Part shown: positions 1 to 22,628 of the stretch, in pieces
Position numbering within the stretch: the first letter of the stretch is position 1
Layout of the letters: the number at the start of each line of letters is the position of its first letter
From: a virus
Taxonomy: Duplodnaviria > Heunggongvirae > Uroviricota > Caudoviricetes
Length of the DNA: 22,628 nucleotides
Strand: one strand, 5' to 3'
Virus record (IMG/VR): IMGVR_UViG_2861043448_000001
The notes under the pieces: model-generated
Seen by the model: the letters and a program-made list of their open reading frames with translations, nothing else
The model's database searches: none
Told to the model about the DNA's origin: nothing
Made by a program: the position numbers and the translations under genes

Positions 1-19
1 CTATTTGATAAATATTAAA

Positions 20-1315
20 TTAATTTTTCATTGCTTCGTTATGGGGCATGGTTGGGGCAAACTCGCTTAACTGTGTATTTAACAAAGCTACCTGTGCATT
101 ATTGTTTTCAGACATCCATTTTCCGTATACCTGAAATACCATTTGCGCATCTGCATGGCCCATCTGGTTTGCTATAAATGCCGGGTTAGCACCAGCTGTC
201 AGCGACCAGCAGGCATAAGTATGTCTCGACTGATATGATTTTCGATGGCGGAGTCCGGCACGTTTTATCGCTGCGTCCCACATCTGCCTTATTGAGTCAA
301 CGGTAAAATGGTCACCATAATTTTTTACTCTCGCTGACACTTCAGGTTGAAAAACAAAGGTGCATTTTTGTTTTTCTGTTCTGCCATACTCTCTGAGGTG
401 AACATCAATGATATGCTCTTTGCTCAGTCTCGTTAATGTCATCTGACTCCGGAGAGCGTCGATTGCTGGCTTAATAAGATGAATGACCCGATTGGTTCCC
501 GCCTGTGTTTTTGGTACCGTGAAACGGTCTTTTGCTAAATTTCTCCTGATCATCATTGTTCCATTTTTCAGATCTATGTCCTCCCATCCAAGTGCACACA
601 GCTCACCAGGGCGAACGCCAGTATAAACAGAAACACACCATAAATTTTTTGCTTGCTGATTTCTGCACGCATCGATAAGACGGATAAATTCTTCCCGCGA
701 AAGAGGATCCGGAATGGTTCTTGATTCCTTTAATGGCGAGATCCCCTTAAACGGATTATCTGCCAGGTAACCGTTATCAACACCAAACTGGAACACGGCG
801 TTAAGATTTGTCATGTAATTATTTACAGTTACAGCCGATCTCCCTGGTTGTGTAACAATATAGTTACTTTTGGGGATCTGGTATCCAGTCAGTAACTCTT
901 TACGAACCTCCAGTAATTTTTCTTTATTAATCGATGAGGCAAGATTTTTTTCACCGATTATGCTCAGGATATTTTTGATGACGGCACGGTATGTGTTGAG
1001 TGATGTTTTGGCGACTTCAGTTTCTTTCAGTGCCAGAAATTTTTCAGCCAGTTCTTTTATGGTTAAATCTTGTCGGGCCTCACCAAATTTTTCCAGATTG
1101 CGTGAGGAGGGAAACTGTTTTGCATAGTCGAAAACACCAGTTTTTATTGCGTAACAAACAGAGGAGCGTAGTTCACCTGCAACGCGCCTGTTTTTTGCTG
1201 TGTCAGGAACCCCCAGGTTTTCCCTGACTCTTACGCCTTTATAAACAAACCAGATACGTAATTTCCCTCCATGGTTTTCCACGCCTGTCGGATATTTCAT
1301 TTCAACTTCTCTCAT
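20..1315 (-). CDS. int: tyrosine-type phage integrase
   Basis: 431-aa ORF; C-terminal catalytic box ...SRHTYACWSLTAGANPAFIANQMGHADAQMVFQVYGKW (R-H-x-x-R ... H ... Y) typical of lambda-family integrases. The second in-frame ATG (MKYPTG, about nt 1300) has a purine-rich SD-like GAGAGAAG upstream and may be the real start. Confidence 0.9.
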   Translation of the reverse strand: MREVEMKYPTGVENHGGKLRIWFVYKGVRVRENLGVPDTAKNRRVAGELRSSVCYAIKTGVFDYAKQFPSSRNLEKFGEARQDLTIKELAEKFLALKETEVAKTSLNTYRAVIKNILSIIGEKNLASSINKEKLLEVRKELLTGYQIPKSNYIVTQPGRSAVTVNNYMTNLNAVFQFGVDNGYLADNPFKGISPLKESRTIPDPLSREEFIRLIDACRNQQAKNLWCVSVYTGVRPGELCALGWEDIDLKNGTMMIRRNLAKDRFTVPKTQAGTNRVIHLIKPAIDALRSQMTLTRLSKEHIIDVHLREYGRTEKQKCTFVFQPEVSARVKNYGDHFTVDSIRQMWDAAIKRAGLRHRKSYQSRHTYACWSLTAGANPAFIANQMGHADAQMVFQVYGKWMSENNNAQVALLNTQLSEFAPTMPHNEAMKN

Positions 1316-1334
1316 TAGTTAGTGTGGCTTTTAG

Positions 1335-1586
1335 TCAAGTAAGATGACGTCTTGGTCTCGCTGATGCCTGGCGCTCAATCCAGCGATCAATTTCTTCCAG
1401 GTTGTAAAAGCATGGACTGTTATCCCATGGCATACCGTCATGAGCGACATGCTTATATTCCCTTCCTTCCATAAACGATTTTTCCCGGGCCTTTTTTAAC
1501 GTACCTTTTTTTATTCCTTTCAGCGCAATTAACTGCTCTTCGGATACCCATTTGCCGGGAGAGACAATCATGATTACTTCGCTCAT
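1335..1586 (-). CDS. xis: excisionase-like DNA-binding protein (Xis)
   Basis: 83-aa ORF immediately upstream of int on the same strand; ...EGREYKHVAHDG... resembles the lambda Xis DGREYLFHESA segment as recalled; classic int-xis arrangement. Confidence 0.7.
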   Translation of the reverse strand: MSEVIMIVSPGKWVSEEQLIALKGIKKGTLKKAREKSFMEGREYKHVAHDGMPWDNSPCFYNLEEIDRWIERQASARPRRHLT

Positions 1587-1658
1587 CGATTTCTTTATCT
1601 CTTACATTAGACGAGCGCCGGTTGCAGAATACCAGTCACAACCGGCGACAGTTGAACA

Positions 1659-4130
1659 TTAAGAATCAGCCTGACTCGGGATCAGTTTTTGCCAGATAAC
1701 TGAAACGTATTTTGCCTGGTAACGGGCGTCATCAAGTGCATTATGGCGCTCACCTTCGAATTGAATAGCCGTTCTGGCATCGAAGTCTATGACTTTCCCC
1801 AGCTCAACGATTGTGCGTACATCGCGATCGTTGTAGTAACGCCACGGGCAGGGGATCCCCTGCCGTTCGTATGAACGGCGCAAAATCGTGTTGTCGAAGT
1901 TGGCTCCATTCCCCCAAACCTGAACAAAAAATTCACCGGAGTTTTCGTCGATAAATTCCCGCAATTGTAACAGTGCATCATCTAACGGGATTTCATCGGT
2001 CATAATGGCAGATTGCGCTTCGCGTGATTGCTTAAGCCACCATTTAATGGTGTCCCGATCAATGACTCCGCCAGCAGTTTCCAGATCGATAGTCTTACTA
2101 AATTCCGGTCCCATATCTCCGGTTTGCGGATCGAAAAATATTGCACCTATTGAGGTGATCGGGGCATCAGGATTTTTTCCCATGGTTTCAAGGTCGATCA
2201 TTAGATGGTCACACGTCCTGCTGGTGGATGTGATTTCGTGATGACCGTTCACCTTAATTGGGTGATCTGCCGTCTCGCCAGTTTCATTATCGCTATTGTG
2301 ATGCTGATTGCCGCCAGTGTTCTCCTTGTGTGGATGTTCAGCGCCTTCCATTTCCTCCGGATCATCTTCCTGAACTTCAACCTGATACTCTTCATCGAAT
2401 GTTTCTTGGTATGTTGCGTCGCCCATCACCGCGCCACAATCAGGGCAGTTGCCGCCGCCGGTCTGACCGCAGGCGGTGCAGACTTTTTCCACTTCCTGTT
2501 GCGCTACTGGTTCAGGCTGTTTCGTTTCTGGCTCGTTTTGTAACGCATTTGGACTGTTTTGTTCCGCTTTTTGGTAGTTCCGTTCCGATTCATGCTGGTT
2601 CTGGTTCACAGAATCGCGGGTCTGGATCCCCTTAACCCATTTCGGATCATTCGGGTCACTAATCCCTTCAACAAATTCACCACGTGATGCAGCAAGCAAC
2701 TTATCAGCGTCAGGCTGGCTGATATTGGCTGCCTGCATAATTTTGTTTACTTCGTCAGCGGTAACTTTTATCGGCTCTGGTTGTTCTGAATCTTCAGCGG
2801 TATCTACATTTTGCGGTAAGCCCGTGTATGTGCCATTTTTTCGGGCAAAATATTCTTCTTTTGTGATTTCAGTGGCGCCAGCAGCCAGTGCCTTATCCAG
2901 ACCAGAAAGTTTGTTTGCGCGACCGTATTTTTCTCCGTCCTTATCTGCGAAGAGGAAATAGAACGGCCCCTCACGCTCTACAGATGGTTCAGCTTCCGGC
3001 GCGGTTTCATTTTTTGGGATATCAGATACCTCAGTTTCCACTGCATCAGTTTGTGTTTCTGATGACTGGAGAACATCAACAGTGCCCAGGTCTGTTTCTT
3101 CATTCTCAAACACGCCCTTTGTCGTCAGGTATTCGCAGATATATTTGTTCAGTGCTACGGGATCTTTGTGAATGTCGATCGGACGCTCACGGACAAGGCC
3201 AAAAATAGTTTGGCGGTCGTAGCGAAGGGCATCAGGCTGTTTGCGCATTGATGCCGAGATACGCTTCCAGTCTTCGCGGTCGTTGTCGATAACTTCTTTT
3301 TTTGCCCAGCGATGGATGCTGCCGTCAATGTTTCCGGCATCCACATCACCAGGCCAGAGAGCGTAGGCCAGTTCGTCATCCAGTGTTTTCCATGTCTGCT
3401 TGTATTCGCGATGAATGGCAGCAATGACCGGGCTGATTTTTCCTGTTGAATTTTCAGTGTACTGTTGATTGGCTCTGGCGCGTGCGAGATCAACAACAGA
3501 CGTGTATTTTCCGGTTTCCTTGCGTTCACCTTCGCGACGTTTTTTCCAGATGCGCATCTCTGCCTGAATTTCGGGCCATTTAGCACCAGGAATACATTTA
3601 TGCTTAACCCACCCAATGGCGTGCAACTTAAGCTCCGGATACATGGCGTTAACTTCTGGCATTTTCATCAACGCTTCAACGATATGTCCGTCGAATGTTG
3701 CCATGTCTTCCTGCAACAATTCCTGTGCGCTAATAACCATATCAACGGTGATGTTTTCACATGTGTCGAACTTAACCATGACAGCGTTCTGTACTTCAGG
3801 GGCCAGCTTGTCAAAAGTGACGTTCATCGGATCGGATTCAGTCTCAACCGGGACAAAAGAAGCAGACTCCTCATCCCAGCGGTTTTCCTGCATATATTCA
3901 GCATCCCATGAATCGAGGGCAGGGCGGGGTATGCCAGGTTTATCCTCGCAGACAATAAATTTATAAGCGCAGTCCTGAGCAGCCGGATAATGTTCCAGGA
4001 ATTGCCAGTGAAATTTTGCTCGAGCACGGCGTTCGTCGCCAGCTTCAATGGCTGTGGCTACAGCCACAGCGCCTTCTTCCCTTGTTGCCAGTTCGTCAGG
4101 AATAGCGGCGCAAATAAAGACTTTACTCAT
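1659..4130 (-). CDS. large prophage exonuclease (exodeoxyribonuclease VIII-like) with C-terminal DEDD-type 3'-5' exonuclease domain
   Basis: 823-aa ORF. C-terminal about 180 aa carry DnaQ-like motifs (MIDLETMG ... HNALDDARY). Central acidic low-complexity linker and a C-x2-C-x7-C-x2-C zinc-ribbon-like cluster (CTACGQTGGGNCPDCG). A mid-region segment (DKLLAASRGEFVEGISDPNDPKWVKGIQTRD) seems to match my recollection of RecE, which I cannot verify. Confidence 0.75.
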   Translation of the reverse strand: MSKVFICAAIPDELATREEGAVAVATAIEAGDERRARAKFHWQFLEHYPAAQDCAYKFIVCEDKPGIPRPALDSWDAEYMQENRWDEESASFVPVETESDPMNVTFDKLAPEVQNAVMVKFDTCENITVDMVISAQELLQEDMATFDGHIVEALMKMPEVNAMYPELKLHAIGWVKHKCIPGAKWPEIQAEMRIWKKRREGERKETGKYTSVVDLARARANQQYTENSTGKISPVIAAIHREYKQTWKTLDDELAYALWPGDVDAGNIDGSIHRWAKKEVIDNDREDWKRISASMRKQPDALRYDRQTIFGLVRERPIDIHKDPVALNKYICEYLTTKGVFENEETDLGTVDVLQSSETQTDAVETEVSDIPKNETAPEAEPSVEREGPFYFLFADKDGEKYGRANKLSGLDKALAAGATEITKEEYFARKNGTYTGLPQNVDTAEDSEQPEPIKVTADEVNKIMQAANISQPDADKLLAASRGEFVEGISDPNDPKWVKGIQTRDSVNQNQHESERNYQKAEQNSPNALQNEPETKQPEPVAQQEVEKVCTACGQTGGGNCPDCGAVMGDATYQETFDEEYQVEVQEDDPEEMEGAEHPHKENTGGNQHHNSDNETGETADHPIKVNGHHEITSTSRTCDHLMIDLETMGKNPDAPITSIGAIFFDPQTGDMGPEFSKTIDLETAGGVIDRDTIKWWLKQSREAQSAIMTDEIPLDDALLQLREFIDENSGEFFVQVWGNGANFDNTILRRSYERQGIPCPWRYYNDRDVRTIVELGKVIDFDARTAIQFEGERHNALDDARYQAKYVSVIWQKLIPSQADS

Positions 4131-4223
4131 TTTGTTTTAACCTCATGACAGATTTAAGGATGAACAAATCCCTGCCATTGCTGGCATATAAGAATGAAAC
4201 CGGATATTTATTACGGAACTGTT

Positions 4224-4415
4224 TTAAAGACCTGCCGGGATTTCGATATTATCCTGGTTAATAACTTTATCGACCGGGTAACAGTTACCGGGAATTTTCT
4301 GTTCGGTTGCTGCAGTCATACACTCCTGCATTGTCCTGTGAACACTGACTGCAATATCAACTGGCACTCCGGAAACAAGAAAAACTGTCAGAACAAGCGC
4401 AAATGCTGAATTCAT
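4224..4415 (-). CDS. small hypothetical protein with signal-peptide-like hydrophobic N-terminus
   Basis: 63 codons from ATG at 4415-4413 (MNSAFALVLTVFLVSGVPV...); the start overlaps the stop of the upstream ORF as ATGA (translational coupling); AAGGA SD-like upstream. Confidence 0.4.
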   Translation of the reverse strand: MNSAFALVLTVFLVSGVPVDIAVSVHRTMQECMTAATEQKIPGNCYPVDKVINQDNIEIPAGL

Positions 4416-4600
4416 TGTGCACATCCTTTTGGCATCAGACGTAAACGAGCCAGCATTGAAACAATGCATATTTTATTTAATAGCTCCCGTTCTTGTTTTC
4501 TCTTGTTAATGGCATCTTCAGTAAATACAGGGTTACTGATAGTGACACCAATTTCAAAACAACCTTCAGACGTATTAACGTTTGGTAATAACGTTTTCAT
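4412..4600 (-). CDS. hypothetical small early protein
   Basis: 62-aa ORF with GAGGA SD 8 nt upstream of the ATG; coupled to the downstream small ORF; sits next to the operator-like palindromes in the divergent control region. Confidence 0.45.
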   Translation of the reverse strand: MKTLLPNVNTSEGCFEIGVTISNPVFTEDAINKRKQERELLNKICIVSMLARLRLMPKGCAQ

Positions 4601-4652
4601 TATCGCGTCCTCAACAATGAATTTTGTGATGCAGTGCCTGGTGCCTCCAGGT

Positions 4653-4679
4653 GACGTTAACCAGTTAACAATTAACGTC
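4653..4679. promoter_or_regulatory. operator-like dyad: GACGTTAAC-CA-GTTAAC-AA-TTAACGTC
   Basis: 8-bp perfect inverted repeat (GACGTTAA / TTAACGTC) enclosing two GTTAAC palindromes, in the divergent intergenic region between leftward early genes and the rightward replication gene. Confidence 0.35.
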
Positions 4680-4743
4680 GGATATCCGGATTAGTGATTT
4701 CAGGTTGTATCGTGAGATCAGTGATGGAAAAAGTATTACGTAC

Positions 4744-4926
4744 ATGATCGCCGGGTTAAATAAAGAATATGGCGATGTGGTGGAATCCGGACTGCTTTTT
4801 GCAGATCCTGCCGTTGTAGATCGTGAAACTGACGAACTTATAGAAAAAGCAATTGCTTTCAAGCTTGCGTATCGACAGCAATACCAACAAAAAGCTGGAT
4901 GGAATTATGAGTCTTCTTTTTGCTGA
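4744..4926 (+). CDS. hypothetical small protein (first rightward ORF)
   Basis: ORF in the track from TTG at 4705; first ATG at 4744 (MIAGLNKEYGDV...). Overlaps the start of the replication gene by about 20 nt. Weak SD; could be a cro/cII-position gene or spurious. Confidence 0.3.
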   Translation: MIAGLNKEYGDVVESGLLFADPAVVDRETDELIEKAIAFKLAYRQQYQQKAGWNYESSFC

Positions 4927-5872
4927 ACGCCCACTGGTTATAAACACGCAGCTGGCAATGAAAATTGGCTTAAACGAAGCCATTGTTTTGCAACAACTGC
5001 ACTACTGGTTGAGAGATACCAACTCCGGCATGGAATGTGATGGTGTTCGCTGGATTTATAACACAACGGAACAATGGCTGGAACAGTTCCCATTCTGGTC
5101 AGAGTCAACGTTAAAGCGCGCGTTTGCAAGTCTGAAAACGCTGGGGCTTTTGCGTTGTGAAAAGCTCAATAAATCAAAGCGCGATATGACCAATTTCTAC
5201 ACGATCAACTACGGGAGCGAGCTTTTAGATGGTGGCAAATTGAGCGAATCCATCGGTTTAAAATGCGCCGCTCCATCAGGTCAAAATGACACGATGGAAG
5301 AGGTCAAAATGAAACGCTCCATTGGTTCAAAACGACTCAATGTCATCGGGTCAAAATGGCCTGATGATCTTACAGAGAATACAACAGAGATTACTACAGA
5401 GAATAAAAAGACTTCTCGTCCGGAAGCTTCGCAACCGGACCCGCAGACGGTTGAACAGGATTTTTTAACCCGACACCCTGACGCGGTTGTGTTCAGTGCG
5501 AAAAAACGCCAGTGGGGCAGCCAGGAAGATTTGGCGTGTGCGCAGTGGATCTGGGGGCGAATCGTGAGTCTTTACGAGCAGGCCGCCAGCGATGATGGCG
5601 AGATTTCGCGACCGAAAGAACCCAACTGGACCGCATGGGCCAACGACGTGCGCACAATGCGGATGCTGGATGGCAGAACTCACAGACAAATTTGTGAAAT
5701 GTTTGGTCGGGTGCAGCGGGATCCATTCTGGGTAAAAAATATCATGAGTCCGTCAAAGCTTCGCGAAAAATGGGATGAACTGGTTATCCGCCTGGGGCGT
5801 TCGTCTGTACAGCGTTGTGTGAATCATATTTCTGAGCCGGATACCGAAATTCCGCCGGGCTTCAGGGGGTAA
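4907..5872 (+). CDS. phage replication initiation / replisome-organiser protein with DnaT-like C-terminal domain
   Basis: N-terminal HTH-like region (RPLVINTQLAMKIGLNEAIVLQQLHYWL...), linker with amino-acid repeats, C-terminal region (ACAQWIWGRIV...WTAWANDVRTMRMLDGRTHRQICEMFG...DPFWVKNIMSPSKLREKWDEL) resembling primosomal DnaT C-terminal domains. ATG at 4907 is preferred over the upstream TTG at 4853. Confidence 0.75.
   Translation: MSLLFAERPLVINTQLAMKIGLNEAIVLQQLHYWLRDTNSGMECDGVRWIYNTTEQWLEQFPFWSESTLKRAFASLKTLGLLRCEKLNKSKRDMTNFYTINYGSELLDGGKLSESIGLKCAAPSGQNDTMEEVKMKRSIGSKRLNVIGSKWPDDLTENTTEITTENKKTSRPEASQPDPQTVEQDFLTRHPDAVVFSAKKRQWGSQEDLACAQWIWGRIVSLYEQAASDDGEISRPKEPNWTAWANDVRTMRMLDGRTHRQICEMFGRVQRDPFWVKNIMSPSKLREKWDELVIRLGRSSVQRCVNHISEPDTEIPPGFRG
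5371..5406. repeat. three tandem 12-bp iteron-like repeats (NNACAGAGAWTA) in the replication-gene linker
   Basis: ttACAGAGAATA caACAGAGATTA ctACAGAGAATA, encoding TENTTEITTEN; position is analogous to lambda ori inside gene O. Confidence 0.3.
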
Positions 5873-5912
5873 GTGTTAATTTCTGGTCATGAGGTAATTT
5901 TCAGGAGGGCTT

Positions 5913-6335
5913 GTGGCAAAAGTTTTTACACAAGAAGAGCGGGAAAAAATTAAAGGGCAGGTTGTTGAACTCGTACGCCGGAGTGGGCGTGAGACGTTAC
6001 GGCAACTGGAAGTCAAGACAGGTGCGACAAGATATCTGATGAGCGTTCTCGCAAGAGAGCTGGTTGCCAGCGGCGATGTATACAACTCTGGTTACGGGTT
6101 ATTCCCGTTTGAACAGGCGCGTAAGGACTGGCAAAATGCCCGTAAAAAGCTCTCAAGGGCAAAGCTGAAGGAACCATCTGCGGTTGATCCGGACCTTATC
6201 TGGTCATTACCTGACGGAGAAATACGTCGTTACGACAGGCGTCATAATATGATTTGTACTGAGTGTCGTAAAAGCGAAGTTATGCAGCGCATATTGTCGT
6301 TTTATCAGGGGGATGTCCGGTATTTATTGAAGTGA
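5913..6335 (+). CDS. hypothetical protein (140 aa)
   Basis: GTG start 5 nt after a strong SD (CAGGAGGG); no recognisable domain from sequence alone. Confidence 0.6.
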   Translation: MAKVFTQEEREKIKGQVVELVRRSGRETLRQLEVKTGATRYLMSVLARELVASGDVYNSGYGLFPFEQARKDWQNARKKLSRAKLKEPSAVDPDLIWSLPDGEIRRYDRRHNMICTECRKSEVMQRILSFYQGDVRYLLK

Positions 6336-6403
6336 CGAGATTAAAGTGCATTAGTTCAGATGCAAATTGACATTTTGTGGCACAGGGTAGAGCTAGCGTG
6401 GTT

Positions 6404-6427
6404 GTCCGCTTTGTGCCAAGAGCGGAC
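6404..6427. repeat. 24-bp hairpin element, copy 1 (GTCCGCTTTGTGCCAAGAGCGGAC)
   Basis: Near-identical to the copy at 7619-7642; 9-bp stem, 6-nt loop; lies about 40 bp outside the 3' end of the GIY-YIG gene. Confidence 0.5.
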
Positions 6428-6464
6428 TTTGCAAAATGGGGGTTATTTCAATCAAAACGTAACG

Positions 6465-7409
6465 TCACAACCAGCCGACGCTCTCTCGCCATTTATAATT
6501 AGTAACTTTATCATTTTCGCTTATTTTTTTAGATATAGAGCGCGGCTCTCTTCCTAGATACTCAGATATTTCTATCGGGGACAAATCAAAATCAACAAGC
6601 ATGACTCTAAGTTTTTCCATTTCCTTTAAAGTCCAAGGCTTGCCATAATTTTCATAAAGAGATACCTTATGCTCCCTGATAGTTCGCTTTCTCTGAGTTT
6701 CACTTTCCCTCTGAAAAATCTCGCTTTTAAATTGTGAACGGAACTCTTTACAGAAGTTGTTATCAGTTTTTTTGTTATATAGATTGCTAAAAATAAGCTG
6801 GGATGCCGGGTCTAAATCAGGTGTGTTAATAATGAAAACTTTGACCTTTTCCATATAGGGATATTCAATTTTACCCAATATGCTTAATTGCTTTATATTA
6901 AAAAAACCTCTCAAATCAAAAGATTTAATGAGCTTTGATTGGATTACACTTTCAATCCTGCTTGCATTTAAATAACAGTACTTTGCCATTGGAAGGGCCC
7001 ATACTACCAGTTGAGGAATATATTTTTCTAATGCAATGCTCTGCCAATCAGTATCAAAGGTTTGGCTTTTTGCTAGCATGTTTTTCGGCAAATCAGAATA
7101 CATTGTGGTAGATGCCCATATCTTATAATCATTCGCCAAGGCTTGATAGTATTTTGTGTGGTTATGAATTTTATAAGCTGACATGAAGCGATAAACGTCT
7201 TCGTCGTGACCAGCGTCGTAAATTGTTCGATTTCCTCTAAGATAACCGTCGTAATGTTCGGTTATCCTTCTACCTACATTACAACTTACCCCAACGTAAA
7301 CCACACGACTGAAAAGTCCTTTATGGACAATAAGATAAACTCCGCTACAGCCAGATTTCCTGGCCTCTGATAGAGAACCTAAAAATCTCCATTCCATAAT
7401 TAAATCCAT
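6465..7409 (-). CDS. GIY-YIG nuclease-domain protein (314 aa) with uncharacterised C-terminal region
   Basis: N-terminus CSGVYLIVHKGLFSRVVYVGVSCNVGRRITEHY fits GIY-x(about 12)-YVG ... R ... E spacing of GIY-YIG nucleases. The gene is markedly AT-rich compared with flanking phage genes. Confidence 0.75.
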   Translation of the reverse strand: MDLIMEWRFLGSLSEARKSGCSGVYLIVHKGLFSRVVYVGVSCNVGRRITEHYDGYLRGNRTIYDAGHDEDVYRFMSAYKIHNHTKYYQALANDYKIWASTTMYSDLPKNMLAKSQTFDTDWQSIALEKYIPQLVVWALPMAKYCYLNASRIESVIQSKLIKSFDLRGFFNIKQLSILGKIEYPYMEKVKVFIINTPDLDPASQLIFSNLYNKKTDNNFCKEFRSQFKSEIFQRESETQRKRTIREHKVSLYENYGKPWTLKEMEKLRVMLVDFDLSPIEISEYLGREPRSISKKISENDKVTNYKWRESVGWL

Positions 7410-7579
7410 AATTATTGCTACTGTTTTTGTTTATCATTATTTTCGTGAAACTTCAACAATTTTATCCAAAAGCTAAGGGCAAAGACTTATATAATTATAC
7501 TTGTCATCGTTAGCGATTATATAGAGTAGTGGCGCTGACCTGCTCCCTGGTGATTCACACAGAATGCTGTTAGTAATGT

Positions 7580-7642
7580 CCGTTCCTCGCTCTCAGCGGA
7601 CCTTCAGCTCAGTGATATCGTCCGCTCTGTGCAAAGAGCGGA
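7580..7642. repeat. two tandem hairpin elements (GTCCGTTCCTCGCTCTCAGCGGAC and GTCCGCTCTGTGCAAAGAGCGGAC)
   Basis: Second unit is a perfect 9-bp stem with 6-nt loop and matches the copy at 6404-6427; located in the 547-bp spacer between the GIY-YIG gene and the 449-aa gene. A further CCGCTCT-containing imperfect dyad occurs near 7760-7790. Confidence 0.45.
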
Positions 7643-7956
7643 CGTTGGTATGCAAGAGCCCTCCAAAAGTTGATGGTTGGTTTGCAGGGGGGCTTAAAGA
7701 AACTGCACTTATCAAGTTGAAGTTCTGTATTCAGCGAAATCGTAGCACTCTGACGATAAGTAACTCCGGTACTCCGCTCTTCGATGAAGAACCAGAGTAA
7801 TCCCCCCGAAAAACCAGCGCATCAAAATTGGATCTTCAGCGGTAGCTTATCGGCTATCGGAAGTACAGGTGTGGATTCGTGGTGAATTGCTTTGATAATA
7901 AACGATTAATACGGAAAAACGCATTAATCATTTATTAGCTTTTAGTAAACCACAAT

Positions 7957-9306
7957 TTATTCCGTTTTACATATCATAGTAGTCGATTGGAGAATATAGT
8001 TTCTGGGAATGTACTCTTCAAAGTGTTCGTCCTTTTTAAATACATGAACTACATTTGGGAATAATTGATAGTCAACAGGGTGTATAGCGTTTGGATTATG
8101 GTACATGTACATGGCTGTACACCATGGTTCTTGATAGTTAGGGTCACTTACATCGGCTGAAAATGGATGTGGGGCTGCATCCTGATCAGTTTTAACACCA
8201 CTGACGTACACTTTGAATCCACTCGCCTCTACACCTGCAAGAATTCCCATCCGGTTAAACTTAGGTATGGTTGCTTGAGTAGTGAGTAAAACGGCAGAAA
8301 CATAATTATTTTGTTCTGAGCCAAAAAAGTTCGACTTGATACTTCTATTTTCATCTGTATGTCTTTCAATAGAAATGCCTGACTCAATATCAATCCCGTA
8401 CAAATAGCTATGCAAGGCTTCGCTTGAGAAGGCCATGGACATTCTTTTTGAATAATCCTGCATTGCTATGACAAATGGTTTGTTCTTTGTATGGTTGAGT
8501 TCCCAGTAATGAACTTTCTCTGGCTCAGGGCAATGCCGGACTTTTTTTAATAAACTTCTTGCAAACTTAAAAGGCATGACATTTAGAACATGTTTTCTTA
8601 ATTCATCCATCTGTTCATCGTTAATGACTTTTCTTTCAAGAGGGGCTTCTGCTTCAGCAATGCTTACAGCCTCTACAGCAATTTCCACTCCAAATTTAGA
8701 TAGCAGAAAATCTGGTTGATTGTATTCTCTATTCATTTCAAAGTCGAGTTCATAAAATACAGCGTTCAAATATAATTCAAATAACCTTGAATTAAATGCA
8801 TCACTTTGAAAATCCCTTATAAATATTCCATCAGGATCTTTGAACCAGTATGCAAGTTCCTCAAGAACAATATATGCAGGGAAATGAAGAGGGTCTTCGA
8901 GGAGCATTTTTATATAAACATTCCTTTTTTTCGCTGGGACCTTACTCAAGAATAATGAAAAAGGTTTGGTTGATTCATCGCCTTGCATGAATGTACCATT
9001 TTGGTGCTGCGCCAGCATCTTTGGTATGTCATCGTTCAAATTATTAAGCAAGACATCCATTGAATCAAATGAAGCCAAGACGTTTATTGCTCTGAATTTT
9101 TTATCTAAATCCCGACCTAAGACTATTGCGTTAAAATCTTTATCAATATTGCATATGATTATTGTGGATAACAATGTTATCCCATTCCCCTCATATTTAA
9201 ACCAGCGTATCTCCTCAGAAAATGTCTTAAGGTAAGGTGAGCGACCGTAAAAATAAATATCAAATTGTTCTTTGCTGATCTCACTGAAGTGTAATCCTGC
9301 GTTCAT
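7957..9306 (-). CDS. hypothetical protein (449 aa), no recognisable domain
   Basis: Long intact ORF with AAGGA SD 7-11 nt upstream of the ATG; AT-rich; same strand as the adjacent GIY-YIG gene. Confidence 0.7.
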   Translation of the reverse strand: MNAGLHFSEISKEQFDIYFYGRSPYLKTFSEEIRWFKYEGNGITLLSTIIICNIDKDFNAIVLGRDLDKKFRAINVLASFDSMDVLLNNLNDDIPKMLAQHQNGTFMQGDESTKPFSLFLSKVPAKKRNVYIKMLLEDPLHFPAYIVLEELAYWFKDPDGIFIRDFQSDAFNSRLFELYLNAVFYELDFEMNREYNQPDFLLSKFGVEIAVEAVSIAEAEAPLERKVINDEQMDELRKHVLNVMPFKFARSLLKKVRHCPEPEKVHYWELNHTKNKPFVIAMQDYSKRMSMAFSSEALHSYLYGIDIESGISIERHTDENRSIKSNFFGSEQNNYVSAVLLTTQATIPKFNRMGILAGVEASGFKVYVSGVKTDQDAAPHPFSADVSDPNYQEPWCTAMYMYHNPNAIHPVDYQLFPNVVHVFKKDEHFEEYIPRNYILQSTTMICKTE

Positions 9307-9428
9307 ACCAATTCCTTTTCAATGAATAATTGGCCTTTAGGAGTGATTCCCTTTGTCTTTAATTCAGTTCTAACTAGTTCTTTAATCCAATAGCCTAAGC
9401 TCATCATGCAGTTGGATCATAAGACAAC

Positions 9429-9457
9429 GCCCTATAGTGCTCGTGATACTATAGGGC
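9429..9457. promoter_or_regulatory. perfect 10-bp inverted repeat with 9-bp spacer (GCCCTATAGT-gctcgtgat-ACTATAGGGC)
   Basis: Seen directly in the divergent region between the 449-aa gene and the recombinase gene; geometry resembles an operator or recombinase core site. Confidence 0.35.
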
Positions 9458-9590
9458 ATCTGACCACACTGTTAACTGGAGTAACGACTATGGCAGGAAT
9501 ACAGCATAACCAAACTCACCCCAAACTTACATAGCGCTTTCTGGCCGTGAGCATAACAAGGTCCACTCCTCGCTCATAAGGGACAACCAT

Positions 9591-9623
9591 ACTCAAATCT
9601 CCCACATTGCAGGAGATTTGAGT
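9591..9623 (+). promoter_or_regulatory. perfect 12-bp stem-loop sequestering the recombinase ribosome-binding site
   Basis: ACTCAAATCTCC-cacattgca-GGAGATTTGAGT; the AGGAG SD (9611-9615) lies in the loop/3' arm junction and the ATG (9624) follows immediately. Confidence 0.45.
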
Positions 9624-10226
9624 ATGAACACGTCACCGTGGAACAAAGACCGTATCATAGGCCAAAAAAGACCACTTCAGATATCTCATATCTGGGGTAT
9701 CCGAATCCGACTTGAACTGGAAGGTAAAACTCGCGATTTAGCTCTGTTCAACATGGCCCTGGATAGTAAGCTTCGAGGCTGTGATCTGGTCAAACTCAAA
9801 GTATCTGATGTTGCATATGGTGGCTCTGTTTCAAGCAGAGCAACGGTGTTGCAACAGAAAACCGGTAGCCCTGTTCAATTTGAGATAACCAAAGGGACAA
9901 GAGAAGCTGTTGCTGCATTGATACAGCTTAGCAATTTGCACAGTAAAGACTTCTTGTTTCGGTCTAGGGTCGGAACTAACCAGCACATTTCAACCCGGCA
10001 ATACAACCGAATCTTTCATGGGGGGGTAGAAAAGCTTGGTCTCGAAGATTCGCTTTACAGCACACATTCCATGAGAAGAACAAAACCTTACCTGATCTAC
10101 AAGAAAACCAAGAATCTCCGGGTGATCCAACTTCTGTTGGGTCATAAGAAACTGGAAAGCACAGTCCGTTATCTGGGCATTGAAGTCGATGATGCGTTAG
10201 AGATTTCTGAATCGATTGAAGTCTAA
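9624..10226 (+). CDS. small tyrosine recombinase, catalytic domain only (FimB/FimE-sized, 200 aa)
   Basis: Catalytic signature ...LRGCD (Arg-I) ... HSMRRT ... LLGH ... TVRYL (Tyr nucleophile). No N-terminal arm-binding domain. The track ORF begins at TTG 9618; ATG 9624 with AGGAG 8 nt upstream is preferred. Confidence 0.8.
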   Translation: MNTSPWNKDRIIGQKRPLQISHIWGIRIRLELEGKTRDLALFNMALDSKLRGCDLVKLKVSDVAYGGSVSSRATVLQQKTGSPVQFEITKGTREAVAALIQLSNLHSKDFLFRSRVGTNQHISTRQYNRIFHGGVEKLGLEDSLYSTHSMRRTKPYLIYKKTKNLRVIQLLLGHKKLESTVRYLGIEVDDALEISESIEV

Positions 10227-10585
10227 GGTTGTCAGGGCTGCAACAGCAGCCCTGTGCCATAAGCGGAAGTATTTAACAACTATCAGTGTTGTTCAACAGA
10301 TAAAGGGGCACTTGATTTTTTCTGTTCTCAGGAAATGATAAAAGCGCGTCGGTTCAAGCCTGCTTAACGGGAGTTTGTTAATCCTGTTGCCGTGACGTTT
10401 TGACACCATTATGATGGGGAGACACTTAATGTATGAAGGTTCCGCCACTTATACCTGTCCAACAACTGCCTCGGATGTTTCTTTGTATGAATAAGTGGTA
10501 ATGAGTAGTGAATCGCTAACAGTCACCCGAACAATCGGTGCCTGCAATTAATTCTATATTCTAAACGAGGGGGAGATTATTACAC

Positions 10586-11566
10586 ATGAAATTTAAGGAC
10601 AAGAACCTTAAGGCTCTCGCGGAATGTATCATAGGAGATAATAAGGCATTTCTGTATCGTTCAAGCAGTCACATCACTGAATTTTTCCAGGACTGCGGCA
10701 TGGATGTTACTCATGACGGATCCACTCGGTGGAAATGGACGGCCCAGAGGCTTGAAGAACTTCTTTATGAGCCACAGTCAAAGCCACATACTTTGCCGGA
10801 AAGGTTTGTTCATGTGCTCAGAACTTTAATGTTAAAAGAAGATGCAATGGATGACGATCCAGGAAGATTAAAGGCGCTTGAAGAACTGAACAAGCCTTTG
10901 ATGCGGGAAGGCTATGAGGCATTCTATGGTGACGATCGCCTTTTGTATATACGCCATACCGATACCAAAACGGTTTCAGTCAGTAATAACCCTCATCGGC
11001 CCTTAACGCCTCACGAAGTAGAATGCAGAAGGTTACTGACCGCGTTTCTTGATACCTGCTCAGAAGATGAGTTAATAGAAGATATTCTCCTTCCTTTATT
11101 CCGGCAACTTGGTTTTCACCGGATAACAGCAGTGGGACATAAAGATAAAGCGCTGGAATACGGGAAAGACATCTGGATGAAGTTCACACTGCCAACTCAG
11201 CATGTTCTTTATTTCGGCATTCAGGCAAAAAAAGGTAAGTTGGATGCGTCCGGTGCCAGCAAATCTACGAATTCAAACGTGGCAGAAATCTTCAACCAGG
11301 TACTGATGATGCTTGGCCATGAAATATTTGACCCAGAAACAAATAGAAAGGTGCTGGTAGATCATGCCTTTATCGTTGCTGGCGGAGAAATTACTAAACA
11401 GGCGAGGAACTGGCTGGGCGGGAAACTTGATGCCAGCAAAAGAAGCCAGATAATATTTATGGACCGGGAAGACATTCTTAATTTATATACTGTAAGTAAT
11501 GTACCTCTGCCAACAGGTGCTCTCATCTCTGATGATGCCGTTAAGAACGATGATATTCCTTTCTAA
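10586..11566 (+). CDS. protein with C-terminal Mrr-like PD-(D/E)xK nuclease motif and unknown N-terminal domain (326 aa)
   Basis: Strong SD (GAGGGGGAG). C-terminal half ...HRITAVGHKDKALEYGKDIWMKF...LYFGIQAKKG... resembles the Mrr catalytic core (D ... Q-x-K). Confidence 0.7.
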   Translation: MKFKDKNLKALAECIIGDNKAFLYRSSSHITEFFQDCGMDVTHDGSTRWKWTAQRLEELLYEPQSKPHTLPERFVHVLRTLMLKEDAMDDDPGRLKALEELNKPLMREGYEAFYGDDRLLYIRHTDTKTVSVSNNPHRPLTPHEVECRRLLTAFLDTCSEDELIEDILLPLFRQLGFHRITAVGHKDKALEYGKDIWMKFTLPTQHVLYFGIQAKKGKLDASGASKSTNSNVAEIFNQVLMMLGHEIFDPETNRKVLVDHAFIVAGGEITKQARNWLGGKLDASKRSQIIFMDREDILNLYTVSNVPLPTGALISDDAVKNDDIPF

Positions 11567-11993
11567 TCAGAAGTACGTCTTTTTCTGAAAGAATACGTGA
11601 TAGGTAGCCACACCACACCTTTAGTGACCCCTTAATCTGGTAATATAACAGCCCGTATGAATGTCCGCGGCATCGCGGGCTGAAATTTATTAAAAATACT
11701 TATTCATCAAGCTGGAGTAGTTTGCCGAGTAACTGTAAACGCCCAACTTAACCGGACCATTCACTTTTAGATTGCTACCAGCAAACCAACTTCCGTTTCT
11801 CGCTCAAAGCGGACTAGAAGGTTAGCTTGCGTCGGACTTGGCGTATTTAAAGAAGTGCTGGTGGTAACTGGTTGTTGTGTTCCATTTCTACAAAACAAAA
11901 TCACAGAAACTATACCCAATAGTTATATTGAATCAATGATGAGACAGCCTCATATTTATCAGAACTGGTGTACGTCCAATACAGGAGGTTGTC

Positions 11994-12083
11994 GTGCTGG
12001 TTCTCAAATATGCGCTAGCTATTGCGGCTGTAATGGCAATTTATTGTCTTGCTATTGTTCTTACGGATCGCCTTTCTGATTGA
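11994..12083 (+). CDS. putative small hydrophobic peptide (29 codons, GTG start)
   Basis: AGGAGG SD 6 nt upstream of GTG; translation VLVLKYALAIAAVMAIYCLAIVLTDRLSD is one predicted TM helix with a short polar tail, like type I toxins. Lies just upstream of the hok promoter region. Confidence 0.25.
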   Translation: MLVLKYALAIAAVMAIYCLAIVLTDRLSD

Positions 12084-12237
12084 TTTTATATTGGCGAGGT
12101 GACGGGAGTTAAGTAGAATTGCTGCGGGTGCTTGAGGCTATCTGCCTCAGGCATGAACACCAAAGGCAGATAGAGAAAAGCCCCAGTTAACATTACGCGT
12201 CCTGCAAGACGTTTAACATTAATCTGAGGCTCAATCT

Positions 12238-12450
12238 ATGAACGGCAAATCTAGGTTAGCCTCTTACGTGCCGAAAGGCAAGGAGAAGCAGGCTATGAAG
12301 CAGCAAAAGGCGATGTTAATCGCCCTGATCGTCATCTGTTTAACCGTCATAATGACGGCACTGGTAACGAGGAAAGACCTCTGCGAGGTACGAATCCGAA
12401 CCGGCCAGACGGAGGTCGCTGTCTTCACAGCTTACGAACCTGAGGAGTAA
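12238..12450 (+). CDS. hok: Hok/Gef family type I toxin with in-frame Mok leader (hok proper = 12295..12450)
   Basis: MKQQKAMLIALIVICLTVIMTALVTRKDLCEVRIRTGQTEVAVFTAYEPEE is a near-match to Hok/Gef toxins; in-frame upstream extension from ATG 12238 as in chromosomal mok; candidate promoter TTGGCG-17-TAGAAT about 12097-12125. Confidence 0.85.
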   Translation: MNGKSRLASYVPKGKEKQAMKQQKAMLIALIVICLTVIMTALVTRKDLCEVRIRTGQTEVAVFTAYEPEE

Positions 12451-12517
12451 GAGACCAGGCGGGGGAGAATCCCTCGCCACCTCTGATGTGTCAGGCATCC
12501 TCAACGCACCCGCACTT

Positions 12518-12546
12518 AACCCGCTTCGGCGGGTTTTTGTTTTTAT
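12518..12546 (+). terminator. intrinsic terminator after hok
   Basis: AACCCGC-ttcg-GCGGGTT hairpin followed by a T-run (TTTTTGTTTTTATTTT). Confidence 0.6.
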
Positions 12547-12665
12547 TTTCAACGCGTTTGAAGTTCTGGACGGTGCCGGAATAGAATCAAAAATACTTAA
12601 GTAGCGCGCAGGGATAAGAGGGATGGTCCCTTAAAGGGGAGAGCTAATTATCCGGAAGGATTCTG

Positions 12666-12917
12666 ATGATGAACATCGAAGAACTGCGTAAAATTTTTTG
12701 TGAAGATGGCCTCTATGCTGTGTGCGTTGAAAATGGAAATCTTGTTAGTCATTACCGCATTATGTGTTTGCGAAAGAATGGGGCTGCGTTAATTAATTTT
12801 GTGGATGGTCGAGTGACAGACGGATTTATCTTGCGCGAAGGTGAGTTTGTCACTTCATTACAGGCACTGAAAGAGATTGGAATAAAAGCAGGCTTTTCAG
12901 CTTTTGCAGAAGAATAA
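12666..12917 (+). CDS. small nin-region protein (83 aa), Rem-like by size and position
   Basis: GGAAGGA SD before ATGATG; same size and position relative to hok and the HNH-motif protein as the K-12 Qin rem gene as I recall it; the protein sequence itself is not something I can verify. Confidence 0.55.
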   Translation: MMNIEELRKIFCEDGLYAVCVENGNLVSHYRIMCLRKNGAALINFVDGRVTDGFILREGEFVTSLQALKEIGIKAGFSAFAEE

Positions 12918-12983
12918 ACTCATCTACAATCTTGCGCGGGGCTGAACTCCCGCTGAGTAACACCGTGCCACCGGAGAAAACCG

Positions 12984-13262
12984 ATGGCACGCAACGTAAA
13001 ATATTACAATTCTGATAATTCGCCCGTTCTTGCCTGCACGCACGAGCGGTATTCTCACGCATTCAAGTCTGAATGGTTCCAGCACCCTCCATGCACTGAA
13101 GAGCAGGCTGAATGGATAATTCAGTGTTACCGCAGGCGCGGATACGAGGTTAAGAAAGCTCTTAGTCTCGACTACCGTCACTGGATAATCTCAGTCAGAT
13201 TGCCTTACTCCGAACGCCCACCGCGTCCGTCCCGTACATTCCAGCAACGCATCTGGAGGTAA
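12984..13262 (+). CDS. hypothetical protein (92 aa)
   Basis: GGAGAAAA SD; stop lies 2 nt before the GTG start of the next gene (operon-like packing). Confidence 0.5.
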   Translation: MARNVKYYNSDNSPVLACTHERYSHAFKSEWFQHPPCTEEQAEWIIQCYRRRGYEVKKALSLDYRHWIISVRLPYSERPPRPSRTFQQRIWR

Positions 13263-13263
13263 C

Positions 13264-14313
13264 GTGCGGGTATTACTTCGACCTGTTCTGGTACCGGAAC
13301 TCGGGCTGGTGGTCGTTAAGCCGGGCCGTGAATCCATGCCGGTATTCCACAATACCCGGGTACTGGTGGAGCCGGAACCGAAAAGCATGCGTAATCTGCC
13401 GTCCGGGGTCGTTCCTGCCGTTCGCCAGCCGCTGGTGGAAGACAAAACATTGCTGCCGTTTTTCAGTAACGCACGGGTAATTCGTGCTGCTGGTGGTGCT
13501 GGTGCATTGTCTGACTGGCTGTTGCGCCATATTAAATCCTGCCAGTGGCCACACGGCGATTATCATCACAGCGAAACCGTCATTCACCGTTATGGTACCG
13601 GCGCAATGGTGTTGTGCTGGCACTGCGACAACCAGCTGCGTGACCAGACATCCGAATCACTCGAGCAACTTGCTCATCAAAACCTGTCAGCATGGATGAT
13701 TGACGTCATCGGTCACGCAATAAGCGGTACGCAGGAGCGTGAATTATCTTTGGCTGAATTATCCTGGTGGGCGGTCCGCAATCAGGTGGCGGACGCGCTA
13801 CCGGAAGCGGTATTACGTGGTTCGCTGGGGTTGCGTGCGGAAAAAATCCGCTCAATGTACCGTGAAAGCGACATCGTACCGGGAGAGCAGACCGCCAACA
13901 GCATACTGAAACAGCGCACAAAAAATCTTGCGCCGCTGCCTCACGCCCACCAGCAACAGAACCCACCACAGGAAAAGACGGTGGTCAGCATTGCCGTTGA
14001 TCCTGAGTCTCCGGAATCTTTCATGAAACGACCTAAACGTCGCCGCTGGGTTAACGAGAAATACACACGCTGGGTGAAGACACAGCCGTGTGCGTGTTGT
14101 GGTAAGCCAGCCGACGATCCCCATCACCTGATTGGTCATGGTCAGGGCGGAATGGGGACAAAATCTCACGATATTTTCACGCTACCGCTGTGTCGGGAGC
14201 ATCACAACGAGCTTCATGCGGATCCTCTGGCGTTCGAAGAAAAGCATGGTTCTCAGGTTGATTTAATTTTTCGTTTTCTTGATCACGCCTTTGCAACTGG
14301 CGTGCTTGGGTAA
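13264..14313 (+). CDS. nin-region protein with C-terminal HNH-like Cys/His motif (349 aa, YdfU-like)
   Basis: GTG start with GGAGG SD 5 nt upstream; C-terminus CACCGK...HHLIGHGQGG...CREHHNELH resembles HNH nuclease motifs; size matches K-12 YdfU as recalled. Confidence 0.7.
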   Translation: MRVLLRPVLVPELGLVVVKPGRESMPVFHNTRVLVEPEPKSMRNLPSGVVPAVRQPLVEDKTLLPFFSNARVIRAAGGAGALSDWLLRHIKSCQWPHGDYHHSETVIHRYGTGAMVLCWHCDNQLRDQTSESLEQLAHQNLSAWMIDVIGHAISGTQERELSLAELSWWAVRNQVADALPEAVLRGSLGLRAEKIRSMYRESDIVPGEQTANSILKQRTKNLAPLPHAHQQQNPPQEKTVVSIAVDPESPESFMKRPKRRRWVNEKYTRWVKTQPCACCGKPADDPHHLIGHGQGGMGTKSHDIFTLPLCREHHNELHADPLAFEEKHGSQVDLIFRFLDHAFATGVLG

Positions 14314-14325
14314 AAGAGGTGACTG

Positions 14326-14700
14326 ATGCTCATAGATTTGGTTTTACCTTACCCGCCGACGGTGAACACTTACTGGCGACGCCGTGGCAGCACATATTTT
14401 ATCTCGGAGGAGGGAAAGCGTTATCGCCGGGCTGTGGCGCTTATTGTTCGCCAGCAGCGGCTGAAATTAAGCCTGTCCGGAAGGCTGGCGATAAAGGTGA
14501 TTGCAGAGCCACCGGATAAGCGTCGTCGCGACCTGGACAATATCCTGAAAGCACCGCTGGATGCGCTGACGCATGCGGGAGTGTTAATGGACGATGAGCA
14601 GTTTGATGAAATCAATATCGTTCGTGGTCAGCCAGTATCTGGTGGACGTCTGGGGGTGAAGATTTACCCCATAATGCATGAAGAGCAGGTCAAAAAATGA
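14326..14700 (+). CDS. rusA: RusA-type Holliday junction resolvase
   Basis: 124-aa ORF with conserved ...PDKRRRDLDNILKAPLDALTHAGVLMDDEQ...GGRL... motif of RusA. Confidence 0.85.
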   Translation: MLIDLVLPYPPTVNTYWRRRGSTYFISEEGKRYRRAVALIVRQQRLKLSLSGRLAIKVIAEPPDKRRRDLDNILKAPLDALTHAGVLMDDEQFDEINIVRGQPVSGGRLGVKIYPIMHEEQVKK

Positions 14701-15518
14701 AACTGGAAGATTTACCGAAATACTACTCCCCAAAATCCCCTGGCCTGACCGATGCATCGGCCTCAACGTCAAAAGATGCGCTGAGTATCACTGATGTGAT
14801 GGCCGCGCAGGGCATGACACAGAATCGGGCTGAGATGGGTTTTTCTGCGTTCCTGGGGAAAATGGGCATCAGTATGAATGACAGGGCGCGGGCAACAGAA
14901 TTACTGGCAGATTATGCACTCAGTCGGTGCGATCGTGTGGCGGCGTTGAGAAAGCTTCCGGCAGAAATAAAACCGGTAGTGATGCGCATTATGGCTTCGT
15001 ACGCTTTTGAGGATTATGCCCGCAGCGCAGCGAGTAAAAAGCAGTGCCCTTGTTGCTATGGGGAAAAATTTATTGAAAGCGTAGTTTTTACAAACAAGGT
15101 CCAGTATCCGGATGGTAAGCCGCCGGTATGGGCAAAGTGTACGAAAGGTGTGTATCCGTCTTACTGGGAAGAATGGAAAAAAGTCAGGGAGGTGGTAAAA
15201 GTTGCCTGTCCGGAGTGTGGCGGAAAGGGTGAGGTTTCCACCGCCTGTAAGGATTGCCGTGGGCGTGGTGTCGCCATTCATCGTGAAGAGTCGGTAAAAC
15301 GTGGTATGCCTGTTATCAGAGACTGCCAGCGTTGTGGTGGTCGTGGCTATGAAAGACTACCATCAACGGAGGCATTTAATGCTATATGCGAGGTGACAAA
15401 CCAGATAACACGCGCGTCATGGGAAAAAACAGTTAAGAAATTCTATGATGCGCTGGTGACCCGGTTTGATATTGAAGAAGCATGGGCTGAGCGGCAGTTA
15501 AAAAAGGTAACTAGGTAA
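14697..15518 (+). CDS. late-gene antiterminator Q (called by position; Cys-rich zinc-binding motifs)
   Basis: Start overlaps the rusA stop (ATGA); immediately upstream of a PR'-like promoter and tR'-like terminator; contains CPCC and three CxxCGG(K/R)G repeats. Confidence 0.65.
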   Translation: MKLEDLPKYYSPKSPGLTDASASTSKDALSITDVMAAQGMTQNRAEMGFSAFLGKMGISMNDRARATELLADYALSRCDRVAALRKLPAEIKPVVMRIMASYAFEDYARSAASKKQCPCCYGEKFIESVVFTNKVQYPDGKPPVWAKCTKGVYPSYWEEWKKVREVVKVACPECGGKGEVSTACKDCRGRGVAIHREESVKRGMPVIRDCQRCGGRGYERLPSTEAFNAICEVTNQITRASWEKTVKKFYDALVTRFDIEEAWAERQLKKVTR

Positions 15519-15523
15519 CAAGG

Positions 15524-15551
15524 TTGATTTTTCCGGAATCTGTGGTAAATT
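15524..15551 (+). promoter_or_regulatory. late promoter PR'-like (-35 TTGATT, 16-bp spacer, extended -10 TGgTAAATT)
   Basis: Hexamers read directly; the -10 TAAATT is identical to lambda PR' as recalled; positioned right after Q. Confidence 0.55.
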
Positions 15552-15598
15552 CGTCATAACGATGGGCGTTTTATGCCTGACGTTAGAAGAGTTTCTAC

Positions 15599-15625
15599 AA
15601 CCCGCCGCCGAGCGGGTTTTTTATT
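15599..15625 (+). terminator. tR'-like intrinsic terminator
   Basis: CCCGC-cgccga-GCGGG hairpin followed by TTTTTTATT, about 50 nt downstream of the predicted PR' start. Confidence 0.55.
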
Positions 15626-15661
15626 GCGGAATTAATTATGGACCGTTATTATTCTGCTCCC

Positions 15662-15737
15662 GGCCCTTTAGCTCAGTGGTGAGAGCGAGCGACTCATAAT
15701 CGACAGGTCGCTGGGTCAAATCCAGCAAGGGCCACCA
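15662..15737 (+). tRNA. tRNA with CAU anticodon (Ile2/Met type, ileX-like)
   Basis: Cloverleaf read by eye: acceptor GGCCCTT/AAGGGCC, anticodon loop CUCAUAA, T-arm GCUGG-GUCAAAU-CCAGC, 3' ACCA. Close to E. coli ileX as recalled. Confidence 0.85.
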
Positions 15738-15738
15738 A

Positions 15739-15815
15739 CCGTCACCAGTTCATCAGGAAAGAGCGTCAACCCTTTAAGTTGAGTGTGCGAGGTTCGAGTC
15801 CCCGGTGGCGGTCCA
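15739..15815 (+). tRNA. atypical tRNA-like gene (anticodon loop CCUUUAA; identity uncertain, possibly degenerate)
   Basis: 77 nt with acceptor, D, anticodon and T arms, but C at positions 8 and 33 and an A-C mismatch in the T-stem. Confidence 0.4.
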
Positions 15816-15817
15816 GT

Positions 15818-15893
<76 letters not shown>

Positions 15894-15896
15894 TAT

Positions 15897-15971
<75 letters not shown>

Positions 15972-16178
15972 GTTAGAGTCTTTCAGTCTGCGATGATGGG
16001 AAATCCCGGAGTGACTGAAAGACGTTTAAGTTATGAATGATCGCTTTTTTTTGCAAAATTGCTGTGCAGAAATACTAACCTTCGGGCAGGCGATCATTCA
16101 TAAGCACTCTGCTTTTATTCCGATTAACTGTGGGTGGTTTGTTGGATAGAGTGCTTTCCTTACTGTATATATTGTTTC

Positions 16179-16203
16179 GCCCGCTTTTGCGGGCTTTTCT
16201 TTT
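16179..16203 (+). terminator. intrinsic terminator upstream of the holin start
   Basis: GCCCGC-tttt-GCGGGC followed by TTTTCTTTT. Confidence 0.55.
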
Positions 16204-16263
16204 CAAATCCCTTTCATTTCTCAGTGTAAAACTACGCCATCCGTTATTTGCGGAGGTGAGGCT

Positions 16264-18426
16264 ATGAAATCCATGGACAAAATTTCAACGGGCATTGCCT
16301 ATGGCACCTCCGCAGGCAGTGCTGGCTACTGGTTTTTACAGCTGCTCGATAAAGTCACGCCCTCACAGTGGGCAGCAATAGGTGTGCTGGGTATCCGCAC
16401 CGGCGGGCGCGTGCTGGCGGTAAACAGCCAGACCCGGACGCTGACGCTCGACCGTGAAATCACGCTGCCATCTTCCGGCACCACGCTGATAAGCCTGGTT
16501 GACGGGCAGGGGAGTCCGGTCAGCGTGGAGGTTCAGTCCGTCACCGACGGCGTGAAGGTGAAAGTGAGCCGTGTTCCTGACGGCGTTGCTGAATACAGCG
16601 TATGGGGGCTGAAGCTGCCGACGCTGCGCCAGCGCCTGTTCCGCTGCGTGAGTATCCGTGAGAACGACGACGGCACGTATGCCATCACCGCCGTGCAGCA
16701 TGTACCGGAAAAAGAGGCCATCGTGGATAACGGGGCGCACTTTGACGGCGACCAGAGCGGCACGGTAAATGGTGTCACGCCGCCAGCGGTGCAGCACCTG
16801 ACCGCAGAAGTCACCGCAGACAGCGGGGAATACCAGGTGCTGGCCCGCTGGGACACGCCGAAGGTGGTGAAGGGCGTGAGCTTCCTGCTTCGCCTGACCG
16901 TGGCAGCGGATGACGGCCGTGAGCGGCTGGTCAGCACGGCCCGGACGACGGAAACCACTTACCGCTTCACACAACTGGCTCTGGGGAACTACAGGCTGAC
17001 AGTCCGGGCAGTAAATGCGCGGGGGCAGCAGGGCGATCCGGCGTCGGTATCGTTCCGGATTGCCGCACCGGCAGCGCCGTCGCGGATTGAGCTGACGCCG
17101 GGCTATTTTCAGATAACCGCCACGCCGCATCTTGCGGTTTATGACCCGACGGTACAGTTTGAGTTCTGGTTCTCGGAAAAACGGATTGCGGATATCAGGC
17201 AGGTTGAAACCAGCGCGCGTTATCTTGGTACGGCACTGTACTGGATAGCCGCCAGTATCAATATCAAACCGGGCCATGATTATTATTTTTACGTTCGCAG
17301 TGTGAACACCGTTGGCAAATCGGCATTCGTGGAGGCTGTCGGTCAGCCGAGTGATGATGCATCAGGCTATCTGGATTTTTTCAAAGGCGAGATAGGGAAA
17401 ACCCATCTGGCTCAGGAGCTGTGGACGCAGATTGATAACGGTCAGCTTGCGCCTGACCTGACTGAAATCAGGACGTCCATAACGGATGTCAGCAATGAAA
17501 TAACACAGACCGTCAATAAGAAACTGGAAGACCAGAGTGCAGCGATCCAGCAGATACAGAAGGTTCAGGTTGATACAAATAATAACCTGAACAGCATGTG
17601 GGCAGTGAAGCTGCAGCAGATGCAGGACGGACGCCTTTATATTGCGGGTATCGGTGCCGGTATTGAGAACACCCCTGACGGCATGCAGAGTCAGGTGCTG
17701 CTGGCAGCAGACAGGATTGCGATGATTAATCCTGCGAATGGCAACACAAAGCCGATGTTTGTTGGTCAGGGCGATCAGATATTCATGAATGAAGTGTTCC
17801 TGAAACGCCTGACGGCCCCCACCATTACCAGCGGCGGTAATCCTCCGGCATTTTCCCTGACATCAGACGGGAGACTGACGGCGAAAAATGCGGATATCAG
17901 TGGCAGTGTGAATGCGAACTCAGGAACGCTCAACAATGTCACGATTAACCAGAACTGTACGATTAAGGGCATGCTGGAGGCGACCCAGGTCAGAGGAGAT
18001 TTCGTTAAAGCTGTATCAAAAGCCTTCCCGAAAAAAGTCGGTACGTGGGGTAACACGGAAACACCAAACGGTACGGTTACAGTAACCATCAGCGATGATC
18101 ATAACTTTGACCGCCAGATTATTATTCCGCCCATTATTTTTAACGGTATAGCGTATGACGATCCGGGGAGCGGAAATAACCCAGGAGGCACGCGATACAC
18201 GGGTTATGGTTTTGAAGTTCGCAAAAACGGCGTATTAATCGCATCCAGAGAAACTAAAGGGGCCATTCCCGGTAGTTACAGTGCAGTTATTGATATGCCG
18301 AGTGGCAGGGGAAGCGTCACTCTGGAGTTTAAGATTTTCCAGAAAGGCAATCAGGGGGCAGGCAATATCACCGACTGTACGGTGATTGTGACCAAAAAAG
18401 CGGCTTCCGGCATCAGTATTCGTTGA
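16264..18426 (+). CDS. chimeric ORF: class II (phage 21 S-type) holin N-terminus (43 aa) fused in frame to the C-terminal about 677 aa of tail tip host-specificity protein J
   Basis: Residues 1-43 ([26 protein letters not shown]...AAIGVLG) match the phage 21 pinholin N-terminus as recalled; from residue 44 ([20 protein letters not shown]...) to the end the protein is collinear with lambda J from about residue 455. Strong SD (GGAGGTGAGG). Junction at about nt 16392/16393. Confidence 0.8.
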
Positions 18427-18448
18427 AATATTTATAACCCCAATAAAG

Positions 18449-18475
18449 GGCGTCAGGAATGACGCCTTTTTTATT
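18449..18475 (+). terminator. intrinsic terminator after the J fragment
   Basis: GGCGTCA-ggaa-TGACGCC followed by TTTTTTATT. Confidence 0.6.
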
Positions 18476-18496
18476 GCAGAAAAGCGAGAGGTAATT

Positions 18497-18892
18497 ATGC
18501 GTAAAGTTTGTGCAGCAATTTTGTCCGCAGCCATTTGTCTGGCCGTATCCGGTGCGCCTGCATGGGCGTCTGAACATCAGTCCACGCTGAGCGCGGGGTA
18601 TCTTCATGCCCGGACCAACGTTCCCGGCAGTGATGATCTGAACGGGATTAACGTGAAATATCGTTATGAGTTTACGGATACGCTGGGGCTGGTGACGTCA
18701 TTCAGCTATGCAGGAGACAAGAATCGCCAGCTGACCCGTTACAGCGATACCCGCTGGCATGAAGATTCCGTGCGTAACCGCTGGTTCAGCGTGATGGCGG
18801 GGCCGTCTGTGCGCGTGAATGAATGGTTCAGCGCGTATGCGATGGTACTGGTGGAAGAACTATCGAGCAAGCACGTGCGAACTTGCGGGTAA
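18497..18892 (+). pseudogene. lom: truncated lom (Lom/Ail outer-membrane protein, N-terminal about 115 aa)
   Basis: Signal peptide plus ...GINVKYRYEFTD...RWFSVMAGPSVRVNEWFSAYAM... matches lambda Lom; similarity ends at about nt 18845 and the frame runs into unrelated sequence before a stop. Confidence 0.7.
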
Positions 18893-20655
18893 TGTATGAG
18901 CAAAAAGCTGGCCTTGCTAATACTGACCTAAACACCCTTACCGGTGAATATTCTGGTTTCTATCAACAACCAACGAGCGCTTACGCAACAGAAGAGTTAA
19001 ATTACCCAATCGGTCTGGCGGGCGCTTTAATAGTGCTCCAAACGAGAGCCAACACTGCTTCTTCCTGCGTTCAGGTGTACCACCCTTATAATAATCCGGG
19101 AATTACTTATAGACGAATATATGAAGGAGGTAGCGGTACCTGGTCTGAATGGAAGAGAGATGTATCAACAGAAAGGGTTGAAGAGGGAAAAGAAACAACT
19201 TACGTATATTCTACGTATTCTTCAGGCGCACCACGCTTACAGGTTTCCAAATCTGGTTTGTGGGGTTGTCATAATGGCACTGGCTGGTTGCCATTAGCTG
19301 TTGGGCAAGGAGGTACAGGTGCGACAACAGTAGAAGATGCGCGAAACAACTTAAGTCTTGGCGAAAGTAGCGCAGTTAAATTTAAAAACCTTACTTTAAC
19401 CGAAGCGCTCGACACGACATTAGGACTGCTTACAAAAACAGGACGAGACTGGAACACGCAGCATACTGATAACATTAATAAATTTATACCAATTGCAGGC
19501 AGTACAAACGGCCCGGCAGGCTCTATGGTTCTTGGCGGCATTCATGTTCAATTTAGTAAAAATTATGCTGTGCAGTTCGGAGGCCGCAATTCCGGTTTTT
19601 GGGGAAGAACAATTGAAAATGGAACGACACAGGAATGGAAGAAATTACTAACAGTAGACGATCTCAATTCATCTACCGATCTTGCTGTCAGGTCATTAAC
19701 CACATCTAACCCGGTAAAATCTGGCGGAGGGCGAATTGATGTCCTTGGAAGCACGTCAGACTATAGCAAAATGGATTGCTTTGTACGTGGGTTTGATAGC
19801 ACCGGTAATTCTCTCGTGTGGGCGTTGGGTTCATCAGTCGGCGTAAGTAAGATGCTATCGCTAAAAAATTTCTTTAGCGGAGCTGAGATACTGTTAAATG
19901 GTAATGACGGCGCGGTTCAACTCAAAACAGGTGCTGTTAACGGGGCTACAGCGCAGACGCTCACTATCAACAAGAATGAGGTTAACTCAACCGTTGATTT
20001 AACCCTTACAAAGCAATCAGGGACTGGTAATCGTTTTGTTTTACAGAACTCAGGTAATGCAGAACTACCGTTTTCTGTCAGGGTGTGGGGTTCCAGTACT
20101 CGACAAAACGTTTTTGAGGTTGGAACGTCTGCTGCGTATCTGTTTTATGCGCAAAAAACGTCAGCAGGCCAGTTGTTTGATGTAAATGGCGCTATTAATT
20201 GCACAACGCTGAATCAGTCATCAGACCGCGACCTTAAAGACGATATTCTCGTTATCAGCGACGCGACGAAAGCAATCCGTAAAATGAACGGATACACCTA
20301 CACGCTCAAGGAAAACGGGATGCCTTATGCTGGCGTTATTGCACAGGAAGTAATGGAGGCGATACCAGAAGCTGTGGGATCGTTTACTCATTATGGTGAA
20401 GAGTTGCAAGGTCCGACCGTTGACGGCAACGAGCTACGCGAAGAAACTCGCTATCTTAATGTTGACTACTCCGCCGTGACGGGTTTACTTGTTCAGGTCG
20501 CCCGTGAAACAGATGATCGCGTTACCGCGCTGGAAGAGGAAAACACAACGCTACGTCAAAATCTGGCAACAGCAGGCACCCGGATCAGCACTCTGGAAAA
20601 TCAGGTAAGCGAACTGGTTGCACTTGTCCGGCAGTTAACAGGAAGCGAACATTGA
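18823..20655 (+). CDS. tail fibre protein (probably 5'-truncated) with C-terminal intramolecular chaperone (peptidase S74-like) domain
   Basis: Tail-fibre motif GQGGTGATTVEDARNNLSLG; C-terminal SDRDLKDDILVIS...NGYTYTLKENG...DYSAVTGLLVQVARE resembles autoproteolytic chaperone domains of tailspikes. The N-terminus starts inside lom in another frame; ATG 18892 is an alternative internal start. Confidence 0.7.
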   Translation: MVQRVCDGTGGRTIEQARANLRVMYEQKAGLANTDLNTLTGEYSGFYQQPTSAYATEELNYPIGLAGALIVLQTRANTASSCVQVYHPYNNPGITYRRIYEGGSGTWSEWKRDVSTERVEEGKETTYVYSTYSSGAPRLQVSKSGLWGCHNGTGWLPLAVGQGGTGATTVEDARNNLSLGESSAVKFKNLTLTEALDTTLGLLTKTGRDWNTQHTDNINKFIPIAGSTNGPAGSMVLGGIHVQFSKNYAVQFGGRNSGFWGRTIENGTTQEWKKLLTVDDLNSSTDLAVRSLTTSNPVKSGGGRIDVLGSTSDYSKMDCFVRGFDSTGNSLVWALGSSVGVSKMLSLKNFFSGAEILLNGNDGAVQLKTGAVNGATAQTLTINKNEVNSTVDLTLTKQSGTGNRFVLQNSGNAELPFSVRVWGSSTRQNVFEVGTSAAYLFYAQKTSAGQLFDVNGAINCTTLNQSSDRDLKDDILVISDATKAIRKMNGYTYTLKENGMPYAGVIAQEVMEAIPEAVGSFTHYGEELQGPTVDGNELREETRYLNVDYSAVTGLLVQVARETDDRVTALEEENTTLRQNLATAGTRISTLENQVSELVALVRQLTGSEH

Positions 20656-20838
20656 TATCCTTCAAGCCCTGAAGGAGGCTGTTCCTGGTACGTTCAGACT
20701 GTTGTTGAGCTGGAAATCGCAACGGAGGAAGAAACTTCGTTGCTGGAAGTCTGGAAGAAGTATCGGGTGTTGCTGAACCGTGTTAATACAACAACTGCAC
20801 CGGATATTGAATGGCCAGTAGCACCTATAGGGTAAATT
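20656..20838 (+). pseudogene. tail fibre assembly (tfa) 3' fragment, no start codon
   Basis: Frame directly after the fibre stop encodes ...[37 protein letters not shown], resembling Tfa C-termini as recalled. Confidence 0.5.
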
Positions 20839-20881
20839 CGTAATGATTACCTAAATACGTTATTCTGGTAATGACTCCAAC

Positions 20882-21385
20882 TTACTGATAGTGTTTTATG
20901 TTCAGATAATGCCCGATGACCTTGTCATGCAGCTCCACCGATTTTGAGAACGACAGTGACTTCCGTCCCAGCCTTGCCAGATGTTGTCTCAGATTCAGGT
21001 TATGCCGCTCAATTCGCTGAGTGTAACGCTTGCTGATTACGTGCAGCTTTCCCTTCAGGCGGGATTCATACAGCGGCCAGCCATCCGTCATCCATACCAC
21101 GACCTCAAAGGCCGACAGCAGGCTTAGAAGACGCTCCAGTGTGGCCAGAGTGCGTTCACCGAATACGTGCGCAACAACCGTCTTCCGGAGCCTGTCATAC
21201 GCGTAAAACAGCCAGCGCTGGCGCGATTTAGCCCCGACGTATCCCCACTGTTCGTCCATTTCCGCGCAGACGATGACGTCACTGCCCGGCTGTATGCGCG
21301 AGGTTACCGACTGCGGCCTGAGTTTTTTAAATGGCGGAAAATCGTGTTGAGGCCAACGCCCATAATGCGGGCGGTTGCCCGGCAT
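20882..21385 (-). CDS. insB: IS1 transposase InsB (expressed as InsAB' by frameshift)
   Basis: 167-aa ORF overlapping insA in the -1 frame; sequence matches IS1 InsB. Confidence 0.9.
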
Positions 21386-21579
21386 CCAACGCCATTCATG
21401 GCCATATCAATGATTTTCTGGTGCGTACCGGGTTGAGAAGCGGTGTAAGTGAACTGCAGTTGCCATGTTTTACGGCAGTGAGAGCAGAGATAGCGCTGAT
21501 GTCCGGCGGTGCTTTTGCCGTTACGCACCACCCCGTCAGTAGCTGAACAGGAGGGACAGCTGATAGAAACAGAAGCCAC
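21304..21579 (-). CDS. insA: IS1 protein InsA
   Basis: 91-aa [46 protein letters not shown]... matches IS1 InsA. Confidence 0.9.
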
Positions 21580-22184
21580 TGGAGCACCTCAAAAACACCA
21601 TCATACACTAAATCAGTAAGTTGGCAGCATCACCGTTATTCTTTTGTTCAAAAAGTGATTTTGCTATAGGTAGGGAGTATGTTCTTGGATTAAGAATAAA
21701 AATCGCCATGAAAGAGCTTCATGGCGAGTACATAAACGTACAAAATATGATGAAAGTAGAGTGGCGTAAGCCACTATATTAAGATATGACAATAGCGAAG
21801 AAAAGTAAATAACATTTTATGGGCGTTTAATTGTTAATTATAAAAACTAGAGTGCCCGATATTGTTTATCTTGCTTTAAAATAATGTACTCAAACCAAAT
21901 TTTTGAGCTAAAAGCTCAAATAATATAAATGCAATGATAATGTTTAATAAGACAATTAGCTTGCTTTGTATTTTCATTTCGGAATACTGTTAAGTAACTT
22001 TGATGACACTAACAATAGATCGGAATTTTCTTAGAGTCAATGGTCACTGTTTTTGCTTGCAAAGCAAATGTTTTTGGTGGTTATAAGTTTTCTTAATATA
22101 GTCACCTATGCAACTTGTTCCGTGTGGAGATTAAAGGTTAAAATTTAATGCGAAGATGGAATTATAATATATTTTTTTATAATT

Positions 22185-22289
22185 AATTTAACCTTAACAT
22201 CGTTGCTGGCGGCATGGAAGAAATATCGGGTCTTGCTGATGTCGTGTTGGCACTTCCTTAGTGCGGTTATCGAATGGCCAGCTGTACCT
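22185..22289 (+). pseudogene. second, more diverged tfa 3' remnant
   Basis: Encodes ...[31 protein letters not shown]; DNA is similar to 20740-20838 at both ends; no start codon. Confidence 0.35.
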
Positions 22290-22430
22290 GTGGGGTAAAA
22301 ACTTTATATGGGTGCTATTTTTATAATAGCTGGTAAAAACTGGCCGAACTGAAATTCACTGTTGATAAAAAAGATGTGTTTGAGTGTATGTCATTGTTTT
22401 CTTAACGGAATCCACTAGAATGCAGCGAAT

Positions 22431-22628
22431 TTAAGAAGGTGGGTTTTTATTGGAATATAAACTACAATAATGCTCAACTCGTTCGTAGAATTGTTTTTTC
22501 TTATTTTTTGGAATGCTAACCATTATATGCATTATGGGGGCGATACTTCCTGATAATTTACATGATGCATACATTGAAGCAATAAATTCAATATCATTGT
22601 CATCAAAGTTAAAGCTTTCTCCGTCCAT
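22431..22628 (-). CDS. hypothetical small protein (65 aa; ATG at the window edge, may be partial)
   Basis: AT-rich ORF MDGESFNFDDNDIEFIASMY... whose first codon coincides with the last three bases of the window, so the real start may lie beyond it. Confidence 0.35.
   Translation of the reverse strand: MDGESFNFDDNDIEFIASMYASCKLSGSIAPIMHIMVSIPKNKKKQFYERVEHYCSLYSNKNPPS

Follow-up and report, generated by a model that had tools for sequence, protein, structure and literature searches.

Site-bounded cassettes carrying PD-T7-1 and a GIY-YIG nuclease gene in a lambdoid prophage, with a candidate recombinase for their exchange

Two adjacent leftward genes that had been read as one candidate anti-phage or abortive-infection module are unrelated single-gene cassettes, neighbours by accident of cassette accumulation. 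They lie in a window (the whole stretch of 22,628 nucleotides analysed here, IMG/VR record IMGVR_UViG_2861043448_000001) in which homology to other genomes breaks off within short sites of two types, L and R. The full explanation that we favour, and consider very probable, is that unrelated cassettes carrying PD-T7-1, a GIY-YIG nuclease gene and an orphan gene were moved via these sites. The original finding is thereby mostly explained, its 'orphan' being a published defence gene and its pair being no system, and the locus bears on the open question of how single defence genes pass from one hotspot to another when the mobile elements carrying these hotspots are unrelated.

The cargo slot

The two ORFs, of 314 and 449 codons, have a GC content of 33-39%, confirming the AT-rich stretch described in the initial annotation. 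Their host element is a Qin-like cryptic prophage, where the DUF977 gene of the replication region lies on one side of them and hok/sok-Q on the other; the view that they are accessory, AT-rich cargo at a moron hotspot of lambdoid phages is borne out as well. Backbone homology, traced in thousands of E. coli prophages, reaches about positions 6413-6433, and the sequences are divergent beyond. In the L site that forms the left boundary of the slot (Table 1), lambdoid backbone sequence makes up the left arm and spacer, and the right arm is part of the GIY-YIG cassette; in the R site at the right boundary it is the spacer and right arm that are backbone. Phage mEp460_ev081 possesses the same slot, with PD-T7-1 as its only cargo. 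The 326-aa protein encoded by the third cassette of the window had no match in Pfam, PADLOC, NCBIfam or PHROG, and an Rfam search of the window retrieved sok and three tRNAs only, with no family for the repeats.

Table 1. Features of the cargo slot, in window coordinates (site sequences are given as left arm, spacer, right arm)
Feature	Coordinates	Strand	Remarks
L-type site GTCCGCTT TGTGCCAA GAGCGGAC	6404..6427	+	left boundary of cargo slot
GIY-YIG nuclease, 314 aa	6465..7409	-	GIY-YIG ~5-175 with insertions; long helix ~218-251; C-terminal Myb/SANT-like HTH ~255-314
R-type site GTCCGTTC CTCGCTCT CAGCGGAC	7578..7601	+	right end of GIY-YIG cassette
18-bp linker cttcagctcagtgatatc	7602..7619	+	between R and L sites
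L-type site GTCCGCTC TGTGCAAA GAGCGGAC	7620..7643	+	left end of PD-T7-1 cassette
AlpA-family HTH gene fragment (pseudogene remnant)	7815..7895	+	within PD-T7-1 cassette; RefSeq annotation
PD-T7-1, 449 aa	7957..9306	-	single-gene anti-phage system; PD-(D/E)XK-like nuclease core
Promoter-like site, TTAACA-16-TATAGT	9448..9475	-	10/12 matches, consensus match only; upstream of PD-T7-1, within its cassette
R-type site GTCCACTC CTCGCTCA TAAGGGAC	9561..9584	+	left arm and spacer, PD-T7-1 cassette; right arm, recombinase unit
Perfect 15-bp inverted repeat	9588..9626	+	would sequester Shine-Dalgarno and ATG of recombinase gene
Tyrosine recombinase, 200 aa	9624..10226	+	intact; between two sites; R51, K79, H148, R151, H174 and Y183 all present
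L-type site AGCAGCCC TGTGCCAT AAGCGGAA	10245..10268	+	19 bp past recombinase stop; overlaps hairpin; left end of third cassette
326-aa orphan protein	10586..11566	+	third cassette; own cassette between sites
R-type site TTCCGTTT CTCGCTCA AAGCGGAC	11791..11814	+	right boundary of cargo slot

Identification of PD-T7-1

The 449-aa protein, initially thought to be an orphan without a recognisable domain, was matched end to end by the PADLOC profile of PD-T7-1 (PDLC04073; E=7.3e-157, 520.7 bits, residues 8-447 against positions 2-448 of 452). Its ORF is equal in length to the validated ORF of ECOR46 PD-T7-1, whose protein is RCQ85672.1, and from the profile match and the equal length we presume that it corresponds to the tested allele. 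The homology to the validated family is full-length and includes the restriction-endonuclease-like nuclease core; residues D199, E212 and K255 are invariant among 31 homologues. As befits a single gene with no obligatory partner, PD-T7-1 has no companion gene in the L...R cassettes of mEp460_ev081, P2-like Yersinia phages and the E. coli pao locus.

According to Vassallo et al. 2022 (Nat Microbiol; PMC9519451), PD-T7-1 is one 1351-bp ORF from ECOR46 that was active when cloned alone with ~300 bp of native upstream DNA, and the clone protects against T7 and more strongly against T-even phages, a phenotype known for the ECOR46 clone only. The gene of the window likewise has its own upstream region and displays no substantive difference from the published system; the flanking L and R sites go unmentioned in those parts of the 2022 text that were searched. 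PD-T7-1 would be a stand-alone anti-phage protein, transcribed from a promoter within its own cassette. The proposal of anti-phage cargo therefore holds for at least one gene, PD-T7-1 being a real anti-phage gene, whereas the qualifications 'undescribed' and 'two-gene module' do not survive. An intact alpA gene adjoins a PD-T7-1 homologue in Serratia.

Homology breakpoints at L and R sites

L and R sites are 24 bp long and consist of 8-bp inverted arms (GTCCGCTC/GAGCGGAC) around an 8-bp spacer, TGTGCCAA in L and CTCGCTCA in R. We found 32 of them in 185 kb of related loci, all in a single orientation, as opposed to 0-3 in 50 shuffled versions. The homology blocks of the window (6404-7613, 7624-9579, 9562-10267 and 10246-11565) all end within sites, and plasmid homology to the 326-aa cassette begins at position 10246. 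Between the GIY-YIG and PD-T7-1 cassettes, an R site, the linker and an L site make up a 66-bp composite junction, of which copies with ~95% identity exist in P2-like phages and several hundred genomes of E. coli. Outer arms vary between contexts, and the spacer and inner arm travel with the cargo.

The same breakpoints are seen when whole slots are compared. In four lambdoid phages or prophages the backbone is identical up to the L spacer and again from the R spacer on, and the cargo between them differs. When L-by-L and R-by-R excision was simulated on the window, the product became colinear with the mEp460 slot in one alignment, whereas the unexcised window aligned in three pieces. The recombinant joints are thus positioned inside the site spacers, the pattern expected of the cassette exchange proposed below. 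The array is imperfectly regular, as one unit in CFT073 is bounded by R sites at both ends (R...R). The K-12 flxA gene is flanked by L- and R-like sites.

The repeats could also be viewed as the ends of a small IS-like element, made up of the recombinase gene and imperfect inverted repeats (R being the reverse complement of L), with the 66-bp R-18-L junction as its miniature derivative and the cassettes as DNA caught between copies and moved by recombination between them. We consider this unlikely, although several observations are in its favour: R shares GTCCGCTYCTSGCWCA with the reverse-complemented L; in Pseudomonas and Stutzerimonas loci, perfect inverted repeats of 15-22 bp lie on either side of the gene; and a 74-bp stub, comprising the right part of R and the start of the gene, is present in more than 500 Klebsiella plasmids and also in P2-like phages. 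Taken alone, however, it leaves unexplained why a single L and a single R, with differing spacers, are retained in the lambdoid slot and why the inner arm of each site is part of cargo-specific sequence. It overlaps heavily with cassette exchange, the main difference being which segment is named mobile.

The 314-aa GIY-YIG protein

The N-terminal GIY-YIG signature noticed in the 314-aa protein belongs to a real GIY-YIG nuclease: the predicted structure (pLDDT 91.9) has the fold of the superfamily, and the GIY and YIG motifs and the catalytic Arg, Glu and Asn are all in place. Invariant residues are found both in the nuclease part (Y25, Y38-V39-G40, R48, H52, E153 and N171) and in the C-terminal part (W259, E265, R268, R287 and W307), the latter being made up of a long helix and a Myb/SANT-like HTH. 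Full-length members of the family occur in Gamma- and Betaproteobacteria, with identity down to 40%. The PADLOC search suggested in the initial annotation, which recovered PD-T7-1, matched this protein to no known defence family and returned only noise over the GIY motif (PDC-S14, E=0.0075; UzuA, E=0.015). Literature mentioning the DefenseFinder model FS_GIY_YIG deals with Firmicutes.

Two kinds of GIY-YIG protein are close enough in organization to be compared with it. PD-T4-3, a single-gene nuclease of defence islands, shares the GIY-YIG catalytic domain with its conserved Tyr/Tyr/Arg/His/Glu/Asn. Assignment to PD-T4-3 (COG3680) was rejected, given that PADLOC yielded no PD-T4-3 match at E<=1 and that BLASTP against the LEM-3-like protein of locus L004 gave E=14. 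I-TevI-type homing endonucleases share the catalytic residues, a linker and a C-terminal HTH DNA-binding domain. From both, the 314-aa protein differs in lacking significant sequence similarity, in the large insertions within its GIY-YIG domain and in the Myb/SANT-like character of its HTH; from the I-TevI type it differs also in the location of its gene, outside introns and phage core genes. The resemblance to the I-TevI family is one of domain layout only, and membership in the I-TevI/TIGR01453 homing family was dismissed on a score of 14.5 bits against a cutoff of 56 and on the fact that islands, plasmids and prophages carry the gene as a site-bounded cassette.

This layout nevertheless invites the interpretation of the protein as a free-standing, selfish homing-type endonuclease that spreads by cutting cassette-free alleles. 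Its bipartite organization (N-terminal GIY-YIG, linker, C-terminal HTH), its top NCBIfam match ('group I intron endonuclease', E 0.027) and the fact that the gene is a self-contained mobile unit all agree with such a role. That match is well under its cutoff, however, and the entire 310-aa length is conserved to 40% identity with many invariant residues, whereas homing genes decay fast. The neighbours of the gene are, furthermore, often defence genes (a BrxR-regulated operon, HEPN-RES, NACHT, RM with DarTG), and the L and R sites already account for its mobility. Homing is accordingly improbable in our estimation.

The HTH would bring the nuclease to DNA, in the manner of I-TevI-type enzymes, and the protein would act as a single-protein nuclease against invading DNA. 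A role in defence is a serious possibility, which we hold tentatively; the protein remains an undescribed candidate, a conserved and self-contained nuclease carried about in the company of validated defence genes. Some of its homologues are placed among ordinary metabolic genes.

A putative recombinase and a model of cassette exchange

The gene located between the second and third cassettes encodes a tyrosine recombinase with the complete R-K-H-R-H-Y set of catalytic residues (PF00589, Phage_integrase, E=2e-17). Of 5426 E. coli genomes, 848 carry the gene, and species-representative genomes have it at more than 545 loci. All Enterobacterales loci have an R site 63 bp before the gene and an L site 19 bp after it; in Idiomarina, Halomonas-group and Pseudomonas genomes, orthologues of 60-82% identity are bordered by related end motifs, and hairpins analogous to the one preceding the gene in the window are found upstream of orthologues in other lineages. 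Because the gene keeps this place between R and L across genera, we infer that the recombinase catalyses cassette exchange. Cargo neighbouring the recombinase loci includes HEC-08, Drt1b, PD-T7-5 and a LeoBC-like protein. No recombinase is encoded within 7-8 kb of cassettes L002-L005, L095 and L097, so that the enzyme would act on them in trans, unless these cassettes are fossils. K-12 ydfW was considered as a recombinase remnant and rejected, as there is no protein similarity. We found no published description of the recombinase and its sites in open-access text.

The internal sites form palindromes that fold into hairpins (z about -3.8); the slot-end sites, at 9561 and 11791, lack a palindrome (z -0.6 and -0.7, respectively). 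The 66-bp composite folds into two small hairpins only; together with the unfolded end sites, this led us to reject an attC-like folded substrate and to prefer a model with double-stranded core sites. Given that terminators often bracket morons, the palindromic internal sites might instead be conserved regulatory hairpins (terminators or insulators), with cargo turnover due to ordinary homologous or illegitimate recombination and the recombinase a bystander. This is very unlikely, however, since the stems are not followed by a T-run, the two non-palindromic sites would be left out, and the most conserved element is the asymmetric 8-bp spacer rather than the stem. Moreover, the same sites bracket the recombinase gene across genera and are present in backbones unrelated to one another (those of P2-like phages, plasmids and P4-type islands).

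In the cassette-exchange model, the GIY-YIG gene, PD-T7-1 and the 326-aa orphan gene would be discrete units, each with an L site on its left and an R site on its right, filling a fixed L...R slot of lambdoid prophages that extends from the DUF977 gene to hok/sok. Units would be gained, lost or swapped via crossovers inside the spacers (L x L and R x R), putatively catalysed by the 200-aa recombinase, and L and R, because their spacers differ, would not recombine with each other to delete a cassette, in analogy to heterospecific lox sites. Short-homology recombination at the conserved 16-24 bp sequences could conceivably account for the exchange as well.

More broadly, the small, highly conserved recombinase and the two heterospecific 24-bp sites may constitute an undescribed integron-like cassette-exchange system, a proposal that we make with some reserve. 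Such a system would shuttle self-expressed anti-phage genes (PD-T7-1, PD-T7-5, HEC-08, DRT1 and unknowns including the GIY-YIG-Myb nuclease and the 326-aa orphan) between fixed slots in lambdoid phages, P2-like phages (where the slot is presumably the P2 Z/fun hotspot), P4-type islands and plasmids, across Gamma- and Betaproteobacteria. If the sites and recombinase work in this way, they provide a sequence handle for locating cassette boundaries. They would then also allow the cargo to be catalogued, including new defence candidates by guilt by association, and would predict between which phages, plasmids and islands immunity genes can be exchanged.

Independence of the GIY-YIG and PD-T7-1 genes

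Among 5426 complete E. coli genomes, the GIY-YIG gene is present in 289 and PD-T7-1 in 201, and about 180 carry the pair, as a single block that is 100% identical. The identity of these paired copies fits one array inherited clonally. Either gene can be present with its neighbour missing, in E. coli chromosomes as well as in plasmids and phages: the GIY-YIG gene adjoins a NACHT protein, shares an island with type I RM and DarTG and occurs as a lone cassette in plasmids, while PD-T7-1 adjoins a type II RM and, besides mEp460_ev081 and the P2-like Yersinia phages, is carried alone by a Morganella phage. The two-gene module of the initial annotation, for which conserved co-occurrence had been the expectation, is not upheld by these counts, and a two-gene operon is ruled out by them and by the recombination junction between the genes. 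The idea of one new two-component defence or abortive-infection system can draw on the adjacency, common orientation and AT-richness of the genes and on their conservation at 100% as a pair in about 180 E. coli genomes, but is largely refuted, and retains hardly any credibility, as PD-T7-1 is active alone, the 547 bp between the genes hold the composite junction and a pseudogene fragment, each gene lacks the other in many contexts and genera, and the identical pairs fit a clonal array.

Comparison with known recombination systems

A parallel exists with integrons, which also combine a tyrosine recombinase with an adjoining array of site-bounded cassettes, inserted or lost as single units at the sites and including defence cargo; the recombinase is, here too, divergent from the GIY-YIG and PD-T7-1 cassettes, with a site in between. 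However, the recombinase of the window has 200 aa, whereas IntI has ~320 aa and an IntI-specific insertion, and an IntI-type integrase was discarded because NF011946 (cutoff 435 bits) and TIGR02249 (cutoff 265 bits) both scored ~17 bits and the best matches were Xer-type. The sites differ likewise, being 24-bp arm-spacer-arm sequences (8-8-8) with two spacer types, whereas attC sites are hairpins with GTTRRRY cores. Promoterless cassettes with attC sites were discounted on this architecture, on the failure of the slot-end sites to fold and on the upstream region that PD-T7-1 has of its own. The cassettes are 1.2-5.7 kb long, have their own promoters and lie in either orientation, and the recombinase gene resides inside the array, between R and L.

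Rci, the recombinase of the IncI plasmid shufflon, is about 384 aa long and inverts only. Its sfx sites have the 7-bp crossover core GTGCCAA (PMC4176322). This heptamer is contained in the L spacer TGTGCCAA, a resemblance that may be due to chance; the arms are unrelated, the right arm of sfx being TCCGGTACGTGG.

The behaviour proposed for the cassettes has precedents elsewhere. The Xer-dependent pdif modules of Acinetobacter plasmids are bounded by short recombinase core sites and swapped whole between replicons, as here, but the sites described above are unrelated to dif (11-6-11, XerC/D) and are associated with a dedicated small recombinase rather than host XerC/D. In engineered cassette exchange with heterospecific lox or FRT sites, shared arms are combined with different spacers, as here, and the flanked segment can be swapped and not deleted.

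A cassette array in a Qin-like prophage

The window is a cryptic E. coli prophage of the lambdoid, Qin-like kind, with an identical locus in strain WCHEC035148 between rspB and ydfJ. There, the integrase, excisionase, exonuclease, ydfD, dicB, a replication-region gene and DUF977 are followed by two opposite-strand hypothetical genes, a 200-aa 'site-specific integrase' and another hypothetical gene, and then by hokD, rem, DUF968, RusA and the Q antiterminator. The two leftward ORFs of the initial annotation (314 and 449 aa) are present as described, and their AT-richness was confirmed (GC 0.33-0.39 across 6400-9400 versus ~0.45-0.54 on both sides). A sok antitoxin RNA (Rfam, 111.7 bits; 12126-12300) lies just beyond the right end of the cargo slot, and downstream of Q there are three tRNA genes (Rfam; 15662-15968). 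The prophage is defective at ~16260-20650 (23925-28496 in the identical RefSeq locus L001, where a holin fragment abuts fragments of the tail-tip, Lom and tail-fibre genes, all annotated as pseudogenes), and GC reaches 0.64 at 16400-17200.

A repeat search uncovered a recurring 24-bp element, in which 8-bp inverted arms (GTCCGCTC ... GAGCGGAC) enclose an 8-bp spacer of two kinds, TGTGCCAA in L-type and CTCGCTCA in R-type sites. There are 32 sites in 185 kb of related loci, all in a single orientation, while 50 shuffles give 0-3. Units of cargo are bounded by L and R sites, and the joints fall inside the spacers: homology with other contexts ends within sites (GIY-YIG unit, 6404-7613; PD-T7-1 unit, 7624-9579; recombinase unit, 9562-10267), and plasmid homology to the 326-aa unit begins at 10246. 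At each site the outer arm varies with context; the spacer and inner arm travel with the cargo. Within the L spacer (6412-6419 and 7628-7635) lies GTGCCAA, which is also the 7-bp core at which the sfx sites of the Rci shufflon cross over (PMC4176322). Given that the arms show no relationship, the match may be due to chance.

Sites and genes of the cassette array, in window positions
Feature	Position	Strand
L site	6404	
GIY-YIG gene	6465-7409	minus
R site	7578	
18-bp linker	7602-7619	
L site	7620	
PD-T7-1 gene	7957-9306	minus
R site	9561	
Recombinase gene	9624-10226	
L site	10245	
326-aa orphan gene	10586-11566	
R site	11791	

The slot that holds the array is conserved but its content is variable. 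The backbone up to ~6413-6433 is common to thousands of E. coli prophages, and four lambdoid (pro)phages are identical up to '...GCGTGGTT GTCCGCTT TGTGCCAA' and again from 'CTCGCTCA AAGCGGAC TAGAAGGTTAGC...'. Between these identical flanks the cargo differs, consisting of two hypothetical genes, of a BCCT transporter and DUF2254 followed by LysR, GGCT and MFS genes, of PD-T7-1 alone (phage mEp460_ev081), or of the three-cassette array of the window. The BCCT/DUF2254 unit recurs on a plasmid between L sites. In the Qin prophage of E. coli K-12 (L091), flxA lies between an L-type site (5982-6005, within the annotated ydfV ORF) and an R-like site (~6985-7010), beside relBE. When L-by-L (6404 with 7620) and R-by-R (9561 with 11791) crossovers were simulated in the window, the 3055-bp product aligned with the mEp460_ev081 slot as one colinear block, versus three pieces for the unexcised window; the extra units of the window are thus exactly those that single-site integrations at one L and one R would add.

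The P2-like Yersinia phage vB_YpM_46 (L101, 3990-5975) carries a PD-T7-1 cassette between what we take to be a tail-fibre assembly gene (unnamed in the record) and gpFI, presumably the P2 Z/fun position. Inverted hexamers, CTGACA and TGTCAG, stand outside its L and R sites, and CTGACA likewise precedes the terminal L sites of P4-type islands (L003 and L006).

The recombinase and its proposed action

The 200-aa protein contains a Phage_integrase catalytic domain (E=2e-17) with all six catalytic residues, as read off the sequence, and is Xer-like rather than IntI-like. Of 5426 complete E. coli genomes, 848 carry its gene, which occupies several loci, usually in P4-type islands adjoining YeeP-like GTPase and Ag43 genes, and is also found on plasmids; orthologues with at least 60% identity occur at >545 loci of species-representative genomes of Gamma- and Betaproteobacteria. 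The gene constantly has an R site on one side and an L site on the other, 63 bp upstream and 19 bp downstream, respectively, at all Enterobacterales loci. Idiomarina retains the GTGCCAAGAGCGGAC motif downstream, which is replaced in Halomonas-group and Pseudomonas loci by the related motifs CGGCCAAGAGCAGTC and CGGCCAGAAGCGGCC; in Pseudomonas these make up inverted repeats of 15-22 bp that flank the gene.

A perfect 15-bp inverted repeat (9588-9626) would mask both the ATG and the Shine-Dalgarno sequence of the recombinase gene. Hairpins of the same kind, differing in sequence, precede the Pseudomonas, Xanthomonadales and Burkholderiales orthologues (loci L011-L090), which suggests that translational control of the recombinase is conserved. 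A 74-bp stub (9570-9643), made up of the right-hand portion of the R site, the 5' leader and the opening codons of the recombinase, is ~96% conserved on >500 plasmids of Klebsiella and among P2-like phages of Yersinia without the remainder of the gene, and may be a deletion derivative.

The preferred account of the repeats is that they are sites of the recombinase; an IS/MITE-like description is a close rival. As recombinase sites, both L and R would be cut at their spacer edges and, because the spacers differ, L would pair with L alone, and R with R alone. A cassette could then be gained, swapped, or lost as a circle together with a neighbouring junction, and would not be deleted by L-by-R crossover; cassettes without a nearby recombinase would be served in trans or be fossils. 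Since folding yielded only small hairpins, and no fold for the slot-end sites, ordinary double-stranded core sites are favoured over attC-like folded substrates.

Among the cargo adjoining the recombinase in further E. coli arrays are HEC-08 (1e-173), Drt1b (6e-97) and a LeoBC-like dynamin (1e-9), and six of ten cargo proteins tested had no match. A different E. coli strain has a PD-T7-5 gene (8e-102), the relative of PD-T7-1, between two R-type sites and beside a recombinase of this family (L008, 12385-13407). Searches of Pfam, PADLOC, NCBIfam and PHROGs gave nothing for the 326-aa orphan of the third cassette; copies of it with 84-88% identity are carried by plasmids of Salmonella, Kosakonia, Klebsiella and E. 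albertii.

Two independent cargo genes

The 449-aa protein is a member of the PD-T7-1 family, a known defence gene. The proposal that it forms an undescribed two-gene anti-phage module with the GIY-YIG gene was not borne out. Among the 5426 E. coli genomes, the GIY-YIG gene is present in 289 and PD-T7-1 in 201; the pair, in ~180 of these, is always a single 2971-bp block with 100% identity, which fits clonal inheritance of one array. Elsewhere each gene occurs alone: the GIY-YIG gene in two further settings in E. coli and on plasmids of E. coli and Serratia, and PD-T7-1 in mEp460_ev081, P2-like Yersinia phages, a Morganella phage and, beside a type II RM system, the pao locus. Serratia and Pseudomonas homologues of PD-T7-1 likewise have no GIY-YIG neighbour. 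In Pseudomonas fluorescens HK44 (L102, 4748-7410) a homologue with 51% identity overlaps the end of an RVT_1 reverse-transcriptase gene by 4 bp, an arrangement that suggests an operon of a reverse transcriptase and a PD-T7-1-like effector. The initial finding is mostly ordinary, in that a known defence gene is present but its neighbour is unrelated to it and not a partner; the remaining interest of the locus lies in the GIY-YIG-Myb candidate nuclease and, above all, in the cassette/recombinase architecture.

The 314-aa protein belongs to GIY-YIG at the superfamily level only, with matches below the cutoffs of Pfam (15.8 versus 22.6 bits) and TIGR01453 (14.5 versus 56 bits). It represents a full-length, well-conserved family of Enterobacterales, Vibrio, Aeromonas, Pseudoalteromonas, Thalassotalea and Undibacterium, in which Y25 (GVY), Y38-V39-G40 (YVG), R48, H52, E153 and N171 and, C-terminally, W259, E265, R268, R287 and W307 are invariant in 30 sequences. 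It may work like the I-TevI-type and PD-T4-3 families, being a member of neither; it showed no similarity to a PD-T4-3-like GIY-YIG protein, and no known defence family was assigned, PADLOC giving only noise. Its neighbours in other genera are frequently conflict genes, such as a BrxR-regulated operon with an MksE-like gene (Thalassotalea) or HEPN-RES, HNH and Endonuclease_NS genes (Undibacterium), and in E. coli a NACHT protein or type I RM and DarTG adjoin it; a Serratia copy surrounded by metabolic genes is a counter-example. A role in defence is given slightly less than even odds, and a selfish homing-type endonuclease is improbable.

Comparison with known systems

The open-access literature covered, including papers on E. 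coli defence islands, pipolins, P2/P4 hotspots and tyrosine-recombinase classification, yielded no description of the recombinase/site system, which is not proof of absence. In its presumed working the array resembles integrons, pdif modules and engineered heterospecific-site cassette exchange. It departs from integrons in their defining features, namely integrase type, attC sites and promoterless cassettes, and from pdif modules in that these, unlike the array, use dif-type sites.

What the first reader, a model, noticed from the sequence alone, without database searches (positions are those of the whole stretch)
6340..12450. Composite accessory island in the nin-equivalent hotspot: nuclease, orphan, recombinase, Mrr-like nuclease, toxin
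Between the replication module and the conserved rem/rusA/Q block the prophage carries five accessory functions in a row (GIY-YIG protein, 449-aa orphan, tyrosine recombinase, Mrr-like nuclease protein, hok toxin), in two orientations and with differing base composition. This looks like sequential cargo acquisition at a single hotspot rather than one operon.
Basis: inference. Interest (0 to 1): 0.55.

Follow-up and report, generated by a model that had tools for sequence, protein, structure and literature searches.

The report
Recombinase-run defence-gene cassette array in prophage
The "accessory island" in this defective E. coli prophage is an array of three swappable gene cassettes, each bounded by short recombination sites and served by a tiny recombinase encoded between two of them, and the platform looks integron-like but I found no description of it.

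Summary
The ORFs, their two orientations and the composition differences are real. The window is a defective Qin-like lambdoid prophage next to rspB. The labels need correcting. The "449-aa orphan" is the validated anti-phage gene PD-T7-1. The GIY-YIG call is confirmed by fold. "Mrr-like" stays unproven. hok/sok belongs to the conserved backbone, not the cargo.

The main new result is the mechanism. Six 24-nt sites (9-nt palindromic arms, 6-nt spacer; types T1 and T2) sit exactly at the module boundaries. They divide 6404-11814 into three cassettes (T2...T1). The 200-aa tyrosine recombinase gene lies inside one T1/T2 junction.

Each cassette recurs at 98.6-100% identity in unrelated E. coli islands and prophages. 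Homology breaks inside the 6-nt spacers, and half-sites travel with the cassette. Related prophages carry the same backbone T2 and T1 with different cargo.

The recombinase-plus-site architecture extends across Proteobacteria. In Enterobacterales about half the sampled cargo is known defence genes.

I found no published description in the searchable library. That the recombinase acts at these sites is inferred, not shown.

The parts
6404..6427 (.). T2 site (GTCCGCTTT-GTGCCA-AGAGCGGAC). It is the left end of the array. Its left arm belongs to the prophage backbone and its right arm to cassette 1.
   Evidence: Backbone homology with L089/L090/L091 ends here. The breakpoint falls in the spacer.
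6465..7409 (-). Cassette 1 cargo: a 314-aa GIY-YIG nuclease with a C-terminal Myb/HTH DNA-binding domain. It is a candidate defence gene.
   Evidence: The same cassette, 99.0-99.8% identical, lies between T2 and T1 in L085 and L086; L092 holds it at about 96%.
7578..7643 (.). 66-nt junction: T1 (7578-7601), an 18-nt linker, then T2 (7620-7643).
   Evidence: BLAST detects such junctions in 702 of 5426 E. coli genomes, always unannotated.
7816..7896 (+). AlpA/HTH regulator gene fragment, carried inside cassette 2.
   Evidence: RefSeq annotation. It is also present in the L087 copy of the cassette.
7957..9306 (-). Cassette 2 cargo: PD-T7-1, a single-gene anti-phage system. A promoter-like site lies at 9475-9448(-).
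   Evidence: PADLOC E=7e-157; PHROG 8571; Vassallo 2022, PMC9519451; promoter scan. The cassette sits in another prophage remnant in L087.
9561..9584 (.). T1' site. Its left arm belongs to cassette 2. Its right arm (ATAAGGGAC) belongs to the recombinase module.
9588..9626 (+). Perfect 15-bp hairpin that pairs the Shine-Dalgarno sequence and the ATG of the recombinase gene (dG -22.5 kcal/mol).
9624..10226 (+). 200-aa tyrosine recombinase with a catalytic domain only. It sits where the junction linker would otherwise be.
   Evidence: The residues R53, K81, H150, R153, H176 and Y185 were read from the sequence.
10234..10268 (+). Stem-loop AGGGCTGC-AACA-GCAGCCCT running into T2' (spacer GTGCCA at 10254-10259, right arm AAGCGGAA).
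10586..11566 (+). Cassette 3 cargo: a 326-aa protein, putatively a PD-(D/E)xK nuclease, more than 70% identical across phyla. It is a candidate defence gene.
   Evidence: The identical protein occupies the slot in L093 that PD-T7-1 occupies in L087.
11791..11814 (.). T1 site, the right end of the array. Its right half and everything beyond it is prophage backbone.
12126..12450 (+). sok antisense RNA region and mok/hokD. This lies inside the finding's coordinates but is conserved backbone, not part of the array.
   Evidence: Rfam sok 111.7 bits; Pfam HOK_GEF 81 bits; conserved in L089-L091 and K-12.

Best explanation
Window 6404-11814 is an array of three mobile gene cassettes. It is installed between a T2 site and a T1 site that are part of the backbone of this family of lambdoid prophages.

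Site anatomy. T1 and T2 are 24-nt sites. They share palindromic 9-nt arms (GTCCGCTYY / RRAGCGGAC). Their 6-nt spacers are different and asymmetric: TCGCTC in T1 and GTGCCA in T2. T2 is essentially T1 inverted with two spacer changes.

Array anatomy. Every cassette runs from a T2 spacer to a T1 spacer. Neighbouring cassettes are joined by a 66-nt junction (T1, 18 nt, T2). In one junction the gene for a 200-aa tyrosine recombinase replaces the 18-nt linker.

Proposed mechanism. The recombinase binds the arms and exchanges strands within the spacer. Spacers must match, so T1 recombines only with T1 and T2 only with T2. Three reactions follow.
- Two like sites in direct repeat excise a circle carrying a cassette plus one junction.
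- Such a circle integrates at any like site elsewhere.
- One T2xT2 and one T1xT1 exchange together swap a cassette, as in engineered recombinase-mediated cassette exchange.

Recombinase synthesis is held down by a hairpin that sequesters its ribosome-binding site and start codon. Cassettes lie in either orientation and probably carry their own promoters.

Cargo here: PD-T7-1 (validated anti-phage), a GIY-YIG/HTH nuclease, and a widely transferred 326-aa putative nuclease. The array most likely works as an exchangeable anti-phage arsenal for the lysogen.

Shown: the sites, their positions, their enrichment, the breakpoints, recurrence of the cassettes elsewhere, the recombinase-site linkage, and the hairpin. 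Inferred: that this recombinase catalyses the exchanges, that T1 and T2 are heterospecific, that the system is active today, and that cassettes 1 and 3 are defensive.
For: (1) Five sites match GTCCGCT-N10-AGCGGAC with up to 3 mismatches in the window, against 0.64 expected; none of 100 shuffles reached 5. A stricter 20-position score found 107 sites in 23 loci and 0 in shuffles. All window sites are intergenic and fall at module edges.

(2) Cassette 1 recurs at 99.0-99.8% identity in L085 and L086 (about 96% in L092), cassette 2 at 98.6% in L087, and cassette 3 (identical protein) in L093. Neighbours differ each time, and each copy is bounded by T2 and T1.

(3) In eight boundary comparisons, polymorphisms left of the spacer follow the left context and those right of it follow the right context.

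(4) BLAST block edges across 5426 genomes fall on the sites: query 1-1210, 1217-3181, 3159/3167-3864, 3850-5403, and the solo junction 1175-1251.

(5) L087 and L093 share flanks (97.9% and 96.1%) but hold PD-T7-1 and the 326-aa cassette respectively. Half-sites match the cassette.

(6) L092 has cassette 1 directly next to the recombinase. The window equals that arrangement plus one cassette circle integrated at T1.

(7) Sister prophages L089-L091 share the backbone up to T2 and, in L089 and L090, from T1 onward, with other cargo between.

(8) The recombinase gene is flanked by T1' and T2' in all Enterobacterales loci examined. In Pseudomonas-type loci it is flanked by inverted copies of a diverged site.

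(9) The Shine-Dalgarno sequence is paired in 47 of 55 distinct 5' regions despite different stem sequences.

(10) Nine of 20 sampled cargo ORFs in other arrays hit known defence families strongly: HEC-08, PD-T7-5, mREase IV, Lit, SIR2+HerA, NsnA, ThsA-like and a helicase.
Against: - There is no biochemical or genetic evidence that the 200-aa protein acts on T1 or T2.
- Many arrays (L085-L087, L089-L091, L093, K-12 Qin) have no recombinase gene within the stretch examined. One copy (L092) is a pseudogene.
- All 177-180 genomes that carry this island have it in one arrangement, so nothing shows current activity in this lineage.
- Breakpoint mapping rests on a handful of polymorphisms per site.
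- The recombinase-proximal arms of T1' and T2' deviate from consensus.
- Cargo is not exclusively defence. CFT073 has a TonB-receptor/ABC operon cassette, and Pseudomonas-type loci carry metabolic genes.
- Defence roles of cassettes 1 and 3 are untested.
Confidence: 0.72

Rival explanations
1. This is an ordinary lambdoid 'moron' mosaic. The repeated palindromes are terminators or conserved linker sequences, and the modules are shuffled by homologous or illegitimate recombination between phages.
For: The region lies in the classical nin-equivalent variable zone. The backbone flanks are conserved enough for homologous exchange. The island is static within its lineage.
Against: The sites are not followed by T-runs and the terminator scan did not call them. 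The same sites and cassettes occur in non-phage islands and on plasmids. Breakpoints fall in the 6-nt spacers, with half-sites co-travelling. A recombinase gene is embedded between half-sites across Proteobacteria.
Confidence: 0.08
2. The sites are real recombination sites but a host enzyme (XerCD or another chromosomal recombinase) uses them, as proposed for Acinetobacter pdif modules. The 200-aa recombinase is then just one more passenger module.
For: Many arrays lack a nearby recombinase gene. The recombinase module is itself bounded by T1 and T2 like any other module. Only 884 of 5426 E. coli genomes carry the gene, compared with at least 702 that have BLAST-detectable junctions.
Against: The arms (GTCCGCT / AGCGGAC) are identical palindromes, which fits one homomeric enzyme. 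By inspection and my own knowledge they do not resemble dif or cer. The site sequence diverges together with the recombinase in distant taxa. The gene's position between half-sites and its RBS hairpin are conserved.
Confidence: 0.13
3. The short recombinase is a FimB/FimE-like invertase. It would phase-vary expression of the neighbouring defence genes by flipping segments between the inverted T1 and T2 sites.
For: It is FimB-sized, with a catalytic domain only. T1 and T2 are mutually inverted. Some cassettes or array segments are found inverted (L013, L015, L091 and K-12 flxA).
Against: NCBIfam invertase models score 27 and 19 bits against cut-offs of 222 and 221. The T1 and T2 spacers differ at 2 of 6 positions. 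All 177-180 genomes have the island in the same orientation, as single BLAST pieces. The dominant pattern across loci is replacement of cassettes, not inversion.
Confidence: 0.05

Closest known systems
Integrons (IntI, attI, attC cassette arrays), including chromosomal integrons that bank anti-phage cassettes
   Same: Both are arrays of promiscuously exchanged one- to few-gene cassettes separated by imperfect-palindrome sites. Both are run by a tyrosine recombinase and carry much defence cargo. In both, excision is predicted to give a circle of cassette plus site that re-inserts at like sites.
   Different: Here the recombinase is 200 aa, lacks the IntI-specific domain, and scores far below the integron-integrase models. 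The sites are paired 24-nt 9-6-9 cores of two spacer types, not 57-141-nt attC sites. I saw no attI/Pc platform. Cassettes lie in both orientations. The recombinase gene sits inside the array, between two half-sites.
Acinetobacter plasmid dif modules (pdif sites, XerC/XerD)
   Same: In both, discrete modules are flanked by inversely oriented recombination sites. Two module classes alternate (here T2...T1 cassettes and T1...T2 junction modules). Identical modules recur in different contexts. See PMC13141974 and PMC9455709.
   Different: The pdif sites are 28-nt XerC/XerD sites used by host Xer proteins. Here both arms are the same palindrome, the asymmetry lies only in the spacer, and a dedicated recombinase gene is one of the modules. 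Hosts here are Enterobacterales chromosomes, prophages and plasmids.
Engineered recombinase-mediated cassette exchange with heterospecific lox/FRT sites
   Same: Two site variants share arms but differ in spacer. They flank a cassette, so like pairs with like and the cassette is swapped without being lost.
   Different: That system is a laboratory design using Cre or Flp. Here the arrangement is natural, and heterospecificity is inferred rather than tested.
P2/P4 prophage and satellite defence hotspots, and lambdoid nin-region morons
   Same: A fixed position in a temperate-phage genome holds variable anti-phage cargo (PMC9122126).
   Different: Those hotspots are described as being exchanged through flanking conserved genes. 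Here the exchange points are dedicated sites, which are also used outside phages.

Membership tests
Tyrosine recombinases (Pfam PF00589) | A catalytic-domain match above the curated cut-off, and the R-K-H-R-H/W-Y residues. | tested here: met
   63.9 bits against a cut-off of 27.1, covering residues 37-186. R53, K81, H150, R153, H176 and Y185 were located by motif. No PDB sequence match was available to align against.
Integron integrases (IntI) | A match to the integron-integrase models and the IntI-specific extra domain (about 320 aa). | tested here: not met
   TIGR02249 scores 17.2 bits against a cut-off of 265. NF011946 scores 17.5 against 435. The protein is only 200 aa.
Integrons | attC sites: 57-141 nt, with R''/L''-L'/R' boxes and a GTTRRRY core, together with an attI/Pc platform. 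| tested here: not met
   Read directly from the sequences. The sites are 24-nt GTCCGCTYY-N6-RRAGCGGAC cores in T1/T2 pairs. Cassettes lie on both strands. IntegronFinder was not available.
FimB/FimE-type DNA invertases | A match to the NCBIfam tyrosine-type DNA invertase models. | tested here: not met
   NF007371 scores 27.4 bits against a cut-off of 222. NF007370 scores 19.2 against 221.
Xer/dif-module systems | 28-nt sites with distinct XerC and XerD arms, and dependence on host XerCD. | tested here: not met
   Both arms of T1 and T2 are the same palindrome and are unlike dif (inspection and my own knowledge). XerC/XerD equivalog models score 27-45 bits against cut-offs of about 330. Xer dependence cannot be tested here.
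Xer/dif-module systems | Modules flanked by inversely oriented sites, with two module classes alternating. | tested here: met
   The T2...T1 / T1...T2 alternation appears in the window and in other Enterobacterales loci; in some, partner sites fall below the scoring threshold.
PD-T7-1 anti-phage system | A full-length match to the PADLOC PD-T7-1 model. | tested here: met
   E=7.3e-157, residues 8-447 aligned to model positions 2-448 of 452. The phenotype was shown for the family in PMC9519451, not for this allele.
GIY-YIG nucleases | The GIY-YIG fold and motif. | tested here: met
   [not shown]
Mrr-like / PD-(D/E)xK nucleases (326-aa protein) | A profile or fold match to a PD-(D/E)xK or Mrr catalytic domain. 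| tested here: inconclusive
   [not shown]
hok/sok type I toxin-antitoxin | A Hok peptide together with sok antisense RNA. | tested here: met
   HOK_GEF scores 81 bits against a cut-off of 22. Rfam sok scores 111.7 bits against 59.

The most novel reading that the evidence does not exclude
T1/T2 arrays and their 200-aa recombinase are a previously undescribed, Proteobacteria-wide gene-cassette platform. Under this reading it is a natural recombinase-mediated cassette-exchange system with heterospecific sites, distinct from integrons and from Xer/dif modules. In Enterobacterales it would be a major route by which anti-phage genes move between prophages, genomic islands and plasmids. It would also have left fossil sites in E. 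coli K-12 (around flxA in Qin).
Probability: 0.45. Interest if true: 0.9.

Novelty: new variant of a known kind. Interest (0 to 1): 0.8.

Why it matters
How defence genes move so freely between islands, prophages and plasmids is an open question. Outside integrons and a few transposon families, no dedicated mechanism is known.

- a specific enzyme and specific 24-nt sites that can be tested in a week of plasmid genetics
- a sequence signature for delimiting cassettes, and so for discovering new single-gene defence systems, in thousands of Enterobacterales genomes
- two immediate candidates, the GIY-YIG/HTH protein and the 326-aa protein that is more than 70% identical across phyla
- a minimal, naturally heterospecific recombinase/site pair of possible use in genome engineering

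If the system is already described in literature I could not search, the result still re-annotates this island correctly.

Tried and rejected
- I tested whether cassettes 1+2 or recombinase+326-aa are two-gene systems. Rejected: each occurs without the other.
- I considered an invertible promoter switch. Rejected as the main reading: the island has one orientation in all 177-180 genomes.
- I considered that the sites are terminators. The scan does not call them.
- RNAalifold on a MAFFT alignment of recombinase 5' regions returned no structure because the alignment was out of register. I replaced it with per-sequence folding.
- PDB sequence searches for the recombinase and for the 326-aa profile found nothing.
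- A strict palindrome search failed to find the diverged sites in Pseudomonas-type loci. A locus-derived pattern found them.
- The pYZLc4-1 homologue of the 326-aa gene has no recognisable T1 or T2 sites.
- Seven literature searches for a description of such a system, one for DUF977, and reads of PMC11551731 and PMC8138268 found none. Non-open-access papers were not searched.
Full report
**Context.** The window is a defective Qin-like lambdoid prophage next to rspB/ynfA. It is 100% identical to many human clinical and other E. coli chromosomes.
- The gene order is int, xis, exo, ydfD, dicB, O-like replication gene (PHROG 391), DUF977, the flagged interval, sok/hokD, rem, a small ORF, DUF968, rusA, Q and tRNAs.
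- Lysis and tail genes after that are mostly pseudogenes.

**Observation.** The five ORFs exist as described, on two strands, with distinct composition.
- GC is 0.37 and 0.387 for the first two modules and 0.455 and 0.433 for the next two. The backbone is 0.478 to 0.51.
- GC3 is 0.34 for the first two genes against about 0.5 for backbone genes.

**Labels.**
- The 449-aa "orphan" has no Pfam hit, but it is a full-length PD-T7-1 (PADLOC E=7e-157). PD-T7-1 is a single-gene system that Vassallo et al. showed to protect against T7 and, more strongly, T-even phages. They found it both in defence islands and in prophages (PMC9519451).
- The recombinase is a bona fide tyrosine recombinase of only 200 aa.
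- The 326-aa protein belongs to a family of at least 3877 protein clusters. The 120 best listed are 288-329 aa (mostly 326) and at least 70% identical, from Enterobacterales to Verrucomicrobia, Cyanobacteria and Omnitrophica. Residues D195, Q213 and K215 are invariant.
- No profile or fold evidence for Mrr/PD-(D/E)xK reached significance for that protein.
- hokD with sok is confirmed.

**The sites.** A repeat search showed one palindromic motif at every module boundary.
- The pattern GTCCGCT-N10-AGCGGAC, with up to 3 mismatches, occurs 5 times in the window against 0.64 expected. A sixth, more degenerate copy follows the recombinase gene.
- The sites have a 9-6-9 layout and come in two types. 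T1 has the spacer TCGCTC (7578, 9561, 11791). T2 has the spacer GTGCCA/GTGCAA (6404, 7620, 10245).
- T2 read on the other strand is T1 with two spacer changes.
- The layout of the window is: T2 | cassette 1 | T1-18 nt-T2 | cassette 2 | T1'-recombinase-T2' | cassette 3 | T1.

**Are the cassettes real mobile units?** Yes, on five grounds.
- Counts. The three cargo modules occur in 288, 200 and 198 of 5426 genomes. The recombinase occurs in 884 and the whole island in 177-180.
- Other contexts. Cassette 1 lies next to a GTPase gene with a type I RM/DarTG cluster further along (L085), next to NACHT+HEPN (L086), and next to another cassette and the recombinase (L092). Cassette 2 lies in another prophage remnant beside a type II RM system (L087). 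Cassette 3 lies in that very same slot in another strain (L093). Every copy is bounded by T2 and T1.
- Breakpoints. Homology starts and stops inside the sites. Polymorphisms left of the 6-nt spacer follow the left context and those right of it follow the right context, in all eight comparisons.
- A swap. L087 and L093 share flanks (97.9% and 96.1%) but hold different cassettes. The half-sites match those the same cassettes carry in the window.
- Block edges. Across all 5426 genomes the BLAST block edges coincide with the sites, including a recombinase-only module and a solo junction.

L092 has cassette 1 abutting the recombinase. The window differs from it by exactly the segment that a T1xT1 circle would insert.

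**The hotspot.** Related prophages L089, L090 and L091 share the DUF977 gene and 68 nt downstream, right up to the T2 site. They then diverge.
- L089 carries SMEK plus a methyltransferase.
- L090 carries a single two-gene T2...T1 cassette.
- L091 carries QueH, a Kiwa KwaB-like protein, flxA and relBE.
- In L089 and L090, homology resumes at the T1 core and runs to sok/hokD.

T2 and T1 are therefore backbone features of this phage family, and they explain why this position is variable. E. coli K-12's own Qin prophage has T2 and T1 around flxA.

**The recombinase.**
- In all Enterobacterales loci examined, the gene is preceded by T1' and followed by a stem-loop running into T2'. It occupies the place of the junction linker.
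- Homologues at least 60% identical over the full length occur across Gamma- and Betaproteobacteria.
- The family appears on 405 plasmids, including alphaproteobacterial ones, but in essentially no cultured phage genome.
- There are at least 8000 protein clusters, all with only generic names.
- In Pseudomonas and Stutzerimonas loci the gene is flanked by inverted copies of a diverged site (CCGCTTTTGGCCGGTTAGCGACC), and some loci have a further copy upstream. The site and the enzyme therefore diverge together.
- A hairpin pairs the Shine-Dalgarno sequence in 47 of 55 distinct 5' regions and the ATG in 42 of 55, with different stem sequences. In the window it is a perfect 15-bp stem (dG -22.5, z about -7). 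This is the kind of translational lock seen in transposase genes (my own knowledge).

**Arrays elsewhere.**
- Under a 20-position score, 107 sites were found in 23 loci against 0 in shuffles.
- Nearly all sites are co-oriented with the recombinase gene.
- Arrays reach six or more cassettes of 0.6-9.7 kb, with GC from 0.33 to 0.56.
- Nine of 20 sampled cargo ORFs gave strong PADLOC hits: HEC-08, PD-T7-5, type IV REase, ThsA-like, Lit, SIR2+HerA, NsnA and a helicase.
- Cargo is not only defence. CFT073 has a TonB-receptor/ABC operon between sites. Pseudomonas-type loci carry phosphonate/phosphite-type or HupE genes.

**Mechanism and its limits.** The anatomy fits a homomeric tyrosine recombinase that cuts on either side of a 6-nt overlap. 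Two spacer variants keep T1 and T2 from recombining with each other. Cassettes are then excised, inserted or swapped rather than deleted or flipped.
- None of this has been tested. The enzyme-site assignment, the heterospecificity and present-day activity are all inferences.
- The island is invariant in its lineage, and many arrays lack a nearby recombinase gene.
- A host-recombinase model, as proposed for Acinetobacter dif modules, remains possible.

**Comparison with known systems and novelty.**
- The system works like an integron and, more closely, like dif modules. It fails the membership tests for IntI, attC, FimB/E and Xer (and site inspection).
- Rfam has no family for the sites.
- RefSeq leaves the junctions unannotated. 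BLAST detects them in at least 702 genomes.
- Seven literature searches for such a system, one for DUF977, and two targeted reads found no description. Subscription journals were not covered.
- I therefore rate it a new variant of a known kind (tyrosine-recombinase cassette platforms), with about an even chance that it is truly undescribed.

**Verdict.** What is really there is more specific and more interesting: a site-delimited, recombinase-associated array of defence cassettes.

Noticed in passing
window 4600-4853 (compare L089 5732-8208 and L091 5619-8208): This prophage lacks the whole ydfC-ydfB-ydfA-dicA-dicC-ydaT immunity segment that sister prophages carry between dicB and the O-like gene. 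Only a pseudogene fragment remains (RefSeq, about 4685-4927). The element has no repressor and is defective.
   Followed up: partly
window 15662-15971: ARAGORN calls four tRNAs: CAT, TTT, TGT and TCC. Rfam at gathering threshold and RefSeq call only three (Ile-CAT, Thr, Gly). The extra tRNA-Lys(TTT) at 15739-15815 may be a degenerate copy.
   Followed up: no
window 11855-12079: A Cys-rich 74-codon ORF lies between the right-hand T1 and sok. It stays open in L089 and L090. The 18 differences from L089 are spread 6/6/6 over the codon positions, so coding status is unclear.
   Followed up: partly
window 9431-9457: A near-perfect palindrome (CCCTATAG-N-CTATAGGG type) overlaps the -10 region of the promoter-like site upstream of PD-T7-1. 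It could be an operator.
   Followed up: no
[not shown]
   Followed up: partly
L094 (E. coli K-12 MG1655 Qin) 5982-6996: K-12's Qin prophage carries a T2 site (inside the annotated ydfV ORF) and a T1 site on either side of flxA. K-12 therefore holds a fossil cassette of this system. The sites are not annotated.
   Followed up: partly
L005 10007-10609 and 13862-14464: One Buttiauxella array contains two copies of the recombinase gene, separated by a single cassette.
   Followed up: no
L002 (CFT073) 10710-16453: A complete TonB-dependent receptor plus ABC transporter operon (5.7 kb, GC 0.54) lies between a T2 site and a T1 site. The platform can therefore carry non-defence, multi-gene cargo.
   Followed up: partly
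window 16250-17300 and 21500-22628: There are sharp composition extremes: GC 0.60-0.64 inside the tail-tip pseudogene and GC 0.31-0.35 at the right end of the window. Neither was examined.
   Followed up: no
L019 9944: The T1' site upstream of the Rahnella recombinase has the spacer TGGCTC. That is half like inverted T2 (TGGCAC) and half like T1 (TCGCTC). It is either a point variant or a trace of T1xT2 exchange.
   Followed up: no

Follow-up and report, generated by a model that had tools for sequence, protein, structure and literature searches.

The hairpin elements that flank the GIY-YIG gene of a caudoviral genome segment (IMG/VR record IMGVR_UViG_2861043448_000001; the whole stretch of 22,628 nucleotides analysed is referred to as the window) probably represent the core sites of an integron-like system for site-specific cassette exchange, with a 200-aa tyrosine recombinase encoded among them as the most likely catalyst. 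Based on sequence comparisons, we give this reading a probability of about 0.6. The sites possess a defined anatomy, coincide with breakpoints of homology, are distributed over several types of mobile elements, and enclose the recombinase gene.

Two kinds of site in a three-cassette array

Six related sites of two kinds, A and B, are found in the window and are arranged as A1[GIY-YIG-like]B1-18 nt-A2[PD-T7-1]B2-[200-aa tyrosine recombinase]-A3'[326-aa ORF]B3. Both kinds are 24 bp long, with common 7-bp inverted arms (GTCCGCT/AGCGGAC) around an invariant, asymmetric, i.e., non-palindromic, 6-nt centre, which is TGTGCC in A and TCGCTC in B. Four copies of the pattern GTCCGCT-N10-AGCGGAC (with at most 2 mismatches) occur in the window versus 0.03 expected from 100 shuffles. 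Site A1 (GTCCGCTTTGTGCCAAGAGCGGAC; 6404..6427, plus strand, as for all sites; GTCCGCT-T-TGTGCC-AAG-AGCGGAC) consists of a left half belonging to the backbone and a right half belonging to the GIY-YIG cassette, and is present exactly where the original prediction had placed its first hairpin. The second hairpin and the related dyad of that prediction are real as well, but they are located at 7620-7643 rather than 7619-7642, and at 7578-7601 rather than 7580-7603, respectively. The former is site A2 (GTCCGCTCTGTGCAAAGAGCGGAC; 7620..7643; GTCCGCT-C-TGTGCA-AAG-AGCGGAC), whose left half comes from a connector and whose right half comes from the PD-T7-1 cassette, and the latter is site B1 (GTCCGTTCCTCGCTCTCAGCGGAC; 7578..7601; GTCCGTT-CC-TCGCTC-TC-AGCGGAC). 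B1 and A2 are joined by the 18-nt mini-connector CTTCAGCTCAGTGATATC (7602..7619, plus strand). Two members had escaped the original prediction, namely the hybrid site B2 (9561..9584; GTCCACT-CC-TCGCTC-AT-AAGGGAC), with a left half from the PD-T7-1 cassette and a right half from the recombinase module, and the recombinase-proximal site A3' (10245..10268; AGCAGCC-C-TGTGCC-ATA-AGCGGAA), which is not palindromic, half-canonical, and situated just 3' of the recombinase gene. A dyad suspected near 11795 is a genuine member, B3 (11791..11814; TTCCGTT-TC-TCGCTC-AA-AGCGGAC), the right half of which is lambdoid backbone, whereas another one suspected near 7760 resembles the left part of a B site only, lacks the arms, travels inside the PD-T7-1 cassette, and is not counted here.

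Folding of A1 and A2 yields the 9-bp stem and 6-nt loop that had been anticipated (-13.8 and -16.4 kcal/mol; z -4.0 and -5.3), whereas the stems of the B copies comprise only 7 pairs, including a G.U pair (-7.0), and B2 is scarcely a hairpin (-3.1). Among the sites of the family, positions 10/15 are complementary in 1-14% of cases versus 42-50% in shuffles, and pairing of the inner stem positions 8/17 and 9/16 is hardly above that of shuffles; as covariation at the inner stem is not significant, a folded structure deduced from it was dropped. All six sites lie outside long ORFs, none of the six is called in a promoter and terminator scan, which gave no signal at the hairpins, and no T-rich stretch is seen within 12 nt 3' of any site, in agreement with the earlier view that the hairpins are noncoding and no standard terminators. 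At the Rfam gathering score, only sok and three tRNA matches are obtained in the window, none of them at the hairpins, and ARAGORN detects four tRNAs (15662-15971), with no call at any hairpin. Along arrays, sites of one kind are directly oriented, and cargo genes occur in either orientation relative to the sites.

The array lies between two flanks of conserved lambdoid backbone, which we term sockets. The left socket flank (6379..6403, plus strand) is the end of the backbone after the DUF977 gene (5913-6335) and includes the A core in inverted form, as GGCACAGGG. Dozens of lambdoid viral contigs have a near-identical or identical left flank ahead of the A site, and the sequence 3' of the site differs. 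An upstream GGCACAG motif was considered as a general accessory site or pseudoknot partner, and was rejected since it occurs in only 5 of 27 socket contexts. The right socket flank (TAGAAGGTTAGCTTGCGTCGGAC...; 11815..11850, plus strand), where the backbone resumes ahead of hok/sok (sok RNA at 12126-12300), is common to about 40 different B sites in lambdoid contigs. Elsewhere in the window, a large ORF of 823 aa (1659-4130) occupies the position of recombination genes.

Cassette 1 (6428..7577, minus strand) comprises a 314-aa GIY-YIG-like nuclease gene (6465-7409, minus strand) and its upstream region; its RefSeq name is GIY-YIG nuclease family protein, and no Pfam or PADLOC match of note was obtained for the protein. 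That this gene might encode a homing endonuclease targeting the hairpins was rejected, given that dozens of unrelated cargos are found between the same sites. The hairpins do bracket the GIY-YIG gene, as originally noticed, but not that gene alone, since every cassette of the three-cassette array is bracketed. Cassette 2 (7644..9560, minus strand) carries the 449-aa anti-phage defence gene PD-T7-1 (7957-9306, minus strand; PADLOC PD-T7-1, E 7e-157), and the same cassette is encountered in the Yersinia P2-like phage vB_YpM_46, between G and FI. Cassette 3 (10269..11790, plus strand) contains a 326-aa ORF (10586-11566) to which no function is assigned and for which there is no Pfam, NCBIfam, or PADLOC match.

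Breakpoints and distribution of the sites

As judged from alignments, homology breakpoints fall exactly in the sites, and the point of exchange lies within the centre because the sequence left of the centre tracks one neighbour and the sequence right of it tracks the other. For 71 unique A sites from lambdoid and P2-like contigs, the sequence right of the site falls into 57 clusters, while the backbone flank on the left is the same within lambdoid and within P2-like contigs; B sites mirror this situation with a fixed right flank and a variable cassette side. Positions 15-17 of A sites have an entropy of 2.64 bits, which drops to 0.10 bits given the cassette and to 1.56 bits given the left flank, and position 8 tracks the left flank for 5/5 cassettes found behind more than one left context, although this linkage of positions 8 and 15-17 to the flanks could partly reflect few founding events and not many independent crossovers. 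For the left arm and positions 8-9 of B sites, entropies of 3.62 and 2.60 bits fall to 0.12 and 0.07 bits given the cassette, and in the six cassette-side clusters that occur in several right contexts, the right half of the B site varies with the context where the cassette halves are identical.

Individual cassettes illustrate this behaviour. The right half of A2 together with the PD-T7-1 cassette is found behind lambdoid left flanks (L001, L102) as well as behind P2 left flanks (L002, L075), and the left half of B2 is joined elsewhere to AA-AGCGGAC (lambdoid) or AA-AGCAGAC (P2), so that this cassette has three different partners on each side. Similarly, in strain 14EC017 the right half of A1 (AAGAGCGGAC followed by tttgcaaaat) and the GIY-YIG cassette are found together at another junction. 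Strain SCEC020001, which carries the prophage of the window, matches a 2.1-kb query at 100%. Phage mEp460_ev081 lacks the GIY-YIG cassette segment and displays the order DUF977-A-PD-T7-1 with a single A site at the junction, i.e., it provides the breakpoint at the hairpin that had been sought in a cassette-lacking relative; compared with it, the window additionally contains cassette 1 and B1, together with the connector and a further A site. Truly empty sockets were looked for in E. coli with a query joining the left and right flanks, and only 1 of 2435 records had the flanks close together, this one still holding the decayed remains of a cassette (225 nt), bounded by an A site and a degenerate B site.

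The sites occupy fixed points in several types of element. In lambdoid prophages they follow the DUF977 gene, in P2-like phages they lie in the G-FI hotspot, and fixed points are likewise occupied in a P1-like plasmid, in ICE-like elements, and in defence islands of E. coli. Across these elements, dozens of different cassettes lie between A and B sites, several of them being anti-phage defence genes. The layout socket-A[cassette]B-int-A'[cassette]B-socket is common to all five types of element. In P2 itself, fun(Z) is flanked by an A site (P2 15335-15358) and by a B site that is degenerate, and A and B sites flank cassettes in the P2-like phages 899 and vB_YpM_46. The B-18 nt-A module of the window recurs in phage 899 and in defence islands. 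B-spacer-A junction modules are encountered in 702 of 5426 E. coli genomes, with a median of 1 and a maximum of 3 places per genome that carry no annotated feature; the copies inspected in detail stem from a P2-like phage, defence islands, and a prophage contig. The mini-connectors are 16-19 nt long, and their origin is not accounted for by the exchange model. Same-arm hairpins with related loops are, among the matches listed, abundant and often in tandem in Alphaproteobacteria and Xanthomonadales, in a scan that employed an arms-only pattern and thus is not a census of A and B sites.

The 200-aa recombinase and models of exchange

The recombinase connector (9585..10244, plus strand) consists of a leader hairpin (9591-9602 / 9612-9623) that covers the GGAG ribosome-binding site, the recombinase gene (ATG at 9624, stop at 10226), and a 3' hairpin (GGGCTGC-aaca-GCAGCCC) that extends to 10252 and overlaps A3'. 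The encoded protein matches Pfam Phage_integrase (E 2e-17, residues 37-186) and possesses all catalytic residues of the tyrosine recombinase superfamily (R, K, HxxR, H, Y), to which it therefore belongs. The motifs LRGCDL, QKTG, HSMRR, LLGH, and RYLG, the latter containing Tyr183, are invariant in 30 homologues and align to active-site motifs of XerD, and the enzyme appears to be active. No match to an N-terminal SAM-like domain is obtained with Pfam. Scores against NCBIfam models remain far below their cut-offs for integron integrases (17.5 and 17.2 bits; cut-offs 435 and 265), XerC (44.7 bits; 335), XerD (27.5 bits; 329.6), and FimB/FimE-type invertases (27.4 and 19.2 bits; 222 and 221), and the AlphaFold model is poor (pLDDT 50) and offers no structural support. 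The family comprises 526 clusters at 50% identity (E <= 1e-30). The recombinase module of the window is present in 903 of 5426 complete E. coli genomes (17%) and in 754 plasmids, and proteins with 77-95% identity occur in many gammaproteobacterial genera, a wide spread which fits a recently spreading mobile enzyme.

The recombinase gene has the same position between family sites in 21/21 mapped loci, a B site being recognisable some 60 nt 5' of the ATG in 17/21 and the stop being followed at about 20 nt (20-28 nt) by an A' site in 17/21, the exceptions being truncated genes, contig ends, and degenerate half-sites. Upstream, the module is joined to 14 different partners and downstream to 13, and conservation ends at the centres. 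On the upstream side, the right half of B2 and the leader are constant in 14 loci whose upstream flanks are all different; on the downstream side, 13 distinct A' junctions are conserved to about 100% up to CTGTGCC(A) and are random beyond the arm. Non-canonical recombinase-proximal half-sites (AAGGGAC, AGCAGCC) were counted against the model. Recombinase relatives with 55-66% identity have a TGGGTC-type site upstream, a CGGCCA-type site downstream, and same-arm hairpins nearby. Within the fetched flanks of viral A-site loci, a recombinase is seen in only 3 of 120 cases, so the idea that it is a universal neighbour of the sites was rejected, and most sockets would need the enzyme in trans, or another mechanism. 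Of the roles that the original prediction had offered for the hairpins, that of recombination sites at cassette boundaries is favoured by the breakpoints in the sites and by a recombinase gene that is embedded from B centre to A centre in every locus examined, whereas those of operators and RNA elements are not.

We infer that the exchange is enzymatic, is catalysed by the 200-aa recombinase, and proceeds via a circular intermediate. The geometry of the sites, with inverted arms and a conserved asymmetric centre, fits the core of a tyrosine recombinase site. A cassette would be defined from A centre to B centre and a connector from B centre to the next A centre, the latter being an 18-nt spacer, the recombinase module or, topologically, a whole phage, plasmid, or island backbone. 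Strand exchange would occur inside the centre, A with A and B with B, and no A x B recombination is expected because the centres differ. One outcome would be that two replicons swap a cassette through a pair of crossovers, one at A and one at B; another would be the entry of a circle of cassette plus connector into a resident A or B site, leading to tandem arrays. In the window, the most likely event was the entry of a circle, made up of the GIY-YIG cassette with B1 and the 18-nt connector, into the A site of an mEp460-like prophage in which PD-T7-1 was already present. The catalyst most likely is the catalytic-domain-only tyrosine recombinase (9624-10226), which would act in cis here and in trans on other elements in the cell.

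Conserved "linkers" that are kept for some other reason, e.g., transcript insulation at module borders, and over whose 24-bp identity homologous recombination (RecA, Red, RecET, Bet/Exo) takes place with the recombinase as a passenger, seem an unlikely explanation. Backbone homology alone would permit swaps within one phage family, the phage of the window has its 823-aa ORF at the recombination-gene position, the small recombinase is absent near most sockets, and Bet/Exo recombination has been proposed for the precise hotspot borders of SXT/R391 ICEs (Wozniak et al., PMC2791158). However, the identity between unrelated backbones amounts to just 7+6+7 nt, and A' shares only CTGTGCC plus one arm with canonical A, which is too little for homologous recombination, and yet 13 different cassettes have been joined there. 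Every informative junction puts the exchange in the 6-nt centre and does not spread it over the arms, and a conserved, asymmetric centre would not be needed for a mere patch of homology. Nor is another function of the hairpins apparent, as they have no U tract, no Rfam match, and cargo in both orientations.

It is quite improbable that another enzyme (a host factor, a HUH/RAYT-type nuclease, or another recombinase) reads the sites as single strands folded into hairpins, in the way of REP elements or IS200/IS605 ends, and that the 200-aa recombinase merely colonised them. Canonical A sites are strong hairpins, and none of 120 alphaproteobacterial and Xanthomonadales loci (8 kb each, among the matches listed) in which same-arm hairpins form REP/BIME-like clusters contains a recombinase relative, but B and recombinase-proximal sites are poor hairpins or none and still are exchange points, the weak inner-stem pairing described above speaks against such recognition, no HUH or transposase gene is associated in the inspected loci, and distant recombinase relatives do adjoin such hairpins. 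It is very improbable that the dyads serve a dimeric regulator as operators, or act as RNA stability/processing hairpins, and coincide with mosaic borders by chance. Dyad symmetry, intergenic position, and the stability of A1 and A2 as RNA would fit, but the same sites flank dozens of unrelated cargos, independent of their identity and orientation, in unrelated elements, each half-site is inherited with a different neighbour, and neither a terminator signature nor an Rfam family is found at the sites.

Relation to known systems

Defence systems in hotspots of phages and satellites are swapped very fast and the same systems occur in unrelated elements, by a mechanism that has been left open (PMC13586616; PMC9122126); the hotspots lack transposons, and homologous recombination "would require flanking homologous genes" (PMC13586616; PMC9122126). 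If true, recombinase-mediated exchange at A and B sites would supply the mechanism that is missing for the movement of anti-phage defence genes from hotspot to hotspot among unrelated mobile elements. If confirmed, it would account for cargo movement among phages, plasmids, ICEs, and islands, it would make hotspot borders and cassette limits predictable from sequence and thereby open a new route to defence genes, and genome engineering would gain a natural, compact recombinase together with two orthogonal 24-bp sites. With sites and a candidate enzyme at hand, the question of hotspot exchange becomes experimentally simple.

Inverted repeats were reported to flank foreign genes in the G-FI ("TO") region of P2-like coliphages, and also in bacterial genomes (Nilsson, Karlsson and Haggard-Ljungquist, Mol Biol Evol 2004). 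Going by the one review sentence through which we identify them, these repeats are the same elements as the A and B sites. In the literature that could be searched, where the 2004 paper is represented by this sentence, neither a pair of site kinds with distinct centres nor a 200-aa recombinase dedicated to them is mentioned, and the same holds for lambdoid, P1-like, ICE-like, and island sockets; within it, we found no earlier description of the link to an enzyme, the two site types, or the spread across elements. Full-text searches for the site sequences returned unrelated primers only, and hotspot papers from 2022 and 2026 mention no hairpins, palindromes, or inverted repeats and treat the exchange mechanism as unresolved. 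SXT/R391 ICE hotspots have precise and invariant borders between backbone and variable DNA, for which a mechanism has not been explained (PMC2791158). Similarly precise borders are seen here, and in contigs classed only as ICE-like, the traF-proximal border is a B site and variable DNA begins at A'. REP/BIME elements resemble the sites as short GC-rich palindromes, and tandem same-arm clusters exist at many alphaproteobacterial loci (among the matches listed), but REP/BIME elements number hundreds of copies per E. coli genome, spread over intergenic regions of the whole chromosome, versus 0-3 junction modules here, and the genome-wide REP-like repeat that would have spoken against the original prediction is not seen in E. 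coli.

The comparison with integrons, drawn already in the original prediction, is useful, but the system is not an integron. Integron attC sites are imperfect palindromes of about 57-141 nt in which structure is conserved but sequence is not; they are built from R''/L''-L'/R' boxes with a GTTRRRY core. The sites described here are 24 nt long, exist in two heterospecific kinds with invariant arms and centres, are conserved in sequence and not in structure, and appear to exchange inside TGTGCC/TCGCTC and not at a GTT triplet. The enzyme has 200 aa, as opposed to about 320-340 aa for IntI with its IntI-specific additional domain, and does not qualify under the integron-integrase models. Different cassettes, 13 in number, are joined at the non-palindromic A' site 3' of its gene, but the gene is also bounded upstream by a B site and resides within arrays, not at one end; cargo is found in both orientations, and the platform occupies fixed sockets in phages, plasmids, ICE-like elements, and islands. 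Shared with integrons are arrays of short cassettes separated by palindromic sites, a defence-rich cargo, and many site clusters without a nearby integrase (CALIN-like); the tyrosine recombinase gene adjoins a non-palindromic site, A', that may correspond to the primary site attI of integrons. A broader reading, which we regard as tentative and somewhat short of an even chance, is that of a hitherto unrecognised integron-like platform with its own family of recombinases of about 200 aa, heterospecific 24-bp site pairs that let cassettes be exchanged naturally and not lost, and standard sockets, which would move defence genes between hotspots and to which the hairpin arrays of Alphaproteobacteria and Xanthomonadales would belong as sites of the same system.

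In engineered cassette exchange with heterospecific lox or FRT sites, common recombinase-binding arms surround differing spacers, like recombines with like, and a cassette is swapped and not lost. A and B sites likewise have common arms and different centres, from which their incompatibility would be predicted, but what is a laboratory design there would be a natural system here. Such like-with-like swapping would fit the observation that hotspots are essentially never empty (PMC13586616), as well as the single record with close flanks among the 2435 from E. coli.

Two kinds of site in the window

The window represents a lambdoid E. coli prophage, encoding an integrase (20-1315), a replication protein of 339 aa (4853-5872), and a DUF977 protein (5913-6335). 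Four tandem 23-nt repeats (5274-5366; CATCAGGTCAAAATGACACGATG and variants) within the 339-aa ORF look like iterons of a lambda-type replication origin inside an O-like gene. A hok/sok-type toxin-antitoxin locus (sok RNA, 12126-12300, 111.7 bits) adjoins the right side of the hotspot, and a DUF968 gene (13264-14313) and four tRNA genes (Met-CAT, Lys-TTT, Thr-TGT, and Gly-TCC; 15662-15971), the latter ahead of a 720-aa ORF, lie farther downstream. Direct repeats of 44 nt (84% identity) and 36 nt (81%) between 20733-20836 and 22196-22299, each offset by 1463 nt, hint that a segment close to the window's right end is duplicated or has a paralog.

The original prediction described two near-identical dyads and a related one around a GIY-YIG gene; the position of the first (6404-6427, A1) is correct, and those of the other two required shifts of 1-2 nt, to 7620-7643 (A2) and 7578-7601 (B1). 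The arm pattern, allowing up to two mismatches, occurs four times in the window (0.03 expected by chance), a repeat finder revealed a fifth copy (B2, 9561-9584), and reading of the sequence 3' of a small recombinase gene a sixth, half-canonical one (A3', 10245-10268). These six sites are of two kinds, type A (A1, A2, and A3'; GTCCGCT-N-TGTGCC-NNN-AGCGGAC) and type B (B1, B2, and B3; GTCCGYT-YY-TCGCTC-NN-AGCGGAC). We call the DNA from an A center to a B center a cassette, the DNA from a B center to the next A center a connector, and a fixed backbone place holding variable cassettes a socket. Cassette 1 (A1-B1) carries the GIY-YIG-like gene on the minus strand and is followed by an 18-nt spacer and cassette 2 (A2-B2), with a minus-strand 449-aa gene for a PD-T7-1 anti-phage defense protein (PADLOC, E 7e-157); then come the gene for a 200-aa tyrosine recombinase and cassette 3 (A3'-B3), with a 326-aa ORF.

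Every mini-connector between B and A comprises 16-19 nt (window 7602-7619; viral or genome loci L003, L019, L036, L050, L080, L329, and L330) with the consensus CTTYAGCTCAGTKAYMTC, and B and A centers are thus about 41 bp, or about four helical turns, apart. The motif TGGCACAG(A/G)G, the A core CTGTGCCA inverted, lies 17-20 nt 5' of the A site in both lambdoid and P2 left flanks (window 6379-6387; L003, around 2265), and is found in only 5 of 27 socket contexts. The segment CTCCGCTCTTCG... (7766-7790) is similar to a B site in its left part, lacks the right arm, and is kept when the PD-T7-1 cassette occurs in other phages; it could be what is left of an older junction.

Cassette borders and the probable place of exchange

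As one of the original suggestions implied, the hairpins mark cassette boundaries: megablast matches to 5900-8000 end or start exactly at them, and unrelated elements share the same cassettes. In phage mEp460_ev081, the DUF977 gene is followed by one A site and then the PD-T7-1 cassette. Everything from cassette 1 through B1 and the spacer is missing, as is a second A site, and the breakpoint in this phage without the GIY-YIG cassette falls at the hairpin. The PD-T7-1 cassette also occurs in the Yersinia P2-like phage vB_YpM_46, where it begins at an A site and occupies the interval between the tail genes G and FI. The G-FI hotspot of P2-like phage 899 holds two successive single-gene A-to-B cassettes separated by 18 nt, and fun(Z) of phage P2 has an A site on one side and a B site, degenerate in sequence, on the other. 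In strain 14EC017, the GIY-YIG cassette stands behind a different B-spacer-A junction, after a NACHT gene, and has kept its own A right half.

Scanning viral contigs with the A pattern identified at least 120 loci. Among the matches listed, two conserved backbone flanks (lambdoid and P2-like) and about 25 other flank types occur left of A sites, and the right sides of 71 unique sites form 57 sequence clusters; B sites mirror this, with variable sequence on the left and conserved backbone on the right. The 36 distinct A-to-B cassettes found measure 0.5-5.8 kb; 24 have their longest ORF on the plus strand and 12 have it on the minus strand. Three of nine sampled cargos, in addition to PD-T7-1, match PADLOC families. 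The alternative of a common genome-wide REP-like repeat does not apply in E. coli, as the B-spacer-A module occurs in 702 of 5426 genomes with at most three copies in each. A search for an empty lambdoid socket found none among 2435 E. coli records. The only near-empty one detected, in E. coli strain A20 (L124, 555-828), retains an A site, about 225 nt of a cassette in decay, and a B site whose left arm is degenerate.

Among the matches listed, entropy at A positions 15-17 is 2.64 bits, falling to 0.10 once the cassette is known but only to 1.56 once the left flank is; for each of the five cassettes with more than one left context, position 8 tracks the left flank and positions 15-17 track the cassette. 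For B, the left arm and positions 8-9 (3.62 and 2.60 bits) drop to 0.12 and 0.07 given the cassette, and in six cassette-side clusters with several right partners the right half varies by partner where cassette halves are identical. For the PD-T7-1 cassette, left halves of lambdoid, P2, and connector origin precede its A half, and the right halves that follow its B half are lambdoid AA-AGCGGAC, P2 AA-AGCAGAC, and recombinase-module AT-AAGGGAC. Truly independent exchange events are few, about six at A and about eight at B. These comparisons place the probable exchange within the 6-nt center, which is conserved and asymmetric (positions 10 and 15 complementary in 1-14% of sites versus 42-50% of shuffles); pairing at inner stem positions hardly exceeds that of shuffles. 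Inverted arms around an asymmetric crossover region are the standard anatomy of a tyrosine-recombinase core site.

The small recombinase and its module

The 200-aa protein matches Pfam Phage_integrase over residues 37-186 and has intact catalytic residues; its structural model is poor, and its scores fall far below the cut-offs of curated Xer, invertase, and integron-integrase models. Close homologs of about 200 aa number more than 8000, with 77-95% identity across many gammaproteobacterial genera, and the family comprises 526 clusters at 50% identity (E <= 1e-30). Of 5426 complete E. coli genomes, 903 contain the module, as do 754 plasmids.

Querying viral contigs with the protein gave 68 loci, and the gene is embedded identically in every full-length close relative there. 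Upstream, a variable left arm from the preceding cassette is followed by YY-TCGCTC-AT-AAGGGAC and a leader; downstream, the gene is followed by a short hairpin, CTGTGCC, and then an arm that varies and leads into a different cassette. When 14 distinct junctions upstream and 13 downstream are compared, sequences are about 100% conserved within the module and random beyond both centers. Because conservation stops at these two centers, the module is a connector, topologically equivalent to the 18-nt spacer and also, where a phage genome is circular, to the whole backbone. A 12-bp hairpin (9591-9623; ACTCAAATCTCC ... GGAGATTTGAGT) lying immediately upstream of the recombinase ATG masks the GGAG ribosome-binding site and is kept in all close relatives, suggesting tight translational control.

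The arrangement socket-A-cassette-B-int-A'-cassette-B-socket, where A' is the recombinase-proximal, non-palindromic A-type site, recurs in lambdoid and P2-like prophages, an IncY P1-like plasmid, ICE-like contigs adjoining traF, a Providencia island, and E. coli defense islands with reverse transcriptase and dynamin-like cargos. In conjugative-element contigs L316-L320 (traF-traH-traG and rumAB-like genes; around 6001-8450), the recombinase follows an arsenic-resistance cluster, and the DNA from A' to a B site just before traF differs by contig, including mer genes, dfr, qac with a metallo-beta-lactamase-fold gene, and a class-1-like integron integrase. In array L077 (around 3875-4096, oriented), the intact gene is followed, about 1.3 kb downstream, by a second, divergent recombinase fragment with 50% identity to residues 100-191. 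Relatives at 55-66% identity follow the same plan, the upstream site being of the TGGGTC type and the downstream site of the CGGCCA type, and same-arm hairpins lie nearby, four in tandem directly after one gene. The link between enzyme and sites is one of association.

Alternatives, proposed mechanism, and known systems

Homologous recombination at short linkers is possible for exchanges within one phage family, yet it fits poorly with breakpoints confined to the center and with the A' junctions, and is unlikely for the 13 different cassettes at A', since only CTGTGCC and one arm are common to A' and canonical A. The REP-like frequency of same-arm hairpins in Alphaproteobacteria, where the matches listed show no relative of the recombinase within 8 kb, suggests that another enzyme may act on hairpins; against this, B and A' sites fold weakly or not at all. 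These hairpins, with centers TGGGTC, CGGCCA, or GGGGGT, are common in Alphaproteobacteria (Pseudolabrys, Bradyrhizobium, Brevundimonas, and Sphingomonas among the matches listed) and Xanthomonadales (genome contigs L125-L244, scanned with a loose pattern; L073, L078, and L279), are often tandem with 21-22-nt spacers like REP/BIME clusters, and some match the E. coli phage A site over all 24 nt. Of the three readings offered originally, comparative sequence favors recombination sites, and regulator operators or RNA elements find no support, with no Rfam match or terminator signal at the sites and cargo in either orientation.

For recombination sites, the recombinase would cut and rejoin within the center, and, as the centers differ, pairing would be restricted to A with A and B with B. 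A swap between two replicons would then take one A and one B crossover, and tandem arrays would be built by integration, at a resident site, of a circle containing a cassette and a connector. The window and mEp460_ev081 differ by exactly one such unit. A logic of swaps only would fit both the report that hotspots are essentially never empty (PMC13586616) and our failure to find an empty lambdoid socket.

According to a review, Nilsson et al. (2004) noticed inverted repeats, enabling site-specific recombination, on either side of fun, and by that account the P2-hotspot repeats were already known and read as recombination sites. The main hotspot papers leave the exchange mechanism open (PMC13586616, PMC9122126, PMC2791158) and mention neither hairpins nor palindromes. 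In the searchable literature we found no description of two heterospecific centers, of a dedicated small recombinase, or of sockets common to lambdoid, P2-like, P1-like, and ICE-like elements and islands. A putative tyrosine-recombinase cassette platform is well supported by the comparative sequence evidence; integrons come nearest to it in logic, although it fails their defining features.

What the first reader, a model, noticed from the sequence alone, without database searches (positions are those of the whole stretch)
9591..9626. Recombinase ribosome-binding site locked in a perfect 12-bp stem ending at the start codon
ACTCAAATCTCC-cacattgca-GGAGATTTGAGT|ATG places the AGGAG Shine-Dalgarno inside the hairpin and the ATG directly after the 3' arm. 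This implies strong translational repression, as seen for transposases, recombinases and toxins whose expression must be kept rare. Alternatively the 12-9-12 dyad could itself be a recombination site.
Basis: seen in the sequence. Interest (0 to 1): 0.5.

Follow-up and report, generated by a model that had tools for sequence, protein, structure and literature searches.

The report
Hairpin masks small recombinase start site
A perfect 15-base-pair hairpin buries the ribosome-binding site and start codon of a tiny, very widespread recombinase gene that sits between swappable (largely anti-phage) gene cassettes. It most likely keeps the enzyme almost untranslated, and the real recombination sites lie beside the hairpin, not in it.

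Summary
The inverted repeat is 15-9-15 (9588-9602 / 9612-9626), perfect, and includes the ATG itself. It is the longest perfect hairpin in the window. Its predicted RNA stability (-21 to -27 kcal/mol) exceeds every shuffle and the start regions of all 100 neighbouring annotated genes.

The gene (9624-10226) encodes a 200-aa catalytic-domain-only tyrosine recombinase. It matches 931 of 5,426 complete E. coli genomes and 548 loci in a one-genome-per-species collection. All 14 representative upstream sequence types folded keep a stem over the Shine-Dalgarno, including 59-66% identical homologues with unrelated stem sequences, and 11 of 14 also cover the AUG. The best reading is therefore translational occlusion. 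No reporter, structure-probing or transcript-mapping data exist.

Comparison with a strain lacking the gene places the crossover in a separate 24-bp palindrome, GTCCGCT-N10-AGCGGAC, at 9561-9584, whose end is 3 nt upstream of the dyad.

Such sites come in two classes. They bound every neighbouring gene, including the PD-T7-1 defence gene, and form an integron-like cassette array with the recombinase in one junction. I found no description of this system in the searchable literature.

Caveats: the hairpin is equally strong next to broken gene copies, and the wobble-pair test for an RNA-level function is weak.

The parts
9588..9602 (+). 5' arm of the hairpin (anti-AUG CAT, anti-SD CUCC). It also contains a -10-like hexamer, CATACT.
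9603..9611 (+). 9-nt A/C-rich loop, CACATTGCA. The last A is the first base of the AGGAG Shine-Dalgarno.
9612..9626 (+). 3' arm of the hairpin: GGAG of the Shine-Dalgarno (9612-9615), an 8-nt spacer and the ATG start codon (9624-9626).
9624..10226 (+). 200-aa tyrosine recombinase consisting of the catalytic domain only. It carries R51, H148-x-x-R151, H174 and Y183. The window's copy has G at the otherwise near-invariant W134.
9561..9584 (+). Class I recombination site C, GTCCACTC CTCGCTCA TAAGGGAC. The crossover lies in or beside TCGCTCA (9570-9576). This is the left boundary of the conserved recombinase module.
10233..10254 (+). Conserved 9-4-9 GC-rich hairpin, CAGGGCTGC-aaca-GCAGCCCTG, just after the stop codon. 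Its 3' arm doubles as the left arm of site D.
10245..10268 (+). Class II-like site D, AGCAGCCC TGTGCCAT AAGCGGAA. This is the right boundary of the recombinase module.
11791..11814 (+). Class I site E, TTCCGTTT CTCGCTCA AAGCGGAC. It is the partner of site C in the 2,230-bp presence/absence polymorphism.
10586..11566 (+). Cargo gene (326 aa, no family hit) in the cassette between sites D and E.
7620..7643 (+). Class II site B, GTCCGCTC TGTGCAAA GAGCGGAC. This is the left boundary of the PD-T7-1 cassette.
7957..9306 (-). PD-T7-1 anti-phage defence gene, the cargo of the cassette spanning 7620-9584.
7578..7601 (+). Class I site B', GTCCGTTC CTCGCTCT CAGCGGAC. Together with B it forms an I-18 nt-II double junction.
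6404..6427 (+). Class II site A, GTCCGCTT TGTGCCAA GAGCGGAC. It is the partner of site B in the 1,216-bp polymorphism that carries the 314-aa gene (6465-7409, minus strand).

Best explanation
The 15-9-15 repeat acts in the mRNA as a translational lock. The 5' arm pairs with the Shine-Dalgarno, the spacer and the AUG of a small tyrosine recombinase gene. Any transcript that contains both arms is therefore almost untranslatable, and the recombinase is made only rarely.

The gene sits inside a junction between mobile gene cassettes, with a class I site 3 nt upstream of the hairpin and a class II-like site just after a second hairpin at the 3' end. Its neighbours are continually replaced and can be transcribed towards it. 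The lock therefore also insulates recombinase synthesis from whatever promoter happens to lie upstream.

Shown here: the structure, its exceptional stability, its position over the SD and AUG, its persistence across the family with different sequences, and the separate location of the crossover site.

Inferred: that it forms in vivo, that it represses translation, and that the recombinase acts on the neighbouring sites.

Unknown: how the lock is ever relieved.
For: Structure and stability: 15 perfect pairs that include the SD and AUG. RNA folding gives -27.1 kcal/mol with z = -5.6. The stem is more stable, and the RBS more fully paired, than at all 100 neighbouring gene starts, where the runner-up is hokD, a toxin mRNA known (own knowledge) to be translationally occluded.

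Family-wide conservation: in 31 distinct close relatives 96% of stem cells pair. All 22 one-sided changes that keep a standard pair give G.U, and 5 cells carry changes on both sides (C-G to U-A or A-U). Shifted-register controls pair only 23-44%.

All 14 representative sequence types folded are predicted to pair the SD (P 0.54-1.0), and 11 of the 14 pair the AUG (P >= 0.64). These include Idiomarina, Alteromonas and Pseudoalteromonas types and 59-66% identical viral-contig homologues with unrelated arm sequences, bulges and unequal arms. Unequal arms and bulges fit an RNA stem better than a symmetric protein-binding site.

Other points: no sigma-70 consensus promoter lies inside the module upstream of the ATG, so most transcripts must enter from outside and carry both arms. 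No U-tract follows the stem, so it is not a terminator. The gene encodes a recombinase with an intact catalytic tetrad, a class of enzyme whose expression is typically kept low (own knowledge: IS10 and IS50 transposases).
Against: There are no expression, structure-probing or transcript-start data.

The strand-specific test is weak. G.U versus A.C mismatches are 22 vs 12 cells and 36 vs 25, so an RNA-level function is not separated statistically from a DNA palindrome.

Within the close family only 2 of 15 pair positions show two or more Watson-Crick pair types. Most of the evidence therefore comes from conservation plus the distant homologues.

The hairpin is as stable next to disrupted or truncated gene copies (n = 38, mean -17.0) as next to intact ones (n = 80, mean -16.8; p = 0.83). 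A 74-nt remnant made of half a site, the hairpin and 20 nt of the ORF persists without the gene in P2-like phages and more than 500 plasmids. This could mean recent decay, or a role independent of recombinase translation.

A -21 kcal/mol lock leaves open how any protein is made.
Confidence: 0.66

Rival explanations
1. This is an IS10/IS50-style 'protection from outside activation', a refinement of the best explanation rather than a contradiction of it. The element's own weak promoter would use the -10-like CATACT/CATAAT in the 5' arm and start transcription in the loop. Native transcripts would then lack the 5' arm and be translatable. Read-through transcripts from neighbouring cassettes would carry both arms and stay silent.
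For: The 5' arm begins with CATACT, or CATAAT in several lineages. A6, T7, A8 and T10 of that hexamer are invariant in 31 distinct sequences, while their pairing partners vary (T40 to C in 5, A38 to G in 2). Marine lineages have TGcCATAMT, which resembles an extended -10. A start about 7 nt downstream would fall at 9599-9602, at the end of the arm or in the loop. Neighbouring genes often point towards the recombinase.
Against: No -35 element exists at 16-18 bp spacing, and the consensus promoter scan finds nothing on the + strand between 9330 and 9624. CAT is already explained by pairing with the AUG. The distant homologues L106 and L112 have no such hexamer in the arm. There are no transcript-start data.
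Confidence: 0.2
2. The dyad works at the DNA level. It would be an accessory element of the adjacent recombination site C: a binding site for the recombinase or a host factor, or a cruciform or single-strand hairpin. It would control recombination or autoregulate transcription, and its overlap with the RBS would be secondary.
For: The dyad lies 3 nt from the atypical inner arm of site C, at a fixed distance: the site starts at -63 or -62 from the ATG in 32 of the 80 loci. A second conserved hairpin abuts the inner side of site D, so both module ends carry hairpins. The hairpin persists beside broken genes and in gene-less 74-nt remnants. The G.U versus A.C bias is weak. As single-stranded DNA it also folds strongly.
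Against: The arms bear no resemblance to the GTCCGCT/AGCGGAC arms of the real sites. In divergent homologues the arms differ in length (15 vs 14, 4x2 internal loops), which breaks dyad spacing, yet the SD and usually the AUG stay covered. In every lineage the 3' arm is exactly the SD-to-AUG segment, which a DNA element would have no reason to track.
Confidence: 0.12
3. The dyad is itself the recombinase's core crossover site, of the lox/FRT/dif type with two inverted binding arms around a spacer.
For: The 12/15-9-12/15 geometry resembles loxP (13-8-13) or FRT (own knowledge), and a recombinase gene follows it.
Against: In all compared contexts homology begins at TCGCTCA (9570-9576), upstream of the dyad, and the dyad always stays whole on the recombinase side. 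The empty site in strain P15-385 is GGTCCACTCC-TCGCTCA-AAGCGGAC, which joins the left half of site C to the right half of site E. No second copy of the arms exists in the window. The 24-bp sites occur 216 times in 80 loci against 19 in shuffles.
Confidence: 0.02

Closest known systems
IS10 (Tn10) and IS50 (Tn5) transposase mRNAs: fold-back inhibition, or protection from outside activation (own knowledge: Davis, Simons & Kleckner 1985; Krebs & Reznikoff 1986)
   Same: A 5' inverted repeat pairs with the ribosome-binding site and start codon of a mobile element's recombination enzyme. Read-through transcripts are not translated, and the enzyme stays rare.
   Different: Here the enzyme is a tyrosine recombinase, not a DDE transposase. 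An internal promoter that would bypass the 5' arm is not demonstrated: there is only a -10-like hexamer. The stem is longer and perfect (15 bp).
hok/sok-type toxin mRNAs (hokD/sok is present in this window at 12126-12300)
   Same: Translation is prevented by stable intramolecular pairing over the start region. hokD is the only neighbouring gene start whose stability approaches the recombinase's.
   Different: No antisense RNA, processing pathway or toxin is involved, and no Rfam family matches the hairpin.
Integrons (IntI, attI, attC cassettes)
   Same: A tyrosine recombinase is associated with an array of single-gene cassettes separated by imperfect palindromic sites of uniform polarity. Junctions between cassettes are composite, made of two simple sites 18 nt apart. 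The cargo includes anti-phage genes.
   Different: The recombinase is 200 aa with no core-binding domain, and the integron-integrase model TIGR02249 gives no hit. Its gene lies inside a cassette junction rather than beside an attI. The sites are 24-bp simple palindromes in two classes distinguished by their central sequence. Cargo genes lie in either orientation and appear to carry their own promoters.
FimB/FimE-type minimal tyrosine recombinases
   Same: About 200 aa, catalytic domain only. FimE aligns over 154 residues at 27% identity.
   Different: FimB gives no alignment. Scores are far below the NCBIfam invertase cut-offs: 27.5 vs 222. The sites here are in direct, not inverted, orientation: 187 vs 3. 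This predicts insertion and excision, not inversion.
Acinetobacter pdif modules (XerC/XerD sites flanking plasmid gene modules; own knowledge)
   Same: Discrete gene modules are bounded by short recombinase sites of two alternating kinds and are found in many replicon contexts.
   Different: The sites do not resemble dif, and a dedicated small recombinase travels with the array.
[quoted passage not shown] The paper is not held in the library, so its content is recalled, not checked.
   Same: The same hotspot, between the tail-fibre-assembly and sheath genes, carries a class II and a class I site, the recombinase or its 74-nt remnant. The title indicates that site-specific recombination at this locus was already proposed.
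   Different: I could not verify whether that paper identified these sites, this recombinase or the hairpin. Later hotspot papers that I could read do not mention them.

Membership tests
RBS-occluding 5'-UTR hairpin (translational lock) | The Shine-Dalgarno and start codon lie inside a stem. | tested here: met
   GGAG at 9612-9615 and ATG at 9624-9626 are both in the 3' arm.
RBS-occluding 5'-UTR hairpin (translational lock) | Stability is well beyond chance and beyond ordinary gene starts. | tested here: met
   z = -5.6, and 0 of 200 shuffles fold as well. The recombinase gives -21.3 kcal/mol against -6.0 +/- 3.3 for 100 neighbouring genes. It is the longest perfect repeat in the window.
RBS-occluding 5'-UTR hairpin (translational lock) | The structure is conserved among homologues with compensatory change. 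| tested here: met
   96% of cells pair, with 5 double changes. Distant homologues with unrelated arms still pair the SD. Within the close family the covariation is modest, at 2 of 15 positions.
RBS-occluding 5'-UTR hairpin (translational lock) | Disrupting the stem raises translation, and compensatory changes restore repression. | not testable with these tools
   Needs reporter fusions.
IS10-type protection from outside activation | The element's own transcription start lies downstream of the 5' arm. | tested here: inconclusive
   A -10-like CATACT sits in the arm with invariant A, T, A and T. There is no -35 and no consensus promoter hit. No transcript-start data exist.
lox/FRT/dif-like core recombination site | The crossover or homology breakpoint falls in the spacer between the two arms. 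| tested here: not met
   Breakpoints lie at 9570-9576, not at 9603-9611.
lox/FRT/dif-like core recombination site | A partner copy of the site exists. | tested here: not met
   No other copy of the arms at up to 2 mismatches.
Intrinsic transcription terminator | A GC-rich stem followed by a U-tract. | tested here: not met
   The stem is followed by AACACGTC. The terminator scan finds nothing at this position.
Integron integrase (IntI) | A match to the integron-integrase model, about 320 aa with the IntI-specific insertion. | tested here: not met
   TIGR02249 is not among the hits for this protein, and the length is 200 aa.
FimB/FimE tyrosine-type DNA invertases | A family-level sequence match, and inverted sites flanking an invertible segment. 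| tested here: not met
   PRK09871 scores 27.5 bits against a cut-off of 222. FimB gives no alignment, and FimE gives 27% identity. Sites are in direct orientation, 187 vs 3.
Known RNA families (Rfam 15) | A covariance-model match. | tested here: not met
   No family matches at 9588-9626 at the gathering threshold or at E <= 5.

The most novel reading that the evidence does not exclude
The hairpin would be the expression lock of a so far undescribed integron-like system. In it, a 200-aa catalytic-domain-only tyrosine recombinase is embedded in a cassette junction. It would insert, excise and exchange single-gene (largely anti-phage) cassettes through two heterospecific classes of 24-bp palindromic sites, with centres TCGCTCA and GTGCCAG. 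Such a system would explain how defence genes are swapped between P2-like and lambdoid prophage hotspots, genomic islands and plasmids across Enterobacterales and marine Gammaproteobacteria.
Probability: 0.4. Interest if true: 0.8.

Novelty: new variant of a known kind. Interest (0 to 1): 0.6.

Why it matters
The hairpin alone is a clean and very stable example of a familiar device, RBS occlusion on a mobile-element enzyme.

It matters more because of the gene it controls. This is a minimal tyrosine recombinase with a match in 931 of 5,426 complete E. coli genomes. It sits exactly where anti-phage genes are exchanged in prophage and island hotspots, flanked by precisely delimited cassettes.

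How defence genes move between hotspots is an open question, usually answered by homologous recombination at flanking core genes. A site-specific cassette system with a tightly locked recombinase would give a testable mechanism. The 24-bp sites would also give a simple way to delimit cassettes and find new defence genes. A 200-aa recombinase with 24-bp sites in two non-cross-reacting classes could also be useful for cassette-exchange engineering.

Tried and rejected
(1) Dyad as crossover site: rejected. Breakpoints lie upstream, and no second copy exists.

(2) Terminator: rejected, because there is no U-tract.

(3) Known RNA family: none found.

(4) Strand-specific wobble test (G.U vs A.C) to prove an RNA-level function: the bias is only mild, at 22 vs 12 and 36 vs 25 cells, so the test is inconclusive.

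(5) Natural experiment, asking whether the hairpin is weaker beside broken genes: no difference (p = 0.83). The test has low power because the broken copies are young.

(6) Consensus promoter inside the module: none found. The -10-in-the-arm idea is kept only as a low-confidence rival.

(7) Structure of the recombinase: the AlphaFold model built from the shallow 16-sequence alignment was unusable (pLDDT 37), so no fold search was run. phmmer against the PDB gave no hit.

(8) FimB/FimE membership: FimE is only a distant relative at 27% identity, and FimB gives no alignment.

(9) Literature: six full-text searches and several paper look-ups found no description of this recombinase, its sites or the hairpin (38, 45, 46, 50-52, 63, 94). 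The likely precedent, Nilsson et al. 2004, is not held, and Odegrip et al. 2006 is not held either.

(10) Upstream ORF coupling: the small upstream ORFs lie in the variable flank and are not conserved, as seen by inspecting. This idea was dropped.

Full report
**Observation**

The reported hairpin is present and is larger than described. CATACTCAAATCTCC (9588-9602) and GGAGATTTGAGTATG (9612-9626) form 15 perfect pairs around a 9-nt loop. The start codon is therefore inside the stem, paired with CAT, and not just after it. The Shine-Dalgarno aGGAG occupies 9611-9615, 8 nt before the ATG.

This is the longest perfect short-loop inverted repeat in the 22.6-kb window. Forty dinucleotide shuffles never exceeded 12 pairs. 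An 80-nt RNA segment folds at -27.1 kcal/mol with z = -5.6.

As a biological control I folded the -42..+3 region of 100 annotated genes from nine E. coli loci that carry this module. Their mean is -6.0 +/- 3.3 kcal/mol. The most stable is hokD at -16.3, and the recombinase gives -21.3. Its RBS pairing probability is 0.93, against a control mean of 0.38 that no control reaches.

**The gene**

ORF 9624-10226 encodes a 200-aa protein that matches only the catalytic domain of tyrosine recombinases (Pfam PF00589, 2e-17). All curated NCBIfam hits fall far below their cut-offs. The catalytic R, H-x-x-R, H and Y residues are invariant in an alignment of 16 homologues.

The closest characterised architecture is FimE, also about 200 aa, at 27% identity over 154 residues. 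FimB gives no alignment.

The family is very large and tightly conserved. At least 7,999 proteins score E <= 1e-10, and the best 120 listed hits share 77-98% identity across Enterobacterales, Idiomarina, Pseudoalteromonas and other Gammaproteobacteria. There are 548 loci in a one-genome-per-species collection. A match is present in 931 of 5,426 complete E. coli genomes and in 641 plasmid records.

The window itself is a defective lambdoid prophage at the rspB/ydfJ (Qin-type) site of E. coli.

**Is the stem conserved?**

In 31 distinct close relatives, 96.1% of stem cells form standard pairs, against 23-44% when the register is slid. All 22 one-sided changes that keep a standard pair give G.U. 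Five cells carry changes on both sides, C-G to U-A or A-U.

The more telling evidence comes from divergent members. Enterobacterial 'type C' copies and the Providencia, Idiomarina, Colwellia, Pseudoalteromonas and Alteromonas copies have altered arms. These include A-U to G-C and A-U to U-A replacements, bulges, and arms of unequal length, yet the SD stays paired.

Viral-contig homologues at only 59-66% protein identity have wholly unrelated arm sequences. They still place the SD in a stem, with predicted pairing probability 0.54-1.0. Five of these seven also pair the AUG (P >= 0.64), as do 11 of the 14 types overall. The feature that is conserved is coverage of the ribosome-binding site, not a particular sequence or a strict dyad geometry. 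That is what an RNA-level translational lock predicts.

**Where recombination really happens**

Alignment of the module from unrelated contexts shows that homology always begins at TCGCTCA (9570-9576) and ends about 10268. The hairpin always remains whole on the recombinase side.

Strain P15-385 carries the same prophage with PD-T7-1 but without the recombinase and the following gene. Its sequence joins window 9584 to window 11799 through a shared core: GGTCCACTCC-TCGCTCA-AAGCGGAC. The window has GGTCCACTCC-TCGCTCA-TAAGGGAC at 9560-9584 and CTTCCGTTTC-TCGCTCA-AAGCGGAC at 11790-11814. The crossover site is therefore a 24-bp imperfect palindrome, with arms GTCCGCT and AGCGGAC, that ends 3 nt before the dyad.

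The dyad arms do not resemble these arms and have no second copy in the window.

**The wider system**

The same 24-bp palindrome occurs five times in the window, against 0.65 expected. It occurs 216 times in 80 loci from other species, against 19 in shuffles.

The sites fall into two classes by their centre: class I (yTCGCTCA) and class II (TGTGCCAr). Their orientation relative to the recombinase gene is almost invariant: I+ 110 vs I- 2, and II+ 77 vs II- 1.

The window reads as follows: A (II, 6404), a 314-aa gene, B' (I, 7578), 18 nt, B (II, 7620), PD-T7-1, C (I, 9561), hairpin plus recombinase, D (II-like, 10245), a 326-aa gene, E (I, 11791), then hokD.

Compared with P15-385, the window has two extra segments. 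One is bounded by A and B (II x II) and the other by C and E (I x I). The PD-T7-1 cassette occurs elsewhere as exactly 7620-9584. 'I-about 18 nt-II' double junctions recur in other loci.

Each cassette is thus II-cargo-I, and the recombinase gene occupies one I...II junction.

The module is found in lambdoid prophages between the replication genes and hok. It is also found in the P2 tail hotspot, in tRNA-associated and CP4-like islands, and on plasmids. It is flanked by different cargo each time, including HEPN, DUF4145, restriction endonuclease and PD-T7-1 genes.

That this recombinase acts on these sites is an inference from constant association. Exchange of cassettes by double crossover at the two site classes is my hypothesis.

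**How the hairpin most likely works**

No consensus sigma-70 promoter lies in the 54 nt of module sequence upstream of the ATG. Neighbouring cargo genes often point towards the recombinase. Most transcripts that reach the gene should therefore contain both arms and be translationally silent.

A second conserved hairpin lies directly after the stop codon (10233-10254). It shows covariation, for example GAGGCAGA/TCTGCCTC in Colwellia and Pseudoalteromonas, and it overlaps site D. The module thus looks insulated at both ends from its changing neighbours.

I put 0.66 on a translational lock that keeps the recombinase rare.

A refinement at 0.2 is the IS10 scheme. The 5' arm starts with a -10-like CATACT/CATAAT whose A, T, A and T are invariant even where their pairing partners change. 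A start in the loop would give a translatable transcript. However, there is no -35, and distant homologues lack the hexamer.

**Evidence that cuts the other way**

G.U mismatches outnumber A.C mismatches only mildly, at 22 vs 12 and 36 vs 25 cells.

Only 2 of 15 positions covary within the close family.

The hairpin is as stable beside 38 disrupted or truncated copies as beside 80 intact ones.

A 74-nt remnant (9570-9643) survives without the gene in P2-like Yersinia phages and more than 500 Klebsiella plasmids. It comprises half of site C, the hairpin and 20 nt of the ORF, and is always cut after GTGGAA.

These observations keep alive a DNA-level accessory role next to site C (0.12). Against that role, the unequal arms in divergent lineages, and the fact that the 3' arm is always exactly the SD-to-AUG segment, are hard to explain.

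**Comparison with what is known**

Mechanistically this is the same device as fold-back inhibition of the IS10 and IS50 transposase mRNAs, and as occlusion in hok mRNAs (own knowledge). No Rfam family covers it.

The surrounding system resembles integrons and Acinetobacter pdif modules in logic. It fails the defining tests for IntI and for FimB/E invertases.

Six literature searches and several paper look-ups found no description of it. Recent studies of P2/P4 and phage hotspots that I could read do not mention a small recombinase or repeats.

Nilsson et al. 2004 proposed site-specific recombination at the P2 variable locus, judging by its title. It may have seen the same repeats, but it is not held and I could not check.

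**Verdict**

The main interpretation is supported by comparison but is untested experimentally, and the alternative is rejected. The hairpin is a new instance of a known regulatory device. Its context, a junction-embedded minimal recombinase within cassette arrays at defence hotspots, is the more interesting result and deserves experimental follow-up.

Noticed in passing
window 6404-6427, 7578-7601, 7620-7643, 9561-9584, 10245-10268, 11791-11814: There is an array of 24-bp palindromic sites (arms GTCCGCT/AGCGGAC) in two classes by centre, TCGCTCA and GTGCCAr. They bound every gene between the prophage replication genes and hokD. Two presence/absence polymorphisms relative to strain P15-385 have their junctions in these sites. 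The orientation of the sites is uniform in 80 loci from other species.
   Followed up: yes
window 10233-10254: A second conserved hairpin (9-4-9, GC-rich, no U-tract) lies directly after the recombinase stop codon. It shows compensatory variation in marine lineages. Its 3' arm takes the place of the left arm of site D.
   Followed up: partly
window 9570-9643; L146 2501-2574; L147 3001-3074: A 74-nt remnant (half of site C, the hairpin and the first 20 nt of the ORF) occurs without the gene in P2-like Yersinia phages, more than 500 Klebsiella plasmids and some E. coli chromosomes. It is always truncated after GTGGAA but joined to unrelated DNA. The shared endpoint is unexplained.
   Followed up: partly
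window 9429-9457: A perfect 10-9-10 dyad, GCCCTATAGT-N9-ACTATAGGGC, overlaps the -10 of the best predicted promoter for the divergent PD-T7-1 gene (minus strand, TTAACA-16-TATAGT, 9475..9448). It is possibly an operator.
   Followed up: no
window 10023-10025: The window's recombinase has Gly at position 134, inside a run of seven G. This position is Trp in 15 of the 16 aligned sequences. The copy shared by about 180 E. coli genomes may be impaired.
   Followed up: no
80 genome loci plus viral loci (for example L004, L008, L041, L046, L073, L121): About a third of the recombinase copies sampled (38 of 118) are interrupted or truncated, yet keep the upstream site and hairpin.
   Followed up: partly
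L047 3171 and 3961; L028 3171 and 5387; L076 1185 and 3916; L081 3923 and 8119: Several loci carry two hairpin/recombinase modules, or a module plus a remnant, in the same array. In L047 they are only 790 bp apart.
   Followed up: no
window 16264-18426: A single ORF fuses the first ~43 residues of a P21-type holin to the C-terminal ~680 residues of the lambda tail-tip protein J. This indicates a large deletion that removed the lysis, head and most tail genes, so the prophage is defective.
   Followed up: no
L009 4730-4770 and 7150-7190; L146 1130-1175: In P2-like prophages the cassette array is framed by an inverted repeat of backbone sequence: AATCTGACA before the class II site, and TGTCAGATT after the class I site.
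   Followed up: no
window 12126-12300 and 15662-15968: There is a sok antitoxin RNA next to hokD, and three tRNA genes downstream of the Q antiterminator gene. These are ordinary features of lambdoid prophages.
   Followed up: no

Follow-up and report, generated by a model that had tools for sequence, protein, structure and literature searches.

The question raised by this locus is what a second, very short tyrosine recombinase does in a prophage that carries an integrase of its own. The window, by which we mean the whole stretch of DNA analysed (22,628 nucleotides, IMG/VR virus record IMGVR_UViG_2861043448_000001), lies in a Qin-type lambdoid prophage that is defective, is full of pseudogenes and is inserted between rspB and ydfJ. 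A sequence-only reading had described the gene at 9624-10226 (int) as a catalytic-domain-only recombinase and had proposed that it inverts or excises a local segment, for example as a switch for a neighbouring nuclease gene or to mobilise an AT-rich cassette. The full-length integrase that it placed at the left end of the prophage was found at 20-1315 (minus strand) with an Arm-DNA-bind_2 domain, and the AT-rich region is recognisable by a GC content of 0.34-0.39 over 6.5-9.5 kb. The recombinase int is distinct from this integrase and is a native domain-minimal enzyme.

The recombinase gene and its protein

The open reading frame of int lies on the plus strand, has a stop-free translation of 200 amino acids and corresponds to the RefSeq CDS WP_023147793.1 ('site-specific integrase') of 100%-identical E. 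coli chromosomes. The ATG at 9624 was preferred to the TTG at 9618 as start codon, because a GGAG is found 8 nt upstream of it at 9612-9615.

PF00589 is the sole Pfam match, with 63.9 bits against a cut-off of 27.1, and places the protein in the tyrosine recombinase superfamily. The match spans residues 35-184 (profile positions 21-166 of 172), which leaves at most about 15-20 residues in front of the catalytic domain; the N-terminal arm-binding and core-binding domains of lambda-type integrases are absent. The catalytic set consists of R51, K79, H148-x-x-R151, H174 and Y183, where H148, R151, H174 and Y183 align with the HxxR...H...Y of XerD, as the earlier description of a catalytic-domain-only enzyme would have it. 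In family alignments of 14 and 50 sequences no variation is seen at R51, K79, H148, H174 and Y183, and almost none at R151. Together with an N-terminal PWNK...GQK.P motif the catalytic residues are kept at 59-95% identity in Gamma- and Betaproteobacteria, and by its conservation the enzyme family looks functional. Structure predictions were of low confidence (pLDDT 29.7 from the single sequence and 54.1 from the 50-sequence alignment) and not good enough for comparing folds.

A defective prophage full of pseudogenes is a place where one might expect int to be the decayed 3' end of a once full-length phage integrase, functionless today. The allele of the window would fit, as it has G at position 134 where at least 90% of the family have W (W134G). 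This explanation is nevertheless barely credible. The length of about 200 amino acids is native: thousands of homologues have 196-211 amino acids and a conserved N-terminus. Among the best 120 of at least 8000 homologue clusters almost all are 194-203 amino acids long, and full-length representatives in a library at 50% identity (526 clusters at E<=1e-30) have 198-211. The complete E. coli copies examined are all 603 bp, except two annotated with internal stops, and homologues from Enterobacterales and Burkholderiales are still 59-64% identical at the protein level. Upstream of int come a recombination site and then an unrelated cassette, which varies between genomes. A remnant with homology to integrase N-terminal domains upstream had been named as the finding that would overturn the sequence-only reading; upstream of 9561 lies the promoter side of a cassette for the anti-phage protein PD-T7-1, and in other genomes a different cassette occupies this position. 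In view of W134G, and of the lack of rearrangement in the 180 genomes described below, the copy in the window may have little or no activity.

Models of known subfamilies were far from recognising the protein. With the FimB/FimE invertase models the score was 27.5 bits for NF007371 (cut-off 222) and 19.2 bits for NF007370 (cut-off 221), which does not place int in that family. The integron integrase (IntI) models TIGR02249 and NF011946 gave 17.2 and 17.6 bits (cut-offs 265 and 435), the XerC model 44.7 bits (cut-off 335) and the XerD model 27.6 bits (cut-off 330), all below the level for an equivalent protein. With Xer and IntI scores this far under the cut-offs, int is not itself a Xer protein or an integron integrase, and the IntI-specific insertion is excluded because 200 amino acids leave no room for it.

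Organisation of the array

The gene is contained in an array of 5.4 kb (6404-11814) in which every site points in the same direction as int (Table 1). There are two types of sites, both palindromic with a 9-6-9 layout: T1 with the spacer TCGCTC and T2 with the spacer GTGCCA. The 9-bp arms are inverted copies of each other, with GTCCGCT/AGCGGAC as arm sequences, and can be extended to about 11-13 bp; the 6-bp spacer is asymmetric. Cargo always follows the order T2 to T1, while connectors run from T1 to T2. A cassette is thus composed of a T2 right arm, the cargo and a T1 left arm, and a connector of a T1 right arm, either an 18-bp linker or the int gene, and a T2 left arm.

Table 1. Features of the cassette array in the window (arms and spacers of sites are given as left arm, spacer, right arm)
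Feature	Type	Sequence	Position	Strand	Remark
Site A	T2	GTCCGCTTT GTGCCA AGAGCGGAC	6404..6427	+	left terminus of the array
Cassette 1 cargo	314-aa protein		6465..7409	-	weak GIY-YIG match, E=0.017, under cut-off
Site B1	T1	GTCCGTTCC TCGCTC TCAGCGGAC	7578..7601	+	
Linker	18 bp	CTTCAGCTCAGTGATATC	7602..7619	+	gene-less connector together with B1 right arm and B2 left arm
Site B2	T2	GTCCGCTCT GTGCAA AGAGCGGAC	7620..7643	+	perfect 9-bp arms
Cassette 2 cargo	449-aa PD-T7-1 anti-phage protein		7957..9306	-	PADLOC PDLC04073, E=7e-157
Site C	T1	GTCCACTCC TCGCTC ATAAGGGAC	9561..9584	+	
Hairpin	perfect, 15 bp, 9-nt loop	CATACTCAAATCTCC / GGAGATTTGAGTATG	9588..9626	+	pairs Shine-Dalgarno and ATG of int; z = -5.5
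Stem-loop overlapping site X	X: T2	CAGGGCTGC-AACA-GCAGCCCTG; X: AGCAGCCCT GTGCCA TAAGCGGAA	10234..10268	+	
Cassette 3 cargo	326-aa protein		10586..11566	+	family not recognised
Site D	T1	TTCCGTTTC TCGCTC AAAGCGGAC	11791..11814	+	right terminus of the array

The two halves of a site belong to different units. At site A the constant prophage backbone contributes the left arm and spacer, and cassette 1 the right arm; at site D the constant backbone contributes the spacer and right arm. The left arm of site C belongs to cassette 2, its spacer and right arm to the recombinase module. Site X, with a degenerate inner arm and an outer arm that is part of cassette 3, forms the right limit of the conserved module, and its arrangement with the stem-loop is repeated in loci L002-L004 and L008-L018. 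The linker CTTCAGCTCAGTGATATC is identical in L002 and L003. As single strands the sites are GC-rich hairpins, and the composite of B1, linker and B2 folds as two separate small hairpins. An Rfam scan over 6-12.6 kb returned sok only. In K-12, flxA sits within a T2...T1 cassette.

Exchange of cassettes between genomes

Comparison of genomes shows that whole cassettes are exchanged, and that the junctions between constant and variable DNA fall within a base of the 6-bp spacers. Seven E. coli genomes were compared at the DUF977-hokD locus. All have the left constant part '...gtggtt GTCCGCTTT GTGCCA' and the right constant part 'TCGCTC AAAGCGGAC tagaagg...', and differ in the inner arms and in the cargo. 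The contents are the three cassettes of the window plus int; PD-T7-1 alone; AbiH with a 465-aa gene; an FRG/PDC-S15 gene; two hypothetical genes; a large open reading frame with an int pseudogene and a HEPN gene; and a 224-bp remnant. In this way the left arm and spacer of site A precede six different right arms and cargos, and the constant 'TCGCTC AAAGCGGAC tagaaggttagcttg' comes after six different cargo-specific left arms.

Recombinant sites can be read directly. Locus L088 has [A left arm + GTGCCA + B2 right arm] and [C left arm + TCGCTC + D right arm], and locus L089 has [B1 left arm + TCGCTC + int-proximal right arm]. L002 equals L003 with the addition of a Drt1a cassette between two identical T2 sites. 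Another Qin-like phage has the PD-T7-1 cassette at 99.6% identity, with flanks of only 86-90%, and in strain GPEC60-33-648 the match to this cassette covers exactly 7620-9584, with site B2 as the left limit. The cassette with the 314-aa gene (6402-7592) recurs at 99.2% identity in strain 2013C-3033, on a CP4-like chromosomal island, and there it directly adjoins the recombinase module. Where a cassette was seen in two contexts, its orientation with respect to the sites was unchanged.

Such a mosaic might also be produced by homologous or Red-type recombination at conserved palindromic, terminator-like repeats located by chance between genes, with no site-specific system involved. The hairpin nature of the sites would suit this, the 66-bp composite is long enough to serve as a short patch of homology, and lambdoid phages encode recombination functions, e.g. 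the exonuclease at 1659-4130. The partner sites that have recombined, however, agree over no more than about 7-10 consecutive bases, with the spacer at the centre (sites C and D have about 8 in common), and about 8 contiguous bases are too few for RecA-dependent homologous recombination. In every comparison the arms to the left and right of the spacer go with different partners. Spacers fall into two classes only, each with a single orientation, and the layout is typical of the core site of a tyrosine recombinase, with a tyrosine recombinase gene embedded. We therefore consider exchange by homology alone very unlikely.

Number and orientation of the sites

A strict scan over 382 kb from 21 Enterobacterales loci gave 85 sites, against 0.06 in shuffled sequences; 78 are on the strand of int and 7 on the opposite strand. 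When only the arms were searched for, 64 of 81 sites had exactly TCGCTC (33) or GTGCCA (31) as spacer, and nearly all of the rest were one-base variants of these. A loose frame scan (GTCC-N16-GGAC) stayed at chance level, with 7 found and 6.4 expected, and the signal emerges only when arms or spacers are specified.

From T1 to T2 the distance between starts was 39-42 bp in 13 of 16 cases, about 683 bp in two cases (the int module) and 25 bp in one. From T2 to T1 it ranged from 653 to 6163 bp, which is the cargo. The alternation is broken by 16 T1-to-T1 and 5 T2-to-T2 neighbour pairs in the 21 loci; at least some of these breaks are degenerate partner sites missed by the scan, like site X.

These data bear on the inversion switch of the sequence-only reading. 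A FimB/FimE-like invertase would flip a short segment, such as 10227-10585 or its own module, and so switch the neighbour gene. The size and domain content of int are those of FimB and FimE, and the weak invertase match (E=2e-6, 27.5 bits) points the same way, although the scores lie far under the cut-offs. In Pseudomonas-type relatives int lies between two sites that are exact inversions of each other, and inversion may occur in that clade; a loose pattern scan for this site variant was too noisy in GC-rich DNA for mapping arrays. In the window, on the other hand, the spacers flanking int are TCGCTC and GTGCCA and not inverted copies, and the sites in general are co-oriented with int. The inverted repeats expected around a short segment at 9.3-10.6 kb did not appear as any meaningful pair: the best is 71% complementary and spans the 326-aa gene. 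Both orientations of the 10227-10585 segment had likewise been anticipated, but the 180 near-identical genome assemblies that carry the exact array have a single arrangement, IS insertions aside, and the module is a single aligned piece among the matches listed. The fixed orientation of cassettes in two contexts also argues against inversion, which we regard as highly improbable here. Of the two functions first proposed, mobilisation of the AT-rich cassette is retained, with cassettes that are bounded by sites and found elsewhere, and the switch is not.

Distribution and association of int with the sites

The int module of about 700 bp, 90-94% conserved, is present in 932 of 5426 complete E. 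coli genomes. Its homology starts at 9562-9570, inside T1, and ends at 10259-10275, inside T2. A T1-int-T2 module also occurs in Buttiauxella, Pectobacterium, Pantoea, Klebsiella, Erwinia, Leclercia and Providencia. The gene-less connector composite (66 bp) is found in 636 of the 5426 genomes and is never annotated. A downstream motif, GCCANNAGCGG, lies 28-70 nt (mostly 28-45) past the stop codon in 27 of 80 family loci, compared with 2.4% of control windows, and this T2 motif persists beside int homologues of only 60-65% identity.

In loci L089 and L095 int is annotated as a pseudogene with an internal stop, and a truncated form of 74 bp is found in P2-like phages and in several hundred plasmids, most of them from Klebsiella. 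Many arrays have no int at all, e.g. L005, L088 and L092-L094. As the gene is broken or absent in so many arrays, its activity must be rare or supplied in trans. The K-12 gene intK/ydfW was considered as a remnant of int and rejected, as tblastn gave no match.

The arrays that lack int, and a link between enzyme and sites that is one of association, leave room for T1 and T2 being real sites that are used by another enzyme (host XerCD or another integrase), with int as cargo or, for example, as a resolver of array dimers. We judge this unlikely. In many genera int is always located between T1 and T2 and in one orientation, and the downstream motif is kept even beside distant homologues. Neither arms nor spacers appear to resemble the 11-6-11 dif consensus, and the Xer and integron integrase models score far under their cut-offs for int.

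Cargo of the cassettes

The cargo is rich in anti-phage genes. PD-T7-1 has been experimentally validated (Vassallo et al. 2022, PMC9519451). Across arrays the cargo includes PD-T7-1, Drt1a, a LeoBC-like dynamin, HEC-08, AbiH, a helicase, a ThsA-like SIR2, SIR2 with HerA, a dGTPase and PDC-S15. For 9 of 20 cargo proteins tested PADLOC had no match, and some cargo is not defence-related as judged by eye, e.g. MFS transporters, NUDIX and TonB/ABC genes. The 326-aa neighbour of int, labelled 'Mrr-like' in the sequence-only reading, is without a match in Pfam, NCBIfam, PADLOC and PDB, so the label is a tentative one. Carriers of the arrays are lambdoid prophages, CP4-like islands and plasmids, along with P2-like phages that have a cassette and an int remnant.

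A hairpin over the start of int

The start of int is covered by a perfect hairpin (Table 1), which suggests that translation of the gene is under its control. Per-sequence folding found the Shine-Dalgarno sequence paired in 62 of 73 family 5' regions, compared with 152 of 306 control genes, a comparison that is a weaker test than covariation. The stem sequences differ between clades, and RNAalifold on a MAFFT alignment of 41 upstream regions gave no consensus pairs, the loops not being aligned. The promoter scan returned no sigma-70-like promoter for int. By sequestering the ribosome-binding site and start codon the hairpin would normally block translation, and transcription reading through from cargo would leave int off, like the fold-back inhibition in IS10 and IS50.

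Proposed mechanism

Taken together, int probably supplies the recombinase for a platform of gene cassettes, which is built on two heterospecific core sites. The association of the gene with the sites suggests that Int is the enzyme acting on T1 and T2. Int dimers would bind the arms and exchange strands across the spacer, and only like sites would recombine, T1 with T1 or T2 with T2. Recombination between two like sites of one array would release a circle with one cargo and one connector, and such circles are the presumed intermediate of exchange. No excised circle was found, and none of 18 short contigs had a circular overlap. A circle could re-insert at any T1 or T2 and give a longer array. 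Insertion at one type of site followed by deletion at the other would replace a cassette, which would amount to a natural recombinase-mediated cassette exchange. The heterologous spacers would at the same time block simple loss or inversion of a single cassette by T2 x T1 recombination.

Comparison with known systems

The arrays resemble integrons in function only. As in integrons, a tyrosine recombinase adjoins an array of discrete, mostly single-gene or few-gene cassettes that are exchanged at short imperfect palindromes. Cassette number varies, integrase-less arrays are comparable to CALINs, and the cargo is rich in anti-phage genes, as in sedentary chromosomal integrons. Here, however, the enzyme has 200 amino acids and is not an IntI, and the sites are two heterospecific 9-6-9 core sites instead of attC hairpins. 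By reading of the sites the GTTRRRY core was not noted in T1 or T2; there are two small hairpins and no long attC-like stem, and neither an attI nor a Pc organisation is seen. Cassettes are located on both sides of int, in either coding orientation and with up to 6 kb, so a single common promoter for them is unlikely.

The pdif (dif) modules of Acinetobacter plasmids, which are mobilised by the host XerC/XerD, also have short tyrosine recombinase core sites that alternate in type or orientation, and the same module is found in different replicons. They differ in that here the recombinase is self-encoded in a connector and is not XerC or XerD, and in that the two types of sites differ in their spacer and not in orientation alone. 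FimB, FimE and other invertases of about 200 amino acids have in common with int a catalytic domain with almost no N-terminal extension and short core sites without arm sites. The similarity is marginal, and the present sites are direct, with no invertible segment; cassettes are gained, lost or replaced where FimB and FimE flip a promoter.

In the R64 shufflon (Rci, sfx) several asymmetric sites are likewise present in one locus. The sfx core GTGCCAA resembles the T2 spacer GTGCCA(A), and this is a lead. Rci, at about 384 amino acids, is set apart from the 200-aa int by length; sfx sites are inverted and undergo inversion only. The shufflon rearranges the 3' ends of one gene, whereas the arrays, with 78 of 85 sites direct, contain whole-gene cassettes. 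The logic is that of the engineered cassette exchange with heterospecific lox or FRT pairs, in which a segment is replaced between two sites with incompatible spacers; the system described here is natural, with its own enzyme family and sites and with multi-cassette arrays.

Conclusion

We lean, by a little, towards the view that this is a widespread cassette platform of Gamma- and Betaproteobacteria that has not been described before, in which a catalytic-only recombinase of about 200 amino acids and two heterospecific core sites form a self-contained exchange system moving anti-phage and other genes between prophages, P2-like phages, islands and plasmids. The literature searched, with most subscription journals outside its scope, held no description of the T1/T2 sites or of such a system, an absence that is no proof.

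For the turnover of defence hotspots Rousset et al. 2022 (PMC9122126) could only speculate on recombination at cos ends, and Hochhauser et al. 2023 (PMC10121019) reported 'integrase-only' defence islands with unclear mobilisation. If the proposal is true, it would provide a mechanism for part of this unexplained turnover and for such islands. How defence genes at fixed hotspots turn over so quickly becomes a testable question, since the exchange points can be read from the sequence and the locus itself encodes a candidate enzyme. Should the model hold, whatever is located between T2 and T1 would be candidate cargo, which would give a handle for discovery. The hairpin covering the ribosome-binding site suggests a transposon-style safeguard in this recombinase family, and for cassette exchange a recombinase of 200 amino acids, with a pair of natural 24-bp sites that do not cross-react, would be an attractive compact tool.

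Recombination sites and layout of the array

The module formed by int, the small recombinase gene, and its flanking half-sites is about 700 bp long. Of 5426 complete E. coli genomes, 932 have it, conserved at 90-94% and set in widely differing neighbourhoods. Its ends sit within short palindromes, of which a repeat finder located further copies elsewhere in the cargo block. Placed in register, these are 9-6-9 sites (9 bp arms, 6 bp spacer) of two kinds, T1 with the spacer TCGCTC and T2 with GTGCCA or GTGCAA. The order in the window is T2, 314-aa gene, T1, 18-bp linker, T2, PD-T7-1, T1, int, T2, 326-aa gene, T1.

Features of the window and of compared loci (locus named where not the window)
Feature	Position	Strand	Remark
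Full-length integrase	20-1315		arm-binding domain; left end of prophage
Site A	6404		T2
78-aa ORF	7564-7800	+	spans B1 and B2; no family match
Site B1	7578		T1
Site B2	7620		T2
AlpA-like C-terminal piece	~7815-7895	+	helix-turn-helix gene
Palindrome and promoter-like site before PD-T7-1	9430-9458 and 9448-9475	-	overlapping
Site C	9561		T1
Module	~9562 to ~10270		int with half-sites
Equivalent of int stump	9570-9643		74 bp
Hairpin	9588-9602 with 9612-9626		perfect, 15 bp
int	9624-10226	+	200 aa
G7 run	10020-10026
Codon 134 of int	10023-10025		GGG
Site X	10245		T2, half-degenerate
Site D	11791		T1
sok antisense RNA	12126-12300		Rfam, 111.7 bits
tRNA-Ile, tRNA-Thr, tRNA-Gly cluster	up to ~16000		downstream of sok
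P2-like cassette	L090, 2650-4075		Yersinia phage vB_YpM_22
flxA cassette sites	L007, 5147-5170 and 6138-6161		T2 and degenerate T1
CP4-like array ends	L002, 12660; L003, 16479-16544; L089, 10349

A scan with the loose frame GTCC-N16-GGAC gave a count not above chance. With arms and spacer given, 85 sites were found in 21 Enterobacterales loci (382 kb) against 0.06 in shuffles, and 78 of these lay on the strand of int. A second scan left the spacer free and used the arms alone in order to escape circularity. It returned 81 sites where 1.3 were expected; the spacer was TCGCTC in 33 and GTGCCA in 31, almost all of the remaining spacers differed from these by one base, and inverted forms occurred in only 3.

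Of 16 distances from the start of a T1 to that of the next T2, 13 measured 39-42 bp, two (across the int module) about 683 bp and one 25 bp; T2-to-T1 distances were 653-6163 bp. Cargo therefore always runs from T2 to T1, and connectors from T1 to T2. The 78-aa ORF is probably not a gene.

Evidence for crossover at the spacers

The DUF977-hokD locus is common to seven E. coli genomes, all of which have the left constant part '...gtggtt GTCCGCTTT GTGCCA' and the right constant part 'TCGCTC AAAGCGGAC tagaagg...', with variable inner arms and variable DNA throughout in between. The content is three cassettes and int (the window), PD-T7-1 by itself, AbiH and a second gene, a 224-bp version of that AbiH cassette with an internal deletion, an FRG/PDC-S15 gene, two hypothetical genes, or a HEPN gene together with a large ORF and an int pseudogene.

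The part of the window matched in strain GPEC60-33-648 is exactly 7620-9584 (99.6%), and both sites of that strain are recombinant, one having the left arm of A and the right arm of B2, the other the left arm of C, TCGCTC and the right arm of D. Strain 2013C-3033 carries the 314-aa cassette (99.2%) within a CP4-like island beside Ag43 and a YeeP-type GTPase, joined to the int module via the left arm of B1 and TCGCTC, the product expected if T1xT1 recombination had deleted the PD-T7-1 cassette. Two further loci, L002 and L003, differ by a Drt1a cassette between two identical T2 sites. All joints seen are like-with-like products (T1xT1 or T2xT2). Partner sites share contiguous identity of only about 7-10 bases around the spacer, which argues for site-specific and against homologous recombination. 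We are highly confident that T-sites bound cassettes exchanged through site-specific recombination.

The sequence-only reading had proposed that int mobilises a cassette or inverts a local segment, for example as a switch for the adjacent, putatively Mrr-like nuclease gene. Mobilisation is supported by the constant and variable joints at the spacers and by the same cassettes in different loci. Inversion found no support, given the strand bias of the sites and the single arrangement in 180 genomes. In Pseudomonas-type loci (L036, L040, L049, L051 and others) int is preceded by the exact reverse complement of the site that follows it (CCGCTTCTGGCCGGTTAGCGAC); the spacers there are one sequence inverted rather than heterospecific, which would allow the module to invert.

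The recombinase and its link to the sites

The int ORF read from sequence coincides exactly with the RefSeq CDS WP_023147793.1. Its sole Pfam match is the catalytic domain PF00589 (residues 35-184), with the catalytic set R51, K79, H148, R151, H174 and Y183. At least 8000 homologue clusters exist; in the best 120, nearly all proteins are 194-203 aa long and 77-95% identical, and their hosts extend from Enterobacterales as far as Idiomarina and Pseudoalteromonas. Equally long proteins, 60-98% identical to int, were found in 80 Gamma- and Betaproteobacterial loci, and a 50%-identity library gave 526 clusters at E<=1e-30, with full-length members of 198-211 aa. Homologues of matching length rule out a gene fragment. 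Two parts of the protein are near-invariant, an N-terminal PWNK...GQK.P motif and the 30 residues at the C-terminal end. Against curated subfamily models (XerA, XerC, XerD, XerS, invertases, integron integrase) int scores far under every cut-off, which places it, on sequence grounds, in a distinct recombinase family with FimB-like minimal architecture.

In E. coli, Buttiauxella, Pectobacterium, Pantoea, Phytobacter, Klebsiella, Erwinia, Leclercia and Providencia, int always lies between a T1 and a T2 in the same orientation. The sequence GCCANNAGCGG occurs 28-70 nt (mostly 28-45) past the int stop codon in 27 of the 80 family loci, including homologues of only 60-65% identity, against 2.4% of control windows. 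By this association, the int family is probably the enzyme acting at T-sites. At some T1/T2 spacers (L004 around 8000, two copies in L018, and downstream of int in L028, L036 and L063) the outer arm is replaced by CTGTGTGAAAAC or its complement, which may be the terminus of a different element or a second form of the arm.

The hairpin upstream of int pairs both GGAG and the ATG, and equivalent hairpins with differing stem sequences occur across the family. In the minimum-energy fold the Shine-Dalgarno was paired in 62 of 73 family cases (mean -12.2 kcal/mol), compared with 152 of 306 among control genes (-8.8 kcal/mol) and with 64% when the upstream part was shuffled (-6.7 kcal/mol). A promoter scan for int found no promoter-like site. 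IS10 and IS50 are protected from translation of read-through transcripts, and by analogy we infer that the hairpin may be such a guard.

At codon 134 the window copy reads Gly, where seven of seven relatives checked have TGG (Trp); this Trp is conserved in at least 90% of the family. The T-to-G change, which yields the G7 run, is common to all 180 ST410-type genomes, and the array has a single arrangement in all 180 genomes carrying it. This could mean that the enzyme is impaired or simply that events are rare; we doubt that this copy is active at present.

Prophage setting, cargo and carriers

The window, 100% identical to ST410-type E. coli chromosomes, covers a lambdoid prophage of the Qin type flanked by rspB and ydfJ. 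The prophage is defective, as none of its holin, tail-tip, Lom and tail-fibre genes is full-length. The left-end integrase is followed by xis, exonuclease and dicB, then by replication genes, a DUF977 gene and the cargo block; to the right of this lie hokD/sok, rem, a Q-like antiterminator, tRNAs and the truncated late genes.

Cargo across the loci includes PD-T7-1, Drt1a, LeoBC-like dynamin, HEC-08, AbiH, a helicase, ThsA-like SIR2, SIR2 with HerA, dGTPase and PDC-S15; nine of the 20 proteins tested with PADLOC had no match, and other cargo appeared metabolic or transport-like by eye. The AlpA-like piece lies within the PD-T7-1 cassette and is annotated as partial in RefSeq in some genomes. 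Upstream of PD-T7-1, the perfect 10-bp palindrome GCCCTATAGT-N9-ACTATAGGGC overlaps the best minus-strand promoter-like site (10/12 matches) and looks like a candidate operator.

Among the carriers are lambdoid prophages, CP4-like islands, plasmids and 68 IMG/VR viral contigs. In P2-like phages of Yersinia and E. coli, a T2-cargo-T1 cassette with the int stump behind it lies directly upstream of FI, the tail-sheath gene, at what we take to be the Z/fun position of P2. The stump begins exactly at the T1 spacer and recurs in several hundred plasmids, mainly from Klebsiella. In Qin of K-12 MG1655, flxA is bounded by a T2 and by a T1 with slight degeneracy (spacer TTGCTC) and is therefore cassette cargo, in an orientation relative to hokD opposite to that of the window's cassettes. 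The K-12 gene ydfW/intK, considered as kin of int, is unrelated. Arrays in CP4-like islands end with T1, CTTCAGCTCAG and a T2-like left arm and spacer (GGCCGCTTC ATGCAA); the right arm of this terminal site is island backbone, and the site may be the original docking site.

Relation to known systems

Our literature search, whose coverage is incomplete, found no description of T-sites, the module or the system, and an earlier description elsewhere is possible. How genes are exchanged at defence hotspots has been stated to be unknown (PMC9122126), and so has the way in which 'integrase-only' islands are mobilised (PMC10121019). Integrons and pdif modules are similar in being arrays of discrete cassettes exchanged at tyrosine-recombinase sites, but by their defining tests the int/T-site system is neither, and invertases and shufflons are likewise excluded by theirs. 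The T-sites follow the same logic as engineered cassette exchange, in that two incompatible spacers flank each cassette.

Follow-up and report, generated by a model that had tools for sequence, protein, structure and literature searches.

The locus and its features

The stretch of DNA analysed here, referred to as the window, is 22,628 nt long and is a Qin-like defective lambdoid prophage situated between rspB and ydfJ of E. coli. Its sequence is identical in NZ_CP031653.1 and many similar genomes. The open reading frame at positions 10586-11566 (plus strand) starts with ATG, encodes 326 aa and is a complete gene of an uncharacterised conserved family; the RefSeq label of its product is WP_023147794.1 'hypothetical protein'. 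A ribosome binding site, GGGGAG, is found at 10570-10575, 10 nt 5′ of the ATG. A homology search with the translated aa sequence gave 3877 homologues with E≤1e-3 (best 3e-218), which excludes a chance open reading frame, and the gene proposed in an earlier note on this DNA is therefore real. The features of the gene and its flanks are as follows.

10445..10585, plus strand: upstream region that travels with the gene, delimited from the aligned flanks of integrase-free enterobacterial loci
10586..10984, plus strand: N-terminal domain, aa 1-133, with five helices and a beta-hairpin (predicted)
10985..11500, plus strand: Mrr-type PD-(D/E)xK nuclease domain, aa 134-305
11063-11065, 11168-11170, 11222-11224 and 11228-11230, plus strand: putative catalytic residues E160, D195, Q213 and K215, respectively
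11501..11542, plus strand: flexible Pro-rich variable linker, aa 306-319 (mean column conservation 0.29, low pLDDT)
11543..11563, plus strand: SSB-Ct-like acidic tip KNDDIPF, aa 320-326, at the extreme C-terminus, recognised from the endings of relatives
11649..11682, plus strand: stem-loop with an A/U-rich stretch on its 3′ side (fold energy -17.5 kcal/mol, z -2.3)

Approximately 140 bp on the 5′ side of the gene are conserved at loci of Pantoea, Leclercia and Pseudescherichia and in the copies carried by an E. coli IncF and a Klebsiella IncFIB plasmid, and these loci have other upstream genes than the window. The promoter of the gene itself and its 5′ UTR are presumably within the conserved segment, 10445..10585. 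A search for known RNA elements (Rfam) found none upstream of the gene; the only match, to sok, lies farther downstream. On the 3′ side, alignment of the window with the Pantoea and Leclercia loci shows about 190 bp common to all three, including the terminator-like hairpin, and the stem loop at 11649..11682 is a weak candidate for the terminator of the nuclease gene. The conserved 5′ region and the common 3′ flank together thus indicate that the gene is mobile as a single-gene cassette that brings along its expression signals.

Neighbourhood of the gene

To the left of the gene in the window are a small integrase and then a divergent homologue of PD-T7-1 (E 7e-157). PD-T7-1 is an experimentally validated defence gene that is found in islands and prophages, and its protection is best against T-even phages (PMC9519451).

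Neighbouring genes were collected from 80 loci in different species, and the 1046 open reading frames were clustered all against all. Sharing was found only among a few close genomes, and no neighbour is conserved across the 80 loci, in agreement with the earlier description of the gene as a stand-alone, single-gene unit. A scan of 134 non-redundant immediate neighbours yielded 127 Pfam families. Housekeeping genes are frequent among the neighbours outside the window (valS, aconitase, rpoD, gatB), a minority are defence genes (AbiL, PtuA/AriA-like ATPases, a CBASS 2TM effector, a SAVED protein, MzaA and PDC candidates), and four are integrases. Thus any defence-island enrichment is probably modest, since many of the neighbours are housekeeping genes. 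Large genes (700-980 aa) seemed to recur upstream in the same orientation, but this pattern was discarded, as the proteins concerned are unrelated (ValRS, aconitase, RpoD, a CHAT-TPR protein, a helicase and a STAND NTPase).

In two plasmids that were examined, an E. coli IncF and a Klebsiella IncFIB plasmid, the gene is in an accessory region directly 3′ of vapBC; ccdAB and prlF-yhaV are also near the gene on the IncF plasmid. One distant relative overlaps the end of a QatABCD system by 4 bp. With PD-T7-1 adjoining it in the window, and vapBC, other toxin-antitoxin genes, QatABCD and a minority of defence neighbours elsewhere, the context is compatible with the defence role that had been suggested.

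The adjacent small integrase

The integrase, 200-202 aa in length, is a tyrosine recombinase consisting of the catalytic domain only. The nuclease gene lies downstream of it on the same strand at a distance of 360 bp. The earlier note had placed the gene just after this recombinase, and had raised the possibility that expression of the gene is phase-variable and switched by this recombinase. The proximity and shared orientation of the two genes are consistent with such a switch, as are the FimB/FimE size of the recombinase and a weak match to a tyrosine-type DNA invertase model (NF007371, E 2e-6, far below the cutoff). However the region 9300-12300 contains only short or imperfect inverted repeats at about chance level, with none convincing around 10227-10585. 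Integrase and nuclease are found together in 179 E. coli genomes, in one of which they are split by an IS3 insertion, and all 179 are collinear. In addition, each gene occurs without the other. The integrase unit (about 9562-10270) is present without the nuclease in approximately 750 other E. coli genomes at 90-95% identity, and a tblastn search for the integrase at 80 other loci of the nuclease family detected it in none. With no invertible segment, complete collinearity, and integrase-free contexts in which the nuclease gene retains its own 140-bp upstream region, phase variation is unsupported and is considered very improbable.

In the B2-type strains examined, the integrase has a divergent HEC-08/DUF3644 candidate defence gene on one side and an unrelated gene, 'ETEC_3214', on the other. 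The recurring layout of a defence gene, the small integrase and then a variable gene suggests that the integrase marks a hotspot of cargo exchange, which adds mild guilt-by-association for the nuclease gene. The integrase itself is incidental to the nuclease gene.

Size, spread and conservation of the family

Relatives with 60-90% identity along their full length are found in many phyla; full-length proteins of 324-345 aa from the hosts listed below are 60-75% identical to the E. coli protein, which is unusually high. A word-index-free search gave 1169 cluster representatives at 50% identity. The hosts are Gamma-, Beta- and Alphaproteobacteria, Actinomycetota, Acidobacteriota, Cyanobacteria and Planctomycetota, as well as Verrucomicrobiota, Bacteroidota, Desulfobacterota and Bipolaricaulota. 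A distant subfamily, approximately 40-48% identical, was recovered with a profile built from divergent members. Metagenomic members of this subfamily that end in EPPF have a GC content of 59-63%.

The distribution is sporadic. Among 185,579 species genomes, with one genome per species, at least 225 loci were found (about 0.1%). Among 5426 complete E. coli genomes, 190 carry the gene; 187 of the copies are at least 99% identical, and among the E. coli records listed it is always at this prophage locus; thus the occurrence in E. coli is essentially that of one clone. One E. coli genome has an IS3 element inserted in the nuclease gene. The gene is also carried by 47 plasmids, 25 of which are conjugative.

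The protein of the window shows no match to Pfam, NCBIfam, PADLOC or PHROG models or to PDB sequences, and a search of PADLOC-DB v2, which includes Shedu, Upx, PD-T7-x, HEC and PDC candidates, returned no family at E≤1. A search of PDB with the family profile gave FtsZ-like matches only, which are insignificant (E about 0.1) and were rejected. A match to a housekeeping or phage-replication family, which was to count against the earlier proposal, was not found, and a search of 50,697 phage genomes for the family gave zero matches. In a literature search of incomplete coverage, so that earlier work is possible, neither the family nor its accessions were found described.

The nuclease domain

The earlier note had assigned the C-terminal part of the protein to the Mrr-type PD-(D/E)xK nucleases on the basis of two motifs, both of which are present: G193-K-D195-I-W-M-K-F200 and F210-G-I-Q213-A-K215-K-G217. 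In an alignment of 104 sequences, which reaches down to about 40% identity, E160, Q213 and K215 show no variation and the conservation of D195 is at least 90%; H185, E191 and G193 are also conserved.

An earlier AlphaFold model built from close homologues only was poor in the C-terminal half. An AF2 model built from the 104-sequence alignment has a mean pLDDT of 84.4, and displays the alpha-beta-beta-beta-alpha-beta core of the restriction-endonuclease-like fold. In this model E160 is on a helix (160-174), D195 is near a strand (196-201), and Q213 and K215 are on a further strand (207-215). Thus all parts of the catalytic signature are present, i.e., an acidic residue in helix 1, an Asp where strand 2 begins, and a (D/E/Q)-x-K motif in strand 3. 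The Gln replaces the second acidic residue in an E...D...(Q)xK arrangement, as in Mrr. The closest folds are the FokI cleavage domain (7.5), AspBHI (7.3), LlaBIII (7.0) and MspJI (6.4), with the Mrr-type AF1548 also among them, followed by BspD6I, PaqCI, Cdn1, Hna, Cap4, Avs4, HindIII, NucS, Hjc, Upx and Shedu. Every one of these is a protein of the restriction-endonuclease (PD-(D/E)xK) fold, and the best matches are Mrr-type.

At the sequence level the relation to Mrr is a distant one. The window protein itself has no match to Mrr_cat (PF04471) at E≤1, and hhalign of the family profile with Mrr of E. coli K-12 as a single sequence gave no significant match. In a Pfam scan of the 104 family members, Mrr_cat is the sole recurrent family (22 of 104 at E≤1), and two members, P0331 (21.6 bits) and P0387 (21.2 bits), score just above the Mrr_cat gathering cutoff of 21, with matches that cover profile positions 3-112 of 115. 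Since relatives match Mrr_cat and the model has the fold, the Mrr-type assignment is borne out by transitive homology and structure modeling, with E. coli Mrr alone not giving significance. According to the model the protein is a divergent member of the PD-(D/E)xK/Mrr_cat superfamily. Known Mrr_cat nucleases include EcoKMrr and AF1548 (PDB 1y88) and the nuclease domains of LlaBIII, MspJI, AspBHI and Avs4; in comparison with these, the window protein is too divergent for recognition by the Pfam model or by E. coli Mrr.

The N-terminal domain

An N-terminal region of 170 aa with no recognisable fold had been described in the earlier note. The absence of a recognisable family is upheld at the sequence level, where no database match was found; the length is not, as the domain comprises approximately 133 aa. 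The two helices that open the nuclease domain are formed by residues 140-175, among which are the conserved E160/D161. The boundary near residue 133 is also indicated by relatives in which residues from about 135 to 326 are kept and the N-terminal domain is unrelated (P0128, P0132, P0139, P0150, P0172, P0179, P0232 and P0255). These variants show in addition that the N-terminal module is exchangeable. The predicted domain is an all-alpha bundle with a hairpin and a near-neutral pI of 5.95. No SRA, winged-helix, PUA or YTH match was found for the model, and a fold search against a viral library gave no match. Any resemblance to the six-helix antiparallel bundle of death-fold domains (DD/CARD/PYD), bacterial death-like domains included, is tentative. 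We infer a regulatory, sensor or oligomerisation module.

These properties bear on whether the protein could be a classical type IV modification-dependent enzyme, as had been suggested in the earlier note, in which the N-terminal domain would read hmC, glc-hmC or m6A, the Mrr-like domain would cut, and the tail described below would be incidental or modulatory. The modification-dependent AspBHI and MspJI and the Mrr-type AF1548 are among the closest folds, relatives match Mrr_cat, the gene stands alone with no methyltransferase partner, and the gene next door, PD-T7-1, protects best against T-even phages. However the N-terminal domain, all-alpha with a hairpin and of pI 5.95, resembles none of the SRA, winged-helix, PUA or YTH folds; it is not the winged-helix reader of Mrr, nor is it SRA-like as in MspJI and AspBHI. 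By domain architecture the protein is not a type IV enzyme. This reading also leaves a conserved, lineage-tracking tip at the C-terminus unexplained, and it is considered unlikely.

The SSB-like C-terminal tip

The mimic of the SSB C-terminal tip at the very end of the protein was overlooked in the earlier note. The layout of this part is that of a conserved core followed by about 14 poorly conserved, Pro-rich residues and then an acidic tip ending in Pro-Phe. Column conservation drops to 0.29 in the linker, against 0.61 for the tip and 0.57-0.69 for the domains. A terminal PF is found in 219 of 249 full-length relatives and a terminal acidic-x-PF in 184, with DDDIPF as the commonest ending. 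The protein thus has an acidic stretch that ends in (I/L/V/P)-P-F at the extreme C-terminus after a flexible linker, which is the definition of the SSB-Ct motif. Like the tail of bacterial SSB, it combines a variable Pro-rich linker with an acidic tip and a terminal Pro-Phe-COOH; unlike in SSB, there is no OB fold and the similarity is limited to the last 6-7 residues. An OB fold is absent from the model, and no SSB matches were found in Pfam, NCBIfam or PDB. The protein is not an SSB, and the tip is a short-linear-motif mimic.

The endings differ between host lineages. DDDIPF is given as the hexapeptide of the E. coli SSB-Ct in PMC5872125, and E. coli SSB ends in WMDFDDDIPF (PMC3575820); many of the gamma- and betaproteobacterial copies end in FDDDIPF or FDEDIPF, like E. 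coli SSB. Several alphaproteobacterial copies (Rhodobacterales, Stappiaceae, Hoeflea, Cohaesibacter) end in LDD(D/E)IPF; the R. sphaeroides SSB-C7 is LDDEIPF, a sequence common to 5795 alphaproteobacterial assemblies (PMC13490951). All 10 actinobacterial copies end in [P/A/T]PF (e.g., SDEPPF, RDEPPF), an ending found in none of about 58 other PF-ending copies (Fisher p about 3e-12, a value inflated by shared ancestry), and the actinobacterial tip resembles the M. smegmatis SSB-Ct, GADDEPPF. The tip is also kept in relatives with other N-terminal domains, as IDDLPF in P0128 and PPPF in P0132; IDDLPF is of the Firmicute type, in which the SSB-Ct is DDDLPF (PMC5531588). Acinetobacter copies are without the tip altogether, and in the enterobacterial tip, KNDDIPF, the -7 Phe and one Asp are lost.

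The family tip and the SSB tail thus show the same lineage-specific variants (FDDDIPF, LDDEIPF, DEPPF, DDLPF), and from the sequences the tip appears to vary with host lineage as the SSB-Ct does, where the host SSB tails are those of representative species in the literature. The match between tail and lineage is clade-structured, and therefore represents few independent events.

A terminus of the form (D/E)-x-PF could serve otherwise, e.g., as a degron or in cis-autoinhibition. The tail might be a protease degron that limits a toxic nuclease, or an acidic pseudo-substrate that folds back on the DNA-binding surface of the nuclease itself. Cis-autoinhibition by an acidic tail is familiar from SSB, T4 gp32 and T7 gp2.5, and an acidic disordered tail after a linker is the architecture of autoinhibited ssDNA-binding proteins. 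A degron would be compatible with the covariation of tip and lineage, and toxin-antitoxin modules adjoin the gene on plasmids. Also, the C-terminal motif of S. mutans SSB is reported to be recognised by ClpXP (PMC5143411). However, under cis-autoinhibition there is no reason to expect positions -3 and -7 to follow the SSB-Ct of the host lineage. Because such inhibition needs no tracking of host SSB-Ct variants, the tip is read as a mimic that engages the pockets of SSB partners, and a degron or autoinhibitory tail is regarded as quite unlikely.

The tip should also be considered in the light of NucS/EndoMS, a PD-(D/E)xK repair nuclease with a C-terminal clamp-binding peptide. By analogy, the protein could be an accessory nuclease of DNA repair or fork processing that is recruited by a short hub-binding peptide at its C-terminus and has no role in immunity. 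The hub peptide here is an SSB-Ct tip and not a beta-clamp/PCNA motif, the N-terminal domain differs, and the family is sporadic and carried by mobile elements, and is not a core gene. Against a role in repair, the family is rare (about 0.1% of species genomes, and a single clone within E. coli), and its genes reside on plasmids and islands and in a prophage hotspot, where toxin-antitoxin or defence genes are often adjacent. In addition, some relatives carry an exchanged N-terminal domain, as is typical of conflict systems. A function in repair is considered improbable.

Proposed mode of action

The fold class, the catalytic motif, the stand-alone nature, the tail motif with its lineage variation and the genomic contexts were computed here; that the protein is an active nuclease, that its tail binds SSB partners and that it serves in defence is inferred. 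The reading that is somewhat favoured is that of a single-protein nuclease with an SSB-tail mimic that docks on SSB-interacting proteins, most likely in a defensive role. The protein would be constitutively encoded and self-contained, with three modules, and would represent a family so far undescribed. The exchangeable N-terminal alpha-helical domain would regulate, sense or oligomerise, and the Mrr-type domain (E160, D195, Q213-x-K215) would cleave DNA. The tip may dock on SSB-interacting proteins, in the pockets that bind the SSB-Ct. Candidate partners in E. coli are enzymes of the replisome and of restart, recombination and repair, e.g., Pol III chi, PriA, RecQ, ExoI and RecO; phage proteins that exploit the same SSB-Ct peptide are alternative partners. 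Docking could target the nuclease to ssDNA-rich intermediates that arise as invading DNA replicates or recombines, or it could switch the nuclease on. The gene, with its own upstream region, moves between plasmids, islands and this prophage hotspot, and its biological role is most likely defence against, or exclusion of, invading DNA.

Several observations stand against the docked defence nuclease. The window protein does not reach the Mrr_cat score, and a profile comparison with E. coli Mrr alone is not significant. The family is unusually conserved for a defence gene, with 60-75% identity between phyla, and is absent from the 50,697 phage genomes and from PADLOC. Housekeeping neighbours are many, Acinetobacter copies are tipless, and the enterobacterial tip is without the -7 Phe and one Asp.

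A possible but doubtful variant is that the tip serves as a bait, or guard decoy. Phage or plasmid proteins that grab the SSB-Ct, such as single-strand annealing recombinases and replication or anti-recombination factors, would capture the copy and thereby release or assemble the nuclease. Immunity would then sense the hijacking of the SSB interactome and not a feature of the nucleic acid.

Comparison with known systems and significance

Shedu SduA, Upx, Hna and the Cap4/NucC type are likewise single-protein defence nucleases in which a sensor is joined to a PD-(D/E)xK domain, and the protein would act in the manner of a Shedu-type or Mrr-type nuclease of this single-protein kind. The present family differs from these in having no PADLOC match, in its much higher conservation and in its N-terminal domain, and its SSB-like tail has no counterpart among them. 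The END nucleases (PMC12191111) were considered and rejected, as their architecture differs, with the nuclease fused to an inactive EndoIII domain. A literature search, incomplete in coverage, detected no SSB-tail mimic on a nuclease and no restriction-type nuclease with a lineage-matched SSB-Ct of its own. To our knowledge, which includes this search, no known Mrr-type protein has been described with an SSB-Ct tip.

The fold and the idea of a stand-alone nuclease are ordinary. Surprising is the combination of high conservation across phyla with a lineage-matched SSB-Ct tip. In bacteria the SSB-Ct serves genome maintenance as a universal docking peptide, and phage recombinases depend on it. 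If the tail is functional, it would represent a new way to aim or trigger a nuclease, via the SSB interactome, and if the tip just parks the nuclease on host SSB partners at forks, the principle by which a restriction-like enzyme is targeted would again be a new one. A functional tail would further assign a function to an uncharacterised family with thousands of members in most bacterial phyla, including plasmid copies from clinical lineages of Klebsiella and E. coli. On the conservative reading there is still a gain, namely a candidate for a single-gene module of defence or exclusion, located beside PD-T7-1 in a validated prophage hotspot.

Accessory genes around the target in the prophage

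The low-GC cargo block (35-40%) at about 6400-9500 of the window holds, on the minus strand, an uncharacterised open reading frame and a homologue of PD-T7-1, a validated defence gene (PMC9519451):

6465-7409, minus strand, 314-aa open reading frame between the DUF977 gene and the PD-T7-1 homologue
7957-9306, minus strand, PD-T7-1 homologue of 449 aa, in divergent orientation to the integrase gene

The PD-T7-1 homologue is labelled hypothetical in RefSeq. It was recognised by PADLOC with an E value of 7e-157, and further matches are to PD-T7-5 (3e-40) and phrog_8571. The 314-aa open reading frame gave no match in Pfam or PADLOC searches and only marginal matches in PHROG, and is another uncharacterised gene of the hotspot.

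On the other side, the target cassette, which encodes the Mrr-like nuclease with the SSB-like C-terminal tip, is directly upstream of a toxin-antitoxin locus, and a tRNA cluster lies further downstream:

12126-12300 and 12238-12450, plus strand, hok/sok type I toxin-antitoxin locus (hokD and sok; Rfam sok match of 111.7 bits)
15662-15971, plus strand, four tRNA genes by ARAGORN: Met(CAT), Lys(TTT), Thr(TGT) and Gly(TCC)

Because hok/sok directly follows the 3′ end of the target cassette, the cargo block in this prophage spans the stretch from the replication-region genes to hokD. The tRNA cluster is preceded by an antiterminator gene. RefSeq annotates only three tRNAs here (Ile, Thr, Gly), as opposed to the four found by ARAGORN, and the gene with the CAT anticodon is presumably of the Ile2 type, i.e., the Ile of RefSeq.

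Target homologues in other genomes and plasmids

In enterobacterial plasmids, and in Leclercia and Pseudescherichia loci (L003/L004), a vapBC (PIN) toxin-antitoxin pair is found 140-160 bp upstream of the target homologue on the same strand. The pairing is a recurrent local association that is not conserved outside of Enterobacterales. A distant family member, P0366, with the tail PEEPPF, is found beside a Qat defence locus:

L082, plasmid CP055750.1, 8218-8861, vapBC
L083, plasmid NZ_CP107353.1, 8205-8842, vapBC
L087, 5173-11032, complete-looking QatA-QatC-QatD locus with P0366

P0366 overlaps the QatD stop codon by 4 bp and may be co-transcribed with the Qat locus.

Four Acinetobacter species carry the target homologue at a fixed site after the aconitase gene (L048-L050, L053). 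These proteins, of 312-316 aa, are without the SSB-like tip, and look like a domesticated, tail-less lineage. In one E. coli genome, NZ_CP185933.1 (H1, H80, H81), an IS3-family element is found within the target gene; thus loss of this gene is tolerated.

The small integrase unit and its hairpins

The integrase, a tyrosine recombinase that consists of the catalytic domain alone, is bounded by two predicted stem loops:

about 9562-10270, plus strand, integrase unit (coding sequence 9624-10226)
9588-9626, hairpin with a perfect 15-bp inverted repeat (dG -23.5 kcal/mol, z -6.0)
10233-10254, strong GC hairpin immediately 3′ of the integrase stop codon (dG -22, z -4.9)

In the computed fold, the first hairpin sequesters the ribosome binding site and start codon of the integrase. 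The second coincides with the end of homology to other integrase copies. The two hairpins may serve in translational control or as sites of recombination.

About 750 further E. coli genomes contain the unit at 90-95% identity, and the genes that flank it there differ on either side. ATCC 25922 has a HEC-08/DUF3644 candidate defence gene and dynamin-family genes on one flank of the unit, and an ETEC_3214 gene on the other. The integrase unit may mark a cargo-exchange or defence hotspot.

Follow-up and report, generated by a model that had tools for sequence, protein, structure and literature searches.

The small ORF and its surroundings

The DNA analyzed here, a stretch of 22,628 nucleotides from a virus (IMGVR_UViG_2861043448_000001) that we call the window, has the same sequence as a cryptic Qin-like prophage that many E. 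coli chromosomes carry inserted in ydfJ. From the left, its genes run int, xis, exonuclease, ydfD, dicB, a DUF977 gene, and variable cargo; on the right follow a small ORF, hokD, rem, a DUF968 gene, rusA, Q, and three tRNA genes. The tRNA genes (Ile, Thr, and Gly) are annotated at 15662-15971 on the plus strand, just past the Q antiterminator gene, and tRNA genes downstream of Q are seen in many lambdoid and Stx-type prophages. The features of the small ORF and of the hok/sok locus beside it are as follows:

11928..11956, plus strand: candidate sigma-70 promoter of the small gene, with TTGAAT (11928-11933), a 17-nt spacer, and CATATT (11951-11956)
11983..11988, plus strand: Shine–Dalgarno (SD) sequence AGGAGG, read from the sequence, with a 5-nt spacer (TTGTC) before the GTG
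11994..12083, plus strand: predicted small gene of 29 codons with a GTG start and a TGA stop, from sequence, conservation, and hydropathy
12091..12119, plus strand: hok promoter TTGGCG-17-TAGAAT, from a promoter scan, in a position that agrees with the mRNA 5′ end at 12126
12126..12545, plus strand: hok/sok locus, the neighbor of the small gene, from Rfam, ORF, and terminator evidence
12126-12300, plus strand: hok mRNA leader, an Rfam RF01794 match of 111.7 bits (gathering score, 59)
12238-12450, plus strand: mok frame, an ORF in the hok/sok locus
12295-12450, plus strand: hokD coding sequence, with its ATG at 12295
12518-12535, plus strand: hok terminator and T tract, from a terminator scan

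The small ORF runs from GTG (11994-11996) to TGA (12081-12083), a frame of 29 codons whose 29-aa product is VLVLKYALAIAAVMAIYCLAIVLTDRLSD, written (M/V)LVLKYALAIAAVMAIYCLAIVLTDRLSD when the start residue is left as M or V. A preliminary description of this DNA had drawn attention to a GTG at 11994 preceded by AGGAGG at ideal spacing, and the motif indeed lies at 11983-11988, 5 nt before the start. It had also described the product as a single transmembrane-like helix with a short charged tail, and the predicted hydropathy agrees: the Kyte–Doolittle GRAVY is 1.60 and the highest 19-residue window scores 2.38, values that fit one predicted transmembrane helix between K5 and D25. A single Lys lies close to the N terminus, and the C-terminal tail reads D-R-L-S-D. 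As many as 40 ORFs of at least 20 aa overlap the 2.5-kb stretch around the small ORF, so its length is by itself uninformative and conservation is the real question. What exceeds chance is the retention of frame, start codon, and SD, together with an excess of synonymous substitutions.

On its left, the small ORF borders a region (6465-11566, from the DUF977 gene to the small ORF) that looks like a variable defense/cargo hotspot, because the cargo is different in every related locus examined. Within the window, this cargo includes a minus-strand gene at 7957-9306 for a 449-aa “hypothetical protein,” which matches the PADLOC model of the anti-phage defense gene PD-T7-1 (E=7e-157), an integrase fragment, and a 326-aa protein without a family match. 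The ORF for this last protein (10586-11566, plus strand) lies directly upstream of the small ORF and gave no family match in NCBIfam or PADLOC; the hairpin (AGCCCG...CGGGCT) and T-rich run that come after it, at 11651-11690, resemble a terminator of this 326-aa ORF. Elsewhere the left-side cargo consists of DUF4145, of QueH, of two hypothetical proteins, or of a minus-strand 444-aa protein, while the block of small ORF, hok, and rem is constant on the right in the other genomes and phages examined. The Qin prophage of E. coli K-12 differs: it has no small ORF, and relBE is the immediate upstream neighbor of hokD. There (L217; K-12 NC_000913.3 1,645,119-1,645,872), hokD begins 71 nt downstream of relE, too close to accommodate the small ORF or the ~300 nt found ahead of hok in the window. 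Thus, K-12 lacks the small gene because relBE occupies that position in Qin, small-protein surveys based on K-12 could not find it, and the window reads as a fuller form of the locus, with small ORF, hok promoter, and leader.

On its right, the stop codon of the small ORF precedes the hok –35 element by 8 nt, the hok mRNA 5′ end (12126) by 42 nt, and the hok ATG (12295) by 211 nt, so that the original placement “just upstream of hok” is correct. Because the hok promoter and the hok mRNA 5′ end are both downstream of the stop, the small ORF lies outside the canonical hok 5′ UTR. The possibility that the region is only the 5′ untranslated structure of the hok mRNA, named in the preliminary description as a result that would speak against a small gene, was checked and is out: the promoter (12091-12119) and the start of the RF01794 match (12126) lie beyond the stop. 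The hok mRNA 5′ stem nonetheless stands at a constant 46 nt past the small ORF in 84 of the 86 stem-bearing contexts, and the hok leader accompanies the small ORF in ~90% of distinct contexts. By these comparisons hok/sok is the neighbor and travelling companion of the small gene; a functional coupling of the two is a possibility. The minus strand of 12048-12184 gives a weak Rfam match to hok/sok (18.6 bits, E=0.24, far under the gathering score), which is probably a reflection of the palindromic hok 5′ stem-loops.

Distribution, annotation, and relatives

Of 5426 complete E. coli genomes, 2511 contain a match to the 206-bp segment 11900-12105, at 2981 places. When coverage of at least 80% is demanded, 1768 of the 5426 genomes remain, about a third. 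Identities are mostly 90–99% across matching genomes, and most copies fall between 90 and 100%. The locus of E. coli 042 is a 100% identical copy, and variants are present in ATCC 25922, W, and BL21. The hok leader region matches 9369 places in 4254 E. coli genomes, and a comparison of these places with the 2981 of the ORF region indicates that the complete small ORF accompanies about one-quarter to one-third of such hok loci. Many of the hok loci without it retain its final ~20–45 nt fused to the hok promoter (query positions 162-205). According to tblastn, four sequenced phages carry the small ORF (Tritos, Evi, mEp460_ev081, and HannyBb), as do 143 plasmid records, 124 of them Shigella; these records are mainly pINV virulence plasmids of Shigella/EIEC. 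The 60–80% identity band holds 136 of the plasmid records, and all 36 of those among the matches listed are 72.4% identical over all 29 residues. When a single genome of each species was scanned, matches came solely from E. coli/Shigella, E. albertii, and three MAG contigs, which are labelled Collinsella, Scatousia, and Haemophilus and are taken to be mis-binned E. coli phage DNA. Scans of IMG/VR and of metagenomes add hundreds more copies.

The preliminary description called the ORF unannotated, which is true of the identical RefSeq record and of RefSeq's usual practice but not of other sources: PGAP annotates it as WP_000960667.1, a “hypothetical protein,” Prokka (Prodigal) calls it as CP037924_00134 on pWR100 in the annotation used for the M90T dRNA-seq paper, and nr carries it as “putative membrane protein” entries. 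Among papers with searchable text, none contains the peptide strings or WP_000960667.

Homologues were sought with two queries, a 40-aa read-through of 11961-12080, whose first 11 residues are non-native, and a 30-aa translation from 11991; neither search returned longer or named relatives. An exhaustive HMMER search of 1.84 billion representatives gave eight hits at E<=1e-3, all of them the same ORF and differing in upstream start calls, such as a 37-aa version beginning MRPIQEVV..., which place the SD within the coding sequence. The homologues come from E. coli and E. albertii and are named “hypothetical protein” or “putative membrane protein.” In NCBIfam, Pfam, PHROGs, and PADLOC, no family appeared for the peptide beyond noise-level matches to transmembrane helices. 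The suggestion that the ORF might be a truncated hok paralogue was not upheld: four variants of the peptide gave no Hok/Gef (PF01848) hit by hmmscan against Pfam at E<=10, BLASTP of the peptide against the adjacent Hok produced no alignment at E<=100, and RF01794 is limited to 12126-12300, with no hok-type mRNA architecture above the Rfam threshold over 11900-12100.

Conservation of the frame and of its expression signals

For comparison, 79 distinct sequence contexts were drawn from 279 copies. The 29-codon frame is intact in 76 of the 79 contexts and in 277 of 281 copies, figures biased toward intact copies in that most loci were retrieved via peptide or SD patterns. Of the 76 intact contexts, 74 start with GTG and two with ATG, and AGGAG stands at the same spacing from the start in 69 of the 79. 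When loci were anchored on the promoter and SD pattern alone (n=190), no frameshift and no premature stop was found; three of them have a changed stop that makes the frame slightly longer.

Substitutions were counted by Fitch parsimony on a neighbor-joining tree of 38 intact haplotypes. Because the sequences are short and closely related, the coding statistics rest on 79 inferred substitutions, of which 40 are synonymous, 39 non-synonymous, and none creates a stop in the ORF frame, an excess of synonymous changes over the 31% expected (binomial p=2.2e-4). They fall on codon positions in the ratio 26/13/40. The other two plus-strand frames, with synonymous/non-synonymous/stop counts of 20/49/10 and 15/64/0, have no such excess. 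A simpler tally of unique mutations shows none in the three reverse frames, and there the excess of the ORF frame itself reaches only p=0.035. Pairwise dN/dS between deep lineages is 0.19–0.38. The comparison of L005 with L008 (pWR100), a pair picked post hoc as the most divergent, gives Sd=13 and Nd=7 (Fisher p=2.5e-5). Where residues differ, the exchanges are conservative (A/V/T, I/V, M/T/V, D/E, R/H, and L/F), and residues L8, A9, I10, A12, I16, Y17, and L19 are invariant. The ORF is linked to hok in ~90% of contexts, and hitch-hiking with the promoter region of hok could account for some of this conservation. On balance, a protein-coding function of 11994-12083 is likely.

Competing frames over the same DNA fared less well. 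An overlapping 74-aa frame (11855..12079), which according to the preliminary description has no SD, is rejected as coding on its 15 synonymous against 64 non-synonymous changes; in other contexts, conservation does not extend to the upstream half of this frame. Minus-strand “hypothetical proteins” have been called over the small gene in HannyBb (L002 2454-2743) and, by RAST, on pWR100 (90749-91021). Since the reverse frames lack a coding signature and variant mutations would make stops in all three of them (2, 1, and 5 in the unique-mutation count), these calls were rejected and are probably on the wrong strand.

Divergent copies show what is lost and kept together. The pseudogene L293/L294 (1391-1560) carries a 2-nt deletion in the ORF, AGGAGG has become AGAAAG, and both promoter hexamers are gone, while the downstream hok leader is still intact. 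It is only in this frameshifted copy that the SD is lost (AGAAAG), and the joint loss of SD, frame, and –10/–35 elements is what would be expected if selection otherwise keeps these features. Another copy (L295) has an in-frame 3-nt deletion, GGGAGG as its SD, an ATG start, and an Arg within the helix. In L159 (IMG/VR 2617270998_000002), an 11-nt deletion removes the stop and yields a 35-aa product, VLALTCVLAIVAVLVIYCLVVAFMERFSDWRGRGS; its dN/dS against other lineages is relaxed (0.5–1.06). Certain prophages lack hok altogether and have the small ORF between queH and a DUF1971 gene, with homology ending ~12 nt past the stop. On pINV plasmids, including pWR100, the small ORF lies 294 nt upstream of icsP, starts with ATG, and encodes MLVLKGTLAIAAVMTIYCLIVVLMERFSD; the pWR100 copy (L008 2928-3190; NZ_CP037924.1 ~90,808-91,070, minus strand) has an SD and TTGAGT-17-CATATT. 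It is followed by a decayed remnant of the hok promoter and leader and then by AT-rich icsP upstream DNA. The “unusually large” stretch ahead of icsP on Shigella pINV thus includes an intact copy of the small gene. From this copy and the decayed remnant beside it, icsP seemingly landed next to, or came with, a prophage hok module. The promoter-like element, SD, and predicted ORF are thus kept as a unit without hok.

The candidate promoter of the small gene, TTGAAT-17-CATATT, matches the consensus at 8 of 12 positions, which is why a scan requiring 9 of 12 passed over it, and predicts a transcription start near 11963. The pattern TTGA(A/G/T)(T/G)-17-CATATT occurs in 65 of the 79 distinct contexts, hok-less and Shigella pINV copies included, and is absent or changed in the other 14. 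It is kept across three unrelated upstream backgrounds, and for these two reasons it was preferred over ATCACA-18-TATATT (11900-11929), an alternative that was dropped because its –10 element is TGTATT in most haplotypes and the site is missing from the other upstream types. We infer that TTGAAT-17-CATATT is a candidate site of promoter use. In BL21-type strains, a deletion joins the DUF977 gene to the leader; the SD and ORF stay and the candidate promoter is gone. For the pINV copy, the predicted transcription start is near 91027 of pWR100; dRNA-seq of S. flexneri M90T (TSB, 37 °C, OD600 0.3) has no start site between 90800 and 91199, and its table places the icsP starts at 90709 and 90726.

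The predicted leader is ~30 nt long, and 11964-12125 does not fold more stably than shuffled sequences do (z=0.19). An inverted repeat of 18 nt (11777-11794 / 11984-12001, 78% complementary) could mask the SD and start in a longer transcript. Masking by the left arm was rejected because the block conserved with other phages begins at ~11797, which puts 11777-11794 just outside it. A minus-strand promoter-like site, TTGATT-16-TATAGT (11936-11909), stands back-to-back with the –35 element of the small-gene candidate and points away from the ORF. The sequence at this back-to-back –35 region, TTGAATCAA, is nearly palindromic, and the minus-strand site at 11909-11936 could drive a minus-strand cargo gene, as in phage Tritos.

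Interpretation and comparison with known systems

Collectively, the sequence comparisons make it rather probable, in our judgment, that 11994-12083 is a genuine gene separate from hok, encoding a small inner-membrane peptide and lying in a hok/sok module at the edge of defense cargo. Translation would proceed from the consensus SD and the GTG start. In most copies the gene would probably be transcribed from a modest sigma-70-type promoter of its own, TTGAAT-17-CATATT; transcription would otherwise reach it as early-rightward read-through of the prophage. The predicted product has 29 residues, with N-terminal MLVLK, one transmembrane helix (residues ~6–24), and an acidic D/E-R-L-S-D tail, and should insert in the inner membrane. 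An invariant face formed by A9, A12/V13, I16, L19, and L23 may point to helix–helix contacts, either self-association or contact with another membrane protein. The small gene would be the left end of a conserved two-part module, the small gene and then hok/sok, that flanks the variable cargo/defense hotspot of Qin-like and lambdoid prophages of Escherichia/Shigella, and it would be retained upon loss of hok. Our guess at its function is a membrane-active accessory peptide of the moron type, harmful only if over-produced, and not a classical RNA-controlled toxin.

The preliminary description had raised a second small toxin as one possibility. On that reading, which we hold to be quite improbable, the small ORF would be the toxin of a second, undescribed type I pair that depolarizes or permeabilizes the inner membrane, with an antisense or divergent sRNA blocking its translation. 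By sequence prediction, the product is a small hydrophobic peptide that would be targeted to the membrane (29 aa, GRAVY 1.60, window 2.38), its size, single hydrophobic helix, and charged tail resemble those of TisB, ZorO, DinQ, ShoB, and Ldr, and its ORF adjoins hok/sok in mobile DNA. Besides the divergent site at 11936-11909, a minus-strand promoter-like site, TTAACT-18-TAAAAT, lies at 12112-12083, and an RNA from it would be antisense to the 3′ end of the ORF. However, its –10 element is TAAAAT in only 30 of the 79 contexts and TGAAAT, without the key A2, in 32, and its –35 element sits in hok-specific DNA and is missing from hok-less copies. A cis-antisense RNA from 12112-12083 was therefore rejected, and the search for an antisense promoter on the opposite strand, proposed earlier as a check, found none that is conserved. 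Pairing in trans, as by OhsC, OrzO, or IstR, would require a direct repeat that connects the divergent-transcript region with the ORF leader; none was found, and a divergent sRNA of this kind was rejected for that reason. The scan of 11560-12660 found no minus-strand terminator, and Rfam has no RNA family at the locus besides hok/sok; the antisense and terminator negatives come from consensus scans, in which absence is not proof. The transcript also does not look translationally inert, with a predicted leader of ~30 nt from a predicted start site, z=0.19, and an exposed SD, whereas known type I mRNAs hide theirs. With no conserved antisense promoter or terminator found, a type I toxin–antitoxin pair is unsupported.

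It is also unlikely that the frame is open by chance and without function, conserved because the segment is young, because it recombines as one block with the hok promoter, or because it carries DNA or RNA signals such as an UP-like element or an upstream control region serving the hok promoter. Such an account would accommodate the 90–100% identity of most copies, the spacing to hok fixed in 84 of 86 contexts, the last ~20–45 nt of the ORF that often remain at the promoter of hok loci without it, the lack of an M90T start site there, and the omission of the ORF from most RefSeq records. It sits poorly with the frame-specific synonymous excess (p=2.2e-4), with the lack of stop substitutions and frameshifts in that analysis, and with the retention of SD and start codon even through a change from GTG to ATG. 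Moreover, ORF, SD, and promoter are retained together where hok is absent or decayed, the sole frameshifted copy lost all expression signals jointly, and the L295 deletion of 3 nt is in frame. A further reading makes the small ORF an upstream leader ORF of hok, whose translation on read-through transcripts tunes the amount or folding of a 5′-extended hok mRNA. The two share orientation and fixed spacing, and no convincing intrinsic terminator lies between 12083 and hok, the sole hit being a weak hairpin inside the ORF. We nevertheless consider this role very unlikely: the promoter and canonical 5′ end of hok itself both lie beyond the small ORF, the ORF is missing from many hok loci (hok 5′ region at 9369 places in 4254 genomes, ORF region at 2981 in 2511), the ORF is maintained where no hok exists, and selection appears to act on the amino acid sequence, which a pure leader would not need.

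If the small gene is expressed, about one-third of sequenced E. coli, and apparently all sampled pINV-type virulence plasmids of Shigella/EIEC, carry a gene for an uncharacterized membrane peptide that standard annotation usually omits. Hok/sok has a reported phage-exclusion activity. The position between a defense-cargo hotspot and hok/sok means that a role in membrane-level abortive infection or in modulation of Hok could be tested genetically. A more far-reaching proposal, to which we give a low probability, is that the peptide forms with Hok a two-peptide membrane module, acting as a second, RNA-independent killer or abortive-infection effector or as a Hok-binding helix that sets the threshold of Hok, that in either case it forms the fixed right-hand border of the prophage anti-phage hotspot, and that the pINV copy upstream of icsP has a role of its own. 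In any case, the small gene is a clean case for better small-ORF annotation. It would nonetheless be one more small hydrophobic ORF, an unannotated membrane protein in mobile DNA, and not a new kind of system.

Among characterized families, the small peptide is like the Hok/Gef toxins (PF01848) in being small, in having one N-terminal transmembrane helix, and in being prophage- or plasmid-borne, and it is adjacent to hok in ~90% of contexts. Unlike them, it has 29 aa instead of ~50 and no sequence similarity, it lacks a periplasmic Cys-containing domain, and its gene has neither an overlapping mok-like frame nor the Sok, fbi, or tac/ucb RNA architecture. The short type I toxins of E. coli, namely TisB (29 aa), ZorO (29), DinQ (27), ShoB (26), LdrD (35), and Ibs (18–19), belong to the same length class, likewise have one hydrophobic helix with a short charged terminus, and are also encoded in accessory DNA. 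However, the mRNAs of such toxins have a long, structured 5′ UTR in which the SD is sequestered, and each gene is paired with a defined sRNA, either antisense or divergent, whereas the small gene has an exposed consensus SD and a short unstructured predicted leader, with no conserved antisense promoter, terminator, or complementary repeat found. With small single-pass inner-membrane proteins of enterobacteria such as MgtS, AcrZ, PmrR, YohP, and Blr, it has in common a length below 50 aa, one transmembrane helix, SD-driven translation, and restriction to a lineage; unlike these proteins, to which it has no homology, it is borne by prophages and plasmids and tied to hok/sok. Ribo-seq in pathogenic E. 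coli has brought to light unannotated small membrane proteins (bioRxiv 10.64898/2026.09.28.754932), which resemble the present peptide in being below 50 aa, having one transmembrane helix, being missed by annotation pipelines, and being restricted to a lineage; in a Ribo-seq preprint on CFT073, six small membrane proteins are named as novel. Judged from sequence, the present family is best described as one of uncharacterized 29-residue, single-helix membrane peptides restricted to Escherichia/Shigella.

Follow-up and report, generated by a model that had tools for sequence, protein, structure and literature searches.

In the pinholin S21 of phage 21, TMD1 and TMD2 are connected by the loop LDQVSPSQ, and TMD2 has been reported to be necessary and sufficient for pore formation (bioRxiv 10.1101/2021.04.20.440580). 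TMD1 has a regulatory role and flips out of the membrane (bioRxiv 10.1101/2021.04.20.440580; PMC9636201), and a dual-start motif gives rise to antiholin and holin forms (PMC9636201). The tail tip protein J of phage lambda is the second reference point of this study. Truncated J genes are present in other defective prophages of Escherichia coli: a "phage tail tip domain-containing protein" fragment is found in a B-strain derivative, and a pair annotated as "J-related protein" and "terminase small subunit" lies at a similar chromosomal coordinate in strain LR-58-1. Internal deletions ending in J therefore recur. Judged from the match table, these other remnants differ from the gene described here in their breakpoints and in their partners. 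At the rspB/ydfJ site, E. coli K-12 and its relatives carry the cryptic prophage Qin, a lambdoid prophage disabled by internal deletions.

The window, that is the whole stretch of 22,628 nucleotides analyzed here, matches a segment of the E. coli UK_Dog_Liverpool chromosome at 99.99% identity. It contains a lambdoid prophage located at the same site as Qin, with rspB on the left and a truncated ydfJ on the right, and with an integrase gene at its left end that is supported by Pfam matches. This prophage and the Qin-type prophages share dicB, ydfD, hokD/sok, rem, a ydfU-like DUF968 gene, Q, and an ess-type holin, and both have been disabled by internal deletions. In contrast to its Qin relatives, the window prophage has lineage-specific breakpoints: codon 43 of the holin gene is joined to codon 488 of J, and dicA and dicC are also deleted. 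The holin-J junction very probably results from a microhomology deletion of ~18–21 kb that happened to leave an in-frame pseudogene fusion.

A Holin Start Fused in Frame to the C-Terminal Part of J

An uninterrupted ORF encoding 720 aa extends from 16264 to 18426 on the plus strand, exactly as the original prediction had described it. It consists of holin codons 1–43 followed in frame by J codons 488–1165 (table 1). Pfam splits the product cleanly, with a holin profile at the N-terminus and four J-specific domains after it.

Table 1. Features of the Late Control Region, of the Fused Gene, and of the Neighboring Gene Remnants
Feature	Position	Strand	Evidence
Q, intact late-gene antiterminator, 273 aa	14697..15518	+	PF03589 Antiterm, E 6e-55; PGAP "antitermination protein" WP_000762889.1
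pR'-like late promoter	15524..15563	+	Aligned to the lambda stretch between Q and orf-64
tR'-like intrinsic terminator, 7-bp stem and T run	15599..15628	+	Terminator scan
tRNA cluster: tRNA(CAT), Thr(TGT), Gly(TCC)	15662..15971	+	ARAGORN, Rfam, PGAP
Second terminator-like hairpin, GCCCGCTTTTGCGGGC and T run	16179..16204	+	Terminator scan; about 60 bp upstream of the holin start
Shine-Dalgarno GGAGG, native to the holin	16252..16256	+	Read from the sequence; 7 nt before the ATG
Holin fragment, codons 1–43, phage-21-type class II	16264..16393	+	PF04971; sibling prophage DNA 99.94% identical to exactly 16393
Deletion junction, 4-bp microhomology GGTA (6/7 over GGTAnCC)	16390..16393	+	Three-way alignment of the window, intact holin, and intact J
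J fragment, codons 488–1165 of a lambda-type tail tip protein	16390..18426	+	phiSTEC1575-Stx2k J, Pfam, PDB 8iyk
Sole nonsynonymous change relative to intact J, TGG to CGG, Trp to Arg, chimera residue 253	17020	+	Alignments
lom fragment, N-terminal 116 codons, ending at the second scar	18497..18845	+	PF06316 positions 1–119/199; PGAP partial pseudogene
Tail-fibre C-terminal fragment, S74 peptidase chaperone domain	18844..20655	+	PF13884; PGAP "missing N-terminus"

Residues 5–43 match positions 1–39 of the 64 positions of the profile PF04971, "Bacteriophage P21 holin S" (E 1.4e-17), and the family score of this part reaches 63.9 bits for a cutoff of 26. By BLASTP, the 71-aa holin of phage vB_EcoS-689R5 agrees with the chimera at 40 of the first 43 residues. 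All 43 occur unchanged in two intact essD holins, that of phage mEp460_ev081 and that of a sibling prophage in strain IPCEC31. This profile match and these identities bear out the initial reading of the 43 codons as those of a pinholin of the phage 21 type.

The likeness to S21 extends to the Met1/Met4 dual start (MKSM, in MKSMDK), to TMD1, and to the connecting loop, here LDKVTPSQ. The sequence of the S21 loop was used to set the TMD boundaries in the chimera (bioRxiv 10.1101/2021.04.20.440580). TMD2 is reduced to eight residues, WAAIGVLG, followed by IRTGGR. The protein thus has one of the two TMDs of a class II holin and, unlike S21, neither a full TMD2 nor the charged C-terminal tail. In the intact holin, TMD1 is the weakly hydrophobic, releasable domain and TMD2 the strongly hydrophobic, pore-forming helix. 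Their Kyte-Doolittle maxima in a 19-residue scan are about 0.7 and 1.72, respectively, and the maximum of the chimera is 1.0. The membrane-targeting TM segment attributed to the chimera by the original prediction thus subsists as TMD1, but as a weak and releasable segment behind which TMD2 is cut short. A further difference from phage 21 is that no SAR endolysin or spanin gene follows the chimera: neither the ORFs nor the PGAP features of the window include a lysozyme or Rz gene, whereas the sibling prophage and phages have such genes behind their intact holin. Pinholin function is predicted to be lost, because only TMD1 and eight residues of TMD2 have been kept.

The rest of the protein derives from J. 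Residues 43–720 are identical at 677 of 678 positions (99.9%) to residues 488–1165 of J of phage phiSTEC1575-Stx2k (BLASTP), whose complete genome has been deposited, and they are collinear with residues 488–1131 of lambda J (PDB 8iyk), receptor-binding domain included, with 70% identity. The retained share, 57–58% of J and C-terminal, agrees with the "about 60 percent" first estimated. At the nucleotide level, the fragment and phiSTEC1575-Stx2k J are identical at 2,032 of 2,037 positions. Four of the five differences from this closest intact J are synonymous; the fifth replaces by Arg a Trp that is present in both lambda J and phiSTEC1575 J.

The J domains kept in the chimera are Ig_J (residues 165–269), Ig_J_second (271–373), Phage_Tail_Tip (427–555), and the receptor-binding Ig_GpJ_C (584–719), with Pfam matches to PF24421, PF24489, PF09327, and PF12421 (E 2e-25). 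The fragment therefore includes two Ig-like domains, the central fibre, and the C-terminal receptor-binding domain, and it matches residues 487–836 of chain J in the lambda tail-tip structure 8iyk. In the intact protein, Pfam places FNIII-A_GpJ at 86–207 and Phage-tail_3 at 330–498, both before the break. These N-terminal domains build the tail-tip hub. PF24801 and PF13550 are lost from the chimera, except for the last ~10 residues of PF13550. Compared with lambda J, the chimera thus lacks the N-terminal 487 residues, and it also has no tail partners left: the genes for tail assembly (tape measure, M, L, K, and I), which lie upstream of J in the strain 582 prophage and in phiSTEC1575, are absent from the window.

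The Two Parts Meet at a 4-bp Microhomology

The junction was mapped by ungapped alignment of the window to intact holin genes, from phages mEp460_ev081 and Turner and from the IPCEC31 prophage, and to intact J genes, from phiSTEC1575-Stx2k and lambda. Holin-derived sequence ends at 16393 and J-derived sequence begins at 16390. At this point, the holin gene reads CTGGGTAgCCtg and the J gene reads GCCGGTAtCCgc, and the four nucleotides GGTA belong to both. The breakpoint predicted at about 16392 falls within this motif, and the search for microhomology that had been recommended was thus successful. Gly43 (GGT, 16390–16392) is common to both parents and is in codon phase 0 in both; chance alone would keep the frame in one of every three deletions.

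In undeleted relatives, both parental sequences are continuous across GGTA, and the same holin DNA runs on into a normal 71-aa holin gene, followed by ydfR and lysozyme genes. A join of this kind is the mark that illegitimate deletion at a microhomology leaves. None of the 50,697 records of the phage collection spans the junction: the holin matches stop between 16391 and 16396, and the J matches start between 16385 and 16390. The chimera offers a clean, base-precise example of prophage decay by microhomology deletion.

Undeleted Relatives and Extent of the Loss

The sibling prophage of strain IPCEC31 occupies the same chromosomal site and encodes the same integrase, excisionase, RusA, and Q proteins as the window prophage. 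It is 99.94% identical to positions 4680–16393 of the window, and the identity stops exactly at the end of GGTA. Past this position, the sibling carries the intact 71-aa essD holin gene, ydfR, the rrrQ lysozyme gene, and the large terminase gene. It has undergone a different deletion of its own, extending from terminase to lom, and retains terminase, the C-terminus of lom, the tail fibre, and tfaQ. As these remaining late genes are in the lambda order, a contiguous late operon once lay behind this holin.

A full-length prophage is present at the same site in strain 582, where J is located 20.9 kb downstream of the holin gene. The order of genes is essD, ydfR, rrrQ, rzpQ, a cold-shock gene and other accessory genes, nohA, terminase, portal, protease, and capsid, followed by the tail genes, J, lom, the tail fibre, and tfaQ. 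Both the sibling and the strain 582 prophage have therefore kept the lysis cassette, unlike the window prophage. Positions 16390–18845 of the window are 99.35–99.43% identical to the J-lom region of the strain 582 prophage and of phiSTEC1575-Stx2k, starting from exactly codon 488 of J. Measured between equivalent points, the interval absent from the window is 20,866 bp long in the strain 582 prophage; in phage vB_EcoS-569R4, its length is 18,244 bp. The two arms of the window prophage are unequally related to that of strain 582: the left arm (Q, tRNAs) is only 85–94% identical and the J-lom region 99.35%. The core of the original prediction, a deletion scar joining the start of a holin gene in frame to the interior of J, agrees with the parental and sibling sequences. 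The same sequences document the loss of the genes it had listed as missing, namely the remainder of the lysis cassette, the terminase and head genes, and most of the tail genes.

Further Decay of the Prophage

Neither the 41 ORFs of at least 80 aa nor the PGAP features of the window include endolysin, spanin, terminase, portal, capsid, or tail tube genes. The view that the prophage can neither lyse its host by the canonical route nor make virions thus holds, the genes needed being absent from the window. The ydfD "lysis protein" gene and dicB are still present in the prophage.

A second scar, between lom and the tail fibre, is located at about 18845 and is out of frame. Homology to every lom gene of the phage collection stops at 18845, and the DNA to the right of this scar has no megablast match in that collection. 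An IS1 is inserted at 20867–21634. Compared with the sibling, the window prophage also has a 2.28-kb deletion that has removed ydfA, dicA, dicC, and part of a ydaT-like gene. For the prophages described in enteroaggregative E. coli 042, the publication gives no matching coordinates (PMC2808357), and a link to them was rejected.

Control Region Upstream of the Fusion

The control region has a native appearance. The Q protein, WP_000762889.1, is the same as in the sibling prophage. The putative pR'-like promoter located downstream of its gene combines a −35 element TTGATT (15524–15529), a spacing of 16 nt, and an extended −10 element TGGTAAATT (15543–15551), and it is followed by the pause-like element AACGAT (15558–15563). 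This region aligns with lambda at TTGA(C/T)T, GGTAAATT, and AACGATGGG; the aligned lambda stretch, between Q and orf-64, is the pR' core with its pause element. The promoter was absent from the results of a generic sigma-70 scan and was found only by the alignment to lambda.

Two terminator-like hairpins, at 15599–15618 and 16179–16194 without their T runs, lie between this promoter and the ORF, and transcription into the ORF would therefore require a Q-modified polymerase. The second of them is conserved in intact phages with this holin region. Similarly, the tRNA cluster that lies between the hairpins precedes the intact holin gene in phage vB_EcoS-689R5; its tRNA(CAT) is called Met by ARAGORN and Ile by PGAP. 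Since Q, the pR'-like promoter, and the native Shine-Dalgarno sequence are intact, expression of the chimera from the late promoter is structurally possible, although probably low. Owing to the 2.28-kb deletion of ydfA, dicA, and dicC, the usual early-to-Q transcription route is gone.

Distribution and Annotation

The identical junction was found in 110 of 5,426 complete E. coli genomes from many laboratories and is therefore not an assembly artefact. The best 60 of these 110 carriers are 100% identical over 2,211 bp, and in all but one of these 60 copies the reading frame runs through without stop codons or frameshifts. The exception among them is strain RL465, in which the chimera is split by an IS2. 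As the best 60 copies are identical, they give no power to test selection, and the open frame is uninformative in this respect; it may simply mean that the clone is young. Several carrier strains probably belong to the ST410 high-risk clone, which is successful and multidrug-resistant. For the carrier lineage, the junction constitutes a convenient clonal marker. Carrier genomes also hold several other J and holin homologues, with two to five matching places per record.

The scar itself is an ordinary outcome of prophage decay and is already annotated, RefSeq/PGAP treating both halves as partial pseudogenes. PGAP calls them as two abutting genes, "phage holin, missing C-terminus" and [quoted passage not shown] The exact 720-aa protein is found on 490 public contigs, where it is named either "host specificity protein J" or "hypothetical protein." After one deletion in three, a long chimeric ORF remains, and gene callers may report such an ORF as a real protein.

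Origin of the Fusion and Alternative Readings

We propose the following origin for the chimera. The ancestral late operon would have comprised Q, pR'/tR', the tRNAs, the holin gene, ydfR, and the lysozyme, spanin, terminase, and head genes, followed by the tail genes, J, lom, the tail fibre, and tfa. An illegitimate deletion of about 18–21 kb would then have brought codon 43 of the holin gene together with codon 488 of J at the GGTA common to both genes. The codon phase being 0 at both breakpoints by chance, the frame of J would have stayed open behind the holin start, giving the 720-aa ORF. What remains would be a non-functional scar in a lambdoid prophage inserted between rspB and ydfJ, the Qin site. 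The sequences of the two parents, the exact breakpoint with its microhomology, and the clonal spread of the junction are directly observed, as are the absence of all lysis and morphogenesis genes and the loss of TMD2 from the holin and of the hub domains from J.

The original prediction had invoked a single deletion. The deletion is borne out; that it was a single one is the most parsimonious reading, as nested successive deletions would give the same junction. We infer on this ground of parsimony that one event, rather than several, made it. A junction formed in more than one step, either by nested deletions, which leave just the last junction, or by illegitimate recombination between two lambdoid prophages in one cell, seems unlikely to us. 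Such a history would suit a mosaic prophage whose left arm is 85–94% and whose J-lom region is 99.35% identical to the strain 582 prophage, and the carrier genomes hold additional J and holin homologues (two to five places per record). However, the sibling, which has the same left arm, keeps terminase, the C-terminus of lom, the tail fibre, and tfaQ in the lambda order, and a single deletion remains the shortest path to the junction. We give hardly any credence to the proposals that the 43 N-terminal residues are native to a variant of J or that the junction was created during assembly. Nothing was found in their favor; the first is the outcome that the original prediction had said would refute it, and it was not borne out. 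All relatives of J have 487 further N-terminal codons, no phage record carries the 43 residues in front of J, and no record spanning the junction exists among the 50,697 of the phage collection. The identical junction was recovered in 110 independently finished genomes. The genomes, the phage collection, the intact J genes, and the sibling prophage together led us to reject both proposals.

A different question is whether the chimera has become an expressed, co-opted protein. Under the control of Q, it would be directed by TMD1 to the inner membrane. There it could titrate 21-type pinholins as a dominant antiholin, TMD1 and its Lys2 anchor acting against the pinholins of 21-type phages that reside in the same cell or superinfect it, or it could present the J receptor-binding region in the envelope and affect superinfection. 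In either version, infections by related lambdoid phages would end differently in the presence of the chimera. The ORF is open behind a native Shine-Dalgarno sequence and the Met1/Met4 dual start, Q and the pR'-like promoter are intact, the C-terminal receptor-binding domain is complete, and the exact protein recurs on 490 public contigs, all of which is compatible with co-option, as is the role of TMD1 as the regulatory domain of S21 (bioRxiv 10.1101/2021.04.20.440580). We nevertheless regard co-option as very improbable. An IS2 interrupts the ORF in the carrier strain RL465, and the Trp-to-Arg change affects a residue kept in both intact J proteins compared. Two terminator-like hairpins stand between pR' and the ORF, the immunity/early region that normally drives Q is deleted, and no PADLOC defence model matches the chimera. 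Moreover, the in-frame join is a one-in-three chance, next to a scar that is out of frame, and the best 60 of the 110 copies are clonal, so that their persistence needs no selection.

The pseudogene calls of PGAP, the IS2 insertion in RL465, and the Trp-to-Arg change are signs of a dispensable ORF. The insertion, the amino-acid change, the out-of-frame neighboring scar, and the identity of the copies fit a neutral scar. We infer that the product of the chimera, if made at all, has no function, and the significance of the scar is small beyond bookkeeping. In experiments, lambda acquired DNA from three defective prophages, Rac, Qin, and DLP12 (PMC3945230). The retained 2-kb fragment of J, with its receptor-binding domain, could in the same way act as a homology reservoir for infecting lambdoid phages.

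Further Deletions in the Window and in Related Prophages

Besides the holin/J junction, the window carries a second deletion scar, at which lom keeps its N-terminal 116 codons, ending at 18845, and directly adjoins, out of frame, a C-terminal tail fibre fragment carrying an S74-peptidase chaperone domain. An internal ATG at 18823 opens a 610-aa ORF at this scar. To the right of 18845, the window DNA had no match in the phage collection by megablast.

Relative to the sibling prophage of Escherichia coli IPCEC31, located at the same chromosomal site, 2.28 kb are absent at window positions 4680-4684. With this segment went a ydfB fragment, ydfA, dicA, dicC, and the 5' part of a ydaT-like gene, and the clean microhomology at the join is limited to 2 bp (TA). 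The genes dicB and ydfD are still present; DicF was not found by Rfam in the window.

The IPCEC31 sibling (L009 20290-30761) has itself decayed, by a route unlike that of the window. It retains the holin, lysozyme, and terminase genes, and its deletion fused the C-terminal part of lom to the region just 3' of the large terminase gene. A stretch of 98 bp of lom (window 18748-18845) is common to the fragments that the two lineages have kept. Truncated J remnants are also listed for two other genomes: one in the B-strain derivative T7Express and, in LR-58-1, a J-related fragment beside a terminase small subunit gene at a similar chromosomal coordinate. The LR-58-1 arrangement may mark a further deletion, of independent origin, with an endpoint within J.

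Insertion Sequences, Cargo Genes, and RNAs

The IS1 copy is bordered by a direct repeat of 8-9 bp, (C)GTTATTCT. As this copy is missing both from the otherwise identical locus of strain UK_Dog_Liverpool and from IPCEC31, the IS1 insertion is private to the strain from which the window derives. In one carrier genome, that of strain RL465, the chimeric holin-J ORF is split by an IS2 element whose flanks are otherwise 100% identical.

Features of the window and of the RL465 locus (L011)
Feature	Position	Evidence
Cargo island within prophage	6465-11566	
sok antitoxin RNA	12126-12300	Rfam RF01794, 111.7 bits
Fourth tRNA call, Lys-TTT, between tRNA(CAT) and tRNA-Thr	15739-15815	ARAGORN
IS2 element in J part of chimera (RL465)	L011 2536-3866 (= window ~17259-17265)	
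Second deletion scar, lom/tail fibre	18497-20655	
IS1 copy	20867-21634	InsA/InsB Pfam hits

Within the cargo island, a 449-aa protein encoded on the minus strand (7957-9306) is a hit to PD-T7-1, an anti-phage defence model of PADLOC (E 7e-157). Its neighbours are a 202-aa integrase fragment and proteins of 314 and 326 aa, the last two having neither a Pfam nor a PADLOC match.

The sok RNA adjoins a hokD gene annotated by PGAP, and the pair makes up a type I toxin-antitoxin module of the hok/sok kind, which Qin has too. The Lys-TTT tRNA call, reported by neither Rfam at the gathering threshold nor PGAP, is likely to be either spurious or a degenerate copy. The tRNA with a CAT anticodon is assigned to Ile by PGAP and to Met by ARAGORN.

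Follow-up and report, generated by a model that had tools for sequence, protein, structure and literature searches.

A probable microhomology deletion joining lom and stf remnants in a Qin-type cryptic prophage of Escherichia coli

Organization of the prophage

The window, the whole stretch of 22,628 nucleotides analysed here, corresponds to a cryptic lambda-like prophage of the Qin type, located in E. coli between rspB and a truncated ydfJ. Genes encoding integrase, excisionase, exonuclease, ydfD/dicB, hokD (with the sok RNA), rem, rusA, an antiterminator and a tRNA cluster are all found in it. The first of two internal junctions is an in-frame fusion of holin and J sequences (16264-18426, + strand), in which 43 holin codons are followed by the C-terminal 677 residues of the tail-tip protein J. 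The holin family PF04971 covers residues 5-43 of the fusion, J domains residues 165-719. In the three carriers inspected the fusion is reported by PGAP as two partial pseudogenes. Genes for lysis, head and tail are removed by the fusion. None for lysis, head or tail shaft is left in the prophage, and a fibre would consequently be unusable by the element even if intact.

The J remnant is separated from lom by a terminator-like hairpin (18449-18472, + strand), which reads directly as GGCGTCA-GGAA-TGACGCC followed by TTTTTT. The same hairpin was also reported by the scan, where it is given on the - strand, and a terminator is annotated at the corresponding position of phage mEp460. Downstream of the lom and stf sequences described below lies a remnant of the tail-fibre-assembly gene tfa (20704-20835, + strand), of which only the C-terminal end is left. 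It is a PGAP pseudogene (22275-22406 in locus L001), and the same remnant follows also the intact stf alleles of loci L002, L003, L006 and L007. The fibre remnant is further followed by an IS1 copy (20867-21634, - strand), with terminal inverted repeats at 20867-20889 and 21612-21634 and ORFs resembling InsA and InsB. The element interrupts the BLAST alignment to L001, and about 9 bp of target DNA are duplicated. Save for the IS1 at 20867-21634, the segment 16001-22628 is 100% identical to NZ_CP042934.2 (strain '042'). The insertion itself is absent from complete RefSeq genomes, in which the best place is 97.7% identical and split in two pieces.

The lom fragment

The 5' part of lom (18497-18845, + strand) includes codons 1-116 plus one nucleotide, and has a good Shine-Dalgarno sequence of its own, GAGAGG. 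The lom-frame ORF extends from 18497 to 18892 and encodes 131 aa. Signal peptide and N-terminus MRKVCAAILSAAICLAVSGAPAWA are present, and residues 1-119 match positions 1-119 of the 199 of PF06316 (Ail_Lom; E=6.7e-72), whereas the intact relative matches positions 1-199. The profile positions that would complete the barrel are thus not covered. At the DNA level, positions 18430-18845 match lom of numerous lambdoid and Stx phages, with identity up to 97.8%, and the match ends at 18845. The remainder of the ORF (18846-18892, + strand) is a frameshifted tail of 15 foreign codons, VLVEELSSKHVRTCG, derived from stf DNA read in the wrong frame and closed by the TAA at 18890-18892. As judged from its sequence, the window appears to hold a fragment of a member of the Ail/Lom family, and not a functional member.

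The fibre remnant

The 3' part of stf (18844-20655, + strand) corresponds to Stf residues 492-1094 plus the stop codon, and lacks promoter, ribosome-binding site, start codon and the N-terminal 491 residues. The stf-frame ORF (18823-20655, + strand, 610 aa) overlaps the lom-frame ORF. The two ORFs start at 18823 and 18497, positions that are 1 and 2 modulo 3, and their frames therefore differ. In intact Stf, PF08400 (phage_tail_N) spans residues 1-134 (E=3.9e-72), and residues 1-94 match the PDB entry 9e7m, 'Tail fiber protein'. A profile search did not find PF08400 in the 610-aa window ORF; the domain for tail attachment is thus missing, in agreement with the preliminary description, according to which the conserved N-terminus of the fibre is lost. 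A search of NCBIfam returned no usable family, whether for the intact fibre or for the remnant.

Domains located farther downstream are retained. These include a pyocin-knob-like region, similar to the R-type pyocin fibre of PDB 6cl5 (residues 522-666 of the intact protein) and a coiled-coil-like tail at the C-terminus. The S74 intramolecular chaperone domain (20221-20376, + strand; ORF residues 467-518) matches positions 1-57 of the 58 of PF13884 (E=9e-13), scores 48.7 bits against a cut-off of 22, and is the sole significant domain of the ORF. The complete domain is found at the C-terminal end, and the equivalent part of intact Stf is matched by PDB 6f45. At the start of the domain the motif SSDRDLKD features a serine and, five residues on, a lysine; presumably it fits the Ser-Lys autoproteolytic motif of the family, cleavage itself being putative. 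The chaperone domain had been described as kept, and so it is. The accompanying statement that the receptor-binding region is complete is supported indirectly, since collinearity of the remnant with intact alleles extends as far as the stop codon, and its last 1378 nt are 91% identical to the fibre gene of mEp460, the 3' flank matching this phage as well.

The 610-codon frame is fully open. An open frame is expected for a recent event, and does not by itself prove loss of function. Compared with six other alleles, the remnant carries three synonymous and four non-synonymous window-specific substitutions, too few for a selection test; 19817T, 19949C, 19957A and 19975A are examples of window-specific variants.

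Structure of the junction

Lom similarity stops at position 18845, after codon 116 (...SAYAM), and stf similarity begins at 18843/18844 in a frame differing from that of lom. BLAST comparisons with five loci hosting intact lom or stf set the left end at 18845 in every case, and the right start at either 18843 or 18844. The passage from lom to fibre sequences in another frame, placed at about 18845 in the preliminary description, is in this way confirmed to the base by both BLAST and alignment. At base level, the lom parent reads ...TATGCGATGG up to the break and CGGGTG... past it (...GCGTATGCGATGG and CGGGTGTGG... in the longer version). The stf parent reads ...CCCAGGGTGG before the break and TACTGGTGG... 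past it (...GCCCAGGGTGG and TACTGGTGG... in the longer version), and the window reads ...TATGCGATGGTACTGGTGG... across the junction (...GCGTATGCGATGGTACTGGTGG... in the longer version). According to the three-way alignment and the BLAST end points, the deletion junction falls at 18843-18845 (+ strand), within a TGG microhomology found in both parents. The parental overlap at the joint is 3 nt (TGG) with L002 and 2 nt (GG) with L003. In the repeat scan no repeat family, inverted repeat, IS end or att-like element touched positions 18843-18845. Few shared bases at the joint, and neither a long repeat nor an IS end nor a recombinase site, are what is sought in a microhomology deletion.

The stf break falls at the conserved motif GGTGG-R-T-I-E-Q-A-R-A-N-L, which was considered as a boundary of a recombinational module. 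The idea was rejected: two further truncations of this stf allele have other break points, at codons 282 and 359, and the joint does not preserve the reading frame.

The missing block

The sequence 18846-19437 gave no match in the phage collection by megablast, and intact comparators were therefore taken from E. coli chromosomes. Locus L002 (strain RMDEC332) features J, a lom gene of 600 nt (199 aa) and a stf gene of 3285 nt (1094 aa). The same lom and stf are found in L003 (strain TW11681), at the ydfJ site. L006 (S30) and L007 (39EVA), the latter also located at ydfJ, encode a Lom of 199 aa and a Stf of 1101 aa. The viable phage mEp460 is similarly organized, with J, a terminator, lom (199 aa), a second terminator and stf (1202 aa, with phage_tail_N). 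None of these intact relatives shares the short lengths and the starts seen in the window, Lom being of 199 aa and Stf of 1094-1202 aa; the observation named in the preliminary description as refuting it was thus not made, and the arrangement is not native.

In L002, L003, L006 and L007 the sequences flanking the junction are parts of one contiguous segment. The stf part of the window is 97.3-98.7% identical at the DNA level to the intact stf genes encoding 1094-1101 aa, and collinear with them to the stop codon. By BLAST, window position 18845 equals L002 position 4210, and positions 18843/18844 equal L002 positions 5998/5999. In the four loci a distance of 1790 or 1811 bp separates the break points, whose order and strand are those of the window. 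The block missing from the window is 1790 bp long in L002 (4211-6000), and 1811 bp long in L006 and L007. Either length equals 2 modulo 3, and lom and stf are thus joined out of frame. Lost along with the block are Lom codons 117-199, the terminator between lom and stf (AGCCCGCC-GGTTCA-GGCGGGCT followed by TTTTT), the ribosome-binding site and start of stf, and Stf residues 1-491. The native stf start and the GGGGTGAATATG region (L002 4515-4528) both fall within it.

The lom fragment of the window is 93-96% identical to the lom genes adjoining the matching stf alleles, but 97.8% identical to lom of other phages. In no genome sampled do lom and stf both reach 98% identity to the window, so that the exact ancestor is unavailable. 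Some homologous exchange took place around lom, either before or after the deletion.

Signals for expression of the remnant

The first ATG of the 610-aa ORF (18823-18825, + strand) lies in out-of-frame lom DNA and is not preceded by a Shine-Dalgarno sequence (anti-SD energy +0.3). The ATG at 18892-18894 (+ strand), from which a 587-aa ORF may be read, is an internal methionine codon of stf, found in the native stretch ...ANLRVMYEQ.... Promoter or ribosome-binding support for this codon, a matter raised in the preliminary description, did not emerge. Its anti-SD energy (-2.2) equals the median of all 424 ATGs of the window; values of -7.1 and -10.8 were obtained for the starts of lom (among the best 4% of window ATGs) and holin, respectively. 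No stf start with a ribosome-binding site of its own is found downstream of lom. No sigma-70-like promoter site was detected on the + strand between 18000 and 21000, a result of little weight either way, the total of sites being below shuffle expectation.

ATG 18892 overlaps the stop codon of the lom' ORF (TAA, 18890-18892) as TAATG, and from this sequence termination-reinitiation is conceivable. TAATG is native stf sequence, and the overlap is thus accidental. The terminator between lom and stf having been deleted, a lom transcript, if any, now continues into 'stf.

Distribution among E. coli genomes

An 80-nt query spanning the junction was covered for at least 80% in 116 of 5426 complete E. 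coli genomes, a count including at least one false entry (ACN002), in which two separate pieces are joined. The first 600 nt past the junction are mostly present in 210 of the 5426 genomes, and in some of these a 'prophage tail fiber N-terminal domain-containing protein' is annotated at that place. An even-step sample of the 600-nt matches led to estimate that about 110 feature the junction of the window, about 75 an intact stf, and about 25 other truncations. Identity is 100% over all 2159 nt in at least 60 of the genomes listed (the best 60 records). The three carriers inspected, from Switzerland, Norway and India, share locus and holin-J fusion with the window; in all three, PGAP describes a lom pseudogene 'missing C-terminus' and a fibre pseudogene 'missing N-terminus'. 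Two carriers (H121 and H122) host an IS1 within the fibre remnant, and the remnant is therefore dispensable. The occurrence of an identical junction in many independently assembled genomes rules out an assembly artefact. The simplest reading would be that a single deletion event has been vertically inherited within one E. coli lineage.

Origin of the junction

The junction is very probably the scar of one illegitimate deletion, with short microhomology, that occurred in a defective lambda-like prophage resident at the ydfJ (Qin-type) site. The ancestor would have featured, in the order, J, a terminator, lom (199 codons), a second terminator and stf (about 1094-1101 codons). Over the common TGG, a break within lom codon 117 would have met one near stf codon 491/492, with removal of 1790-1811 bp, plausibly by replication slippage or end joining at the microhomology. 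The resulting Lom', made of 116 of 199 residues plus 15 frameshifted ones, would be too short to close an outer-membrane beta-barrel, and 'Stf would be left without promoter-proximal signals and without the N-terminal domain anchoring the fibre to the tail. Vertical inheritance within a single E. coli lineage would then have spread the deletion. As no virion was left to use the fibre, the loss was plausibly selectively neutral, and both remnants are probably non-functional.

The preliminary description had envisaged either a second deletion or a modular exchange. The former is borne out, one contiguous block being missing relative to the relatives; the latter is not needed. Illegitimate recombination between two phages or prophages might have set a foreign distal fibre module beside lom, and the closest relatives of the two parts do differ. 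The lom fragment is 97.8% identical to lom genes of ev243 and Stx phages, whose fibres do not match, and the stf part shows 98.7% identity to prophages in which lom is only 93-96% identical to that of the window. Fibre genes are moreover known mosaics, and the matches to the remnant in mEp460, Ayreon and PhiR70_1 are limited to 3' parts of decreasing length. Ordinary homologous mosaicism of the ancestor however accounts for such differences in best relatives, while the genes are ordered, oriented and spaced exactly as in a contiguous lom-stf pair devoid of its middle. The out-of-frame joint ruins both genes, unlike what is expected of an exchange selected for function, and the sequences meet at a microhomology of 2-3 nt and not at a homologous module boundary. 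An origin by exchange is accordingly very unlikely.

The fibre remnant might alternatively encode a functional, N-terminally truncated protein, starting at ATG 18892 by reinitiation at TAATG, or at 18823, and acting as a free receptor-binding, chaperone-bearing polypeptide. The open 610-codon frame and the complete S74 domain are compatible with this, as are the strong Shine-Dalgarno sequence of the lom' ORF, the overlap of its TAA with an in-frame ATG, and the read-through of a lom transcript permitted by the loss of the terminator. Yet the TAATG overlap is fortuitous, neither start has Shine-Dalgarno support, and no promoter-like site is found on the + strand. The tail-attachment domain is lost in a prophage that has no tail genes, and the remnant is interrupted by IS1 in two carriers. 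Conservation is uninformative, because the carriers listed are all 100% identical. Production of a working fibre fragment is thus highly improbable. The chance that the arrangement is native or a mis-assembly is practically nil, as nothing except the open reading frame speaks for it, whereas genes are full-length in intact relatives and in the viable mEp460, and the identical junction recurs in many complete genomes assembled independently.

The 3' part of stf might have been kept in cryptic prophages because useful, either as a donor cassette acquired through recombination by infecting lambdoid phages, with a change of host range, or as a protein made through the TAATG overlap with the lom' ORF, itself still well translated. 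This is very unlikely, and is entertained because the same stf allele has been 5'-truncated at least three separate times, each time with an open 3' end (in the window, in ACN002 and in E92), and because an enrichment of tail-fibre genes has been reported for incomplete prophages (PMC7744054).

The deletion scar is a case of ordinary lambdoid prophage decay, and RefSeq already lists its two halves as pseudogenes. Together with the holin-J fusion it documents the decay of a Qin-site prophage, and is of little importance in itself. The identical junction may serve as a cheap lineage marker, being carried by about 110 of 5426 complete E. coli genomes, or about 2%. The appropriate annotation for the 610-codon ORF is a pseudogene rather than a tail-fibre protein; PGAP does not treat such remnants consistently, since it gives the comparable one of ACN002 as an intact CDS.

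Comparison with known prophages

Qin of E. coli K-12 occupies the same integration site as the window prophage, from rspB to the truncated ydfJ, and similarly hosts hokD, rem, dicB and ydfD. The style of decay is also that of Qin, Rac and DLP12, in which big internal deletions take away genes for lysis, head and tail and leave a 3' fibre fragment and tfa remnants. The K-12 prophages Qin, Rac and DLP12 have all undergone large deletions, and stf and tfa survive in them as fragments (truncated stfQ, stfR and tfa). In Rac, lomR is interrupted by IS5. The window differs from all these prophages for its own break points (holin codon 43 to J, and lom codon 116 to stf codon 492), for a fibre allele of the S74-chaperone type, and because no pin invertase is found downstream. 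The fibre remnants of Qin and Rac recombine with infecting lambda at a frequency of about 2e-6 (PMC3945230).

In laboratory lambda (lambda PaPa) stf is split by a frameshift into orf401 and orf314, and loss of stf is tolerated and readily selected (PMC2762979, PMC3945230). As in the window, a frame-breaking lesion inactivates the side-tail-fibre gene and the distal coding sequence remains open. In contrast, the lambda PaPa lesion is a frameshift in a viable phage, whereas the window features a deletion of about 1.8 kb that removes also part of lom, in an element producing no particles. The similarity to mEp460 does not extend to the proximal and middle parts of the fibre, which are unrelated at the DNA level.

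An independent event of the same kind is found in E. coli ACN002 (NZ_CP007491.1), which has the same stf allele as the window (97.3% identical). There too a truncated lom runs out of frame into an internal part of stf; an adjacent second deletion fuses terminase to J. ACN002 differs in that lom codon 165 is joined to stf codon 359, about 1254 bp are lost, and the prophage lies at a DLP12-type site. Its remnant, of 736 aa, is called an intact CDS by PGAP. In E92, the same stf allele is cut at codon 282 and joined to unrelated DNA. ACN002 and E92 are independent 5' truncations of the same allele.

The recurring 5' truncation of one stf allele is the only feature hinting at something beyond chance. 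The repeated survival of the 3' end of the fibre gene fits the published persistence of fibre genes in cryptic prophages and their capacity for donation to infecting phages.

Other truncations of the stf allele

The side-tail-fibre allele (stf) truncated in the window has lost its 5' part in two other E. coli strains as well. At the DLP12-type site of strain ACN002 (NZ_CP007491.1), a lom'-'stf deletion located at positions 3116-5810 of the extracted locus (L004) adjoins a terminase-J fusion. About 1254 bp are missing at the joint, where stf codon 359 is fused out of frame to lom codon 165. Its break points differ from those of the window, and the deletion is a separate event that affected the same fibre allele. 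The 736-aa stf remnant is annotated by PGAP, the NCBI annotation pipeline, as an intact CDS (WP_024179294.1), yet it lacks the N-terminal domain. A third 5' truncation is carried at the ydfJ site by strain E92 (NZ_CP119734.1; positions 3350-5810 of locus L005); here unrelated DNA gives way to stf homology at codon 282, and the annotated CDS, again of 736 aa, begins at the internal Met 359 of stf. The 3' end of stf is still open in all three truncated genes.

Sequences flanking the junction

Two short C-terminal remnants of tfa, the tail-fibre-assembly gene, are found in the window at 20704-20835 and 22203-22298, in the same orientation as each other, and both encode peptides ending in ...WKKYRVLL...IEWP.AP.G. 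Intact S74-type stf alleles are also trailed by a tfa remnant, suggesting that fibre modules had been replaced earlier at this end of the prophage. Immediately past the first remnant lies an IS1 element (20867-21634) flanked by a target duplication of about 9 bp. A search of 5426 complete E. coli genomes in RefSeq found no IS1 at this site, so that either the insertion is private or the strain of origin is outside that set.

On the other side of lom, the first junction of the window is an in-frame holin-J fusion (16264-18426), a 720-aa open frame in which codons 1-43 of a P21-type holin are joined to the C-terminal 677 residues of the tail-tip protein J. The frame has a strong Shine-Dalgarno sequence (energy -10.8), and is preceded by an antiterminator and a tRNA cluster (15662-15971) that separates this antiterminator from the start of the holin. 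In principle, the late promoter could drive production of a membrane-anchored J fragment. ARAGORN detects four tRNA genes in the cluster (CAT, Lys-TTT, Thr-TGT and Gly-TCC). Three are counted by Rfam, and three (Ile, corresponding to the CAT gene, Thr and Gly) by PGAP in identical DNA; the Lys-TTT tRNA (15739-15815) is thus far a candidate gene.

Origin of the lom fragment

Identity of the lom fragment (18430-18845) reaches only 93-96% with the lom genes adjoining the matching stf alleles in the E. coli loci L002, L003, L006 and L007, where both genes are intact, against 97.8% with the lom genes of ev243 and several Stx phages. The closer similarity to the latter shows homologous mosaicism spanning the J-lom-stf region.
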